61,629 nt of DNA from contig CASHTH010001844.1 of NCBI GenBank assembly GCA_030341885.1, positions 1 through 61,629 on the forward strand. Direction: 5' to 3'. Below are positions 1-61,629 of this stretch, one piece after another. A program made the position numbers and the translations under genes. Below the pieces are notes generated by a model. That model saw only the letters and a program-made list of their open reading frames with translations, made no database searches and was not told the origin of the DNA. The DNA is from Geodia barretti (Eukaryota). Each line of letters begins with the position of its first letter. Positions within the stretch are counted from its first letter, which is position 1.

Positions 1-1060
1 TTTACCAACATTGTTCTCTTGAGTGACTAGTGACGCGAGCCAGCCAAGGACAGTTGACGTTGGGTCTGTCATGTCATAGTAGACACATGCTCTCAAGCGT
101 CGTGTAATCCTCACCGTTCATATTTACCTGTCCAAGTATATAGTGCAGCCAGTCCTTCTTCAATGTGTTCCTGATAGACATTGGTCAGTACATTCTCGCT
201 CAAGTCAGAGTGCACAGTCGTCACTCGTCATACTGAGACATCTTGTTGGAGTCCAGCGTAGCTCTAACTTTGAGATCAATGGTGTCTCCTGTTGTCTCTC
301 CATCAGTCCTGCGAGCTCTGAGGCGTGTCTGGTTGTTGTGTTTCTTGAGAGTTCGCAAGTCTTAACTGCCGAGAGTCCTTCACTCATACTAGTATTGAAT
401 TTCAGTCTTAACGGCCTCCAGACCTTCCCTCATTTCAGTCATGAATGGACTCAGAGTCTCATACACTGCTGCAGTTAACCTCACAACTAGTGATGTACAT
501 AGAACCTTGGTAATGAAGCTATTTCACTTACGAATTTCTCACCATCACATTGGGAAGCTCCGGTCTTCATGAGAGAGAATGTAAATGCTGCCACCACAAC
601 CAACTGGAGACTCTTCATCCTTCCACTTTAGCGATGGTATTCTTTAGCTCGTCTTTACAACTGAAATAAAGACTGCACCTCTTTCCTTGGTTATACTGCC
701 ATAAACAAACTCTGGAACCTATGTCAGCATGGTTACACTTCAGTCTACCTAAATTATAACAGCCTTGTTTGTTACTAAAGACAACATCCCCGGCCCTTGT
801 CTCTCTGTAGTTGGCATTGTTTGTCACTAGGCTCTACAGTGTATACTTGGTTTGTGTGTCTGTCTGCACATACAGCAATAGTGCAGCTCAAAAATTACAA
901 TACCTATGGCTTTAGTACTACGGTGTTTATGCACATTATCGTATATCATGTACATGAGAGAGGGAGAAAGAAAAAAGAGCTGTCCTGGGTGTTGTTGTGC
1001 CTTTGCCTTTCTACCTCGTAGTTTTCACATACACTGAATGACTGTACATGTTACATCTAG

Positions 1061-1147
1061 GTGAAGGAGAAGGAGCAGGCACACAGGGAGTATAGAGAGG
1101 CCATCAGTAAAGGTCATGGAGCTTACCTCATGGACGAGGAGACACCA
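1061..1147 (+). CDS. VIT/VWA protein (VWA5A-like) exon, VIT domain part (5' exons outside window)
   Basis: Acceptor tctag|GTG at 1060/1061 and donor CCA|gttagt. Translates VKEKEQAHREYREAISKGHGAYLMDEETP, matching the VIT segment DKMKARTNYEKAISQGHQAFLLEGD of VWA5A-type proteins. Phase 0. Confidence 0.6.
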
Positions 1148-1381
1148 GTTAGTTGCATCCTCTTTCTCCATCTCTCTCTTCCTCTCCTACTATTAATTCA
1201 CGTCTACCTTCTTTGCGTTTCTTTAAAATTCTTGTGTGACTGTCATAGAATGTGCATTCCATGTGTTGTTTGTTCAAATGTTGCTACTTTTTTACACTGC
1301 TTGGGTGGAGCACATCACATAATTGTCTAACATTCCTCTCTCTCTCCCTCCCTCCCTCTTCCTCCCTCTCCCCCTCATCAG

Positions 1382-1581
1382 GACGTGTTCACAGTCAGTG
1401 TGGGTAACCTACCGCCAGGGGCCAGTGTCCTAATTAAGATCACCTACGTCGCCGAGCTCGTCGTCGAGGGAGAAAACATTGTATTCTCGTTGCCTGGCAA
1501 CGTGGCGCCGTGGAAACAGGAGACTGCTCTTGACCAAACAACTCAGACCGACGTGAAAACTACGAAGGTCAAGAAACAGAG
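1382..1581 (+). CDS. VWA5A-like exon (VIT domain)
   Basis: catcag| acceptor and AG|gtacgt donor. Translates DVFTVSVGNLPPGASVLIKITYVAELVVEGENIVFSLPGNVAPWKQ, matching DVFSCNVGNLQPG..LKYVQELPLE of VWA5A. Confidence 0.75.
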
Positions 1582-1673
1582 GTACGTATACTTCCGTAGT
1601 TTACTTGACACTATATATGAGTGAAGAAGACGATTGTTGTAGCAAAATTATTCTCCTCTCCTCCTCTGTGCAG

Positions 1674-1758
1674 TGGAGAGCTGTCTGTCCAGGTTGCCGT
1701 GGAGATGCCGTTTAACATCAAGACTATTGAGTCGCCCACCCACAAGATCAAGCTGAAG
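1674..1758 (+). CDS. VWA5A-like exon
   Basis: tgtgcag| acceptor and AAG|gtcagt donor. Translates (S)GELSVQVAVEMPFNIKTIESPTHKIKLK. Phase is consistent with the flanking exons. Confidence 0.65.
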
Positions 1759-1996
1759 GTCAGTATGTACGCACAACAGAAGCCACTGAGGATGGGACAC
1801 TTTCCACATCCACTTTATTTCAAAGTTATGAGTCGAAAAAAATGTCAACTGTTTTTGGGTAGAGTGGAGTAAGGGATATGAAGCCCTTGGCTTTGAGATT
1901 AACACTTGTGGAAACTGTTGCGATTTCTACATCACGTAATCAAGCAGCCCTCTTTGTAAAACCCTTTGGTCTCTGATTTTTTTTTCTCGTGTGCAG

Positions 1997-2128
1997 AAAA
2001 CTGCGAGTATGGCCACGGTGGAGCTGTGTCCCCATTCCGTTCTGGGGGCGGGGTTCACTCTACTGGTGGGTCTGTCTGAGATCCATGTCCCTAGGATGTG
2101 GGTGGAGGAGGACAAGAAAGGGCATCAT
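1997..2128 (+). CDS. VWA5A-like exon
   Basis: gtgcag| acceptor and CAT|gtgagc donor. Translates KTASMATVELCPHSVLGAGFTLLVGLSEIHVPRMWVEEDKKGHH. Confidence 0.65.
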
Positions 2129-2221
2129 GTGAGCACCATCTCCCTCTCTGTCTGCTTCTCTCTCTTTTCTATCACGGACTTGGATTTTTCTTATCTTGCC
2201 TATAAACAGAGTTTGTATGTG

Positions 2222-2262
2222 TGTGTGTGTGTGTGTGCGTGTGTGTGTGAGTGTATGTATAT
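2222..2262. repeat. (GT)n microsatellite
   Basis: tgtgtgtgtgtgtgtgtgcgtgtgtgtgtgagtg in an intron. Confidence 0.9.
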
Positions 2263-2314
2263 AGTATACTAATGTACATATGTAGGTTATTTTTCTCTTA
2301 TTACTGCACTGCAG

Positions 2315-2407
2315 GCGTGTATGCTGACGTTCTATCCCGAGTTCGAAGTTGACGAAATCTCAGACAACGAGATAATCTTCTTACTTGACCTCTCCAACTC
2401 CATGAAG
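2315..2407 (+). CDS. VWA5A-like exon (start of VWA domain, MIDAS motif)
   Basis: ctgcag| acceptor and AAG|gtaccg donor. Translates ACMLTFYPEFEVDEISDNEIIFLLDLSNSMK. The DxSxS motif (DLSNS) matches the VWA MIDAS motif. Confidence 0.7.
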
Positions 2408-2796
2408 GTACCGTACATACTAGTGAAACAAGTGTGGGAGGCAGAAGAACCAGACATGTGGTACACCTACATACTTTTGGAAGCGTCTATTAAGGCGATA
2501 CCAGCAATCCTACTTGTATACACGTCCATACTACATACTTATAGAAAGTGAGGGAAGTATAGTTTGTGGAGTGTTGCCATTATTGTATTATAGAGTATAC
2601 GAAAATAGATTTACGTGTATTTAATCACCCCCTGATTCGTACTCCTGCAAATTTCTCCAGAAATAATACAGGAAGTTGGCATAATAATTACTACTGCACA
2701 TGTATGCCAGCCAACGTCCCAGCATCAATCAATGAGTTGCATGTTGTTCGCCCTGTCGCATTACTTGATCGTCTTGTTCTCTTACCCTCCCATTTC

Positions 2797-2906
<110 letters not shown>

Positions 2907-2927
2907 CCCGCACCGTCTTCTGTCCAG

Positions 2928-3018
2928 GACTGTGCAGAGAATGCCAAGAAGGTTCTACTGCTTCTGCTCCACCATCTGCCCACAAAGTGCCATTTCAACG
3001 TATTAGCCTTCGGAGGGA
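2928..3018 (+). CDS. VWA5A-like exon (VWA domain)
   Basis: gtccag| acceptor and A|gtgagc donor. Translates [30 protein letters not shown], matching AKDALLLLLKSLMP.CLFNIIGFGS. The exon lies just after a (CT)n microsatellite. Confidence 0.7.
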
Positions 3019-3090
3019 GTGAGCCATTCACACATTACTGTTTGCCATTTCAACGTATTAGCCTTCGGAGGAAGTGAGCCAGTCACACAT
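2980..3090 (+). repeat. local ~52-bp tandem duplication of the 3' end of VWA exon 6 including its splice donor
   Basis: gccatttcaacgtattagccttcggagggagtgagccattcacacattactgtt is followed by gccatttcaacgtattagccttcggaggaagtgagccagtcacacattactgtt. Confidence 0.8.
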
Positions 3091-3385
3091 TACTGTTTTT
3101 TCAACTCTTCTCTGTTAAAGAGGCTGTGGCAGTACTTAAGGCCTAACTTTAGAAATATGTACACTGTGTTCAACTCTTATATTTATCGTATAAGGAAATG
3201 TGGTTGAACATAAGGGCTAAAAATAGACAATAGGTCCCAGTGTGTGCAATCACATGTACGTTTCCGTTTTGAGTAATATTACTCATTAGCCCATATAATG
3301 CATTACTTCCACATTCCCCATTAATTCCGTAAGTCAGTAACACGTTCTAGTTCACCTCTCATTGCACCTTCTCTCCTTATCCCAG

Positions 3386-3459
3386 CACATGAAGCAGTGT
3401 TCCCAGTCAGTGTGATGAAGAACAAAGACACCCTCTCCACCGCACAAAAATTTGTCCAG
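3386..3459 (+). CDS. VWA5A-like exon (VWA domain)
   Basis: cccag| acceptor and CAG|gttcgg donor. In frame with the previous phase-1 exon, giving T-HEAVFPVSVMKNKDTLSTAQKFVQ, which matches TFESLFPQSVKYTQQTMEEALGRV. Confidence 0.6.
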
Positions 3460-3513
3460 GTTCGGAAATTTTTAGTAATTTTTTCACCGACTGTATAATT
3501 TTGACTTTGCTAG

Positions 3514-3740
3514 GAACGCGTTCCAAATATGGGCAGCACTGACGTCTGGAGGCCTCTTCGTGCACTTCAGTTGCTATCGGAGACAAGCCCCACCTCCTCG
3601 TCGTTGCCGGGGGAAACGACATCCCTCCCTCCCCGTTCGGTGTTTCTGGTGTCCGATGGTCATGTGACTGACGAGGGGGCGACCCTGTCCGTTATCAGAC
3701 AGGCATTGCGAAACTGTCGGCTCTTCACTTTTGGAGTCAG
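3514..3740 (+). CDS. VWA5A-like exon (VWA domain)
   Basis: ttgctag| acceptor and AG|gtaaat donor. Translates ERVPNMGSTDVWRPLRALQLL...SVFLVSDGHVTDEGATLSVIRQALRNCRLFTFGV, matching LFVFTDGEVTDTFSVIKEVRINRQKHRCFSFGIG. Confidence 0.75.
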
Positions 3741-4059
3741 GTAAATTTTGTCTGAATCAGGTAAAGATTGGATGAGTCAGGTAACCTTTTGGCCCCTGCA
3801 CTGTTGTGTAGTACCGACGATCAAAGCCATTTTTCTCCCAAGAAAGTTTTAGACTCTTGGCTTTTGGTATAATATACAGATGATATTATTTTGGCCTCGT
3901 ATGTTATTATGTAGTACCAACAAACAAACTCACACTCATATTTTTTTCTCCCGAGAAAGTTTTAGACTCTTCGCGTTTCGTACACATAATATTATTTTGG
4001 CCTTGTACACATTATGTAGTACCAAGAGAATGTAGCAACCAAAGCTTCAACTCTTGTTG

Positions 4060-5590
4060 ACAAGTTGGAGCTGCCGTTCATACTGTATGCTTGTGTGGTC
4101 TTCACTGAGCAACGTAACTAGCAGGACCCTGCATCAAGTTCATACTGTATGCTTGTGTGGTCTTCACTGAGTAACTATATAGCAGGACCCTGCATCAAGT
4201 TCATACTGTATGCTTGTGTGGTCTTCACTGAGTAACTATATAGCAGGACCCTGCATCAAGTTCATACTGTATGCTTGTGTGGTCTTCACTGAGTAACTAT
4301 ATAGCAGGACCCTGCATCAAGTTCATACTGTATGCTCACGTGGTCCTCACTGAGCAACGTAACTAGCAGGACCCTGCATCAAGTTCATACTGTATGCTCG
4401 CGTGGTCTTCACTGAGTAACTATATAGCAGGACCCTGCATCAAGTTCATACTGTATGCTTGTGTGGTCTTCACTGAGTAACTATATAGCAGGACCCTGCA
4501 TCAAGTTCATACTGTATGCTTGTGTGGTCTTCACTGAGTAACTATATAGCAGGACCCTGCATCAAGTTCATACTGTATGCTTGTGTGGTCTTCACTGAGT
4601 AACTATATAGCAGGACCCTGCATCAAGTTCATACTGTATGCTTGTGTGGTCTTCACTGAGTAACTATATAGCAGGACCCTGCATCAAGTTCATACTGTAT
4701 GCTCACGTGGTCCTCACTGAGCAACGTAACTAGCAGGACCCTGCATCAAGTTCATACTGTATGCTCGCGTGGTCTTCACTGAGTAACTATATAGCAGGAC
4801 CCTGCATCAAGTTCATACTGTATGCTTGTGTGGTCTTCACTGAGTAACTATATAGCAGGACCCTGCATCAAGTTCATACTGTATGCTTGTGTGGTCTTCA
4901 CTGAGTAACTATATAGCAGGACCCTGCATCAAGTTCATACTGTATGCTTGTGTGGTCTTCACTGAGTAACTATATAGCAGGACCCTGCATCAAGTTCATA
5001 CTGTATGCTCGCGTGGTCCTCACTGAATAACTATATAGCAGGACCCTGCATCAAGTTCATACTGTATGCTCACGTGGTCCTCACTGAGCAACGTAACTAG
5101 CAGGACCCTGCATCAAGTTCATACTGTATGCTCGCGTGGTCTTCACTGAGCAACGTAACTAGCAGGACCCTGCATCAAGTTCATACTGTATGCTCACGTG
5201 GTCCTCACTGAGCAACGTAACTAGCAGGACCCTGCATCAAGTTCATAGCTCGCGTGGTCCTCACTGAGCAACGTAACTAGCAGGACCCTGCATCAAGTTC
5301 ATAGTGTATGCTTGCGTGGTCCTCACCGAGCAACGTAACTAGCAGGACCCTGCATCAAGTTCATAGCTCGCGTGGTCCTCACTGAGCAACGTAACTAGCA
5401 GGACCCTGCATCAAGTTCATAGCTCGCGTGGTCCTCACTGAGCAACGTAACTAGCAGGACCCTGCATCAAGTTCATACTGTATGCTTGCGTGGTCCTCAC
5501 TGAGCAACGTAACTAGCAGGACCCTGCATCAAGTTCATAGCTCGCGTGGTCCTCACTGAGTATAACTATATAGCAACGTAACTAGCAGGA
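4060..5590. repeat. intronic minisatellite, ~61-bp unit, ~24 copies
   Basis: The unit caggaccctgcatcaagttcatactgtatgcttgtgtggtcttcactgagtaactatatag repeats with variants (gcaacgtaactag / ctcacgtgg). Confidence 0.95.
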
Positions 5591-5880
5591 CCCTGCATCA
5601 AGGTCACAATCACTATAGTGGGATTTTACTTAGGACCCTGCATCAAGTTTACAATCACTATAGTAGGATTTTATACGTATGTTCAATTAAAGGGAACGTG
5701 GCAGTATATAAAGGCTAAATACTAAAAACAATAGGGGCACAGTGAAAGAATACATTTCAGTTCCGGTTTTTAGTAACATTTCTAAATTTAGCCGTATGTA
5801 CTGCCACATTGTTTCCTACTATGGCAAACTTTTGTTGGTTTCTACGTAACTTGCTACGTTCATTTCCGTTCCCTCGGCAG

Positions 5881-6076
5881 CTCCACGGCCAACCGGCATT
5901 TCCTCAGAGCCATGGCGAGGGTCGGCGCCGGTTGCGAAGAGTTCTTCGACCCAAAGACCAAGTCTCGTTGGGAGAGAAAGGTCAGAGGTCAGCTGGCCAA
6001 GGCGTTCCAGCCGGCGCTGACGGCATTGTCGGTCGAGTGGCAGCAGTTCGACGACAACGCCCCCAAACCAGTCCAG
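5881..6076 (+). CDS. VWA5A-like exon
   Basis: ctcggcag| acceptor and CAG|gtagcc donor. Translates SSTANRHFLRAMARVGAGCEEFFDPKTKSRWERKVRGQLAKAFQPALTALSVEWQQFDDNAPKPVQ, matching IKGIARASGGTSEFITGKDRMQSKALRTLKRSLQP. Confidence 0.75.
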
Positions 6077-6281
6077 GTAGCCAAGGGGTTAAATTTAGTT
6101 CAAAGCAAGTATTGATGGGTTAACTGTGAGGTCCAGTCTAGTTAGTTTTTTGGGGTTAAATTTGATTCCATGTAGATAAAAACCAGCCCTGTGTACTTAG
6201 GGAGTTAAATATACAACTGAGCTCCACGACTATACAAGTGTGTGAAGAGAGGAAAAAATTCATTCTGTGTGTGTTCCAATA

Positions 6282-6356
6282 GGCTCCTCAGGAGATGGTG
6301 TCACTGTTTAGTGGTTCGAGACAAGTTGTCTACGGCTTTGTTCCTCACTGCAAACA
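6282..6356 (+). CDS. VWA5A-like exon
   Basis: ccaatag| acceptor and CAG|gtatcc donor. Translates APQEMVSLFSGSRQVVYGFVPHCKQ, matching EQTVIFRGQRLISYAQLTG. Confidence 0.6.
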
Positions 6357-6843
6357 GGTATCCACTTATATACATATACATACAGTACTTGCTACTAGAT
6401 ACTAGAGGAATGTGACGTAGAACATTGTGCAATGGTGCAAGCATTTCAATGTTTCGTGTGTGTTTGGCTCGTATTTAGAATCACGTAAACGACATTACGG
6501 TATGTTGGTCTGTGGGTCGGTTGACGGTTGCATACATAAAGATTCCGCATTCAGACGCCTAGGCACTTGCCAACTAAGGGTATATACTCGATACTGAATT
6601 GAGGCATAATACCTCACAATATTATGCTGATAAAAAATCATTAAAGTATGAGTGACACGAAGTGGTTGATTCAACCAACCAGTATCAAGTTTTTCAAGGC
6701 AGCAAAACTCTTATCCACACAACACACGATATGATCAATATTCTGGTACGTAGCAAATATTTTGTCCTCACACATTTGTTGTACGTAGACGTCTACATTA
6801 TAAAGTAACTGCAGTTCTTCTGAGGAGCTGTATTCTCGTCGTC

Positions 6844-7778
6844 TCACTTCACATACAGCTCCAAATGGGAGATGATAACGTTGGAATACTGCGACGTGTG
6901 GTGGTTACATATTCGGACTTCAATCGGTCCGCTGGTTGGTTCCGGGAGTGCCTGGCTGAAACACAGCGGGCCGTCAAACTGACAGCATCTTCCTTCGTAA
7001 TTACACCCGTCACCATCCCATAGAACGTCGTCTGAGTGTAGGTGGTATCCGCTTGATCCGTAGGGGGCATTGTTCCCTGATTCGCAGTACCAACAGGCGC
7101 CGACAAACGAAGGAATGAAAGTTGCGCTTACTTGTTCGCACGGACAGAACCAGTTTTGACGGTTGGAAGTTGCACGTTCGTAGCGCCCGGCTGCATACGT
7201 CCACACGTGTTGCCGTGGGTTACCGCGAGTTATGCTCACCCCCGTCACGTAGCTGTCGTCAATAGTGATGCTCCTGTTGAGATGGCTCGTGTAGAAAGCT
7301 TCCGTACTCCCAAATTGGTATCCCTGAACAACTCCGCAAATCTGGGAATACGAACCTTCGACCTCGAACTTTACCGAGTCACAAGTTTTCTCTTCGTGTG
7401 ACTCTCGGCCACACCCCCTTGCCGGGGGAGGAGTGAGGTGCCAACCGGCGGGACATGTATAGCGGGTATCCGACAGGTTATGATAGGCGACCTTGCGCCA
7501 GCCGCAGCAGCCGCCACACTCGCAGAGGGAGGGAGGGTCGGGTGGGGGGCAGGCCGGCTCCGTCGATGGTGGACACGTGTCTTGTGATGGTGGCGGGGAG
7601 GAAGTGTCTTCAAGCTGGGTGGGAATTTCTGGGCACCTGGTTTGTGGCTCGTCTGTGCATTTTCCAATGCCTTCAACGACGTCTGTGTTTAGGGTTAGCA
7701 ATTGTGCCTTTGAGGCAGTTGATAGCTTCAAGTAGGTCTGGAGGTTGGGACAAAGAGATGAAACAAGCATGCCTGTAT
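6844..7778 (-). CDS. nested antisense gene exon 2: secreted cysteine-rich protein, function unknown
   Basis: Acceptor gtgcgtgcag|AT continues the phase of exon 1 into the 314-aa ORF 6844..7788. The product has Pro/Ser/Thr-rich linkers and many Cys (CECGGCCGW, WFCPCE, WYCESG, GDGCNYEGRCCQFDG), ending ...IEVRICNHHTSQYSNVIISHLELYVK. The gene lies entirely within intron 10 of the VWA5A-like gene on the opposite strand. Confidence 0.55.
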
Positions 7779-8021
7779 CTGCACGCACAAGTTTACACGT
7801 CAGCTGGACAACTTGTCTCAGCTTTGTGTACTTTAAACTTTCGTTTCGTGCAAAAAAAGTGCAAAAGTGGTTGGCAGGTGTGTTCTGATGCCATTTTACT
7901 TAACTCGTTTCAGAAAGCTGTTTGTCGCGTTTATGTGTGCATGCAGCGTTTATGAGGTATGAATTTTTAACTTGACTTAAAGGCACAAACAATGCTAGTC
8001 ACATACCCATTGTCAAAGTAC

Positions 8022-8109
8022 CTGATCCAATGTCTTGATTTCCTTCATTCTGCATGGAAGAGCACTGGATAAGACCAGCCACGAATACAGCCAGTAGCGA
8101 AAACTTCAT
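8022..8109 (-). CDS. nested antisense gene exon 1: start codon and signal peptide
   Basis: The minus strand has ATG at 8109-8107. Translates MKFSLLAVFVAGLIQCSSMQNEGNQDIGS, a hydrophobic signal-peptide-like N-terminus. Donor CAG|gtactt. Confidence 0.5.
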
Positions 8110-8589
8110 CTTTCTCTCTCTCGTCTTCCTTCGGCTTAGCTTTCCCTTCTTCTCTCCTTCAAACCAGAAAGACCAACTGCGACTAGCTTCTGAGCTGCAG
8201 TTGCTTTATATAACCGCAGGTGCTCGTGACGTGTGCCTCTTGACTCTTTAGTAGTAGTCTTATCACTAGAGAGCATACTGAAAATGCGGGAGCGATTTGG
8301 GAGTTTTTTACTGATAGCTTTCCCATGTCTGCTCTGGTAGAAAATAGACCTGTTTGTCACAATTGTTAGACCGAGCTCTTATCGCCATCTTTCTGTTTAT
8401 TTCTCTTTTTGTGCCACTAAACTGAAATCTTGTCTTCCTCTCTCTCTTTCTCTGTCCTGTATATTACTTCTATTTCCTTTTTCTTTTTCCTCTATTCCCC
8501 TTGTATGTTTCTTGTGCTAATAAGAAATACTCTATAACTGCTACAGACTAGTTAAGCTAGTATATGTGCATGCAGTAATGACAATCAGT

Positions 8590-8745
8590 ACATTAGTTTT
8601 CTTTTTCTCTCTCCTCCTCCCCTCCCTTTCCTCCTCCCTCCCTTTCCTCTCCTCCCTCCCTTCCTCCTCCCTCCCTCCCTTCCTCCTCCCTCCTCCCTCT
8701 CCCTCCCTTCCTCCCTTCCTCCTCCCTCCTCCCTCCCTCCTCCCC
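8590..8745. repeat. CT-rich low-complexity tract
   Basis: ctcctccctccctttcctcc reiterated. It forms the polypyrimidine run ahead of exon 8748. Confidence 0.8.
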
Positions 8746-8747
8746 AG

Positions 8748-8828
8748 GCGACACTAAAAGCCAAGATAGGCGGCAAAGAAGTACAGACTATGGTATCTAC
8801 CACTGACCTTGCCATGACACAAGGCAGA
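8748..8828 (+). CDS. VWA5A-like exon
   Basis: tccccag| acceptor after a CT-rich tract and AGA|gtgaga donor. Translates ATLKAKIGGKEVQTMVSTTDLAMTQGR. Confidence 0.55.
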
Positions 8829-9105
8829 GTGAGACAATCAACTCTATATACTTACAATTTCACTTCAACATCCTACCTTACCTTTACAAGCAATCCTTAT
8901 GTTGTCAAGGTTCAAAACAAGCCTAGCTGTAATATAAAGTCCGTTTGCCGAATTACACCATGAAAAGTGATTGTGCTACTTGCAATTTTACTCACTGAAA
9001 GTATATAATTAAGCGGGATTCACTTTATAAATGCACTAGTAGATACTACTAGTAGATGTATATACCGAGTATGGTGTTACAGATGACTGTATGTGCATGT
9101 GTTAG

Positions 9106-9186
9106 ATGTTGCACCAGTTGACAGCCAGAGCCATCATCAGGGACTGGACCGACGGCTGTCTGAGTCGTGACAAGATGGAGCACGAG
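9106..9186 (+). CDS. VWA5A-like exon
   Basis: gtgttag| acceptor and GAG|gtgacc donor. Translates MLHQLTARAIIRDWTDGCLSRDKMEHE, matching TIHRLAAKSLLQTKDMG. Confidence 0.6.
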
Positions 9187-9195
9187 GTGACCTAC

Positions 9196-9420
9196 CTCTT
9201 CTTTCTTTACTTCCTCTCCCTTTCCTCCATCGTTCACCTTCTCTCCCTTCTCTCCCTTCTTTCTTTAATTCCTCTCCCTTTCCTCCATCGTTCACCTTCT
9301 CTCCCTTCTCTCCCTTCTTTCTTTACTTCCTCTCCCTTTCCTCCATCGTTCACCTTCTCTCCCTTCTCTCCCTTCTTCTTTACTCTCTCTCCCTTTCCTC
9401 CATTGTTCACCTTCTCTCTC
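9196..9420. repeat. ~56-bp tandem repeat x4
   Basis: cttctttctttacttcctctccctttcctccatcgttcaccttctctcccttctctc reiterated directly after exon 9106-9186. Confidence 0.8.
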
Positions 9421-9635
9421 TCCTTTTACCAAGGCTTTACTGTTTCCCTTTAGAACTGATATATTTGCATCAATGGACTCCATTTTGTTTGCCAATGTAC
9501 ATTTAGTTATCAGTGCATGCATTTGTATATTTTAACCTGCCTTTTCGTCACTAAAGGCTTTGGAGTACATGTTCACTATCATTTGAAAATAAATTTTCTG
9601 TGCATAATTCACTTCTCTTGTTGAAAACATCTCAG

Positions 9636-9737
9636 ATTGTGAAGAAAGAGAGAAAATCGTTCATTATCAACATCTCTAAAGACTATTCCATCGTCTCTCA
9701 GTTTACCAGTTTCGTTGCCATCGAAGAGAGAGAAAGG
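9636..9737 (+). CDS. VWA5A-like exon
   Basis: tctcag| acceptor and AGG|gtgagg donor. Translates IVKKERKSFIINISKDYSIVSQFTSFVAIEERER, matching LNLSLESGVISSFTAFIAINKELN. Confidence 0.65.
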
Positions 9738-9798
9738 GTGAGGTCGTTACGAGGTGGGGTTTCCCCCATTTGACCACCCTATGTTGCTATGGATACAG

Positions 9799-9915
9799 GA
9801 TGAGGTGTTTGACCAAAGGAACGGCCCCGCTATCAGTGACCTGGTTGCCAAGGAGACGGTGGACAAGTTGGCGTACATGGGTTGGGATTTGGATGAGTCA
9901 GCAGATCCTGTCAAG
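9799..9915 (+). CDS. VWA5A-like exon
   Basis: atacag| acceptor and AAG|gtgggc donor. Translates DEVFDQRNGPAISDLVAKETVDKLAYMGWDLDESADPVK. Confidence 0.55.
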
Positions 9916-10023
9916 GTGGGCATTAATTGTAGTATTGTCAATTGAAGTAAAAAAAAAGTCTGATGTCCGTCTCAATGCTACAGTTTTTCCTGGTTTGAAC
10001 TTAGCATTTCTGCCCTGTTCAGG

Positions 10024-10137
10024 AGGCAGAGGAGGCGTTGGAAGAGTGCCAGATGTCAGGTGATCTGGAGAAGAGGAAGAGACTGCTGAGGGAGACCGAG
10101 ACAGTCCTTGGTCCGACCCACCCTCTCCGATTCCAGG
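10024..10137 (+). CDS. VWA5A-like gene exon
   Basis: ctgttcag| acceptor and CAG|gtgagg donor. Translates EAEEALEECQMSGDLEKRKRLLRETETVLGPTHPLRFQ. Phase 0 on both sides. Confidence 0.5.
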
Positions 10138-10496
10138 TGAGGCACCGGGAGAAACACGGTGTTATGAGGAGAGTTTTTCACATGTCTATAGCACATTCGC
10201 AAATTCTTTTAGAAAGTTTGTTTGTTGGTAACTAGATTTTTGGGAACATGTGTCTGTTTATGTCTAAGGAAAGGTATAAAAATGGATTTTACCCCAAAAC
10301 TTGCTAGATACGTATAAACGCAATGGCAGGTGCACGCAAACAAACAAAACCAGAGAGAAACACCAATTTTTGAAGGCTCTGTACTTTGTAAGGCCGACTG
10401 TTGCTCTGCCTACTGCTACCATAATCCAAAGTTTACCACAAGCTTTATCACATGTTTGTAATTTTTCTCACTTCAACATCCATGTATATTTTACAG

Positions 10497-10645
10497 GTCT
10501 TCAAAAATTTGACGACTGAAATGCTCTCGAAAAACCAGCCCAAAGAAGCATATGAGGTTGCCATGGCAATGCAGTCCCAATTAGAGCTCACCTACACGTC
10601 AGATGCAGCACGCTACTTGGAAGATGTAAAGCAGTTTATAGCAAC
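10497..10645 (+). CDS. exon linking the VWA gene to the 14-3-3-like terminal exon
   Basis: tttacag| acceptor and AC|gtgagt donor, ending in phase 2. Translates VFKNLTTEMLSKNQPKEAYEVAMAMQSQLELTYTSDAARYLEDVKQFIA(T). Confidence 0.5.
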
Positions 10646-10981
10646 GTGAGTGCATTACACAATATATAAAGTATTACTTTAAACTATGTTTTTGAGGGAA
10701 AATTCAAAATTTGCAGACACAAATTTTTGTGTGAGTAAATCTATTCTCTTTTTCACCATTAAGGGTATGTACACAGCAGTATATTTATCAGGCTTGACCG
10801 TCTTTTAATTTTTAACTGTCTTTTTGACCATTATACAAGTATGACCATTAAGTGTACATATGTAGCAGTATACAACAGAGACTTGTTAATTTTGACTCTT
10901 GTTTTCCAACCATTCAGATATGTAGCTACGTAGCAGTAACCTTCAGGTTCATTTTTACTCTCTTTCTCTTCTTTTCGCCAG

Positions 10982-11801
10982 GACCATAGAGCCACAGGCC
11001 AAGCGAGACGACTACCTAAACCTAGCAAAGGAGGCGGAAGCAGCCAAAGACTATTCCGCTGCTCTGAACTACCTCAAACTAGCCGATCGTGGAAAGGTCA
11101 CCGCGTCTTCCGTCACTCTCCCTCTTCTCTCTCGCTGTCTGAGAGGGCTATGTCGCGACCCCGCCCACGACTGGAAGAAGCTTTCTCGTGAGACCACGCC
11201 CGAGGATAGAGAGGGGCTGAGAAAGATGAGAATGGTGGCGGAGGAAATCGAGGACGTGTGTTCGGAGGTCTCGAGTCTAACCAAAAGTATGTCTTCCCGA
11301 TCCACTGAGCTTGGCTTTCTCAAGATTGGTCGTGGACCCAATGAAGTTTCTTTTCTTCGGATGAAGATAAATATCGAATGTCTACGCTACCGCCACGAAC
11401 TCAGCCCAGACGACGAGAAACTGAGGCAACGGGTGGACGCTCTGCAAAAGTCGGCGCTGAGGTATGCACAGGGTCACCTCCCCAATCACCCCGCGAGGCT
11501 AGAAATTATCCTCGATCGGTGCCGATTTCTGAGAGAGACGGAACCGCAGGAAGCGCTTCGACTGGCAAAGACGACGTTCGACGAGGCAGTCTCGAGTCTC
11601 GATTCGCTCGCGGAGGACTCGTACAGAGAGACGACTCTGGCCCTGCAGGAGTTGAGGGACCACGTGACGGTGTGGGGGGAGGAGGAGAGGGAGAAGGAGA
11701 GGGTGAGGGAGGAGGCCAGGAGGAGAGAGGAAGAGAAGGCGAGGGAAAGGGAAAGGAAGGAGGAAGAAAAGAGACAAAGACAAGCGGAAACGAAACGGTA
11801 A
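10982..11801 (+). CDS. terminal exon encoding a divergent 14-3-3-like domain (in frame with the VWA5A-like gene)
   Basis: ttcgccag| acceptor. Its single leading base completes the split Thr codon left by the upstream phase-2 donor, and the exon runs as a continuous ORF to TAA at 11799-11801. The product RDDYLNLAKEAEAAKDYSAAL...VSFLRMKINIECLRYRHEL...HPARLEIILDRCRFLRETEPQEALRLAKTTFDEAVSSLDSLAEDSYRETTLALQELRDHVTVW aligns helix by helix to 14-3-3: [86 protein letters not shown]. It ends in a K/E/R-rich tail. Confidence 0.65.
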
Positions 11802-11995
11802 AATCAAGATAATTTTAAGACAACAAACATATGAGGCTTAAGTGGACATCAGCGGAGGCTTGTGCTATAGTTTTTTGAAGACGTTACCTGTAAGTTATGA
11901 GGGTAACAAGGCTTTTAATGTCGGATTGGCTGCCTAGTTAATCGTCTGAATTTTCAGTGTTTTATTTGTCAGTGGATAATAATAATTCTGGTGTT

Positions 11996-12135
11996 ATGTG
12001 TGACATTCAGAGCTGAGGTGCCACGCCCACCACCGCCTCCCCCGGTATCCCAATTAGAACCCGTCGTCCTGGGAGACGAGGACTTATATGTGAAGAAAGC
12101 TCTCGTAATTGACACGGGAATGGCCACCGTCAAGG
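11996..12135 (+). CDS. actin-N-terminus-like gene exon 1 (Pro-rich extension plus actin residues ~1-18)
   Basis: ATG at 11996. Translates MWTFRAEVPRPPPPPPVSQLEPVVLGDEDLYVKKALVIDTGMATVK, where actin has DDDIAALVVDNGSGMCK. Donor AAG|gtttgt. Confidence 0.55.
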
Positions 12136-12397
12136 TTTGTATGTACTAACAACCTCATTCATTAGACCGTGGCCATTGCCTCTGGCTCTCAGGTTATACT
12201 GCCCATTTTAAGTGGCTGCAGAAGACGCACGGTGGAAAACTTCCCCAAAATGAGGACACATCTCTTATACCTTTAAAGGACACCTTTTCTTTCCCCAAGA
12301 ACAGTTCTCGCATGCAATTTAACCCCTTAAGCAAGGAGCCTCTAATATTCCCTTATTCGTAAGGGTCACTGTACTATTGATGGTGCAACTCTTGCAG

Positions 12398-12466
12398 GCT
12401 GGATATGCAGGAGATGATGTTCCAAGAGCAGTGTTTGCCAGTCTTGTTGGAAGACCTCGCCACCAG
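12398..12466 (+). CDS. actin-N-terminus-like gene exon 2
   Basis: cttgcag| acceptor and CAG|gtacat donor. Translates [23 protein letters not shown], which is almost identical to actin [23 protein letters not shown]. Confidence 0.7.
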
Positions 12467-12589
12467 GTACATACATACGTATACCTCTCTCTCTGTTCCT
12501 AGCGTGTGAATGAGTTTTAGCGTGGCCTATACTTTTAGCAGGGAAAAGACTGGCCAAGCAATACCTAGACTATAGCTTTTCGTACTTTT

Positions 12590-13150
12590 AGCAAGCAAGT
12601 GGGGTGAAGGACAGGCCAACAAACCATTCTGAATATCTTGACTTTAGCTGGAGTGTGCTGTGGAAATAGGGTGGCCTAAACTGTTCGTACTTTTAGCAAG
12701 CAAGTGGGGTGAAGGACAGGCCAACAAACAATTCTGAATACCTTGACTATAGCTGGAGTGTGCTGTGGAAATAGGGTGGCCTAACCTTTCGTTAGCAAGT
12801 GGGGTGAAGGACACCCAAGAAACCATTCTGAATACCTTGACTATAGCTGGAGTGTGCTGTGGAAATAGGGTGGCCTAACCTTTCGTACTTCTAGCAAGTG
12901 GGGTGAAGGACACCCAAGAAACCATTCTGAATACCTTGACTATAGCTGGAGTGTGCTGTGGAAATAGGGTGGCCTAAACTGTTCGTACTTTTAGCAAGCC
13001 AGTGGGGTGAAGGACAGCCCAACAAACCATTCTGAATACCTTGTCTATAGCTGGAGTGTGCTGTGGAAGTAATATGGTGGCCTAAACCTTTTGTACTCTT
13101 AGCAAACAAGTGGGGTGAAGGACACCCAAGAAACCATTCTGAATACCTTG
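12590..13150. repeat. ~115-bp tandem repeat x5 (intronic)
   Basis: The unit caagtggggtgaaggacaggccaacaaaccattctgaataccttgactatagctggagtgtgctgtggaaatagggtggcctaaactgttcgtacttttagcaag repeats with variants. Confidence 0.9.
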
Positions 13151-13213
13151 ACTATAGCTGGAGTGTGCTGTGCTAATAATTCTCCTTCTCCTTCCCCTTC
13201 CTCCCTCCACCAG

Positions 13214-13556
13214 GGAGTGATGGTAGGCATGGGTCAGAAGGACAGCTACGTGGGAGATGAAGCACAGAGCAAACGAGGCATCCTCACAATGTCCAGTCCA
13301 TTCCAGAGAACGTCTCGGGCTCGGGCTCCGACTGGGGGTCCGCCTCGAGCTCGGGCTTGGGATGGGGGTCTGAGGCGGTCTCGGGCTCTGGCTACAGGGG
13401 CTCTGAGTGGTCTTCCGAGTCGGGTTCCGAGTTTTTCTGCGTCTGAGAGCGCTCCGCAAGTGTCGGCAAAAGAAGGGTTTCGTCATGAACTTGAGATGCA
13501 GGAAGAAATCTCGAGGCCTATGAGAGAGCTGGAAAAGGCCAAAGAAAAGTTGACAG
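13214..13556 (+). CDS. actin-N-terminus-like gene exon 3: actin homology ends after ~26 aa, then unrelated Ser/Arg/Pro-rich and coiled-coil sequence
   Basis: ccaccag| acceptor. Translates [25 protein letters not shown], which is actin residues ~55-79. It then continues [14 protein letters not shown]...[25 protein letters not shown] to donor CAG|gtgaca. The 3' extent is uncertain. Confidence 0.45.
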
Positions 13557-14148
13557 GTGACATGCAGTACTATGTGCTTTGCCAACAGATCTCAAGTCTG
13601 TGTGTCAGTAATGTATTATTACCAGTCAGGCTTAATGTGCACACACCAGTAACACCATGCATGCTTGCGAAAGTTTTTATCTATAAACAAGTGTAATGTT
13701 ATAAGGACGCTTGCTTTGGCCAAATTGTAGTACATACGTACGTAAGTAATGTCTTCTCTTCCCCCAGCTAGGTCAGATTACTACCTTAGGCATGTGGTAA
13801 GGGATTTTATTCCAAAAATATAAGATGCCTTGTGATAAAATCCGTGGGAGCAAACTTCCAAAATTTGGGTAAATGACCAAAATCTTGTGTTTATACATAC
13901 AGTATATACCAGCATACTGCAGTGTGTTGATGCAGTATTATTTCTACATACAGCGATAAGGAAATCAAGGTCACAACGAGAGGCCAAAGCAGATGCCGAT
14001 GTGGAGAAAGATGGAAAATTCGTTGGTATGACGTACTATATAATTACATTACGCTACATTATGTACGCATTAGAGAGTAATAATATTTTGCTATCTTGGG
14101 GCAGTGTTAAGTGAAGTTCAGTGCTAAATATGTTGCAAGGCTAGCAAC

Positions 14149-16270
14149 ATGATGCATGCGGCAGGCCACGCAAGCCATTTCTATCCTCCCTCTACATGGT
14201 GGTGCATGATGCATGCGGCAGGCCACGCAAGCCATTTCTATCCTCCCTCTACATGGTGGTGGGACATGGTGCGGTGCGGCAGGCCACGCAAGCCATTTCT
14301 ATCCTCCCTCTACATTGTGGTGTGGCACGGTGCATGCGGCAGGCCACGCAAGCCATTTCTATCCTCCCTCTACATGGTGGTGCATGGTGCATGCGGCAGG
14401 CCACGCAAGCCATTTCTATCCTTCCTCTACATGGTGGTGTGGCACGGTGCATGCGGCAGGCCACGCAAGCCATTTCTATCCTCCCTCTACATGGTGGTGC
14501 ATGATGCATGCGGCAGGGCACGCAAGCCATTTCTATCCTCCCTCTACATGGTGGTGCATGATGCATGCGGCAGGCCACGCAAGCCATTTCTCTCCTCCCT
14601 CTACATGGTGGTGCACGGTGCATGCGGCAGGCCACGCAAGCCATTTCTATCCTCCCTCTACATGGTGGTGCATGGTGCATGCGGCAGGCCACGCAAGCCA
14701 TTTCTATCCTCCCTCTACATGGTGGTGCACGGTGCATGCGGCAGGCCACGCAAGCCATTTCTCTCCTCCCTCTACATGGTGGTGCACGGTGCATGCGGCA
14801 GGCCACGCAAGCCATTTCTATCCTCCCTCTACATGGTGGTGCATGGTGCATGCGGCAGGCCACGCAAGCCATTTCTATCCTCCCTCTACATGGTGGTGTG
14901 GCACGGTGCATGCGGCAGGCCACGCAAGCCATTTCTATCCTCCCTCTACATGGTGGTGCATGATGCATGCGGCAGGCCACGCAAGCCATTTCTATCCTCC
15001 CTCTACATGGTGGTGCATGATGCATGCGGCAGGCCACGCAAGCCATTTCTATCCTCCCTCTACATGGTGTTGTGGCACGGTGCATGCAGGCAGCAGCCAT
15101 TTATCTCCCTCTACAGGTGGTGGCCGTGCATGGGCAGCACGCAAGCCATTTCTATCCTCCCTCTACATGGTGGTGTGGCACGGTGCATGCGGCAGGCCAC
15201 GCAAGCCATTTCTATCCTCCCTCTACATGGTGGTGCATGATGCATGCGGCAGGCCACGCAAGCCATTTCTCTCCTCCCTCTACATGGTGGTGCATGGTGC
15301 ATGCGGCAGGCCACGCAAGCCATTTCTATCCTCCCTCTACATGGTGGTGCACGGTGCATGCGGCAGGCCACGCAAGCCATTTCTATCCTCCCTCTACATG
15401 GTGGTGCACGGTGCATGCGGCAGGCCACGCAAGCCATTTCTATCCTCCCTCTACATGGTGGTGCACGGTGCATGCGGCAGGCCACGCAAGCCATTTCTAT
15501 CCTCCCTCTACATGGTGGTGCACGGTGCATGCGGCAGGCCACGCAAGCCATTTCTATCCTCCCTCTACATGGTGGTGTGGCACGGTACATGCGGCAGGCC
15601 ACGCAAGCCATTTCTATCCTCCCTCTACATGGTGGTGTGGCACGGTGCATGCGGCAGGCCACGCAAGCCATTTCTATCCTCCCTCTACATGGTGGTGCAT
15701 GATGCATGCGGCAGGCCACGCAAGCCATTTCTATCCTCCCTCTACATGGTGGTGTGGCATGGTGCATGCGGCAGGCCACGCAAGCCATTTCTATCCTCCC
15801 TCTACATGGTGGTGCATGGTGCATGCGGCAGGCCACGCAAGCCATTTCTATCCTCCCTCTTCATGGTGGTGCATGGTGCATGCGGCAGGCCACGCAAGCC
15901 ATTTCTATCCTCCCTCTACATGGTGGTGCATGGTGCATGCGGCAGGCCACGCAAGCCATTTCTATCCTCCCTCTACATGGTGGTGTGGCATGGTGCATGC
16001 GGCAGGCCACGCAAGCCATTTCTATCCTCCCTCTACATGGTGGTGCATGGTGCATGCGGCAGGCCACGCAAGCCATTTCTATCCTCCCTCTACATGGTGG
16101 TGCATGGTGCATGCGGCAGGCCACGCAAGCCATTTCTATCCTCCCTCTACATGGTGGTGCATGGTGCATGCGGCAGGCCACGCAAGGATGCAAGCCATTT
16201 CTATCCTCCCTCGGCATGGTGGTGCATGGTGCAGTGCGGCACGGTGCACATTAGTGCAATATGTTGAACC
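14149..16270. repeat. 2.1-kb minisatellite, 57-bp unit with 63-bp variants, ~35 copies
   Basis: The unit catgcggcaggccacgcaagccatttctatcctccctctacatggtggtgcatg(g/a)tg repeats. The unit length is a multiple of 3, so every frame on both strands stays open. This creates the 684-, 420-, 363- and 283-aa ORFs in the track. Confidence 0.95.
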
Positions 16271-16404
16271 CAGCTTTCAACACTGATCATATGGCATGAC
16301 TTGTCATTTTACATGTTTCTTTCAAATCCCAAACTTGATTATTTGTATCTCAACAGAATCGCGACAGAGTCGCACCCCCCGAATATATGATTTTAGCTGT
16401 GCTA

Positions 16405-17762
16405 TGGGGAAACCTTCTCCACTGCCTCCCACCAAAGCTGTTCCACCAAGTGCGCCCACCCGACTATCCTCAGAGCTCCGTTCTATTGAAAAACCTCTTC
16501 CACCTCCTCCCCCTGAAGAAGAAGAAGAAGAGTTGTATGACTTAGCGCTCCCTTCTTCCCCTACACCAGCCAGAAACGAGGGGTATCTACTCTCATCCTT
16601 GTCTGATGTGACGGCTACAGCAGAACCTGCAACCAACAGTGGGTATATACGGTCTAAAGTGAGGGCTATACGGTTGCATGGTCGACCACGTGGCGTAGTG
16701 AGAGCAGCTGGGAAAGTTCACTCCCGATCTGGTATACCTACCGATGTGCCGGTCGGAGCCAGTCTCAACCTCTCTACAATAGAAATTGATGCGAAGAGCC
16801 TAACTTCTCCAGAGGTGGATAAATTAGTAGCAGAGGACGATCTTTTCGGAGACACCGAAATGTATTCTGCAATCTCAGCATCAGACGCTGCTGCCCCATT
16901 GCCACCTCCGGGAAGGAGGGCATTCCGTTCTCCAGTTCGAGGTCCTCCACCTGGACCCAGTGTCGTTTCTATGAGTCTCAGGATGCCATCTCTGACAAGG
17001 AGGAGATCCCCTCAAGTTCGATGTCCTCCACCTGGACCCAGTGTCGATTCTATGAGTTTCAGGATGCCACCTACTGCAGCAGCTGGTGGTCCCCCACCCC
17101 CACCCCCTGATCTCATTTGTTATGATGCCCCACGCCCACTTTATTCCGCTGCATTTGGTTATGGTGGCATACCCCCACCCCCTCCAACACGTGGTGGTCC
17201 CCCACCCCCACCCCCTCCAACATTCGGTGGACCCCCACCCCCTAGAGCACCGATGCCTGCGTCTGCACCTCCACCCCCTCCACTGCCCGGTGGTGCACCG
17301 CCCCAACCCCCTGAGGCACCAAAAATTGCACCTGGTGGTCCCCCACCCCCGGCCCCACCTCGTCAGTTGTTTCGAGGCATCATGCGTGCACGAGGCAAAT
17401 GTTCTTCTCTCAAGAAAATAGAAACTTCCGATGATGAAGAGCCCCGACTATCAAGCATGCCTTTCGTTAGGGGGCCAAGGCGACAGCCTGTCAGCGACAA
17501 GACTACAGGACGCTCTTCTTTTCTCGCCAAGGCGTTGAAGGAAAAAGTTGCTGCAGCCCCCTCTCCCCCTCTCCCTCCTCCTCCTCCTTCTTCCTCTGCT
17601 ACATTGGCAAGCAAGAAGTTTGCTCCTCCTGTTGCTCCACGTTGTTTTGGTACCAGAAACTTGCCAGAACCTCAGCCAGCACCGGGAGGAGGAGGTGGAG
17701 GAAGGGGCGGTTTGCTGTCCTCTATCAAGTCTGGAGTGAAACTGCAGGCAAGCAAGTGGTAG
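16405..17762 (+). CDS. proline-rich WH2-domain protein (WASP/WAVE-family-like nucleation-promoting factor), main exon
   Basis: Open frame from MGKPSPLPP... with several poly-Pro tracts (GGPPPPPPPTFGGPPPP, APPPPPLPGGAPPQPP) that look like profilin/SH3-binding FH1-type motifs. It ends GGGGGRGGLLSSIKSGVKLQASKW* = WH2 motif (LLxxIxxGxxL[KQ]). A GC-AG splice after ...VKLQ (~17747) would join the downstream connector and acidic exons in frame. Confidence 0.55.
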
Positions 17763-18028
17763 TGTAAACTCCTTTAAAGGAAATGAGTCAGTACATAAGG
17801 GATAGATTTTAAACTGTTACTAAACATAGAACTGAACAAGAATGCAATTGAGATTCCATTTTCAGTAATTTTTACCTTACATACTAGCTACCACATTCCC
17901 TTTAAACATGTACAATGAGTTACACACCCTCTCCTATATTATGTTTACGGAATATTGTGCTTAAAAATTGGATGATGGAGGAAAGTGTTTAAAATCTTCA
18001 TGTCATTTTTCCTTGGCTCCCCAAACAG

Positions 18029-18107
18029 AAAGCATTGGCTGCACCGAAACCATCACCACCACCAGCTGAAGATATTTCTGACGTCCTTCTTTCCCGGAGA
18101 TCAGCAG
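18029..18107 (+). CDS. candidate connector (C-region) exon of the WH2 gene
   Basis: caaacag| acceptor and G|gtttgc donor. Translates KALAAPKPSPPPAEDISDVLLSRRSA, matching the WAVE C-region NDVATILSRRIAV. Confidence 0.4.
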
Positions 18108-18469
18108 GTTTGCATTTCATGTCCTTCCCTCTTTCATAGTGTCACTTTCTCACTGTATGTTGGCCGTTTACCACTGTTAGTGTTCACGTATTAATTGACA
18201 AGCAGTGCGAGCCTACATATTATACCTATTGCTTGAATTGCACAACTTATATACTATGTGGACAAGGCACTGTTCATACCGTAATGCCTTACTCTAATTA
18301 CACGTAAAAACTGCTGAAATTTCGAACTCGCGTTTGCTCACCAATTATACTAACTTTAGGGAAGCGAACGGAAGTAAGACTGATAGAGTGCGACCTGTTA
18401 ACTGCTCCGTGAGATGTTCACGTTGTCAGTGGAGATATTGGGTGCACATAATTCAGCCGACTATAGAGT

Positions 18470-18670
18470 GTGTCTCGCTTCACTAGTCAATTACTAGTTT
18501 CGTGTCTCGCTTCACTAGTCAATTACTAGTTTAGTGTCTCGCTTCACTAGTCAATTACTAGTTTAGTGTCTCGCTTCACTCGTCAATTACTAGTTTCGTG
18601 TCTCGCTTCACTCGTCAATTACTAGTTTAGTGTCTCGCTTCACTAGTCAATTACTAGTTTAGTGTCTGGC
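18470..18670. repeat. 32-bp tandem repeat x6
   Basis: gtgtctcgcttcactagtcaattactagttt(a/c) repeated. Confidence 0.9.
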
Positions 18671-18689
18671 AACCAACATGTATGTACAT

Positions 18690-18800
18690 ACATGTGTAAA
18701 CTACGAGGTAGAAAGGCAGAGGCACAACAAACAAATCAACTACACCCAGGACAGCTCTTTTTTATAAGAGCTGTCCTAGGTGGGATTCGAATCCACGACA
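18690..18800 (-). mobile_element. 5'-truncated copy of a tRNA-derived SINE (T-arm, hairpin and conserved tail)
   Basis: ggacagctcttttttataagagctgtcc hairpin, then gggattcgaatccac T-arm-like box, then tail acaaatcaactacacccagg. The same tail is shared with the 59960-60125 and 36590-36680 copies. Confidence 0.6.
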
Positions 18801-18839
18801 AGCAAAATGTCATGTATGTACATGTGTCCATTATCTCAG

Positions 18840-18943
18840 CATTGATGACGGTGGTTTCAGCCGAGGATGGTGATTGGTCAGATGATGACAGCATTGGAGG
18901 AGGCAGTGGACCAATATATGCAGAGTGTACGTTTCTAATGTAA
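18840..18943 (+). CDS. candidate acidic (A-region) terminal exon of the WH2 gene
   Basis: tctcag| acceptor in the phase left by the previous exon. Translates (A)LMTVVSAEDGDWSDDDSIGGGSGPIYAECTFLM*. The acidic stretch with a conserved Trp is as in the VCA A-region (DEDDEWED / EVDWLE). Confidence 0.4.
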
Positions 18944-19389
18944 ATAGACATGTACTAGTAGCGTTTATGTGTCACTTCACTACAACGAAAATGTGCCATT
19001 TTCTCGAAGTGCATAAATAAAGATGACTCACACAACTGTGATCACCCGAATAATGCATCACTGTGAATTCGGGGCGAAATTTTTATAAGTGTGTAAGATT
19101 CCATTTTCAGTTCAGTCTTTTTTTAAACACAATTGGATAATCTTTATCGTTGTGTAGTCTAAGTTATACTCACACATAATAATTTTATTGTATGCATTCG
19201 TAACTAGCAATATCCGTATTGCTGAGCGACGCAAGCGCATATTCCTACTTGTTTCAATCCGGGATTTTTCTGCGTATATGTGAGAGGCATTGTCACTACA
19301 CGTACGTAGAGTAGTGTTTTGCTTGATTCCAAATACACACGTGCAGGAAGTTGAAAATTATAGTTCGCTGGCGAAAAATGTGTTGCTAT

Positions 19390-19615
19390 GTTCCCTTCTG
19401 TGTCACAGTCTCTTCGGCAAGGTCACTAATGGATGAAATGGGAGTGGTGGCAGAGACGAGGTCCATAACTGCATCACTGGAGGGAGTGAGTGAAGTAGAA
19501 ATGGTGATGGTGAATCTGCATGATAGTGAGGAAAATGAGAACGAATTGGCGAATGGATTTGAGGAGGCAGAGGCGGAGGAGGAGGAGGAGGAGGAGGGAG
19601 ATACTTGGTTCTCAG
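19390..19615 (+). CDS. R-SNARE-motif gene, upstream acidic exon (5' extent uncertain)
   Basis: Open frame ...VAETRSITASLEGVSEVEMVMVNLHDSEENENELANGFEEAEAEEEEEEEGDTWFSG, then donor G|gtgagt. Its phase matches the next exon. Confidence 0.35.
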
Positions 19616-19748
19616 GTGAGTATACATATAAGTTAGATGCAGAGTCCAGGATAAAAACGCATTAGAGAGCCGCGGGGGCCCTGACTTGATAATCACCCTT
19701 CTTTTTCTTACTGTTTTCTTCTCTTCTTCTCCCTCCCCTTTTTCTCAG

Positions 19749-20038
19749 CACCTTCATCAAATGGGAACCGTCTGCAGAATCTACAACAAGAAGTTGAACA
19801 GGCCAAGTCAACCCTCCAGGACAACATCTACAAAGTCGTAACTCGCGGAGAAAAACTAGATGATCTTGAAGAGAAAGCAGAAGCACTTCAGGTGCAGGCC
19901 TTTGCGTTTCAGAAGGCAGTGCGGAAGATTCGTCCAGATGATATTATCGCAGAAGAGGCCATGTCGAGTGACGACGAGTACCTTGGATCTAAGTTTTCGG
20001 AGGAAGATCAGTTGGCTATCTTGCCCCCATCACTGGAC
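19749..20038 (+). CDS. R-SNARE (synaptobrevin-like) coiled-coil exon
   Basis: tctcag| acceptor. Translates (A)PSSNGNRLQNLQQEVEQAKSTLQDNIYKVVTRGEKLDDLEEKAEALQVQAFAFQKAVRKIRPDD..., matching the brevin SNARE motif [48 protein letters not shown]. No TM segment follows. Donor GAC|gtgagt. Confidence 0.5.
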
Positions 20039-20404
20039 GTGAGTGTGTTTATCAGTGTAAATGGGCACCTGTAGAATGTTAAACTGGTGCTAATGGGACA
20101 TTCTATAAAAGAAACTTTGTGGTCCCACTTCATTCAGGCACTTCCCACTACATTGGTAATCATTTGCGGTCTATTTGGCAGTTTAGTTGGTGGTACTTTA
20201 AGGGGGTTCCTGTCCACATTTTTATTTATGCAAAAAAAAGTTGTCAGGTATATATACCCCTTAGCCTGTGAATGTCGGTAAATGCAAAGTTTTAGTGCCC
20301 AGCAGTTACATGCTACGTATGTGGGATTACCTCCAAAAATAAGTTTACCGACATTTTATTCTGCCAGTTTGAGACTAATGTACCAGTTCTGGTATTTTAC
20401 ACAG

Positions 20405-20579
20405 GAGGGGAGGAGGAGGAAGGAAGAGAGGTACCCGGAAGTGAGGGTCACCCAGCTGGAGGGCCTGTTCCAGAACCAACATGACACGGGGTACTGGGAA
20501 CTGGACTGTCTCGACCTGCTGCAGCTGGACTCTGAGAGGGTCAGGAACCTTCTGGAACAGTCCGGATACAAATCTCTCG
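20405..20579 (+). CDS. R-SNARE gene exon
   Basis: tacacag| acceptor and G|gtaagg donor. Translates EGRRRKEERYPEVRVTQLEGLFQNQHDTGYWELDCLDLLQLDSERVRNLLEQSGYKSL. Phases are consistent. Confidence 0.45.
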
Positions 20580-20809
20580 GTAAGGCACACGCGCCTTATA
20601 CTTTGTTTGGAGCCATGGTTTTTTTCACGGCTAGTTTTGGTTGAGTGTGCCACTCTTGCCAACTGAGTTCATATGCAAAGTTGTTTTTGCAAAGTTTGTT
20701 TTTTAGCAATTCTTTAACATGTTGTTGTGATCCTCTTTGTTTAGTATTTCTCTTTTATTGTATAGTTTTTTCTACAGTGGTAATACAAGAACCTCTCTCC
20801 CCTTCCCAG

Positions 20810-20915
20810 GTCAGTCAGTGTGCACAGACCTGCTGAGGCTTATTGCCACACTAGTCATTCTCAAAATCCTCAGTAAAGTACTGGAACACTTGTTCCCACT
20901 CTCATTCTCTCCAAG
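20810..20915 (+). CDS. R-SNARE gene exon
   Basis: ttcccag| acceptor and AG|gtaagt donor. Translates GQSVCTDLLRLIATLVILKILSKVLEHLFPLSFSP. Confidence 0.4.
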
Positions 20916-21334
20916 GTAAGTTACACATCTGGTATCTGTTAAAGGAACAGCAAGTTGGTAGCAACGCTTCTTGAGAATAATTCTTGTATAATATTAATTC
21001 TTAGCATGTTATGTAATGCTTATTCTGCGAAACCAACAAGAATTGAATTTAACTGACCAACTAATGCTCCTTGTACTTCACACGCACTATAGGAACCATT
21101 TTGATGAAGTTGGTCAACCTATTGTCCCAAATGCACGATATCTCCTCCCTGTATCTGACATGTGATGCTGCTCAATGCACACCCACAGACATTGGTATTA
21201 TTGACTTGCTTGCATTCACAGGTCAAACCATTCATTACATTCTAATAATGCTTAAGCATTTTCACATCACAGCCATCCCATTTTTTATACTATCCTACCT
21301 TATTCATTTCCCCCTCTACTGTGCCCTCTTACAG

Positions 21335-21499
21335 ACTGGCCATATGTGGCAGAGTTGACTCAGAGTTTGCAGGAGGAGTGGAGAAGGCAGTGGCCTATTT
21401 CAACCAAACTGAGTCCCGCCACCCCAGTCTGTGTGCCAGACTGGAGCTGGGCTATAGCTGGGAGGAGGCGGCCAGGAACATCATCTCACAATGTCTGTG
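21335..21499 (+). CDS. R-SNARE gene terminal exon
   Basis: tcttacag| acceptor. In phase it gives (R)LAICGRVDSEFAGGVEKAVAYFNQTESRHPSLCARLELGYSWEEAARNIISQCL* with stop TGA at ~21497. Confidence 0.4.
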
Positions 21500-21951
21500 A
21501 ACTGACATTTTTATCAGTAGCATAGAGCAAACAGGGACTGAATTTTTAAGCAACACTTTGCATGTGATGTTGTTCGTACGTAGATTTTTTGCTTGCTGCA
21601 TTTTTACACTGTACGGCCCCAACGGCACACGATTGTGCGCATGCGCCAACAATTATTTTGCTGGCGGGGGAGGTTCCCTTGGGTGTTGCGCTCGAGCCCT
21701 GACGTTTTTGCTACAAGACGCCGTAGGAGAGAGAGATCAGGGTCGAGCTGAGAGGCACGGGACTCGCAAGTGTGTAAGGTAAGGGCTGGTATTCACGGCG
21801 GTCGGTTCTGTCAGAACCTTTTGCAATTGGCGAGAGCCTGTCACCAGTAAACCAAAACTTTCCGGGCTTGTTTGGTCTGACAGACCAACAGAACAAGCGC
21901 AGAGTAATTTTTGATTTATCTAATATATTATACAGCCTTTGAAAGTCGGCC

Positions 21952-22024
21952 ATGGAAGCAGAGAAACAAAAAGGTGATGAGGCGTATCTCAAGGTTGGAG
22001 AGATCATCACTGATGATGTCACAG
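21952..22024 (+). CDS. SH3-PTB-Roc/COR-death-domain gene, exon 1 (start)
   Basis: ATG at 21952. Translates MEAEKQKGDEAYLKVGEIITDDVT, then donor G|gtattg (phase 1). Confidence 0.45.
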
Positions 22025-22214
22025 GTATTGTCATGCATGACAGAGAGATAATTATGCGTTACGATCACCTCATGAATTGCAGGAAGATGTTTGCTGTGTA
22101 TGTTCTGTTTGTCTGAGTTGGTCTGTCCCATTATTTACACTCCCCCTATATCTCCCAACTTATGTGAGTGGCTAAAAGAAAGTAAAGGTGTAAATATTAT
22201 ACTGCATGTTTCAG

Positions 22215-22307
22215 TGGCAGCAAGGAGCTGGCAGGTGGACCCCACAACCCTTGCCACACCCTCAGAGCAAGCTCCCAGTGAATTGACTGTGGTTACCGAG
22301 GAAGCAG
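22215..22307 (+). CDS. exon 2 of the same gene
   Basis: gtttcag| acceptor and G|gtatct donor. Translates (V)AARSWQVDPTTLATPSEQAPSELTVVTEEA. Phases match on both sides. Confidence 0.45.
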
Positions 22308-22372
22308 GTATCTCTCTCTGTGTCCCCCTCCCTCTCACTCTCTCACATTGTCTCTCTCGTGCCTGGACTCAG

Positions 22373-22458
22373 GTGAAGTGGACAAGGTCAGAAGAGCCAA
22401 GGTGTTGTACAGATTTGAGGCAGAGGACCCAGGTGATCTAACACTGGAACCGGGACAG
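22373..22458 (+). CDS. exon 3: N-terminal half of the SH3 domain
   Basis: gactcag| acceptor and CAG|gtgaga donor. Translates GEVDKVRRAKVLYRFEAEDPGDLTLEPGQ, with the SH3 ALYDFEA...EL.F..GD signature. Confidence 0.65.
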
Positions 22459-22745
22459 GTGAGAGCAGTAGTTCATTTCCTAATACTCTCCTTACATGTG
22501 CCATCAACCGTAATCTTGTATACTTCGACCGCACTTTGCCTGTTAGCATACAGTGGAGGCATCTGATGTTACAACAGAGGGCGAATAAGTCCTGCTATCC
22601 CTAAAATGCTACACTATCTACTAGTCCAGCTAGCCCATGTCAGACTCTCAGAAAGCTAGAGAGACCCCACAGCCCAGATCATCGATTAACACCTCAGACC
22701 CAAACTAGATGGCTGGGTTAACTATTATGCTTTCTCTCTCTGCAG

Positions 22746-22926
22746 ATAGTTGATGTGTTGTGGGATAAAGATGACAGCAGGTGGAGAGGCCGAATTGGAG
22801 AAACTGAAGGCTTTATCCCTGCCAGCTATGTGGAAGTCCTCAACGATGAAACTGCATCTTCTAACTCCACTGACCAACCAGCCATTCAGCCTAAGGATCC
22901 TTCAAGAGCAGGCGACTTTAGTGCTG
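22746..22926 (+). CDS. exon 4: C-terminal half of the SH3 domain plus linker
   Basis: ctctgcag| acceptor and G|gtaaga donor. Translates IVDVLWDKDDSRWRGRIGETEGFIPASYVEVLNDETASS... Confidence 0.65.
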
Positions 22927-23839
22927 GTAAGATTTGCAGAAACTCATGCTTCTGCATAAGGAACTTTGTGGTTTTTTTTTCCTGAGTGGTCCCTCTCTTG
23001 GGAGGCCCCTCCTATCATTACAGACCAGAAGCCTTTTGCATGGCTGCACTTCCCATACAAACTTACATACTTCAGCCAGAGACCACCTCAAGAACACAAC
23101 CACTGACTGTCAACCTGCGCGCACATCGCACAGGGCGGAAGAGGGTCTGGTGATATTTGCGTGGTTTCGTGACGACCGGATAGTGCATTTTTCAAGCCAC
23201 ACACACTGAGTTTGGTAGCTAAGGTATATACCCCAAAGATGCCCTCCAAGAGTCCATTAAGAACTTGACATTTATTGATCATCGATACTGTTTATACAAA
23301 GGTCTCTGGTGTTGGAGTGGTTCTTGTGATAGTCTGCTTGTTTCTAATTCTTGGTAATGGCAGTGAAGTGGACAGGCCGGGATGGGCACCAGGCCATGTC
23401 ATCTATCTTCCTTCTCTCAGCACAGCTTACTCTACATACTTCAGTGAACATAGGAATGTACGGAATGTGCCTTTCATCATGTACTATGAAAGCTCGTCCC
23501 ACCCTACTACCCCTCTGCTGCATGTGGGTGTCAACAAATATGTTTGCATTGCTAGTGCACCAGGGATTTACGCTTCAGCGCTTGTCATTTGGTATGGATT
23601 TACACCCTGTCATTCATGGATTCAGATGTGTGCGTAAGTAAGTATTCTAGAATGGTCACATACCACCTACATACAAGGGTTTGCCCTTTCATTAGAAAAA
23701 GGCTATTAATCTGGCGTGTGCACATGCATGCAAAGCCATTTGTACCGCTTTGTGGCATGCATATTGTGTGTGGAAGCATTTTTAGCATATCCTCTTTTTT
23801 TCTTCCCCCCCCCCTCTATATTCCCCTTAAAACAAATAG

Positions 23840-26233
23840 GGGTACCTGCCTATGCTATAACAAGCATGGGCAACAACATTGGATCCTGCCTCATACAATT
23901 CACTGATACAGCACTCACGGTCAAGTTCTTACACACCAATGTCACTTTCTCCTGGCCGTACAATATCATCCGCAAGTTTAAAGTATATAATTACTTTTCC
24001 TTTGTCTCTGGTCGCCGAGGGCCGTACGGAGTTGCAGAGTACAATTTTGTCATGACAGAGAAGGCACTGGTATTAGTAAAACACACCCTCACTCAGATTA
24101 CTTCTACTGACTTTCCAAATGATGAGGTTTCTAGTGAAGGAACTACGGTAGGTGAGCAAGACTTTATAGAATTGCTTAAAGATGAGTCAAGAGTATTCTT
24201 TGAAGAAGCCATGAAGCAGGGCTATGTGAATGTTACACTAGTGAAAGTGATTGTGGAGGGACCTGCAGGTGTCGGCAAAACCTCAGTCGTTTACCTTCTC
24301 CTTGGTAAACCGCCTCCAAAAGATAGACACAGTACTGGCTGCGCTGAGCGAGCAATTCGAGTGATACGCTTGGGTAAGGAGGGAGAAGAGTGGAATGAAA
24401 TCACCACAGAAGAATTTGAGAAGATGATTTCAGAAGCAGTTCCTGTTCACCTTAAAGCAAAGGAAGAAGGAATGAAGAAGTTATTGGAGGCATTGGAAAA
24501 ACATTTTGAGGAAAGCGAGGAGGAAGATGAGGAATTGAATGGAGATACTTGTGAAGAAAACAAGGAAGAGGAAAGTAGTGCCCACGATACTGACGCAGTC
24601 ATTGATGAAGTAATCAAGAAGCTAACTCGACTGGTGGGTGGTGGGAAATCGTCACATCGTCTCCAGGACATGGAGTTGATCTACCTAACCGACACAGGTG
24701 GCCAGCAACCGTTTTGGGACCTCATCCCGATATTCGCATCCGACACGTCAGCCACCCTCTTTGTCCACCGGGTCTGCGAAAAGCTTGACGAACACCCCCT
24801 CAACGACCTCTACCAGACAGGTAAGCGGGTTGGTCCTAGCCAGCGAGCCACACTCACTACTGCCGAGGCCTTTAAAGCAATGCTTCGAGGCCTGCACGAA
24901 GGGGAAGGAAAGTCCTCCAAGATGATTGCCGTCGGAACGCACCGGGATTTAGCAGATGATTGCGAAGAGACACTGGAAGAAAAGAACAAGAAGTTTGCTG
25001 CAATAGCGTCGCCTCACTTTGAGAAAGATGTCGTTTTCAGAAATGATGCCATGCAGGAGATAATTTTCCCAGTCAATGCGAAAACTCCAGACGACGAGAA
25101 AGAGGCGCGTAAAATCAGAGCCAGCATTGAACAGGGAGCCACACAACACAAGATTCCGATATGGTGGTTCATCCTCCAGATGATCCTGGAAGCACTAGCT
25201 CACAAGCTCGGAAGAGATGTTCTAAGCAAAGACGAATGCGTCCGCATTTCAGACACGCTGGGGTTCGTGGAGGGAGAACTGGATGCTGCACTCGCCTTCT
25301 TTGACAAGCTCAACATTTTCCTCTACAAGAAGAGCATTCTTCCCAGAGTTGTGTTCACCAATCCGCAAGTCCCCATGGGCAACCTCTCAAGGCTCGTGAA
25401 GAAGCAGTACCACCTGAAAGCTGCAGAGGCCGATCCAACAAAAGCTACATGTGTGGCAATAAGCGGTCAGTGGAAAAACTTCCGCGACTGTGGAATCCTC
25501 ACTCCCGAATGTCTCAATGAATTCAAGGCTGACTATGTAGATGGGATCTTTAATCCTACGGATTTTCTGACATTGCTCGAAAACCTCCTTGTCATCTCCC
25601 AATTGTCCGCGAATGAGTACTTCTTTCCGGCAATTCTCAGCATGACCACTGAAACCAAGATTAACGCGTGCCTCATGTCATCCAGAACAACCAAGATAGC
25701 TCCTCTGGTGGTGGAGTTCCCCACCGGCTGGGCTCCTCCCGGTGTCTACTGCTGCAGTGTGTGCCACCTTCAGTCCCACTCTGGCTGGAAAGTGGTGAAG
25801 AAACCGCCCATCAAGCCACGCAGCAGGAGTTCAAATGCACCCCCCGCACAGCACCACTCAATTTCTCGCAACTGTATTGAATTCACCAAAGTTGGCAGGC
25901 CTGGTTCAGTGACACTCGTCGATAACTTTTCTTCGTTTGCGGTGTGTGTTAACATAGACACCAGCAAGATGGAGCGAGAGGATTTAGCTCAGCATTGCCA
26001 GGCCATCAAGACCGAGATCTTTGCCGCAGTCGATGCAGCCCTGGAGAACACCCACCACAAAGACACCCACCCAACCTCTGCTTTCCTCTGTCCCAGACAG
26101 GAGGACGCCTCTTGCAGCACTAAACTGCACGTTGCACACCTCTCCAGTAATGGGAAGCAGTGGATATGCTCTGCCAACAGTGGAGTATTCGACTATCTCA
26201 CTCCTGACCAGACATTGTGGCTCAGTGGAACAG
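23840..26233 (+). CDS. exon 5 (~800 aa): IRS-type PTB domain, then P-loop GTPase (Roc-like), then COR-like region
   Basis: The acceptor aaatag|GG fits the phase-1 donor of the SH3 exon. PTB evidence: GSCLIQFTDTALTVKF...FSWPYNIIRKFK...FSFVSGRRGPYGVAEYNFVMTEKALVLVKHTL, against Dok/IRS PTB FSWPYRLLRRYG..FSFEAGRRC.SGEG.F.F. GTPase motifs: G1 GPAGVGKTS, G3 DTGGQ, G4-like VGTHRD, G5-like VNAKT. COR-like: IPIWWFILQMILEALAHKLGRDVLSKDECVRISDTLGF. Donor G|gtgcgt. Confidence 0.65.
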
Positions 26234-26294
26234 GTGCGTTATTAGCATGATGATGGATTCGTCATAATAATATTATTCTTTGCTTTTCTCATAG

Positions 26295-26590
26295 AACCTG
26301 TTGTTCATTCAAAGACTTCACATCCTAAACTCAGTGATCTGGCAAATCGCGTCGCAGCTATCATTCCCCACAAGTGGAAGGAAGTTGCTATTCAACTGGA
26401 TCTCAGCAAAGGTGAGAGGAAGGCCATAGAGAGTGACGAAGACAAATCCTTTGATCGATTTGTTGCCGTTCTCGAACAATGGAGGCAATCAGCCATTGTG
26501 CCCTACACTTGGAAGACAATTGTCAATGTCTTAAAGTCAGCATCTGTTGATGAGACAAGGTTGGCAGAGGAACTGGAGAAAAACTTTTGC
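26295..26590 (+). CDS. exon 6: death domain (terminal)
   Basis: ctcatag| acceptor in phase. Translates EPVVHSKTSHPKLSDLANRVAAIIPHKWKEVAIQLDLSKGERKAIESDEDKSFDRFVAVLEQWRQSAIVPYTWKTIVNVLKSASVDETRLAEELEKNFC*. This has the death-domain six-helix signature (W..LA..LG...I..I......R.VL..W). Confidence 0.65.
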
Positions 26591-26711
26591 TAGATCCGTT
26601 TTTGCACTACAGAAACTACCAATTTTGCACATGCGTGCAAAGTTAACCCGCGAGGGACGCGGATCCCTCGCGAGTAGTTTGCGCAGCATCACACAACAAC
26701 AAAGACAGAGA

Positions 26712-29162
26712 ATGCAGCAGCTCATATCCCGGTTGCTCTCGCCGCCTGGACGACGTTTCCTGTACAGCAATGGGAGGGAGAGGGAGCCGGAGCCGTCAGA
26801 ATCCGACCACCCTCTCGTGGGGGAGCAGATTTCCTTCACTCGAGCCCCGAGCATTACACCGCGGGAAGATGGCCGGTGCCTGGCCGTCTTTACGAGCGGT
26901 GGGGACGCCCAGGGAATGAACTCGGCGCTCAGAGCGGTCGTGAGGATGGCCATCTTCAGCGGAGTCCGCGTCTTTGCCGTGCGAGAAGGCTACAAGGGGT
27001 TGGTGGAGGGAGGGAAGCACATCGAGGAGTTCCGGTGGGCGTCCGTCTCGAACATTCTTCACAAGGGCGGCACAGTCGTCGGCACGGCTCGCTGTAAGGA
27101 GTTCAGAGAGCGGGAAGGTCGCCTCAAAGCCGCGGAGAACCTAGTGCAGCGCGGGATCAACAACCTAGTAGTGATTGGCGGAGACGGAAGCCTTACAGGC
27201 GCCAATCTCTTCAAGAAGGAGTGGGAGGGTCTGCTGGCTGAGCTGGAGGAGGCCGGACGCCTCACCAGAAGCCAAGTCGAAAAGTGCAAGTACTTGAACA
27301 TCGTGGGGCTAGTGGGGTCCATCGACAACGACATGTGTGGGACGGACATGACTATCGGCACCGATTCAGCTCTCCACCGCATCATCGAGGCCGTTGACTG
27401 CCTAACTAGCACTGCCGCCAGCCACCAGAGGAGCTTTGTACTGGAGGTAATGGGCCGTCACTGTGGGTACCTCGCACTGATGGCTGGGATTGCTGGCTGT
27501 GCGGACGCCGTGTTCATCCCCGAACGCCCTCCTAACCCAGGATGGGAGGACAGCATGTGCTACCAGATCGCCCAATGCCGAGATGCAGGGCGAAGACACA
27601 GTCTCGTTATCGTCTCCGAAGGGGCAGTGGATTCAGAAAACAGGCCGATAACTTCGGAGCAGATCCGGGACATCCTGCAGGCAAAGTTGGGCCACGACAC
27701 GAGGATAACTGTCCTCGGCCACGTTCAGAGAGGGGGGAAGCCGTCGGCGTACGATCGCATCATCAGCGCGCGAATGGGTGCAGCTGCAGTCATCACCCTC
27801 CTGAACGCGGAAGGAGAGATCCCTCCAAAGATGATCGGTGTTCAGGGCAACGTGATCATGCAGCTCCCGCTCATGGACTGCGTGACGAAGACGCGGGCCA
27901 TAGATACTGCGATGAAGACGTGCGAGTTCAAGCAGGCCCTCGAGCTGCGCGGAAGGTCATTCAAACGAAACATGGAACTCTTGCGACGCCTCGAATCCTG
28001 TCGAAACCCCGAGTGCGGAAGCGAAGAAGACATTCTCTCCCCAACGCCCGTCCGCAGATTCAAATTTGCAATCATGAACGTCGGTGCGCCGGCAGCAGGG
28101 ATGAACAGCTGCAACCGAGCCTGCATCCGTCTCCTGCTGTACAAGGGACACACGGTGCTGGGGGTGGGCAACGGGTTCTCGGGTCTTTTGGACGATGACA
28201 TCACCGAAATGTCGTGGGATTCGGTGACGAATTGGGCCGCCGAGGGCGGGTCTAACCTGGGAACAAACAGGATTAAGCCTACTGCCCACACGCTGCCAGA
28301 GATTGCTGCGAAATTTGGGGAGCACCATATCGAGGGGCTTCTGATCGTTGGAGGCTTCGAGGCGTATCACAGTCTCATAATCCTGGAGGAGAACAGAAAA
28401 CTCTACACGGCTTTCCGCATTCCTCTCCTCGGGGTGGCAGCCACCATCAGCAACAACGTCCCCGGTACGGAATACAGTCTCGGTTGCGACACTGCCCTCA
28501 ACACAATCGTCAGTTCTTGCGACATCCTCCGTCAATCGGCACAGGGCAACCGCAAACGTGTTTTCGTCGTCGAGACGATGGGCGGTTACTGTGGCTACCT
28601 CGCAACCATGGCAGCTCTCGCAGGAGGCGCCGACGCAGCGTACATCTTCGAAGAGAAGTTTACCATCTCAGACATCCAGAGGGACGCCGATTACCTCGTC
28701 GGGAAATTCAAAGACGGCCTCGAACGTGGTCTACTCTTGCGAAACGAAAAGTGCAACGAGAATTTCACCACAACATTTATCACTGAGCTCCTATCGGAAC
28801 AGGGTAAAGGTGTTTTCATCTGCCGCGACAGCCTTCTCGGGCACCTACAGCAGGGAGATGCACCAACTCCCTACGATCGTATCCTCGGAGTCCAGTACGC
28901 TGCCCACACCGTCGATTTCCTGCAGAAACACGCTCAGGAGAATCTGAATTCGCGGGATAAAGTCCGTGCCGAGAATGCCGAATCGGCCTGCATGATCGGG
29001 CTCCAGGGAACGAAATTCCAGGCAATTCCGCTGCAGAAACTGGCAAAGGATACGGATTTCGAGCACAGGATCCCCACGCACCAGTGGTGGATGAGCCTGC
29101 GTCCACTCATCGCGATATTCGCCAAGCACAAGGAGCACGATTTCCGTGGAGAGACCCGCTAG
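26712..29162 (+). CDS. PFK: ATP-dependent 6-phosphofructokinase (eukaryotic tandem-duplicated ~800-aa type), intronless
   Basis: Single uninterrupted ORF. The ORF track starts it at 26547, but that overlaps the upstream gene's terminal exon. The first ATG after that gene's stop is 26712 (MQQLISRLL...). Both PFK halves are present: LAVFTSGGDAQGMNSALRAVVR, GGDGSLTGA, GSIDNDMCGTDMTIG, HQRSFVLEVMGRHCGYLA in the N-half, and IMNVGAPAAGMN, VGGFEAYHS, ETMGGYCGYLATM in the C-half. Confidence 0.9.
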   Translation: MQQLISRLLSPPGRRFLYSNGREREPEPSESDHPLVGEQISFTRAPSITPREDGRCLAVFTSGGDAQGMNSALRAVVRMAIFSGVRVFAVREGYKGLVEGGKHIEEFRWASVSNILHKGGTVVGTARCKEFREREGRLKAAENLVQRGINNLVVIGGDGSLTGANLFKKEWEGLLAELEEAGRLTRSQVEKCKYLNIVGLVGSIDNDMCGTDMTIGTDSALHRIIEAVDCLTSTAASHQRSFVLEVMGRHCGYLALMAGIAGCADAVFIPERPPNPGWEDSMCYQIAQCRDAGRRHSLVIVSEGAVDSENRPITSEQIRDILQAKLGHDTRITVLGHVQRGGKPSAYDRIISARMGAAAVITLLNAEGEIPPKMIGVQGNVIMQLPLMDCVTKTRAIDTAMKTCEFKQALELRGRSFKRNMELLRRLESCRNPECGSEEDILSPTPVRRFKFAIMNVGAPAAGMNSCNRACIRLLLYKGHTVLGVGNGFSGLLDDDITEMSWDSVTNWAAEGGSNLGTNRIKPTAHTLPEIAAKFGEHHIEGLLIVGGFEAYHSLIILEENRKLYTAFRIPLLGVAATISNNVPGTEYSLGCDTALNTIVSSCDILRQSAQGNRKRVFVVETMGGYCGYLATMAALAGGADAAYIFEEKFTISDIQRDADYLVGKFKDGLERGLLLRNEKCNENFTTTFITELLSEQGKGVFICRDSLLGHLQQGDAPTPYDRILGVQYAAHTVDFLQKHAQENLNSRDKVRAENAESACMIGLQGTKFQAIPLQKLAKDTDFEHRIPTHQWWMSLRPLIAIFAKHKEHDFRGETR

Positions 29163-29760
29163 CTAGTGACCCATGCAGTGTGTAGGAGTATGTGTGTTCA
29201 GCCAAGCTGCATCTGTAGGAGTCGTGTAACGGCATTCCATGCTGTTGTGTATGTATATTAGTAAAATTAGGATCATCCCGGTTCGTTTGTGCCCACCTGT
29301 CTGACAGATGGATAACAGTTATGTTGTATGTCAGCACTAAGAACTTGCTTTCTCAGGTGTACATCCGCCACAGTAAGTAAACACACATGAAGGAAATGAT
29401 ATAAAACAACGTTGCTCCGAATGGCACACTTAATAAGGGTTTCTACATGGGCCTAGTTGTCATGTGGTCCTATTTTCCTTCAAATGGGGAGAGGTTGAAC
29501 TCAGTTTGGGTGGGGGGCAATCCTTATATTGTGAATTGTGCGCTTCACAACAATATATAGGAAAAGCCGACATGAAATGATCAATACGCCCTATTAATTT
29601 GCAGAATACAGAGTTTTCATTATCTGGGAAACGTGATAATAATCAAGAAGGGTACAAAACAAAAATAAACTGGGTAGCTCCTGTACAAAACTAGGTTTTA
29701 AATAGAAAAAAGGGGTTTTACAGCAAGTTTACAAATGCTGGCTGGTTTGCTAAAAAAAAT

Positions 29761-32262
29761 CTAAAAGTCGGAGGTAGACTGGTTGTTGATTGACCTCAGA
29801 TGTTGCTCGCCAAGAAAGACGTGGTTTCGGTCCCGCGCCAACACGTGCAGCAGAGCACGAAGCGACATCCACCACTGCTGCTTGGGCATCCGGTGAGCGA
29901 AATCCGTCTCCTCGATGAGGTCTTGGATTGGAGTGGTCACCATGCTGGTTCCCCTGATCCCCACCATACATGCAGACTGTGGGTCCATTGCCCGACTTAT
30001 CCCCCCTCCCCCACCACCTGTGCGCAGAAGCTTTTCCATTTGCTCCATGAAAAAATCGACGGCGTGTGCAGCATATTTCGTTCCGAGGATTCTGTCGTAC
30101 GGACTAGGCTTGTCGCCTTGCTGGAGGTGACCTAGAATGTTGGATTCGGTCACAAACATTCCTCTACCTTCTTCGGCCAGTAGCTGGCACATGAACTCGC
30201 TCGTGAAGTTGACGCTGCAGCGTTCGCTGCGTGTTATGATTCCCCGCTGTATGCCGTCCGCTTTAAATTTCCCCACGAGTCTAGCAACATCTTTGTGCAT
30301 GTCAGAGATTGTGAAGTTGTCCTCGAAGATGTATGCAGTGTCCGCCCCTGCTGCCAAACCAGCCATGGTGGCGAGGTAACCGCAGTAACCGCCCATTGTC
30401 TGGACAACAAACACTCGCTTGCGGCTGGCGTTGGCCGACTGGCGCAAAACGTCGCACATGGAGACGATAGTGTTGAGCGCCGTATCACTCCCCAGGCTGC
30501 AGTCGGTCCCGGGAACGTTGTTGCTGACTGTGGCTGCAATCCCGAGCAGAGGAATCTGGAAGGCTGGGTACTCACTCCGACGTTTCTGGAGTGTCACGAG
30601 ACTCTCGAATCCGTCAAACCCACCGACAATCAACAGGCCCTGGATCCCGTGTTTGGTAACCTTTTCGGCAATGGTCGGGAGCGTCTCTTCATTCGGCGAC
30701 GTACGGTTTGTACCGAGGAAAGATCCACCGGCCGAAGCCCACTCGGACACGTCATGCCACTCCATCTCTCTCACCCTGTCAAGGAGTAATCCCTCGAAGC
30801 CTTCCTCGATACCCAGGACGGTGTGCCCACTGTAGGTCATGAGACGAACGAAGGCTCGAACGGTGCTGTTCATTCCTGCCGCTGGACTCCCTACATTCAT
30901 GATGGCCACACGATACGAGTTCCCAGACTCATTTAGCGAGGGGTTGGACCCGCAGCCTCGAGGACCGCATGAAGAAATACGGCGCGAGACCGTGATGTTC
31001 CGGAGGAAACTGCTCCCTCGCAGAGCCTGTGCTCGTTTAAAGTTGCACTCTTGCATCGCTCGATTGACATTCCTCGTGGCTTCCACGCACTCCATGAGGG
31101 GAATCCGGCAAATGTAGTTGCCCTGTACGCCGATCATCGTGGGGGGAATTTCGCCAGTAGCCTGAAGGAGGACAAGTACAGCCGCAGCACCCATCCTGCA
31201 TGCGATGAGTCGATCGTACGCGGACGGTTTTCCTCCTCGCTGGACGTGACCGAGCACAGTGATCCTCGTATCGTGACCGAGCTTCGTTTCGATCACCTTC
31301 TTCACGTACTGGGAAGTGATTGGCTTGTTCTCCTTGTCCACCGCCCCCTCCGAGACAATCACGATGCTCAATCTCTCCCCGAGACCACAACACGTCTGCA
31401 TTTTCTGACACATGACGTCTTCCCATCCTGGCTCGGGAGGCTTTTCGGGGATAAGGACCCAGTCTGCACGACCGGCAATTGCCGCCATTTGTGCGAGGTA
31501 CCCACAGTGACGGCCCATTACCTCCAGTACAAAGCTCCTCTGGTGGCTGGCGGCGGTGCTAGTTAGGCAGTCAACGGCCTCGATGATGCGGTGGAGAGCT
31601 GAATCGGTGCCGATAGTCATGTCAGTTCCACACATATCGTTGTCAATGGACCCCACAAGCCCAACAATGTTGAGAAACCTGCACTTTGCTGCTTCCTCTG
31701 CAGTGATTCGCTGCTCTTGCTGCAATTCAGCTAGAAGCCCCATCCATTCCTCCTTGAAAACGCTGGCTCCGGTCAGACTGCCGTCGCCTCCAATGACCAC
31801 CAGGTTCCCTATGCTCCTTTTGACGAGATTGGAGGCTGCTCGTAGCCTGCCTTCCCGTTCGCGGAAATCCCGGCATCTCGCGGTGCCGATGGCCGTCCCG
31901 CCTTTGTGGAGGATGTTGGAGACGCTGTTCCAGCTGCACTCCTCCATCCCCTTCTCCCCGCCGTCCACGAGGCCCTGGTAGCCTTCGTGCACGGCGTACA
32001 CACGCATCCCGCGGTGGAGGGACAGGCGAACAATGGCTCGCAAAGCCGAGTTCATACCCTGGGAGTCTCCCCCGCTCGTCAGCACAGCCACGCTCTTTCC
32101 CACCCCGTCCACCGCCATGTCCACGTCCTCTGACAGCGCCGTTCCGAAGGAGAGTCGTACGGCCTTCGTCTGATGCGCCATGTCCTCGGGGCTCAGCAAT
32201 GACGTCTGCGGCTCCTTCTCCGACGGTAGGCGCGTCCTTTTCCGCAGGGGTAGAACTTCCAT
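29761..32262 (-). CDS. PFK: ATP-dependent 6-phosphofructokinase paralog, intronless, convergent with the first
   Basis: 833-aa ORF, MEVLPLRKRTRLP...VAVLTSGGDSQGMNSALRAIVR...IMNVGSPAAGMN...QTMGGYCGYLATMAGL. It runs tail to tail with the + copy; the two stop codons are ~600 bp apart. Confidence 0.9.
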   Translation of the reverse strand: MEVLPLRKRTRLPSEKEPQTSLLSPEDMAHQTKAVRLSFGTALSEDVDMAVDGVGKSVAVLTSGGDSQGMNSALRAIVRLSLHRGMRVYAVHEGYQGLVDGGEKGMEECSWNSVSNILHKGGTAIGTARCRDFREREGRLRAASNLVKRSIGNLVVIGGDGSLTGASVFKEEWMGLLAELQQEQRITAEEAAKCRFLNIVGLVGSIDNDMCGTDMTIGTDSALHRIIEAVDCLTSTAASHQRSFVLEVMGRHCGYLAQMAAIAGRADWVLIPEKPPEPGWEDVMCQKMQTCCGLGERLSIVIVSEGAVDKENKPITSQYVKKVIETKLGHDTRITVLGHVQRGGKPSAYDRLIACRMGAAAVLVLLQATGEIPPTMIGVQGNYICRIPLMECVEATRNVNRAMQECNFKRAQALRGSSFLRNITVSRRISSCGPRGCGSNPSLNESGNSYRVAIMNVGSPAAGMNSTVRAFVRLMTYSGHTVLGIEEGFEGLLLDRVREMEWHDVSEWASAGGSFLGTNRTSPNEETLPTIAEKVTKHGIQGLLIVGGFDGFESLVTLQKRRSEYPAFQIPLLGIAATVSNNVPGTDCSLGSDTALNTIVSMCDVLRQSANASRKRVFVVQTMGGYCGYLATMAGLAAGADTAYIFEDNFTISDMHKDVARLVGKFKADGIQRGIITRSERCSVNFTSEFMCQLLAEEGRGMFVTESNILGHLQQGDKPSPYDRILGTKYAAHAVDFFMEQMEKLLRTGGGGGGISRAMDPQSACMVGIRGTSMVTTPIQDLIEETDFAHRMPKQQWWMSLRALLHVLARDRNHVFLGEQHLRSINNQSTSDF

Positions 32263-33603
32263 TTGCGTACTCTCGCGGGGTGAAAGTTGCTGTCAACGTC
32301 AAGCACAAAAAGCGGAAGATGGTGCTCTCTGATTGCTCCTCACCGTTTTATAGGCATGTCCCCTGCATTCCTAACCTCTAGTGACCCTTACCCTTGGCGT
32401 GTCTCCAGTCATAAATCACTTTGAACCTGCAATTTCCTCGTCTGAATTATCCTCCGGATTTGTATATAATTATACCAGCTCTAGGCTGGTATCTATATAG
32501 TGTCAGCCAGCTATAGCTGGCAGCTACTGTAATTTCAGTACCACCTTTGAAAGGCATAAACAACTAAAGTTCAACTTATACAAGGTCTACATCACTCTAG
32601 AATGCCCCCGTGACCTACAATTAATTCCAACTGAAAATTCTGCAGAAATGGATTGGCCAAACTGCAGACTATTCCCTCCCACTAATAATGCAGTAAACCA
32701 GCCATTGGACCCAACAGTTAATGTTTGCATGTGCAGATGTTTTGTAAAGTGGTACGTCACCAGCATGCGAAACAATGATTATTATAAATTTTTTTGTTAC
32801 CCTAGGGGCTGTTGTTTTTTCCTTCGTACATTTTGAAAGTATTTTAGATGATAGAAACATCCATATTTTTTACAAGAATGCATAGCTTAGCATGCATGAG
32901 ATGCCACAATGTCAATACAATAGCTGGGACATTTGATGCCGGAATGAACTACTATAATTGCAATAAAGGAGTGAATTTGTGACGATAAGCCATAAATGAT
33001 ATCAGTGCATGTAAAATACACACCTATAACCGTAATTGATATACAATTACAAAAACACAAACAGATAAACGATGACGCCAACAACAAAAATAAATTGCCA
33101 GCACACAGTTAGTGAAGCTTGAAATCAAGAACTGCGCAGTTTCATAACACTGTCGGTACAACAATTCATGGGTGATCTACTGCCCAGGTACAACCCGGGG
33201 CAGAAGGATAATCCCGCGTTGCAGTGGTCAAAAAAACGGATAAAACATCTCACCAATAAACTAAAGAATTGTCTAGAGATGGTAGTGAAAGCGTACAACG
33301 CTCCCGAATGCAAGGGAATCTGTTGGGTAGTAGTATAATGTTGTCCTCTTAGAGGATACATAGGTTAAAGAAAAAACGGGACTCCTAGCCAGCTACGTAC
33401 TACACATGAGCATGTAGCCACGAGAGAGTTGAAATTGAAACAAAACACAAAGTTTGACACACAGAATAGCAACTATAGCGGGGGAAATTCCGTATCCTAA
33501 CTGAGCTCTTTCGCCTAGTGACTCACACACATTATTCACACATACACACACACTCTCTGTACACCAGACACCACTACACATGATTCGAGGTTAGTGAAGA
33601 TGG

Positions 33604-35637
33604 TTAAGTTGTACCTGCGTTAGCATTGGAGCCCGGGTGCGTGTTTATTGTTTGGGCAGGAGACAAATCGCTCGAAGCATTCGAGTCTGATCCTTTTTGA
33701 TAAGGAGCCGCTGCTTGAGGCTGTTGTGGAAGGTAGTTTGTTCCACAGCTGGCACTTGCGTTAGTATCCAACGGTGGAAGAAGTGTGACAGCTTCGAACT
33801 TTATGAGCTCGGGCTGATGCTGAAGGCGTCCTAGTGGGCACGCCACGTCTTGTTGCATCACAGCCTCTTCAACCACGGGGATGTTGTCCTCTCGGAGCCT
33901 CAGCTGCCCTTCGCTGGCGACATCGGGAGCAGTTACCAACTGTTGCGTGGCATCGATAGGGACTTCGGAGAGCTGGGGGTAATCGTTGTACTGGGTCACA
34001 CCAAGGGAACTGGAGGTGTTGCTGCCAGAACTGGCTTTGCTCAACTGCATCAAGTAGGCGTGCATGAGTGGGTTTTCATGGGTTTGGCTGGGAGCTGGCA
34101 GTGGCTGGCATGGAAGCAACGGTGCTGCGGTAGCTTGGTTTCTTGCAGCGGTCGACGACGCTTGTGACATCATCAGAGATTGTCCGTCGGACGACGCACA
34201 CTGGGTTACGAATTCCCCTCCTAATACACCGGCATCCCCGCTAGTGATGGTCATTGGCGCTGCATTGGTGTTCATGTGGGAATCCTCACTCCACATATTC
34301 AGTATCTGAGAGGGCGGATCCACGACCTTGATCTCTACCTCCCCGTGCGACTCATTCCCCACCACTCTCCTGACGTTCAGAGCGTCGTCCCTGACGTAGC
34401 TCCCCCCGCCACCTCCCCTCCCTCCTCCTCCCCCCGAATACCCACCACCTCCTCCGCCTCCGTAAAGTCCCACTGCACCTCCGCCACCAAACCCACCGTA
34501 CTGACCCCCCATCCCCCCCTCGAAAAAACTTCTCGCTGATGACGAATTCTGCATAAATCCGGCACCGCCGTACCCCCAACACGGGCCCGAAAAACCGTCA
34601 GAGTTTGCATCTTCCCCCGGCGTGCCACCAGTGCCTCCTTTCCCGTGCTCCTTCCCCACGCCGTCCGTTCCCCATGTCTCGAGGTTTGCGTCGCACCCAT
34701 CTTCGTCGCGTTCTTCCAGCCCTCGCGTCCCGCCCCCTCCCCCCGCTGCGATCAGCAAGTTGCTCTGGGAGATTTCGTTCACGGCGACAAACGAACCCCC
34801 ACCCCCACCTGTGTTACACACACTCATCGTAGACATTGTCCCCACAAGGACGATGAGAACATCTCCAGATTTAAGAGGGAAGGACCCGCTAATGATGGCC
34901 CCACGCCCTCCGTAATGCACCTTCCCATCCGCACCCTTTGCTCCCTTTGCCGTCAGTCGATAGTATCCGTCCGTCGGGATACGGATACGATGAATTCTTC
35001 TCATTCCTTTGATCCAGGTCGGGAACGAATCGCACTTGGCCACTACGGACTTGCTCCACATACCCCAACCCGCCACATTCTGCGATCGGATCCGAAATCG
35101 GTACTTGTACCCGGGGCAGATGTCCTGGATGTACGAGGCAAGGACGTTCCCAGGGACCATAATGGACTGGGGTTCGCTGTCAAAGTACGAACTGCTCTGG
35201 GTCTGGCTCACCTTCAGCGCCGTCTCACCCGTATTTGGTAGATTCTCGTACTCGATCTCGTACCACTGGACGTCAGTGGCGTAGTGAGGCAGCTGCCACT
35301 TGAGCTGCAGGAGATTGCTGTACACGCTGCTCAGCTCTACCTCGATTTCTTGCGGGACCGTACCACCGCCCACGGCTCCTAGTTTTCGCAGGTCTTCCAT
35401 GATACTCAGCGGGATGTAAAACGGGATGTCCTTGTACGAAACCGTTCGCTGGAGACTGCGATCTTCTTCGCTCAAAACTCTCTCCATCCCCTGAAACACC
35501 AAGAGGTAGTGGACGAGAAAATCGACGTCGTGTTTCCCGAGGACGCTATTCAGGGAGCCCTGGGCGGCGCTGATATCGTTGAAGGCCGCTTTGATTCTCG
35601 TGAGCTGGTCTTCCATCCCTTGTTTCCTATCAGAGTA
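33604..35637 (-). CDS. TRIM-like gene paralog 1, second exon: coiled-coil end, FN3, TNF-like, ALK/LTK-type glycine-rich domain, then low-complexity tail
   Basis: The acceptor acacag|TAC gives YSDRKQGMEDQL... in phase with the upstream donor. FN3: PGYKYRFRIRSQNVAGWGMWSKS. TNF-like: YYRLTAKGAKGADGKVHYGGRGAIISGSFPLKSGDVLIVLVG. Gly-rich domain: TGGGGGSFVAVN..LLIAAGGGGGTRG...GFGGGGAVGLYGGGGGGGYSGGGGGRGGGGGSYV...VVGNESHGEVEIKVVD, against human ALK GGGGGGATYVFK..LIIAAGGGGRAYG...[22 protein letters not shown]...VMEGHGEVNIKHYL. A ~260-aa S/T/Q/P-rich tail follows. Confidence 0.75.
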   Translation of the reverse strand, partial: YSDRKQGMEDQLTRIKAAFNDISAAQGSLNSVLGKHDVDFLVHYLLVFQGMERVLSEEDRSLQRTVSYKDIPFYIPLSIMEDLRKLGAVGGGTVPQEIEVELSSVYSNLLQLKWQLPHYATDVQWYEIEYENLPNTGETALKVSQTQSSSYFDSEPQSIMVPGNVLASYIQDICPGYKYRFRIRSQNVAGWGMWSKSVVAKCDSFPTWIKGMRRIHRIRIPTDGYYRLTAKGAKGADGKVHYGGRGAIISGSFPLKSGDVLIVLVGTMSTMSVCNTGGGGGSFVAVNEISQSNLLIAAGGGGGTRGLEERDEDGCDANLETWGTDGVGKEHGKGGTGGTPGEDANSDGFSGPCWGYGGAGFMQNSSSARSFFEGGMGGQYGGFGGGGAVGLYGGGGGGGYSGGGGGRGGGGGSYVRDDALNVRRVVGNESHGEVEIKVVDPPSQILNMWSEDSHMNTNAAPMTITSGDAGVLGGEFVTQCASSDGQSLMMSQASSTAARNQATAAPLLPCQPLPAPSQTHENPLMHAYLMQLSKASSGSNTSSSLGVTQYNDYPQLSEVPIDATQQLVTAPDVASEGQLRLREDNIPVVEEAVMQQDVACPLGRLQHQPELIKFEAVTLLPPLDTNASASCGTNYLPQQPQAAAPYQKGSDSNASSDLSPAQTINTHPGSNANAGTT

Positions 35638-35639
35638 CT

Positions 35640-35880
35640 GTGTTTATAGGAGAGAAGGAAGAGAGAGAGGGAAGAATAATAACAAATGAAGGGAGAAAGT
35701 AGGAACGGTTTCAGGAAAGGGGAGAGGTAAGAAACATGGGGCGAAGGGAGGAGGGGGAAAGAGGGAGAGAGATTACAAAGGGAGTGAAGTGTGTTAGAGA
35801 GAGAGAGAGGTAGGGAGGGTAAAGGGGTGTGACAATGTGTGGGACAGAGGAATGCACAAGTCTGTCTACGTTTGGCACGA
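35640..35880. repeat. GA-rich low-complexity tract (intron of TRIM paralog 1)
   Basis: ggagagaaggaagagagagagggaag...gagagagagagg. Confidence 0.8.
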
Positions 35881-36589
35881 ATGAAAGAAATGCAACCGTA
35901 AAAGGGCAACAGCTGCTCCTGTCATAGCGACCATAATTATTCCAACAATGGGAATCCTTCCCCTCCCCAACATTGGCATAGTGCAGTACACACATAGTAA
36001 GAGTGGCCATTATGTGTTCAGCAAAGAGAACTATGTACATAGTTTGTATAAACCCATTAGGCTGCCAGGGTATTCAGTGGCCCAAAAATGGCAAGTGTTT
36101 GAAGGAGCACTCATCTTTTAACAAAAGGTAAAAACTAGCAAATTTCGAAGGAGAGGCCTCCATCTACTGAAATGCACGATTGCTTTTCGAAGCATCACCA
36201 AAGCTGGTGGCAGATGTATCAGGTTCAGGGGGGCCCCTGCAATTTGTCCCTCTTATTGCACAACACACTGCACCATGCCATAATGCAAGCCGCCACAATA
36301 TACCTTATGTCCCCAGAACATGCACATAGTTTCACGCCATTCATTAGTACATAGCCAGCAACTACGGACCCTTTTAAGGTGTGTAGCTGACCTCAGCCCC
36401 CTACACTGCTGTGGACGAACAGCTCGTGAATATGTTAACATTGTGAAAGTACGGTAATGCACTTCAGTTGTACTGCATATTGGCAAGTGCACTAACGAAT
36501 GTAGAAGTTCTCCACCCTTCACAAGCTTCTTTCGATGGTCAAAGCAGAAGGGAAAAGAAAGGACAAAAATCTGCCAGGAGTCAACGCAA

Positions 36590-36680
36590 TACATGTCTCA
36601 ACAACTTGGTAACGAGGTAGAAAGACAAGGTAAGGCAAACAAGTCAACTAGACCCAGGACAACTGTTCCCTTTCATAGAC
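36590..36680 (-). mobile_element. SINE tail fragment
   Basis: gtagaaagacaaggtaaggcaaacaagtcaactagacccaggacaactgttcc matches the tail of the 59960 element. Confidence 0.5.
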
Positions 36681-37872
36681 ACAGACAAGTCACACATCAC
36701 ATACATATACAGACAAGCAAAAATCTTGGCCGCCCAGATTGAACTCCTGACTCTTTCACGCCATTAATGTGTATATAGACCCTTCAATTGAGCAGGCTTC
36801 CAGGCTCCAGCTACTAATGTTCACTGATATAGTGTAGGGTTCAAGACTGAATAGGTTTGCACTAACAAGAGATTGGATGTACTTGGCAAGAAGGCACAGA
36901 AGAAAAGAAACAATATTATTAACCTTAGCATAAGACATGTGCAGTCTCACACAACTTAACTGGCTAGTGAAGTTAGTCTACCTAGTCGTCTAGATGTTCT
37001 ATCATGTTTTGCCACCCTTACTGTAATGTCCTACATAATTCTAAACACGTGTAGGTAAGTTTTGCTACTCACGATGCAGCCAGAACACTCGCATGCACCA
37101 GAGAATCTAGCACTGCAGCTTCCACATAGTATAGTAGCATTGTACCAGTTGGGCTTCACTTTACAGTCCACATGATCAGTGGTGAAGGCTGTTATTTCAG
37201 CCCAGTCTATAGTAGACATGTGACCAATTACATGACATCACAGGCTTCAGTGTTCACCGCAATGCTTGTATGTAGGTGGGCCAATTCAAAACCTGTTTCA
37301 CAAACAGGATAAACTGATCTTCTTCAGGGTATTCAGGAATTGTGTGCGCATATGCAGAATCCAAATATGGGTATTGAGGGTGGATGCATGATGTATATGT
37401 ATGTATGTTTCCATGATTACTTTCCAATAGCAAGAGACGGTATTTGGCATGCAATTACACTGCGATCGCCCACATGTATGTTCCTAGAGCTATGCCATAG
37501 TGAGTGGATACATGTACAGCGATTCACAGAACTAGAGTGCCTACTATAACACACATAGGCACAGTACATTATACCTTAGTTTGATGCTGACCATACAATT
37601 ATGGGTTAATCGTCATGGGCACACCCTCTCTAATTAAGGCACCCTAAAATGAAGGGAGTTTGATGAATGTATATACAAGCTTCCACATGCAAAGTTTTCT
37701 AGGCCTGCTAGGAATGAACCCTGGGAACTTGCAGTAAGGTTTACAAACACATGCTTTAGCATTAATTACTCAATCTCCACTCTCTCTTCTCTTTCCCTCA
37801 CCAGCCACAAGCATATTCACACACACACACAGTCACCAGTACACTCTCTCTCTCTCTCTCTCCCGCACAAAC

Positions 37873-38697
37873 CTCGGCCTGGACATGTTTCATCAGCGTC
37901 ATCTGTCTCTCTTGAATGATCTCGCGGATCTCCGAAAACTTCTGCTGGATCTGATTCTTTGTTTGCTCCACGGTCGGTCCCAGCTCGGCGTTGTTTGCCG
38001 ATATACTCCCCAGTGCCACGTTCAACTTGGCCAGAATCCCCTGGCTGTACTTGACCATCCGCTTAGCCTGAGAGCGCAACGTCTGAACGGCGTCGTTAAT
38101 TGGCTCAAACTGGTCCCTCATATCGGCAAACTCGGGCCGCGAAGACTCGCACTCGCTGCAGGCAAACTGCTGAAATTTGATGGAGTAGAGCGTCGCCAGG
38201 ATTCGCGGGTGGTACAAGCAGTAGGCAGCGTGCGGATTGTTTACCTCGGTCATGAGCATGCGTCGATGTCGCGTGACGGGCTCAAACCCACGATTGTGCT
38301 CCGTCTTGATACACATGCTGCAAAACAGGGTGTTGTTCTTGGTCGGGTTGCAATCGAAGCAGACCCACGTCGCCCCCTCCTCACAGTGCAGCCCCTTGTA
38401 CTCACACTGCGGACCGACGACTTTGGTATCGACCCGTTTAGAGTCGCTGATCTTAATAATTTCGAGCACCGCGTGGTTTACCGGTATGAGTTTCGGGTCG
38501 GGCCTTGACAGCTCGTGGAGGGAGCTACAGAAGGCGCACTTGACCCCATAGCGTTTCCCGGCATGAATACTGACGAGTTGCGCGAGGCATTTGGTGCAGT
38601 AGGTGTGTCCACATCGCAAGACACGAGGCGTGGTGTCGTACTCGGTTCCGTACTGCTCGTTGCATATGGGGCACTCCAAAACCTGTACATATACATA
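37873..38697 (-). CDS. TRIM-like gene paralog 1, exon with RING, B-box and coiled-coil (start codon probably in an upstream 5' exon)
   Basis: The minus-strand ORF 37798..38700 starts at a TTG alternative start. Any true ATG lies upstream, likely across an acceptor tgtacag|GTT at ~38697. RING: CPICNEQYG...RVLRCGHTYCTKCL...CAFCSS. B-box: GPQCEYKGLHCEEGATWVCFDCN...CSMCIKTEHNRGF. Coiled coil runs to ...MTLMKHVQAE, then donor |gtttgt at 37872. Confidence 0.7.
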
Positions 38698-39627
38698 CAA
38701 TGGAGTGGTATACAGAGAAGCATGGGAGTCAACAGTTAGACATGTGCAGGGTCATTGAGACTCATTTATTCATCCCTAGCTGAAATAATTGGTCAGTGTT
38801 CACAAGTACAAAACTCTAGGGGGCATTGGCATATACACACAAACATTCACACTGGGCCCAGCCCAGTATAAAAATCACACAGGGCAGAAAAGAACCGGTT
38901 CACCAGAGCGTATGACACGACTCACAGAACGAGGGAGGCGGTCTACTACACGCGGGCAAGCGGAACCTCGTGCTCCGCTTGCTGAGGTAGCTAGCTACAT
39001 ACACAGTTATCCCTGCCTACATCTTACCCCCACACGAACTACGGTTACCAGACAGTCATCACAAACTCACAGAGGGCGTCGCAAGCACGTCCTGCTGCTC
39101 TGGGTTGGCCATCTCGTTAGCGGCCGCCGTCTTCGTCGTAGGAAGCAACACTCTTGCTGGCGACGACACGCACGCGTACACACGGATGCAGAGACCTTAG
39201 GAACGGCGTGGGTCATCCAAAGAGCTACTGTGTGGCTGGTGCGTGTGAACTTTCGCCTTGAAAATGAAGCGCACTCTTCTTCGGTTAGGCGGCGGACAGG
39301 CTAATTTTTTCTCCACAAGCGGACTCAAGAAATGAGACGGGTGAACCTCAAATGGTATGCGCATGCGCCTTGGCGTTCCGGTGCGGCCAAGAATGCAGTC
39401 AAGCCGGTTTCTCACGTGCGGATGTCACGCGACAATCGGGCGGCGCCGCGTCGACGCGTCGACGGAATCTACGCATGCTCTAAAACGAGGCGGGTCGTAA
39501 AAATTCAATTCCAGCTCTGCAATAGGTCACAGTACAGAGATAACGGAGCAAAATTCATAGGGAGTGTAATAAATTGTACCACAAATCCTATATAGCTGGA
39601 ATAAAAGGCTGCTAGATGTCTTTTGAT

Positions 39628-40154
39628 TTACTCATTGTCCACATGCACAATTTTCACATATCCGTGACCCTCATTTCCCAGCCATCGTTTCACGTCCATT
39701 CCACCTTCCAGCACGTAGCTCCCACCTCCCCCTCCACCTCTCCCACCCCCTCCTCCAGAATATCCCCCACCTCCACCTCCACCATAGTGCCCAACTGCAC
39801 CGCCTCCCCCAAAACCCCCGCCCTCCCCCGGGGTACTCGCACCCCCGTGGAGAAACGACTTTGCAGACTGCGACGCCGACTGAAATCCGGCCCCCCCATA
39901 CCCCCAACAGGGACCTGTGAATATCGCATCTTTCCCGCATTCTCCGTTCGAGCCTCCGTTGGCCCACTGTACCCCGACTCCATCGCAGCCGTCCCCGGAG
40001 CGAATATTGGCGTCTACCCCGTCATAGTCCTCGGAATCATGTCCACGTGTACCTCCACCTCCCCCGGCAGCAACGAGGAGGTCTCGCTTCTTGTTGACCG
40101 CCACGAAAGTTCCCCCTCCCCCACCCGTGCTCGGTCCGACCTTGCTCGACATTC
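39628..40154 (-). CDS. paralog 2 glycine-rich (ALK/LTK-type GRD) exon
   Basis: ctgtgag| acceptor. Translates MSSKVGPSTGGGGGTFVAVNKKRDLLVAAGGGGGTRG...GPCWGYGGAGF...GGFGGGGAVGHYGGGGGGGYSGGGGGRGGGGGGSYV...LGNEGHGYVKIVHVDNE*. This is collinear with the paralog 1 GRD. A GTAAAT donor just before the stop could instead splice onward. Confidence 0.65.
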
Positions 40155-41999
40155 CTCACAGAGCATTATCAGCTTGTCCATTCTGCAAACGCCAGGAAGA
40201 AAAAGGTTTAACAGAGAAAGTTGCTAAAAGTCAGCTGGTACTACATATAATACACACTCTAGCTCCAAAATCAGATCTCGTGCAATTTACACACGCAAAA
40301 TTACTCCCAAAGCCATTAAGAGCACTCAACGGACCAAAAACAAACTCATCGCACAAGTGTGGTTTTTGCTGTGGAAATGAGCACTCAATCATTTTAACTG
40401 GTATTCCGTGAAATGGAAAGATTAACTTCACATCAACAACAGACACCTAAAGGGTTTGGCAGCTATATACATAATAATTATGCATACCTATATACATACC
40501 ATATGTAACGTCTCGCGCCAGCAGCCGGAGAGCGTCCAGAGCGAGATAGGGATTTACATGGCAAAAAGTCTCTTAATGGCTCTATGTACAGCACTTTTAT
40601 AGCTAGTTGCTACGTAAATACATCACCACAGAATGTAATTAATTATGAGAGGTTCATAGGTTCAATAGGTTTACACATACACTAGAGTCGGCATTTTGAA
40701 CTCTTGTTTACTCGTGGTACTGGCTAATTTGGACAATTTCCGCCTCTTTACGAAGGAAGTTTACAGTTTCTTTATCGAGCTTTTGAAAGTGAAACCCATG
40801 TCCGTTCTTGCAACACTACGGCTGATATTATCCCTTTTTTGGTCGGGGCAAGGCGGTGCTTTTTCCTGTTTGGGTCTAATTGTGGTAACCATGGGTCACT
40901 TGCTCTAGCTGCTGGCAGGTCACTGTATGCGATCTGAAAGGGTGCCAAATCCCGTTAGCCAAAACTGGTCCGATTGCCTACTCCTGTGAATCGAGTATGC
41001 GCATTCTCTGCCCATTGCTGTGAGTGCATGGTGTAACTGCTCCATGTCAATTGAGTTAATAATAGTATGTGTCATCAACATTGTCAAACCAAAGCAAAGG
41101 TAAACAACGCGACACCTTATTACTGGGATTAGTTGTTGAAACGAAAGAAAAGGACGAAAGCCAAGGGCTTGTTTATTTCACGACAAAAAAAATCCGAAAG
41201 AAATACTGTTTAAGCATGCTGCACATGATCACGTTCGCGAAAAGTTGCTTTAGAACTATTCGTCGCAGGTGTAATGATACGCTGCTGACAAAAGCTGCTG
41301 TAAACACCACACCCACGACAGATATCGTCATCAGAGATACTACTATCATGATGACAATGATCACCAGGGTTGCACTCACGTCGACCACAACAATCATCAC
41401 CACTACGAGAAACAGAGTCACACGCCCGTGATTGCCATCACAGCATCGAGTATAGGCATGAGACATACCTATGTACTACGTACACCTACACATCAGCAAT
41501 AGCACGAATGCAAGTTAGGTAGTGTGGCGACTGCAGTTGTGTAACAAGGCCTGGAAAATGTGTGTGATCTCTTTTTGATGTGTGCTATTGCACTCTGCTG
41601 ACTTGTCATGAACCCACGGACACCAGCCAAGGTGTGATCCTCCCATGCAAGTGCATACTTCTATGGAGAAAAACTATGTATAAAAAATTTACACGTTACT
41701 TGGCGCATCACCCAACGCTCAGCTCCACTATTAACAATTGTGGGTCACTTTGACCCCTTTCACATACATTCAGATAAGCCTAGTGTAACACCCACCATCC
41801 ATTGCTAAAGGTTCGATATACAGTGGAACCTGTCTCTTTAGACAAATGAAGAACACCCTTCTAATAAGGACACCTTTCTTCCCCAAGAACAGTTCCCTTG
41901 GAACAAAGACATATCTCTCTAATGTGGGCACTTTCTTCTGTCCCATCAGCGTACTAGAGGGATTCTACTCAATTACGCGTGGAAATCTAAACTATTCAC

Positions 42000-52744: not shown

Positions 52745-53474
52745 GTAACTGAACCCCCCTTATGAATTTATAATCATACACAGTAGCAGAAAGCTAATAT
52801 ATGGTGTATGAAAATTAAATATTCGGCGTTCCAACCGGGTTACTAAAAAGTGATGTGGTATATAGTACAAGTGGGGTTAGCTAGCTCCATGCGGTTGAGG
52901 CTGGTGTGTATAGGGTGTGGTAAAAGTCATATAGATAGGTTTTTGAGGACCTCGTTTTTCACGGCTATGTCTGCCATCTCTTTAGGAGAGCTAAGGGTTT
53001 AGGTAGCGGGTTTATCAAAATGTGTTCTCCCGTTTGTTGAGACCACGAGTCATGTTTTGTGTTTACATACCTTGTGGTGTGCTCCAAATAGAAACACCGA
53101 CACATGCAGTAGGAACCAATTGCTAGTGGAGATGCTTGTGGCTTTAGTCACCCACCATATCCCGAGGCAACTAGTGTGTTGCTGTCGTAGGTAGAAAACG
53201 TCTCGATTGATTTGTACACCTGTATTTACCAGGCACAAATGCTTATTCCCACGCATGTGTATCTGTTGGTGATTGAAATTTGGGGGGAAAAATTTTCCCA
53301 CGTGTTGACGGTAGATCACCAATGACAAGTTTCTATAGTCGTCCTGCACAAGAATAGTCTTGCATCATTTGTATGGTAGACAACTTTCTATAAACCTCAC
53401 GAAATACAACATGTATCATAAGTCTCATCATACAAGTCTACCTAGAGGAGTGTTTGTGTGTCTGTTTCTTTCAG

Positions 53475-53659
53475 AGAAGTTGGCAGCTCGCATGGAGCTG
53501 GAGTTCAAGAGGCTCCAGAGGAGAAGACTGTTCATGGCCGACACTGACAGCTGCCCCTCCTCCGTTCCAAACAGTCCCGGGTCCTCGAGCGGTACCGGAA
53601 CGGGACAGGCCTCCTCCTCCTCCTCCAACAAAGATCAACCACTGTTCACTCTAAAACAG
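53475..53659 (+). CDS. AKIRIN: akirin exon 2
   Basis: tttcag| acceptor in phase. Translates [62 protein letters not shown], matching akirin KKEQPLFTLRQ. Donor CAG|gtatcg. Confidence 0.85.
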
Positions 53660-53986
53660 GTATCGTATCTACTGTAATATTGTATCTTCTAAAGGCTGGG
53701 GTATATAACATACCACTTTGTATGTAGGTATATATGCCTATAGGGATGGGGTTAACGGTGTGCATTCCATGCTCTTGTGTGCACTAGGCTCTACTTCTTC
53801 ACAACGGTCCAATAATGACATCATGTACGGTAGACTTAACAAATTCGATACAAAATGGTGCGGGATTATACCCTAGCCAAAGAGCATATAAATTCCTGTG
53901 TGCTAATTATACATGGAAAAAAACTTTATCTAAGGGGAATAAGGAAGAAGTATATATGTAGCTTATGTATTTTTGTATCTCCCCAG

Positions 53987-54074
53987 GTAACCATGGTGTG
54001 TCAGAGAATGCTGAAGGAGAGAGAGGAACAAGTCTGCCTGGAGTTTGGAAAGATCTTGGAGACAAAGCTTGCTG
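53987..54074 (+). CDS. AKIRIN: akirin exon 3
   Basis: ccccag| acceptor. Translates [29 protein letters not shown], matching akirin [29 protein letters not shown]. Donor G|gtatgt. Confidence 0.85.
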
Positions 54075-54356
54075 GTATGTACACGTATGCATAATCCACC
54101 TGTTGTGTGATGTGTCTCGCTGGTTTCGGGTACACTACAGTGTGATGTGTGCGTGTCATGAAAGCTGTGAATAGGTCACACATTCGTAGCTTCTTCTAGA
54201 AAAATCAGAGCTTTGAGCATCCTCTGAAAAATTTTTGCTCCCATCCACTAAATATTTTTACGTACAATATTTCTGTTAGATGTGGGAAATTTTTTACTGT
54301 TTTCTACATGTGGGCTTTCTTGGCCATTCTTGTATATATGTTCTGCCCTTCCACAG

Positions 54357-54428
54357 AGCAATACGACACGTTCGTCAAGTTCACTCATGATCAGGTGGAG
54401 AGAAGACTAGCTGAGTCGGCTTTCAGCT
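54357..54428 (+). CDS. AKIRIN: akirin exon 4
   Basis: ccacag| acceptor. Translates [24 protein letters not shown], matching akirin [24 protein letters not shown]. Donor T|gtgagc. Confidence 0.85.
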
Positions 54429-54934
54429 GTGAGCTCCTTTTCTCCTTCAATCCTTCCTTCCTCTCCCTCTTCACCCACCCACTTTTTCTTTCCCTTCCTC
54501 TGTGCATTTTCGAATTCCTAGTTGCCTAGCACGTTAGCGTGAGGCAACTACTCCGGGTTGTATTCTCGCGATATGCGTACGTACGTCGTCAATTAGTCAC
54601 GCTTAGGAATGTCAATTAGTCACCAAAAGGAAGTGTAACTTCCGTCATTCGTAGGAAATCTAGCTTCCGCCTTGCGCGGATTCGTAGGAAGCCTGGCTTC
54701 GCGCGCAGTCAGTAGAGCACGTGCACGAGCGGCCTCAATCGGACTGGCTAGGCTGCTGGCAGGCGCGAGGCAAAATATGTGCGTGCGCATTCCTAGTATA
54801 ATGTTACCTTAGCATTACACTTTTAAATTCTACATCCACATACCACCTACACATTATACTCCCCCTCCTTCCTCCTTCCCTGCTTTCCTCTTTCCCTTCC
54901 TGTCTGCATCCTCCCCTCCTCCACTCAACTGCAG

Positions 54935-54945
54935 ATGTGTCGTAA
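54935..54945 (+). CDS. AKIRIN: akirin terminal micro-exon (YVS-stop)
   Basis: The acceptor ctgcag|AT completes T+AT = Tyr, then Val, Ser, TAA. This restores the canonical akirin C-terminus ...SYVS*. Confidence 0.6.
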
Positions 54946-55084
54946 CCGTGCCAACCAACCGAGACCACACCCACTACAGGATTCCCTTGGACCTAATCAT
55001 CACTGCACTTTCCACTGTTTTGCATACTCTCTCACCATTTTATTGTAATATTCTATACTGTATCATATTATTATTACTGGGTGC

Positions 55085-55275
55085 TTATGCTGCTTGGTGC
55101 TTACGTTTCTCTTGATCAAACCTCGGGGGCAAGATAATCCGCTTCTGTGCGCGCATGCTCAATGGGGGTGTATTGTGCGCACGCTGGTGCTTACGTTTCT
55201 CTTGATCAAACCTCGGGGGCAAGATAATCCGCTTCTGTGCGCGCATGCTCAATGGGGGTGTATTGTGCGCACGCG
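55085..55275 (+). repeat. 94-bp tandem duplication
   Basis: gctggtgcttacgtttctcttgatcaaacctcgggggcaagataatccgcttctgtgcgcgcatgctcaatgggggtgtattgtgcgcacgc occurs twice, ~300 bp upstream of the GTPase-like ORF. Confidence 0.85.
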
Positions 55276-55571
55276 CAGGACATTTTGTCCGTATGTATAA
55301 ATACACATTGTGCGAGCGGTAGGCCAAAGTAAACTTACAAGACGGTGCAAAGAAGAGACTGCGCCTCGCTTTTGTGCCACGTACAGAGCTAAAAACCAGC
55401 AGGTTTGTATGTAGCTAAAGACGAAGCGCTACCGTTATCAAGCAGTGCGCTTTTCACGTGCCGCGCTTAGCATGAAACAGCAGTTCTCTGTATATTATTA
55501 TGCCTAAATTCCACAGGCCGCAGCCCCAGCGCTGACTATATAACTCACACGCAGAGCCACACGACGGGGTC

Positions 55572-56552
55572 ATGGCGACGGAGGTAATGGTTTGCGTTGT
55601 GGGACCGAGCCGCGGGCAAGGTCACCTCTTCAAGAGCGGCGAGGGCGCCGGCAAGAGCTGTCTCTGCTACCGCTTCATTCACCCAGGCTTTGACGACTTC
55701 ATAACGGAACACCCGTCCATCATCGCCTCTCACGAGTTCCAGAGCACCGCCGTCAACAACGTCCACTTTCTTTACTGGGGCCGCAGTCGCCAGAACCTGC
55801 CCGGCCGACTCGGGAGGGGAGAACGCACCGTAGACATTCACGTCGTGGAGAACACCGTCCTCTACGAAGACGTCACGTCCAAGCCCTTCCGCAGTGGCGG
55901 TAGCAAGGCCGACAATCTGGACACCTACATGAAGCGAGCCCTCGGAAAGTTGGAATCGCCGGGAAAGATATCGTACTGGACGCGTGACGGAATCTCGCTG
56001 CCCGACACCTACAAGGCGCAGCGATACCCCACTAACGCCGGGAAGATGCGTCGCGGCTTCGCAGTAGTTGTAGACGTCAGCATGGACGGAATGGAGTTCG
56101 ACGCTCAACTGCAGCGAACCAAAACCGTCTGCAAAACGCTAAAGAAAGCTGACGCCACGTATGTGCTGGTACTCACCAAGATGGAGAGCGTGGTGCAGGA
56201 ATCAGTAGACAAGTTCCACCAGCTGAAGAAAAAGGAAAAAATCGGCGCAGATGTAATCACTACTTCCTCCATGTGCAACTACAACATCGCTACAACGTTT
56301 CGTATCATCGCCGAAAAAATTCTCAAGACAGTGTACGTCAATATACCCACGTTCGAGCAGGCTGCAGAGAACGAGGCTCGCTGCAAAGACAAGCGCCCAA
56401 ACGGCTCTTCAGTACTTTCACCACGAAATGGGTCCAGACATCCTCGGAGCGAATCGAGGGAAATCGAGCTAACAGAGCAGTACCGAGCTTGCAAGAGTGC
56501 AGTCGGCAATACGAGACTGACAGGATCTTTGCGTTCAAGTTGCTCGAGGTGA
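55572..56552 (+). CDS. divergent Ras-superfamily-like (pseudo)GTPase ORF, function unknown
   Basis: 326-aa ORF MATEVMVCVVGPSRGQGHLFKSGEGAGKSCLCYRFI.... It has a P-loop-like GxxxxGKS with an insertion, a G4-like VLVLTKME (cf. LVGNKCDL) and a G5-like TTSSM (cf. ETSAK). No clean DxxG motif is seen. The 3' end is uncertain. Confidence 0.35.
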   Translation: MATEVMVCVVGPSRGQGHLFKSGEGAGKSCLCYRFIHPGFDDFITEHPSIIASHEFQSTAVNNVHFLYWGRSRQNLPGRLGRGERTVDIHVVENTVLYEDVTSKPFRSGGSKADNLDTYMKRALGKLESPGKISYWTRDGISLPDTYKAQRYPTNAGKMRRGFAVVVDVSMDGMEFDAQLQRTKTVCKTLKKADATYVLVLTKMESVVQESVDKFHQLKKKEKIGADVITTSSMCNYNIATTFRIIAEKILKTVYVNIPTFEQAAENEARCKDKRPNGSSVLSPRNGSRHPRSESREIELTEQYRACKSAVGNTRLTGSLRSSCSR

Positions 56553-56565
56553 AGAAACTCTGAGA

Positions 56566-56667
56566 TGCTGGTTGGAGTCAACGAAGACCCGGACAGAAGG
56601 CGAGAGTATCTGGAGGACTTCATCCAGATGCACCCTGACCTGATGCTTACCAGTCTCAGCTGTGAGG
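56566..56667 (+). CDS. candidate additional exon (open frame ending at a GTAAGA donor)
   Basis: ATGCTGGTTGGAGTC... translates MLVGVNEDPDRRREYLEDFIQMHPDLMLTSLSCE, then |gtaaga. Its link to the upstream ORF is unresolved. Confidence 0.25.
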
Positions 56668-59539
56668 TAAGAAAATAGTACAAGCCCACAGTGAGAGGCA
56701 GCATGGAGTATTATACCCACATATTATTATCTGGCTTCTCTTTGTCAATGATGGAGGGGGGATTAACACTTAACCAGCCACAACACATAAATTCTTCCAG
56801 GGCCTCCATAGGAATTTATATGGGCGGCGCTAATACTTTATTATGTTTATTAAGAAGATACCCATGGCGTCCAAAGGGTTTAAAAACACTGGAGGTTAAG
56901 AGTGGGCAACTAGAGGTCCAAGAATCCACTAAGGGGGTGCTGTTTCATGCTGGCTGTTGACATAGTCTATGTGGTTGACATGACAACTATCTCTGGACAG
57001 GTATAAAAACTGCATGGATAAGGTCGAATAGAAGTGCACTCCAAAGCCCTGCATAGTGAAAGAGACAGTCACCATCCAGTTTCAACCGAGATAGATGCAT
57101 GTTTTGTTGGGTTTTCCTTGGAGATTTGCTTGGCTTTGGTATAAAACTAAACAGTCACCACTGACAAACACGTACATACATACTTGCTTGTAGTATAGAG
57201 TTTGTATGTAAAATCAGCGCTCAGCTGCAATGATAGTTTTAAGCAAGTTTCTGTTTTTGCAAGGAAGGGGAACTTGCACTTTCATGTTTTTCTCAATTCC
57301 TTACCAACATTCCTATTTGCCACTAGCCTATATAGTGTAGATTATGGCGTGTAGATCATGGCTGTAGATCATAACTAGCCCACCCAACTGGAAAAACAGT
57401 TAGAAAAGATTTTCTGCAAGATTAGACGAGACATTACTAAATTATTTCTGCTCACCTTGTGTTAAATTTCTACCCTCCGTATCCAGAAATGTTAGCGTGC
57501 GCAATGTCATGATCAGCAAAAAGTGTGCTTGTACCTTTACCCAAGCGAGCATTAGCAGGGGTTAAAAGAATTTCACACAGCATTCTTATGACACCAACAG
57601 TCATAGGCAGGCTTCTAATTTGCTTATAAGCTCTCTGTGTTAACCTCATAAGTTGGCACCGAAGTGGGCATCATGAAGCAGTTCTTCAACCTAAATGTAT
57701 ATTATAGTGAGGCCAAAACTTGCCCAATGATGAAAATATTCCTCCATAGCTTGGCCATGACTAAGAACCCCCAATTCCACATCTACTGTACATAGGTAAT
57801 GTAAACCTTACATCCTCTAAAGTTGAAAATACTACGCAGTGTTTGTATACCTGCGGGAAGGGACAACTAGCTAGTACAAAGTAAGGGGCACACTTAGTGG
57901 ATCAGCCATCCTTGGGAAGTGGTGTCCGCTATGAAAACATTTCGGAGTGGAGCTAGCCATGAATACTTAGGGCTTCTCTGTATGTAGCCAGTGGGTCATT
58001 ATTGTTTGCCCATGCTCTGGTGCAGTGGGGAGCAGTGAAGTAGTTCTGCAGGGGCTGGCCCACGACACATTTCGTGGCCTGCCTATAGTCGCTGAACACA
58101 AGCACAAGAAATGGAGATATTGCTGTTGGCCTGGTTAGGCACCTGTGCCCTATGTTCCCTGCTTGCTAGAGTTGGTCTATAGATAACACAAGCACACACC
58201 AGTATACTTACACGTTTTGTACACTCCTCAGCACTTAAGGTCTAATAATGTACATAATTATGCTGATAATCCACTTCAATCAATTAGTTTTAAGTGTGCT
58301 GTGCTCAAGCATACCCATTGTGAAAGTATTTGGTCATGGTTCAGTACTATTCCAATGAATTGTTGCGTTAGGGGCCGACCTCTCTTAATTATGGCAAAGT
58401 CCATTCTTAATGCTATGCTTGGGGACACTACTGCCCTCAGATTCCTGTAGTCCCTGAAGCTGAGTACTACTCCCGTATTATGTAGAGTGTAGGTATAACT
58501 GTGTGTAGTACCAAAGGTTATTTTTGCGCACTGTGTGAGTGTTTGTTCGAAGATAAACAACACCGTATTTGTCATTATTTTGACTAGTGATGTAGCTACA
58601 CTCTGGACATAGAGTTAGCCAGGTAAGGAAGGCATACCTCTGTGTTCTGGTGTCACTGTGTTGGTTGTGTTGGAAACATACGTGGATTGAGTCCATTCTG
58701 TAGTTTACTGACCCTCAAAAGATACGTTGGATGAAACATGCACTGCATGTGGTGGAAATGGCACTTTTTAAGCCGTCCACAGTCGTGGTATCAATCCATG
58801 CAATCTAGAGGTGAAAGAAGGAAAGTGTGAGTTGGGACTGCAGGTGGTTGGGTGCTGATGTGCAAGTATCCTGTTTGTCTGCTAGAGTGTAGTGGATAAA
58901 CAGGCTGGATTGGGATAGTGAATAATAGCAAGGCTACTGTAGGCACAATACTGAGTTTCAATATCATTCTATGTGCCACCAATGCGTGCACTTACGATGA
59001 GCAGAGTGTGGTATTAAGCACCATACAAGGAAATTCATGGTGCACTTTCGCGATTCCGCTGCCCAACTGCACAAATGTGCTGTTTTCAGCTACGAATGTG
59101 CTGTGCTGTGAATTGGACGCCAGTTGAACGTTTGTGTACAACATAGCTGCCCCATTATATACAAATTTTAATTGGCAAATATTTGTTTCGCCCCCCGTAA
59201 TTCCACCAGAATATGCCTGCATGGTTTGGCCACACCAGCAGTTCAGTCATGAGGGTATTATGAATACGCTCCCCGAGAGATTGTTTACTGCTAACTAGAG
59301 CAGGAGTTTTACAACAGCCACAGCTTTACGTCTCCCTTACCGAGATCACGTAATATGAGCACTGAAGTGCAAACCTTCAGCACTAGTAACAAGTAACGGA
59401 TGCATTCGCACACAAGAACGAAGCCCAGAAAGTTCTACGCATACTTATAAAGTATTATGGTAAGAAAAGTGCCCTTTCCAAAACTATTTATGAATAGGTG
59501 AACTCACTTCTCTTTCTTACCCTTTAATGTCTACATACA

Positions 59540-59700
59540 CGTGTATTGTACTGTTGCATTGTACTGTTGCGTGTATTGCATTGTACTGGTGTATTGTACT
59601 GGTGTATTGTACTGTTGCGTGTATTGCACTGGTGTATTGTACTGTGTATTGTACTGGTGTATTGTACTGTTGCTGAATACGAGTCTATGTTTCTCCTCTT
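59540..59700. repeat. ~10-bp microsatellite (gtattgtact g/t)n
   Basis: tgtattgtactgttgcattgtactgttgcgtgtattgcattgtactggtgtattgtactgg... Confidence 0.85.
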
Positions 59701-59959
59701 TGTCGTGTTGTCTGTTTACAGAATGAGAATATAGTGTTGGGAGACATTGAGATCTCTCCGTTTCCATTGATTGTTTACGAAACAGTGCAGGATAATTGGC
59801 GTTCTGGGAACGCCAGATTTACAAAACCGCCAGACCCTTTATTTTCAGTTCTTCAATGGCGCAATGTGCTCTGTGGTACAAGGAAATATATGGTAGACTT
59901 TCTTGAGTCATGCGTTCTGACCATCGCTCAGGGTTCCCTGGGTCATGTCTCAACAACTT

Positions 59960-60125
59960 GGTAGTGACGTAGAAAAGCAAGGCAAGGCAAACAAGTCAAC
60001 TACACCCAGGACAGCTCTTTGAAAAGAAGAAGAGCTGCCCTGGATTGGGATTCGAACCCACGGCACTCTGCAGTCTAGGCGAGCGCTCTACCAACTAAGC
60101 TACCAGGGCAACTCAGATGGTAGGG
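59960..60125 (-). mobile_element. tRNA-derived SINE, full-length copy
   Basis: The minus strand has a tRNA-like head gccctggtagcttagttggtagagcgctcgcctagactgcagagtgccgtgggttcgaatcccaatccagggca. The 7-bp acceptor pairing, D-arm GCTTAGTTGGTAGAGC and T-loop GGTTCGAATCC are intact, but the anticodon arm is imperfect. The body gctcttcttcttttcaaagagctgtcctgggtgtagttgacttgtttgccttgcc follows. Confidence 0.6.
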
Positions 60126-60269
60126 GTTCGAACACAACACAAGTCAAACTACAATGTAATTTCCGGGAGCATAATGTGTGTGGAACTACACAAGATAAAG
60201 AACAATTACATACGTGACTTTGAATTGTACAACGTTACTATTGGTTGCAGCATTGTGATGCGTGAGTGA

Positions 60270-60590
60270 ACGACAAAGGGTTCTTTATAAACTTGTTGTT
60301 GCACCTGTTTTGTATGTGTACGGTGCATGGGGTAGTGACTAATTGACATTCTTAAGCGTGACCGACACGTACGTACTTATGCATATCGAATCTCTTAGCT
60401 TCAACAGTGATCTAAAAAATCAAACTTCACACACCCACTTCACAGCGTTACTTTCTTGTGGTTGATTATGGTAAAAAAAATCTTTGGGGCAAAGTATACT
60501 CACCATGTGATATCGACTACAAAGGGCCCTTTATAAACTTGTTGTTGCACCTGTTTTGTATGTGTACGGTGCATGGGGTAGTGAAACATA
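60270..60590. repeat. ~58-bp direct repeat pair, 250 bp apart
   Basis: ctttataaacttgttgttgcacctgttttgtatgtgtacggtgcatggggtagtga occurs identically at ~60277 and ~60528. Confidence 0.8.
60400..60540. repeat. dispersed ~130-bp repeat (second copy at 61440-61580)
   Basis: cttagcttcaa(t)cagtgatctaaaaaa.caa(c)cttc.acaca.cccacttcacagcgttactttct...atcgactacaaa is shared between the two sites. Confidence 0.7.
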
Positions 60591-60949
60591 AGCAATTGAG
60601 GTTGATACCCGTACTGTGACATGCATCATATATACGTCTACCTCAGGAGAGCTTTAGACAAATACGACAACCTCAATGTGTTATGTTTAGCCCTGTCTGC
60701 TGAGCTTCCCTGCTGTAGAAACAGCACTTTACCTGTAACAGTGATGTTGGTTTAAATCCTACCCAAGGGAGTGTGTTCTTCTCTTAAAAAAACGGTCCCT
60801 TTTAGTGCTAGAAGGGGAAAGGGGGGTCCCCTGTTATTGGTGCAGTTATTTGCCAGAGAATTTGTGTAGAGTGAAGCCACTGAAAAAGGACCCTCCGAAT
60901 AAAGGACACCTATGTCCTCAATGTGTCCCTTATTCATAGATGTACACTC

Positions 60950-61070
60950 TCCCCCCTCTCTCTCTCTCCCCCCTCTCTCTCTCTCCCCCCTCTCTCTTCC
61001 CCCCTCTCTCTCTCCCCCCTCTCTCTCTCTCCCCCCTCTCTCTCTCTCTCCTCTCTCTCAGGAAAGTCGA
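60950..61070. repeat. (CT)n-rich compound microsatellite
   Basis: cccctctctctctctcccccctctctc reiterated. Confidence 0.9.
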
Positions 61071-61629
61071 AGAACACGTAGCAGACAGCTTGTTGGAGCA
61101 GCCAGCTAAAGATACCCCAGTCTCAGAGAACTGTGAGTGAGCCAGGGGGAAAGGAGGAATGCGTTTACACACAGTCTATCTAATAGTCCTTGTTATCACC
61201 AAACTGTGCTTGTGGATAAAGGTAGTGTATACCCTGTTAAAATACCAGGTGTAAATACAAGGCAATGAACAAGTAAGGAAACCCTGGACAACACCTGTTT
61301 CAGAAGGTGCTCTAGCGTAGGACTCTCATGGCAGAGTGCTCCACCCACTATCAGAAACAATACATGCCGTTTGACTGTATATAGTACATGTTTCAGCTGG
61401 GACAGGGACCACACCCTCTCCCCTGCCTTTCCCCGACAAATTTCTTAGCTTCAATCAGTGATCTAAAAAACTCAACTTCTACACAACCCACTTCACAGCG
61501 TTACTTTCTATGTGGGTTGTATATAGTAATCTTTGGTGTAAAGTAGACTCCATGTGCTATCGACTACAAAAGTGTGTCTTCCCTCCCTACAGCCTCGCGA
61601 TGGAAAGAAAATTGCCTCCCTGGAAGGGC

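Follow-up and report, generated by a model that had tools for sequence, protein, structure and literature searches.

An actin-like fragment in the sponge Geodia barretti is encoded by internal exons of a PARP4-like gene

Results

Gene organization of the locus

The analyzed window, positions 1-61,629 of contig CASHTH010001844.1 of Geodia barretti (GenBank assembly GCA_030341885.1; 61,629 nucleotides), carries on its forward strand a PARP4-like gene. The window begins inside the VIT region of this gene, and the 5′ part encoding the BRCT and PARP-catalytic domains lies upstream of it; full-length homologues that bear the actin fragment described below have both BRCT and PARP domains. Exons with similarity to actin, which an initial annotation had assigned to a gene of their own, sit in the long linker that follows the vWA domain and precedes the MVP-interaction domain at the C-terminus. 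They are internal to the PARP4-like gene on the plus strand and do not form a separate gene (Table 1).

Table 1. Exons and repeats of the PARP4-like gene in the window, listed from 5′ to 3′. A slash marks an exon border in sequence motifs.
Feature	Position	Strand	Evidence
VIT, vWA, and following conserved PARP4-like exons	1061..9885 (start <=1061)	+	906-aa draft, P0121, tblastx with L004
14-3-3-like exon and E/R/K-rich coil	10983..11797 (start approximate)	+	Pfam, P0121
Actin-module exon A	12011..12134	+	Translation; acceptor cattcag/A in phase with donor 11797
Actin-module exon B, actin 19-41	12398..12466	+	tblastn E 2.4e-8; AG..GT borders; present in Dysidea
105-bp tandem repeat, 5.8 copies	12578..13172		Tandem Repeats Finder
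Actin-module exon C, actin part (42-66, D-loop and subdomain 2)	13214..13288	+	tblastn E 1.4e-13
Exon C remainder, S/R/P-rich linker, then start of long helix	13289..13556	+	Translation; donor G/gtgaca
Exon D, talin-like helix continued (AIRKSRSQREAKADADVEKDGKFV)	13954..14025	+	In-phase AG..GT borders
57-bp GC-rich minisatellite, 36 copies, intron D-E	14148..16241		Tandem Repeats Finder
Exon E, long Pro-rich region, then WH2 motif (LLSSIKSGVKLQ/KA), GC donor	16357..17747	+	In-phase join from D
Exons F (18029-18107) and G (18840-18926), SCAR/WAVE-like C and A regions	18029..18926	+	In-phase joins; L009
Exons H (19409-19615, acidic) and I (19749-20038, R-SNARE motif)	19409..20038	+	Pfam; L009/P0241
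Exons J-L (20405-20579, 20810-20915, 21335-21500), PARP4 MVP-interaction (MINT) domain	20405..21500	+	phmmer vs PDB

The tail of the gene was modeled as twelve stop-free exons with AG/GT(GC) borders, which together encode 1036 amino acids and are 70% identical to a relative's transcript L009 (582 aligned columns). The 14-3-3-like exon ends at 11797 with the phase 2 donor CG/gtaaaa, read from the sequence, and its joined reading into exon A, for which the acceptor phase was worked out by hand, contains no stops. Exon A encodes, in this order, R-AEVPRPPPPPPVSQLEPVVLG (poly-Pro), the acidic DEDLY, which resembles the actin N-terminus, and KKALVIDTGMATVK (actin ~8-18). Most of intron B-C is occupied by the 105-bp repeat, the last copy of which is also found in the relatives L002 and L006. 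The predicted junctions from exon C to D and from D to E are based on splice phase, together with a weak I/LWEQ match across the C/D border. Further downstream, exon E is collinear with L009 (...LLSSIKSGMNLKKVPAAPKP...), and the C region DISDVLLSRRSA and the acidic, Trp-containing A region EDGDWSDDD of exons F and G are matched in L009 in order and length. The stop codon of the PARP4 frame lies at 21498-21500; SH3-like exons at 22282-22982, considered as a possible PARP4 tail, were excluded as they are located beyond it.

The host gene resembles PARP4 in sequence and domain order

Over a 906-residue draft of the VIT/vWA region, identity to proteins that are named PARP4-like lies at 54-59% (Ptychodera, Branchiostoma, Saccoglossus, and Amphiura); the closest named relative over the vWA region is Dysidea avara (66%). 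The VIT domain precedes the vWA domain, as in PARP4, with VIT and VWA_3 hits recorded on the near-identical protein P0121 and on homologues. At the C-terminal end, positions 20405-21497 match residues 1577-1704 of human PARP4, the region of MVP interaction (MINT or MVP-ID; E 1.6e-7; phmmer against PDB, entries 11jf, 9bw6, and 9bw7). The Pfam family PARP4_MVP-ID (PF26156) was recorded, weakly, on the homologue P0241, and a Pfam scan of the MINT exon alone gave no hit.

Between these ends, a 14-3-3 domain follows the vWA domain and an actin segment lies C-terminal to it, both matched by Pfam (E 2.6e-19 and 2.4e-14, respectively) in consecutive, in-phase exons. Evidence that these modules are spliced together comes from partly spliced transcripts of related species. 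The spliced, transcript-derived P0121, which is 96% identical over the draft and represents the same or a sister species, runs from VIT through vWA into the 14-3-3 exon. In a relative, transcripts L001 and L004 show this continuity on the mRNA, proceeding from vWA to 14-3-3, poly-Pro, and the actin fragment; a 57-nt GT..AG intron at the actin module is removed in L001 and retained in L004, and tblastx showed L004 to be collinear with the VIT/vWA exons of the window. For the distal part, a relative's transcript L009 (P0241) has one continuous frame that runs through the Pro-rich/WH2/C/A region and the R-SNARE motif into the PARP4 MVP-interaction domain.

These data bear on the view that the locus holds an independent small gene that would have its own start, comprise poly-Pro, the actin fragment, and a coiled coil, and lie beside a separate WH2/VCA gene. 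A putative promoter for such a gene could lie in the stretch 11800-12010, which looks intergenic, and the transcripts that span the exons are from relatives, not from the sponge itself. However, a relative's transcripts enter the fragment from vWA and 14-3-3, and the fragment maps within annotated PARP4-like genes of Dysidea avara, Ptychodera flava, and Saccostrea echinata, whose models include it. The proposed start, MWTFRAEV, proved to be wrong, as the ATG at 11996-11998 is out of frame with the actual reading, ...LVLCVTFRAEVPRPPPPPP; by eye, no in-frame ATG was seen from about 11919 to the Met within DTGMATVK. What had been called the first of three exons thus has no start of its own, its acceptor (12010/12011) fits the phase of the 14-3-3 donor, and it ends at 12134 instead of 12136. 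Likewise, the supposed neighboring WH2/VCA gene is placed on the PARP4 mRNA by L009. We therefore regard an independent gene as very unlikely.

The actin-like exons encode an N-terminal fragment of actin

A tblastn search of the 61.6 kb window with human beta-actin matched 13208-13309 (E 1.4e-13) and 12389-12466 (E 2.4e-8), which confirmed the reported actin similarity of the second and third exons; no further credible match was found on either strand. In agreement with this, the Pfam Actin profile was matched by the spliced peptide at positions 5-66 of 410 alone. The exon limits 12398-12466 and 13214-13556, with AG..GT borders, were read from the sequence, and their actin part corresponds to residues 19-66, to which exon A contributes residues ~8-18 behind a poly-Pro and acidic leader. 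In total, ~60 of the 375 residues of actin are present. The segment is 66% identical to human beta-actin over the aligned part and identical to it in the D-loop, G42-D51. The translation also bore out the poly-Pro leader, which lies upstream of the actin module in this lineage, and the open frame that continues after the actin part into an unrelated S/R/P-rich stretch and then a helix.

The module thus combines a mimic of the acidic N-terminus with the initial beta-hairpins of subdomain 1 and with subdomain 2, which includes the D-loop that binds DNase I, but lacks the complete four-subdomain fold of ~375 residues (PF00022). The nucleotide-binding motifs of actin are likewise missing: the phosphate-1 loop, DNGSG in actin, reads DTGMA here, with the GSG gone, and is degenerate in all PARP4 copies aligned, and the phosphate-2 and adenosine motifs fall in the absent parts. 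Given the lack of subdomains 3 and 4, the lack of the phosphate-2 and adenosine motifs, and the loss of GSG, the structure of actin implies that the module would be neither an ATPase nor a filament subunit. AlphaFold2 (AF2), run on an 11-sequence alignment, predicted no confident fold for the actin fragment (pLDDT <50), a result that does not by itself prove disorder, and a confident helix after it (pLDDT 70-92).

An ordinary actin gene with very long introns, to which the N-terminal match and nothing more would point, is rejected within the window, since tblastn with full actin found the two known exons alone. The downstream actin exons that would have made the locus a normal actin gene are absent from the window, and the frame runs into unrelated conserved sequence that relatives share; this reading therefore carries practically no weight. 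The description of the locus as an actin-derived chimera is upheld by this absence and by orthologues in five other species that share the N-terminal piece. In protein searches with the chimera, true actins swamped the output, among which five specific relatives could be distinguished.

The actin fragment is conserved across animal phyla

Fragments limited to the N-terminal part of actin are present in PARP4 models of Dysidea, Ptychodera, Saccostrea, Pinctada, and Magallana (Pfam actin positions 2-54/65 of 410), and the same fragment was recognized by sequence in the PARP4 tail of Amphiura. The hosts thus include a second sponge as well as a brittle star, an acorn worm, and oysters, and in their PARP4 tails the fragment ends at about residue 51 to 66. 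Some of these gene models are automatic predictions, and those of Dysidea and Amphiura are visibly truncated. An alignment of PARP4 copies from sponge, oyster, and hemichordate revealed that G42-D51 is nearly invariant and G36-R39 invariant.

The intron positions of the fragment vary among these hosts. Introns near actin codons 18/19 and 41/42 had been taken as a sign that a genuine actin 5′ end was captured, and 41/42 is a classical actin intron position. Dysidea matches exons A and B, with the same intron after ..TVK, and also has the codon-41 intron; in Amphiura, where the annotated model runs past Q41 and the equivalent of the third exon lies ~4 kb downstream, the 41/42 intron alone is apparent. 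This part of the argument holds, but it is not decisive, because one exon holds the whole fragment in Ptychodera and Saccostrea.

Within the actin fragment, comparisons with distant relatives gave pS of 0.77-0.82 versus pN of 0.12-0.21; as dS is saturated at this distance, pN << pS is all that these values state. Against close relatives, a hand count on the alignment found three synonymous and no non-synonymous changes in the actin part of exon C, a count at the limit of resolution because L002 and L006 are 91-96% identical in nucleotides, introns included. Compared with L001, the actin core is identical at 52 of 60 positions (hand count) and the vWA regions are ~50% identical. The linker and helix part of exon C evolves fast, yet is conserved in P0003 and P0005.

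The same observations address the suggestion that the fragment is a decaying actin pseudogene, lying as non-coding sequence within a PARP4 intron. The actin part is incomplete and tandem repeats surround it, as such a remnant might be expected to look. In contrast, frame breaks, lost splice signals, and neutral substitution are not seen: the frame is open, the AG/GT borders are intact, pN is low, frame, splice sites, and amino acids are conserved across phyla, and the fragment is spliced into a relative's mRNA. Saturated synonymous sites together with a nearly invariant D-loop mark a selected module and not a pseudogene, which we consider highly improbable. Judged from these alignments, the actin fragment is under strong purifying selection.

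The linker contains further short modules

The actin fragment is accompanied by several other modules that resemble parts of known proteins. The 14-3-3-like domain is divergent but of full length (profile positions 2-222 of 223). The helix after the actin fragment matches the I/LWEQ profile at positions 110-150 of 151 across the C/D junction (E 7.4e-5, below the Pfam cut-off), and its best PDB match is the talin-1 dimerization helix (2qdq, E 0.052). A complete I/LWEQ domain of talin/HIP1R (~150-residue THATCH core plus dimerization helix) is not present, the resemblance being helix-sized. A WH2 motif, LLSSIKSGVKLQKA, is visible in the tail, with a Pfam WH2 score below the cut-off (E 2.4e-4), and WH2, DISDVLLSRRSA, and EDGDWSDDD are all conserved in L009. 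We take the C and A regions of exons F and G to resemble those of WAVE; an N-terminal WAVE/WASP homology domain was found neither in the Pfam-scanned pieces nor by eye in the rest of the tail. The R-SNARE motif matches Pfam Synaptobrevin (E 2.7e-14, profile positions 3-58 of 89) and has the zero-layer Arg. In PARP4 linkers of other species, ubiquitin-like and calmodulin-like modules and a fragment of the HSP70 substrate-binding domain are found, the ubiquitin-like copy being without a C-terminal GG, and modules vary between phyla in kind and order.

Discussion

Proposed function of the actin module

Taken together, these results are best explained by internal exons of a PARP4-like gene that encode a conserved module of actin residues ~1-66, most likely serving as a tethered mimic of the actin surface, a reading to which we assign a probability of about 0.8. 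The module would be unable to bind nucleotide or to polymerize, and most likely represents a largely unfolded copy of the subdomain-2/D-loop surface held in place by its host protein. Such a mimic would bring a binder of that face of G-actin to PARP4 or to the vault, and may act with the adjacent mimics of 14-3-3, the talin C-terminal helix, WAVE-type WH2/C/A, and R-SNARE.

Alternatively, the linker might be a working actin-assembly device that ties vaults or PARP4 to actin networks and, via the R-SNARE motif, to membranes. Here, poly-Pro would serve to recruit profilin, G-actin would be bound through the actin fragment together with WH2, activation of Arp2/3 would fall to C/A, and the talin-like helix would attach to F-actin or dimerize on it. 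Most modules from 14-3-3 to the SNARE motif are indeed actin-related (poly-Pro, actin 1-66, helix, and WH2/C/A with its conserved Trp), and the actin and actin-binding domains of PARP4-like proteins have been read as connecting these proteins with the cytoskeleton (Perina et al, 2014; PMC4245714). However, the fragment elsewhere adjoins ubiquitin-like, calmodulin-like, and HSP70 pieces and R-SNARE motifs, not actin regulators, and the WH2 and I/LWEQ matches fall under the Pfam cut-offs. Moreover, the tail would be unable to reach filaments if it lay in the vault lumen, as cryo-EM reports suggest for human PARP4. We therefore consider an assembly device unlikely.

A bait or integrated-decoy array, in which PARP4 would present the actin fragment and its neighbors so that pathogen effectors are captured or sensed, is likewise an unlikely option. 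The fragment and the neighboring types of module are, we assume, common targets of pathogen effectors. The modules mirror conserved hub proteins and differ by phylum in kind and order; the D-loop (G42-D51) and G36-R39 are kept while the nucleotide-binding GSG has degenerated, and the ubiquitin-like copy is without GG. In addition, the positionally equivalent linker of mammals is recurrently positively selected and has been proposed to contact pathogen factors (Daugherty et al, 2014; PMC4038475). On the other hand, the supposed effector targets could equally be abundant interaction hubs. Our literature search found no paper linking PARP4 to decoys, and nothing relevant on PARP4 with calmodulin or synaptobrevin.

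Relation to known systems

PARP4-like proteins to which 14-3-3 and “actin” domains are appended were already listed in 2014, from amoebae, Capsaspora, lancelet, and sea urchin (Perina et al, 2014; PMC4245714). The sponge gene shares with them VIT and vWA followed by 14-3-3 and an actin-homologous segment, and contains the MVP-interaction domain. It differs in that the segment, labeled “actin” there at the level of Pfam, is here resolved as actin ~1-55/66 with a degenerate nucleotide loop, a restriction to the N-terminal part also seen in five animal PARP4 tails scanned with Pfam and in one read by sequence. Beyond that architecture, the gene adds the talin-like helix, the WAVE-like Pro-rich/WH2/C/A region, and the R-SNARE motif.

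The linker between the vWA and MVP-binding regions of mammalian PARP4 is predicted to be disordered, is positively selected, and was proposed to be a host-pathogen interface (Daugherty et al, 2014; PMC4038475). The sponge actin fragment occupies the same position in the protein as this exon 30 region and likewise has no predicted fold, but it is strongly conserved and actin-derived, whereas the mammalian region evolves fast and has no recognizable homology. Two further systems invite comparison. POTE-actin of primates is a nearly complete, recent actin retrocopy fused at the C-terminus. As in POTE-actin, actin-derived sequence is fused in frame to the 3′ part of an unrelated gene, but here a short and ancient piece lies inside the protein and, in sponges, carries introns. 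By analogy with the integrated decoys of plant NLRs, host-protein fragments are embedded in a larger protein with a composition that varies between lineages; unlike these receptors, PARP4 is no demonstrated immune receptor and has no known effector interaction.

Implications

By itself, the finding corrects an earlier reading: what looked like an orphan actin chimera belongs to a PARP4 gene. As far as we could find, it has not been described that the segment called “actin domain” in PARP4-like proteins is in every case the same N-terminal piece of ~55-66 residues with a nearly invariant D-loop, nor that this piece is one of several short copies of hub proteins in the linker. If these modules are interaction mimics, they would point to binding partners of PARP4 and perhaps of the vault. 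More speculatively, the invertebrate linker from vWA to MINT could be a modular “bait line” of non-functional hub-protein copies that senses or captures effectors at the vault wall. Such copies would comprise actin 1-66, 14-3-3, ubiquitin without GG, calmodulin, the HSP70 substrate-binding fragment, the R-SNARE motif, WAVE VCA, the talin helix, and a tail resembling that of the ribosomal P-stalk; the degenerate descendant of this line would then be exon 30 of mammalian PARP4, which is disordered and evolves fast. If true, this would provide a testable immune role for the vault, a particle of unknown function since 1986.

Extent of the actin-like sequence

Two short exons of the window encode actin-like sequence (Table), and a tblastn search with human beta-actin across both strands of the 61.6 kb gave no further credible actin match. 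The spliced peptide matches the Pfam Actin profile with E 2.4e-14, at positions 5-66 of 410 only. These searches bear out the two near-identical actin exons of the initial annotation, and translation confirms its leader (...AEVPRPPPPPPVSQLEPVVLGDEDLYVKKALVIDTGMATVK) on the upstream exon, whose last base is 12134. The proposed start, MWTF, was a misreading: the ATG at 11996 is out of frame, the correct frame reads ...LCVTFRAEV, and inspection of the sequence by eye found no in-frame ATG from ~11919 to the Met of DTGMATVK. Past GILT, where the actin part ends, the unrelated open frame continues as annotated through a Ser/Arg/Pro-rich stretch and a helix to the GT donor after 13556.

Table. Features of the window and of two related contigs.
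Feature	Position	Strand	Observation
Tandem array	4020-5560		Period ~61 bp; in intron of vWA part; seen as repeated ORF QDPASSSYCMLVWSSLSN
Cys-rich ORF	6844-7788	-	314 aa; nested in PARP4 intron between exons 6283-6378 and 8748-8831; no Pfam match
14-3-3-like exon	~10983-11797	+	Pfam 14-3-3 E 2.6e-19, whole profile; donor CG/gtaaaa, phase 2
Exon A	12011-12134	+	Acceptor cattcag/A at 12010/12011
Exon B	12398-12466	+	23 actin-like residues; tblastn E 2.4e-8
105-bp tandem repeat	12578-13172		5.8 copies, 90% match; fills intron separating exons B and C; last copy also upstream of exon C in relatives (L002, L006)
Exon C	13214-13556	+	25 actin-like residues at 13214-13288; tblastn E 1.4e-13
Exon D	13954-14025	+	Continues helix
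57-bp minisatellite	14148-16241		GC-rich, 36 copies, 93% match; in intron before Pro-rich exon; gives long spurious ORFs on both strands
Exon E	16357-17747	+	Long, Pro-rich; WH2 motif at its end
C-like stretch		+	DISDVLLSRRSA
Acidic-Trp stretch		+	EDGDWSDDD
R-SNARE motif		+	Pfam Synaptobrevin E 2.7e-14
Final region (MINT)		+	Match to human PARP4 residues 1577-1704, E 1.6e-7; stop codon 21498-21500
SH3-like exons	22282-22982	+	Weak Pfam SH3_2 match; just past PARP4 stop codon; presumably part of next gene
P-loop/GTPase-like ORF	24001-26590	+	749 aa, uninterrupted; GPAGVGKTS ... DTGGQ; no Pfam match; followed by weak Death-domain match (E 2.5e-4)
6-phosphofructokinase ORF	26535-29159	+	Full-length, uninterrupted; Pfam PFK E ~1e-190
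6-phosphofructokinase ORF	29764-32292	-	As preceding; the two convergent, ~600 bp apart, both intronless, unlike adjoining genes
RING/B-box-like and fibronectin-III + glycine-rich ORFs	33607-48478 (33607-35643, 37801-38751, 39631-40155, 41999-42550, 48026-48478)	-	Apparent tandem expansion of a TRIM-like family
Amphiura filiformis (L010), repeats	87206-88508		Unit encoding 24 residues plus intron start; eight more copies at ~170-bp period, past annotated PARP4 end
Amphiura filiformis (L010), exon-C equivalent	90992-91096		35 residues, ~2.5 kb beyond repeats; annotated as separate gene; next called gene HSP70-like
Dysidea avara (L005), MINT-like sequence	49357-49626		...RKHPSLYKRLELGNSWDE...; ~1.7 kb past end of annotated P0215

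The host gene

True actins dominated the matches of the first protein search, which also returned close metagenomic relatives of exon C (P0001, P0003, P0005) and two proteins, P0007 and P0016, each with both 14-3-3 and actin Pfam matches. The contigs of the latter two (L001 and L004) resemble partly spliced transcripts, in which a vWA domain is followed by a conserved "TARAIIRDW" region, a 14-3-3-like domain, a poly-Pro stretch, the actin fragment and a Ser/Arg-rich tail; window positions 3388-13327 are collinear with them. A 57-nt GT..AG intron lying exactly between ...TVK and AGIAGDD is kept in L004 and absent from L001, so that splicing at this junction is directly evidenced. The upstream exons, drafted as a 906-aa protein, show 54-59% identity to proteins named PARP4-like from Ptychodera, Branchiostoma, Saccoglossus and Amphiura, and 96% identity to the transcript-derived P0121, which spans VIT, vWA and the 14-3-3 exon. 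Among the nearby candidate acceptors, worked through by hand from the sequence, that of exon A is the one in phase with the 14-3-3 donor. One large exon holds the whole 14-3-3-like domain, whose sequence has diverged strongly (70 bits); inspected by eye, one of the phosphopeptide-binding arginines is apparently replaced, and the R-Y pair is retained.

To locate the downstream coding pieces, we translated the sequence, scanned it with Pfam and compared it with relatives. The MVP-interaction (MINT) domain that the final region matches has been solved for human PARP4 (PDB 11jf, 9bw6, 9bw7), and a search with this region retrieved P0241. Its contig, L009, a transcript of a related species, runs in one frame from a Pro-rich stretch through WH2 (LLSSIKSGMNLKKV), C, A, acidic and R-SNARE segments to PARP4_MVP-ID. 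Guided by L009, positions 12011-21500 yield a stop-free model of twelve exons and 1036 residues, with AG/GT borders throughout bar one GC donor; over residues 447-982 it shares 70% identity with the L009 frame. The WH2/VCA sequence is therefore part of the same PARP4 gene, not the separate neighbor initially annotated. Exons C, D and E are probably joined, as suggested by in-phase splice sites, a weak I/LWEQ Pfam match across the junction of C and D (E 7.4e-5) and the likeness of the helix to talin-1 (best PDB match, the talin-1 dimerization helix 2qdq, E 0.052). The actin exons sit in the linker that separates vWA from MINT, and of the initial reading the chimera stands, whereas the first exons of a gene do not.

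PARP4-like proteins with VIT, vWA and an appended 14-3-3 domain have been described from amoebae, lancelet, sea urchin and Capsaspora, with mention of an "additional domain at C-terminus ... (e.g. actin)" and of ubiquitin-related domains, and the appended domains were interpreted as a link to the cytoskeleton (Perina et al, 2014; PMC4245714). The gene belongs with these proteins bearing 14-3-3 and actin appendages. Our literature searches found no statement that the actin part is an N-terminal fragment only, and none on the other tail modules or a bait role.

The same fragment in other animals

The actin piece also occurs in PARP4-like proteins of the sponge Dysidea avara, the brittle star Amphiura filiformis, the acorn worm Ptychodera flava and the oysters Saccostrea, Pinctada and Magallana. 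In Dysidea, Ptychodera and the three oysters the Pfam match is confined to profile positions ~2-54 or 2-65 of 410; the Amphiura fragment was identified by sequence reading and tblastn mapping. Aligned with human actin, the fragments are invariant at G36-R39 and invariant or nearly so in the D-loop (G42-D51) and at Y53, G55 and E57; every PARP4 copy lacks the phosphate-1 loop GSG, and an acidic run usually lies upstream, as at the actin N-terminus. Homology extends to GILT (residue 66) in the sponges and the L001 species and to ~residue 75 in Amphiura (exon-C equivalent, ...GILTLKGPIEHRI), and ceases after ~residue 57 in the oysters and Ptychodera. The Ptychodera model stops directly after the fragment; the public Dysidea model P0215 seems truncated, because MINT-like sequence follows beyond its end.

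Introns follow K18 and residue 41 in both the window and Dysidea. In the L004 species the K18 intron is retained in the transcript and the residue 41 junction is spliced. Amphiura encodes residues 1-41 in one exon, without a K18 intron; we infer an intron after residue 41 because the annotated model runs on beyond Q41, with the exon-C equivalent ~4 kb downstream. Ptychodera and Saccostrea have neither intron and a single exon. Since introns at 41/42 are classical for actin genes, descent of the fragment from an intron-bearing actin gene is plausible. The earlier proposal that the intron positions fit capture of a genuine actin 5' end agrees with the two introns of the window, but is not proven, given the intronless fragments of Ptychodera and Saccostrea.

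Selection and predicted structure

Compared with close relatives (91-96% identical in nucleotides, counting introns), exon C has 3 synonymous and 0 non-synonymous changes in its 25 actin codons (own count from the alignment), while its tail shows many amino-acid changes. Against distant relatives, pS is 0.77-0.82, with synonymous sites saturated, and pN 0.12-0.21; the actin core is identical to that of the L001 species at 52 of 60 positions (own count), versus only ~50% in the vWA regions. Selection therefore holds the fragment close to actin, a pattern that excludes the decaying pseudogene of the initial annotation. The exons are coding and lie within a PARP4-like gene; they are conserved, and of actin they cover residues ~1-66 only.

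AlphaFold2, with an 11-sequence alignment, gave the actin part pLDDT <50 and no secondary structure, and predicted a confident long helix in the talin-like segment (query residues 153-198, pLDDT 70-92). This hints that the actin fragment may not fold by itself, and fits the predicted disorder of its linker in mammals.

Possible function of the fragment

Because subdomains 3 and 4 are absent and the phosphate loop is degenerate, the piece is presumably unable to bind nucleotide or to polymerize. The conserved feature would be the surface of residues 20-57 and chiefly its D-loop, the part of actin that touches the neighboring subunit and several actin-binding proteins. Most economically, the fragment would be a tethered mimic of this surface for binding a partner, acting beside mimics of other interaction surfaces.

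The window tail combines a divergent but full 14-3-3 domain, a talin-like helix, a WAVE-like Pro-rich/WH2/C/A segment and an R-SNARE motif. This set would suit a tail for actin assembly or tethering, an unlikely alternative overall. Other tails carry other modules: in Dysidea, a ubiquitin-like domain without terminal GG precedes both the actin fragment and a coil resembling an R-SNARE; in Saccostrea an R-SNARE fragment lies immediately 5' of the actin fragment; in Pinctada a nearly complete calmodulin-like sequence directly follows it; Magallana has an HSP70 substrate-binding fragment (profile 417-517 of 599); and in Ptychodera and Branchiostoma 14-3-3 is represented by its C-terminal third alone. 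A motif similar to ...D(M/L)(G/A)F(A/N)L(F/M)(G)DD recurs in several tails, that of a fish PARP4 among them, with SDMDMGFALMDDE, DVDMAFALFDDDDD and DDLGFNLFGDDDD in the linkers of P0156 (fish), P0143 and P0149 (oysters). Motifs of this D(M/L)(G/A)F type resemble the peptide conserved at the C-terminus of ribosomal P-stalk proteins; a PF00428 match is recorded for Aplysia PARP4 (precomputed).

Such variation across phyla would suit an array of baits for pathogen effectors, as would the recurrent positive selection on the equivalent mammalian region, the disordered stretch of ~360 residues between vWA and the MVP-binding domain, which was proposed as a host-pathogen interface (Daugherty et al, 2014; PMC4038475); we consider this reading, too, rather improbable. 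As to what PARP4 and the vault bind, a testable idea emerges from the precise limits of the fragment, its conservation and the pieces of other hub proteins that accompany it.

Follow-up and report, generated by a model that had tools for sequence, protein, structure and literature searches.

The window analysed here, 61,629 nucleotides of Geodia barretti DNA, carries on its forward strand the locus GBAR_LOCUS12377, a real single protein-coding gene that is annotated, as a 'hypothetical protein' with four isoforms, yet unstudied. Six exons span positions 21952-26593 and encode a 1041-aa protein (stop codon 26591-26593); the sequence-only reading had joined them with consistent phases, and the borders are indeed GT-AG throughout, the phases after exons 1-5 being 1, 1, 0, 1 and 1. 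Exon 1 (21952..22024) holds the start codon and what alignment to ortholog L002 shows to be the first half, now vestigial, of an ancestral N-terminal SH3 domain (SH3#1), exon 2 (22215..22307) a linker predicted to be disordered (pLDDT about 30), and exons 3 (22373..22458) and 4 (22746..22926) the two halves of a functional SH3 domain, the second half running into a Ser/Thr/Pro-rich linker that ends in a phase-1 donor. Exon 5 (23840..26233) is a single exon of 2394 nt in which the PTB domain, a linker, Roc, COR-A and COR-B follow one another uninterrupted, and the core common to homologues stops where it stops. In exon 6 (26295..26593) the death domain (aa about 955-1041, nt 26330-26590) is followed by the stop codon.

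The deposited isoforms are MAKER/StringTie-based models from an evidence-based pipeline that used RNA-seq. CAI8020738.1 (1035 aa) is 99% identical to the spliced model over its full length, the sole difference lying at the exon 1/2 junction, and CAI8020737.1 shares its 22215 acceptor with the first reading and has an additional optional 81-nt exon of phase 1-1 (22083..22163), present only in this isoform and with AG/GT borders; with this exon included the isoform is reproduced exactly. The remaining two skip the SH3 exons and begin inside intron 4, CAI8020736.1 (989 aa) with a first coding exon at 23357-23633 and CAI8020739.1 (904 aa) with one at 23616-23637, and both are reproduced exactly. 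A further exon had been suspected within 22927-23839, where an open reading frame at 23400-23637 was thought not assignable; this frame is an annotated alternative first exon of the isoforms without SH3, the alternative first coding exon(s) occupying 23357..23637 with donors after 23633 and 23637, each followed by gtaagt. No Pfam domain was found in the reading frames of these intron-4 exons. The SH3-containing protein is thus one among several annotated products of the gene, and since two of the annotated isoforms leave out the SH3 exons, the version with all five domains may be a minor product. The alternative first exons probably generate versions with and without SH3 input.

All four domain calls of the sequence-only reading were supported on testing, and every motif it quoted was found, IPIWWF (aa583-588) and SGRRGPYG (aa201-208) among them. 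The SH3 call is carried by the single sequence, with Pfam scores of 30.3-34.9 bits for SH3_1 (gathering score 22.9) and 31-34.8 bits for SH3_2 (gathering score 21.8), and the model (pLDDT 80-88) adopts an SH3 fold with a TMt of 0.8-0.88 against solved SH3 domains, so that profile score and fold both place it in the family. The domain is split over exons 3 and 4, and its phase-1 donor at 22926 fits the acceptor at 23840 as had been proposed. Within the N-terminus the Pfam SH3 signal is confined to aa64-115. The N-terminus of ortholog L002 is a true SH3 domain (49.6 bits), and relative to it an 18-nt deletion in exon 1 has removed the first β-strand of SH3#1, the decayed second half of which lies in intron 1 just upstream of exon 2. 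By this alignment exon 1 is the decayed half of a second SH3 domain, and residues 1-56 have the look of an evolutionary remnant.

The PTB, Roc and death domain calls rest on family profiles and predicted structure because their single-sequence Pfam scores are sub-threshold. The IRS/FRS2-type PTB domain (aa147-245, 23845..24141) retains the conserved WPYN...FSFxSGRRGPYGVAEY core and scores 19.1 bits by itself, below the Pfam gathering score of 22. Twenty-five sponge PTB homologues align with it at 37-51% identity, most with a precomputed PF02174 match, and the homologue profile finds the FRS2/SNT-1 PTB structure best (1xr0_B, E=2.3e-6), followed by FRS3 and Dok. The PTB portion is of low confidence in the only model that covers it (pLDDT 50-65), and the region carries a 3-aa deletion compared with an otherwise strongly conserved adaptor family. 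From these alignments we read the domain as a true but divergent IRS-type member. It keeps the GRR arginines, which we take to be those contacting phosphotyrosine in Dok1.

The Roc G domain (aa270-578, 24214..25140) has all five G motifs, G1 as GPAGVGKT (aa285-292, 24259-24282), G2 as Ser-Thr (24328-24339), G3 as DTGGQ (aa429-433, 24691-24705), G4 as GTHRD (aa510-514, 24934-24948) and G5 as VNAK (25072-25083); an insertion of about 90 aa inside the domain (24403-24666) is acidic and helical. The G4 motif had been thought unusual; it is the ROCO norm and aligns with VGTHLD of LRRK2. COR-A (aa580-730, 25144..25596) begins at the IPIWWF motif, and COR-B (aa731-942, 25597..26232) contains an FPxGxxxxGV motif and the invariant residues C895, H908, C921 and W938. 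The single-sequence Roc score is 14.9 bits (threshold 27), and among 67 diverse family members Pfam Roc matches 25 and COR-A 11, one of them above threshold (an Ephydatia member at 39.4 bits, gathering score 35.3). The best PDB match of the diverse-family profile is the LRRK2 Roc domain (E=1.1e-4), covering the P-loop, switch II and GTHxD. The AlphaFold model of Roc-COR is confident (pLDDT 87.1, pTM 0.88) and matches RocCOR structures of LRRK2, LRRK1 and prokaryotic Roco over about 700 columns; in Foldseek the first 19 hits belong without exception to LRRK1, LRRK2 or prokaryotic Roco (E 4e-11 to 2e-6), and another fold class appears only from E=2.6e-4. The protein therefore has a G domain with G1-G5 and a COR directly C-terminal to Roc in one tandem unit, and its core is a true ROCO module whose intact G motifs hardly vary within the family, 66-67 of 67 diverse members having them conserved.

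The death domain scores a borderline 22.3 bits from its exon alone and 16.5 bits in the full protein, against a Pfam gathering score of 22.6. All seven orthologous and paralogous copies match Pfam Death (PF00531, best E=1.2e-7), the family profile matches the FADD death domain (E=7e-6) and then PIDD and CRADD, and the model has six helices (aa955-1040). Profile match, six-helix bundle and position C-terminal to COR agree in assigning it to the death domains.

Demosponges have a very large family with the Roc-COR(-DD) core, amounting to 2846 clusters at 50% identity; some members lie in tandem arrays. Within this family the N-terminal module may be a kinase, coiled coil, SH3 or PTB and the C-terminal module a DD, ZU5 or subtilase. 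Exchange of these terminal modules is seen among paralogs and even at orthologous loci; in a related sponge the locus orthologous to this one has SH3 and kinase in place of SH3 and PTB. The distinct architecture claimed by the sequence-only reading, SH3/PTB/Roc-COR/DD, holds as a description of this gene, but the gene does not stand alone and sits within a very large family whose ends are interchangeable. The kinase, rightly noted as missing, is absent in a lineage-specific manner, as a TKL-group kinase resembling ZAK/TAK1 lies N-terminal to Roc in both the syntenic ortholog and a close paralog. As far as our searches show, the SH3-PTB fusion is unique to GBAR_LOCUS12377 and one paralog. Against the syntenic ortholog the core has a dN/dS of 0.22 and the death domain one of 0.19, and the gene is therefore under purifying selection. 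The adjoining PFK gene, whose dS is likewise about 0.75, has a dN/dS of 0.037, making the nonsynonymous rate about six times that of this neighbouring housekeeping gene. Conservation of the N-terminal modules does not extend to the orthologous locus, and this argues against a conserved SH3/PTB-dependent function.

These data are probably best explained by one gene whose longest products comprise, from N- to C-terminus, a vestigial half-SH3, SH3, FRS2-like PTB, Roc, COR-A, COR-B and death domain, and would act as a ROCO switch that feeds death-fold signalling. In such a mechanism, drawn by analogy from ROCO proteins already characterised and from death-fold signalling, the SH3 and PTB domains would attach the protein to upstream partners, possibly receptor tyrosine kinases, by way of their proline-rich and NPxY-type or juxtamembrane peptides, the Roc-COR unit would act as a nucleotide-dependent conformational and dimerisation switch, as ROCO proteins are dimerising switches (PMC4104024), and the C-terminal death domain would recruit other death-fold proteins into a cell-death or innate-immune signalling complex. 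The fast-changing family looks like cell-death or immune signalling machinery; the coupling of phosphotyrosine signalling to a G domain and death fold, already put forward in the earlier reading, is something we infer. It is rather unlikely that the five-domain protein is instead an annotation chimera, the real product being PTB-Roc-COR-DD only, starting in intron 4 or at Met155, with the SH3 exons a remnant or a separate short transcript. Such a product would suit the two isoforms that begin at 23357 or 23616, the decay of the SH3 half in exon 1, an exon 1/2 junction of CAI8020738.1 that cannot be reproduced with GT-AG borders, the stop codon met about 20 codons into read-through of the exon-4 donor, and the paralog L001, which is PTB-Roc-COR-DD with no SH3 detectable in the 5.8 kb upstream. 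However, the two other isoforms from the RNA-seq-using pipeline join 22926 to 23840 in compatible phases, the large exon opens at a strong polypyrimidine/AG acceptor, and the stretch preceding Met155 (VPAY...) is conserved in the paralog as well as in the PTB adaptor family (EFPASA.../EFHANA...) and is therefore coding, which requires an upstream exon. Moreover the SH3 domain is intact and above threshold, and in the ortholog an SH3 exon likewise lies upstream of this core.

The vestigial SH3#1, the deletion in the PTB region and the size and fast turnover of the family might suggest a decaying, non-functional copy, a young pseudogene in a large expanding family. This we consider very improbable, as the 1041-codon reading frame is unbroken with canonical splice sites, the G motifs and family-invariant residues are all intact, and the dN/dS values are those of purifying selection. 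Still harder to credit is a central NTPase of another class (GIMAP/AIG1, IRG, dynamin-like or a STAND ATPase) joined to an unrelated helical region, even though single-sequence Pfam matches are weak and mixed (Guanylate_kin, Dynamin_N, AAA_16 and Roc) and a close-paralog profile matched only Rab and Rac P-loops (E about 0.01). The more diverse alignment has LRRK2 Roc as its top sequence match, Roc and COR-A are the commonest Pfam matches among the 67 family members, none of which has an AIG1, IIGP or NACHT match, and fold searches rank ROCO alone at the top across the G domain as well as the COR region of 350 residues. In Foldseek mitofusin and IniA reach E>=2.6e-4 against 4e-11 for ROCO; the mitofusin and dynamin-like matches are weaker by six orders of magnitude or more. 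These other identities were rejected on this evidence.

ROCO proteins such as LRRK2 and DAPK1 are medically important, and their ancestral roles are unclear. The comparison with DAPK1 drawn in the sequence-only reading is apt in domain order, a Roc-COR tandem followed by a C-terminal death domain, with the GTPase motifs intact in the sponge protein, and the ortholog and close paralog have a kinase N-terminal to Roc as in DAPK1. In place of the CaM-regulated CAMK-type kinase and ankyrin repeats GBAR_LOCUS12377 has SH3 and an FRS2-like PTB (no Pkinase or Ank Pfam match occurs in the 1041-aa protein), and it differs further in its Roc insertion, in the TKL-group kinases of its relatives and in a family that numbers in the thousands instead of being single-copy. 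Unlike LRRK1, LRRK2 and the prokaryotic Roco proteins of C. tepidum and M. barkeri, to which its sequence identity is only 11-16%, it lacks LRR, ankyrin, armadillo and WD40 repeats and has no kinase C-terminal to COR, ending instead in the death domain. Trichoplax adhaerens has a multi-gene ROCO expansion of at least 17 genes (Civiero et al. 2014, PMC4104024), in which the domains around ROC-COR include death, CARD, SH3 and TIR (PMC4104024). This early-branching animal expansion follows the same design principle as the sponge family, but in another phylum, on a far smaller scale and with no PTB fusion reported. ROCO proteins with death-fold and SH3 domains having already been reported in Trichoplax, GBAR_LOCUS12377 is a variation on a known design.

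Sponges count among the animal groups that branched off earliest, and NLR expansions are already known in them. Here the DAPK1-type Roc-COR-death-domain design is multiplied to thousands of genes, partly in tandem arrays, and large number, tandem arrays, fast nonsynonymous rate and module swaps together form a pattern typical of immune or self/non-self repertoires. Tentatively, the demosponge Roc-COR repertoire could serve, in the manner of NLRs, as an intracellular receptor system for immunity or allorecognition with shuffled input (SH3, PTB, TKL kinase, coiled coil) and output (death domain, ZU5, subtilase) modules, of which GBAR_LOCUS12377 would be a variant wiring tyrosine-kinase/adaptor-type docking into death-fold signalling. 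The family would then add a GTPase-based counterpart to the sponge NLR expansions. We infer this significance for immunity and docking from sequence and predicted structure. NTPase-switch genes that lie in clusters, diversify rapidly and exchange modules by exon shuffling are a feature shared with NLR/STAND proteins, which also use death-fold outputs, and with the brown-algal ROCO candidate immune receptors (PMC11378527). The algal proteins have LRR sensors, whereas no repeat-type sensor domain was found in GBAR_LOCUS12377, and NLRs have a STAND ATPase as their switch, not a Ras-like GTPase.

If functional, the SH3-PTB fusion would link adaptor-type docking directly to a G-domain switch and death-fold assembly. 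Its PTB is of the same IRS-like class as those of FRS2/FRS3 (SNT) and Dok, the FSFxSGRR core aligning with FRS2, but in FRS2 and Dok the PTB precedes a disordered tail with phosphotyrosine sites, and in GBAR_LOCUS12377 Roc-COR-DD takes the place of this tail. The free-standing sponge PTB homologues (P0122-P0145) have the FRS2/Dok-like layout with a tail.

The gene occupies 21952-26593 of the forward strand, where six exons (21952-22024, 22215-22307, 22373-22458, 22746-22926, 23840-26233 and 26295-26593), with GT-AG borders throughout and splice phases of 1, 1, 0, 1 and 1 after exons 1 to 5, join into an ORF of 1041 aa ending in the TAG stop codon at 26591-26593. In a search of 5.8 billion proteins the product turned up as an existing deposit, CAI8020738.1 ("hypothetical protein GBAR_LOCUS12377", 1035 aa), to which it is 99% identical over the full length, and the Geodia barretti annotation was made with MAKER from StringTie-assembled RNA-seq and ab initio prediction (PMC10542158). 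We reconstructed the four deposited isoforms exon by exon, and two of them contain the SH3 exons and the 22926/23840 junction. The exon 1/2 junction of CAI8020738.1 (...DDVT/QVDP...; window 22022-22233) has no GT-AG solution; the sole canonical exon-2 acceptor in this interval, 22215, is used by CAI8020737.1, as in the sequence-only reading, and this isoform carries an additional 81-nt exon at 22083-22163. The other two isoforms begin in intron 4, with first coding exons at 23357-23633 and 23616-23637, and have no SH3. The candidate ORF at 23400-23637, earlier flagged as a possible extra exon, is this annotated alternative first exon. No Pfam domain is recognisable in the intron-4 ORFs, and a kinase remnant sought in the window's intron 4 was not found there.

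Searched as a single sequence against Pfam and the PDB, the protein yields the SH3 domain alone, with PTB, Roc and Death under threshold. This SH3 domain (aa64-115) scores above the Pfam curated thresholds and its model can be superposed on experimental SH3 structures, in agreement with the earlier call. For the core, the profile built from near paralogs (A1, identity 56% or higher) gave only Rab and Rac P-loop matches (E ~0.01) and a poor AlphaFold model (pLDDT 56, G domain <50). An exhaustive representative profile search retrieved 2846 clusters (50% identity) within E<=1e-3, 683 of them within E<=1e-30. Use of 62 homologues from this set, at 27-47% identity, improved the outcome on every test, including the PDB profile match and the AlphaFold model. 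The top PDB match of the diverse profile is the LRRK2 Roc domain, in an alignment spanning the P-loop, switch II and G4, the last reading VGTHRD in GBAR_LOCUS12377 and VGTHLD in LRRK2. Roc is matched in Pfam by 25 and COR-A by 11 of 67 members, and one Ephydatia member scores over the COR-A threshold. The AlphaFold model of aa246-943 reaches pLDDT 87.1 and pTM 0.88, and ROCO proteins fill the first 19 places of the Foldseek ranking against the PDB (E 4e-11 to 2e-6 over ~700 columns; LRRK1, LRRK2, C. tepidum Roco and M. barkeri Roco2), the next fold class following at E=2.6e-4. What had been described as a Roc/COR-like GTPase is therefore a Roc/COR-A/COR-B tandem.

The G1, G2, G3, G4 and G5 residues are almost invariant family-wide, and because of this the family members look like active GTPases, a prediction from sequence. 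Between beta2 and beta3 the Roc domain carries a family-specific insertion of ~90 aa, helical and strongly acidic (aa333-420, window 24403-24666), and Foldseek matches to G-alpha proteins may be a reflection of it. Its length and composition differ widely among paralogs, P0094 having ~250 aa and P0002 a Gly/Glu-rich form. Towards the C-terminal end of COR-B (aa893-922, window 26083-26172), C895, H908 and C921 are kept in 66-67 of the 67 members, which are otherwise 27-47% identical; W938 is invariant, and C611 very nearly so. This conservation suggests a putative metal-binding or other structurally critical site at this end of COR-B.

The flanking domains also emerge from joint profiles. The death-domain exon alone (aa ~955-1041) scores 22.3 bits, against 22.6 required by Pfam, but all seven copies from GBAR_LOCUS12377 and its relatives match PF00531 (best E=1.2e-7); their profile matches the FADD death domain (E=7e-6), then PIDD and CRADD, and the model has six helices, in line with the C-terminal death domain first recognised from the sequence alone. 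The PTB domain (aa147-245) as a single sequence likewise reaches 19.1 bits against the PF02174 cut-off of 22. It shares 37-51% identity with conserved sponge docking-type proteins of ~250-340 aa, mostly with a precomputed PF02174 match, and the joint profile finds the FRS2/SNT-1 PTB domain in the PDB (E=2.3e-6), then FRS3 and Dok1/2; the IRS/Dok-type assignment is probably right, and is more precisely FRS2-like, the domain being read as a divergent member of the class. These free-standing proteins (P0122-P0145, and a gene at 10001-10897 of locus L004) form a conserved sponge family in which a tail rich in Pro and Ser, bearing a conserved PKRDPLP/LPPRDY motif, comes after the PTB. The exon for this PTB likewise starts at an internal acceptor, which implies another exon upstream.

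Neither the proteins fetched nor a search of 5.8 billion proteins with a query across the junction yielded another protein that has the PTB core motif together with a P-loop. The second such case is a paralog locus, L001, seen at the DNA level only, where PTB and core are joined in one exon with a phase-1 acceptor as in GBAR_LOCUS12377. Upstream of this paralog (~3600-3900 of L001) a unit translating as ESPCTWMEHQRER is repeated in tandem about seven times, and directly downstream (12572-14322) is a LINE-like element that encodes endonuclease and reverse-transcriptase domains. Derivation of the N-terminus from a pre-existing SH3-SH3-PTB adaptor gene is unsupported, as an upstream SH3 is absent both at L004, within 10 kb of the free-standing PTB exon, and at L001, within 5.8 kb of the PTB-Roc paralog.

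A locus in another sponge assembly, L002, is the positional ortholog of GBAR_LOCUS12377, sharing with the window an upstream gene, a tail-to-tail phosphofructokinase (PFK) pair and an fn3 gene. The two loci are ~81% identical in DNA from window position 24185 on, and the N-terminal third (21503-24184) does not align with L002, which has in order an intact CD2AP/CIN85-like SH3, a complete TKL-type kinase exon and the Roc-COR exon, with no PTB. Of the G. barretti counterpart of this first SH3, 18 nt are gone from exon 1 and the second half has decayed into intron 1. Between the two loci dS is equal for the ROCO core (0.73) and PFK (0.76), and dN/dS is 0.22 for the core, 0.19 for the death domain and 0.037 for PFK. 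GBAR_LOCUS12377 is thus constrained, at a nonsynonymous rate ~6x that of the neighbouring PFK. The L002 kinase (8998-9900), like that of a close G. barretti paralog (P0002/P0340), is of the TKL group (ZAK/TAK1-like) and lies directly 5' of the Roc-COR exon; this kinase-Roc-COR-death domain order is DAPK1-like, but the kinase class differs from that of DAPK1.

Modules vary across the family, which is also present in Halichondria panicea and Ephydatia muelleri and annotated as uncharacterised. One G. barretti paralog with a core 88% identical has a TAK1-like kinase N-terminus, with the death domain in one isoform, and a further paralog begins with a coiled coil. In place of the death domain some members end in a subtilase (Peptidase_S8; P0195, P0274) or ZU5 (P0268, P0272), so that the output module is interchangeable too. 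At least 15 members of a single 90%-identity cluster lie on one 1.72-Mb contig. A gene family so large and clustered, which changes this fast and exchanges modules, resembles the repertoires seen for immune receptors.

SH3 and FRS2-type PTB domains bind short peptide motifs for docking, and death domains build oligomeric signalling complexes. The most economical model, drawn from this architecture, would have SH3 and PTB provide a docking input, the Roc-COR unit act as the switch, and the death domain provide output to a cell-death or innate-immune pathway. The literature regards ROCO proteins as nucleotide-dependent dimerising switches, with ROC and COR forming one unit (PMC4104024). The Roc-COR-death domain order is common to DAPK1 and GBAR_LOCUS12377, though orthology with DAPK1 is ruled out by the lack of a CAMK-type kinase and ankyrin repeats. 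In Trichoplax the reported expansions of ROCO proteins include death, CARD, SH3 and TIR domains (PMC4104024), brown algae have exon-shuffled ROCO repertoires proposed to be immune receptors (PMC11378527), and the AP-GTPase/COR module has been treated as a conflict-system switch (PMC8195603). The literature searched held no description of the sponge Roc-COR family or of a PTB-ROCO fusion. The original observation as a whole is correct and careful.

Downstream in the window lie the two full-length PFK genes, tail to tail with uninterrupted ORFs (26547-29162, forward; 29761-32262, reverse), each with a Pfam PFK score of ~629 bits. The start codon of the first (~26712) is ~118 nt past the ROCO stop codon, a gap similar to that in L002 (~125 nt), and so short that an overlap between the 3' end of the ROCO gene and the PFK promoter or 5' UTR is unavoidable. 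Other neighbouring genes, at 14213-17762 (forward) and 37801-38700 (reverse), contain two long ORFs of 684 and 488 aa, with fragmentary zf-C2H2_15/FBD and WH2 matches, and a 300-aa ORF encoding a RING finger.
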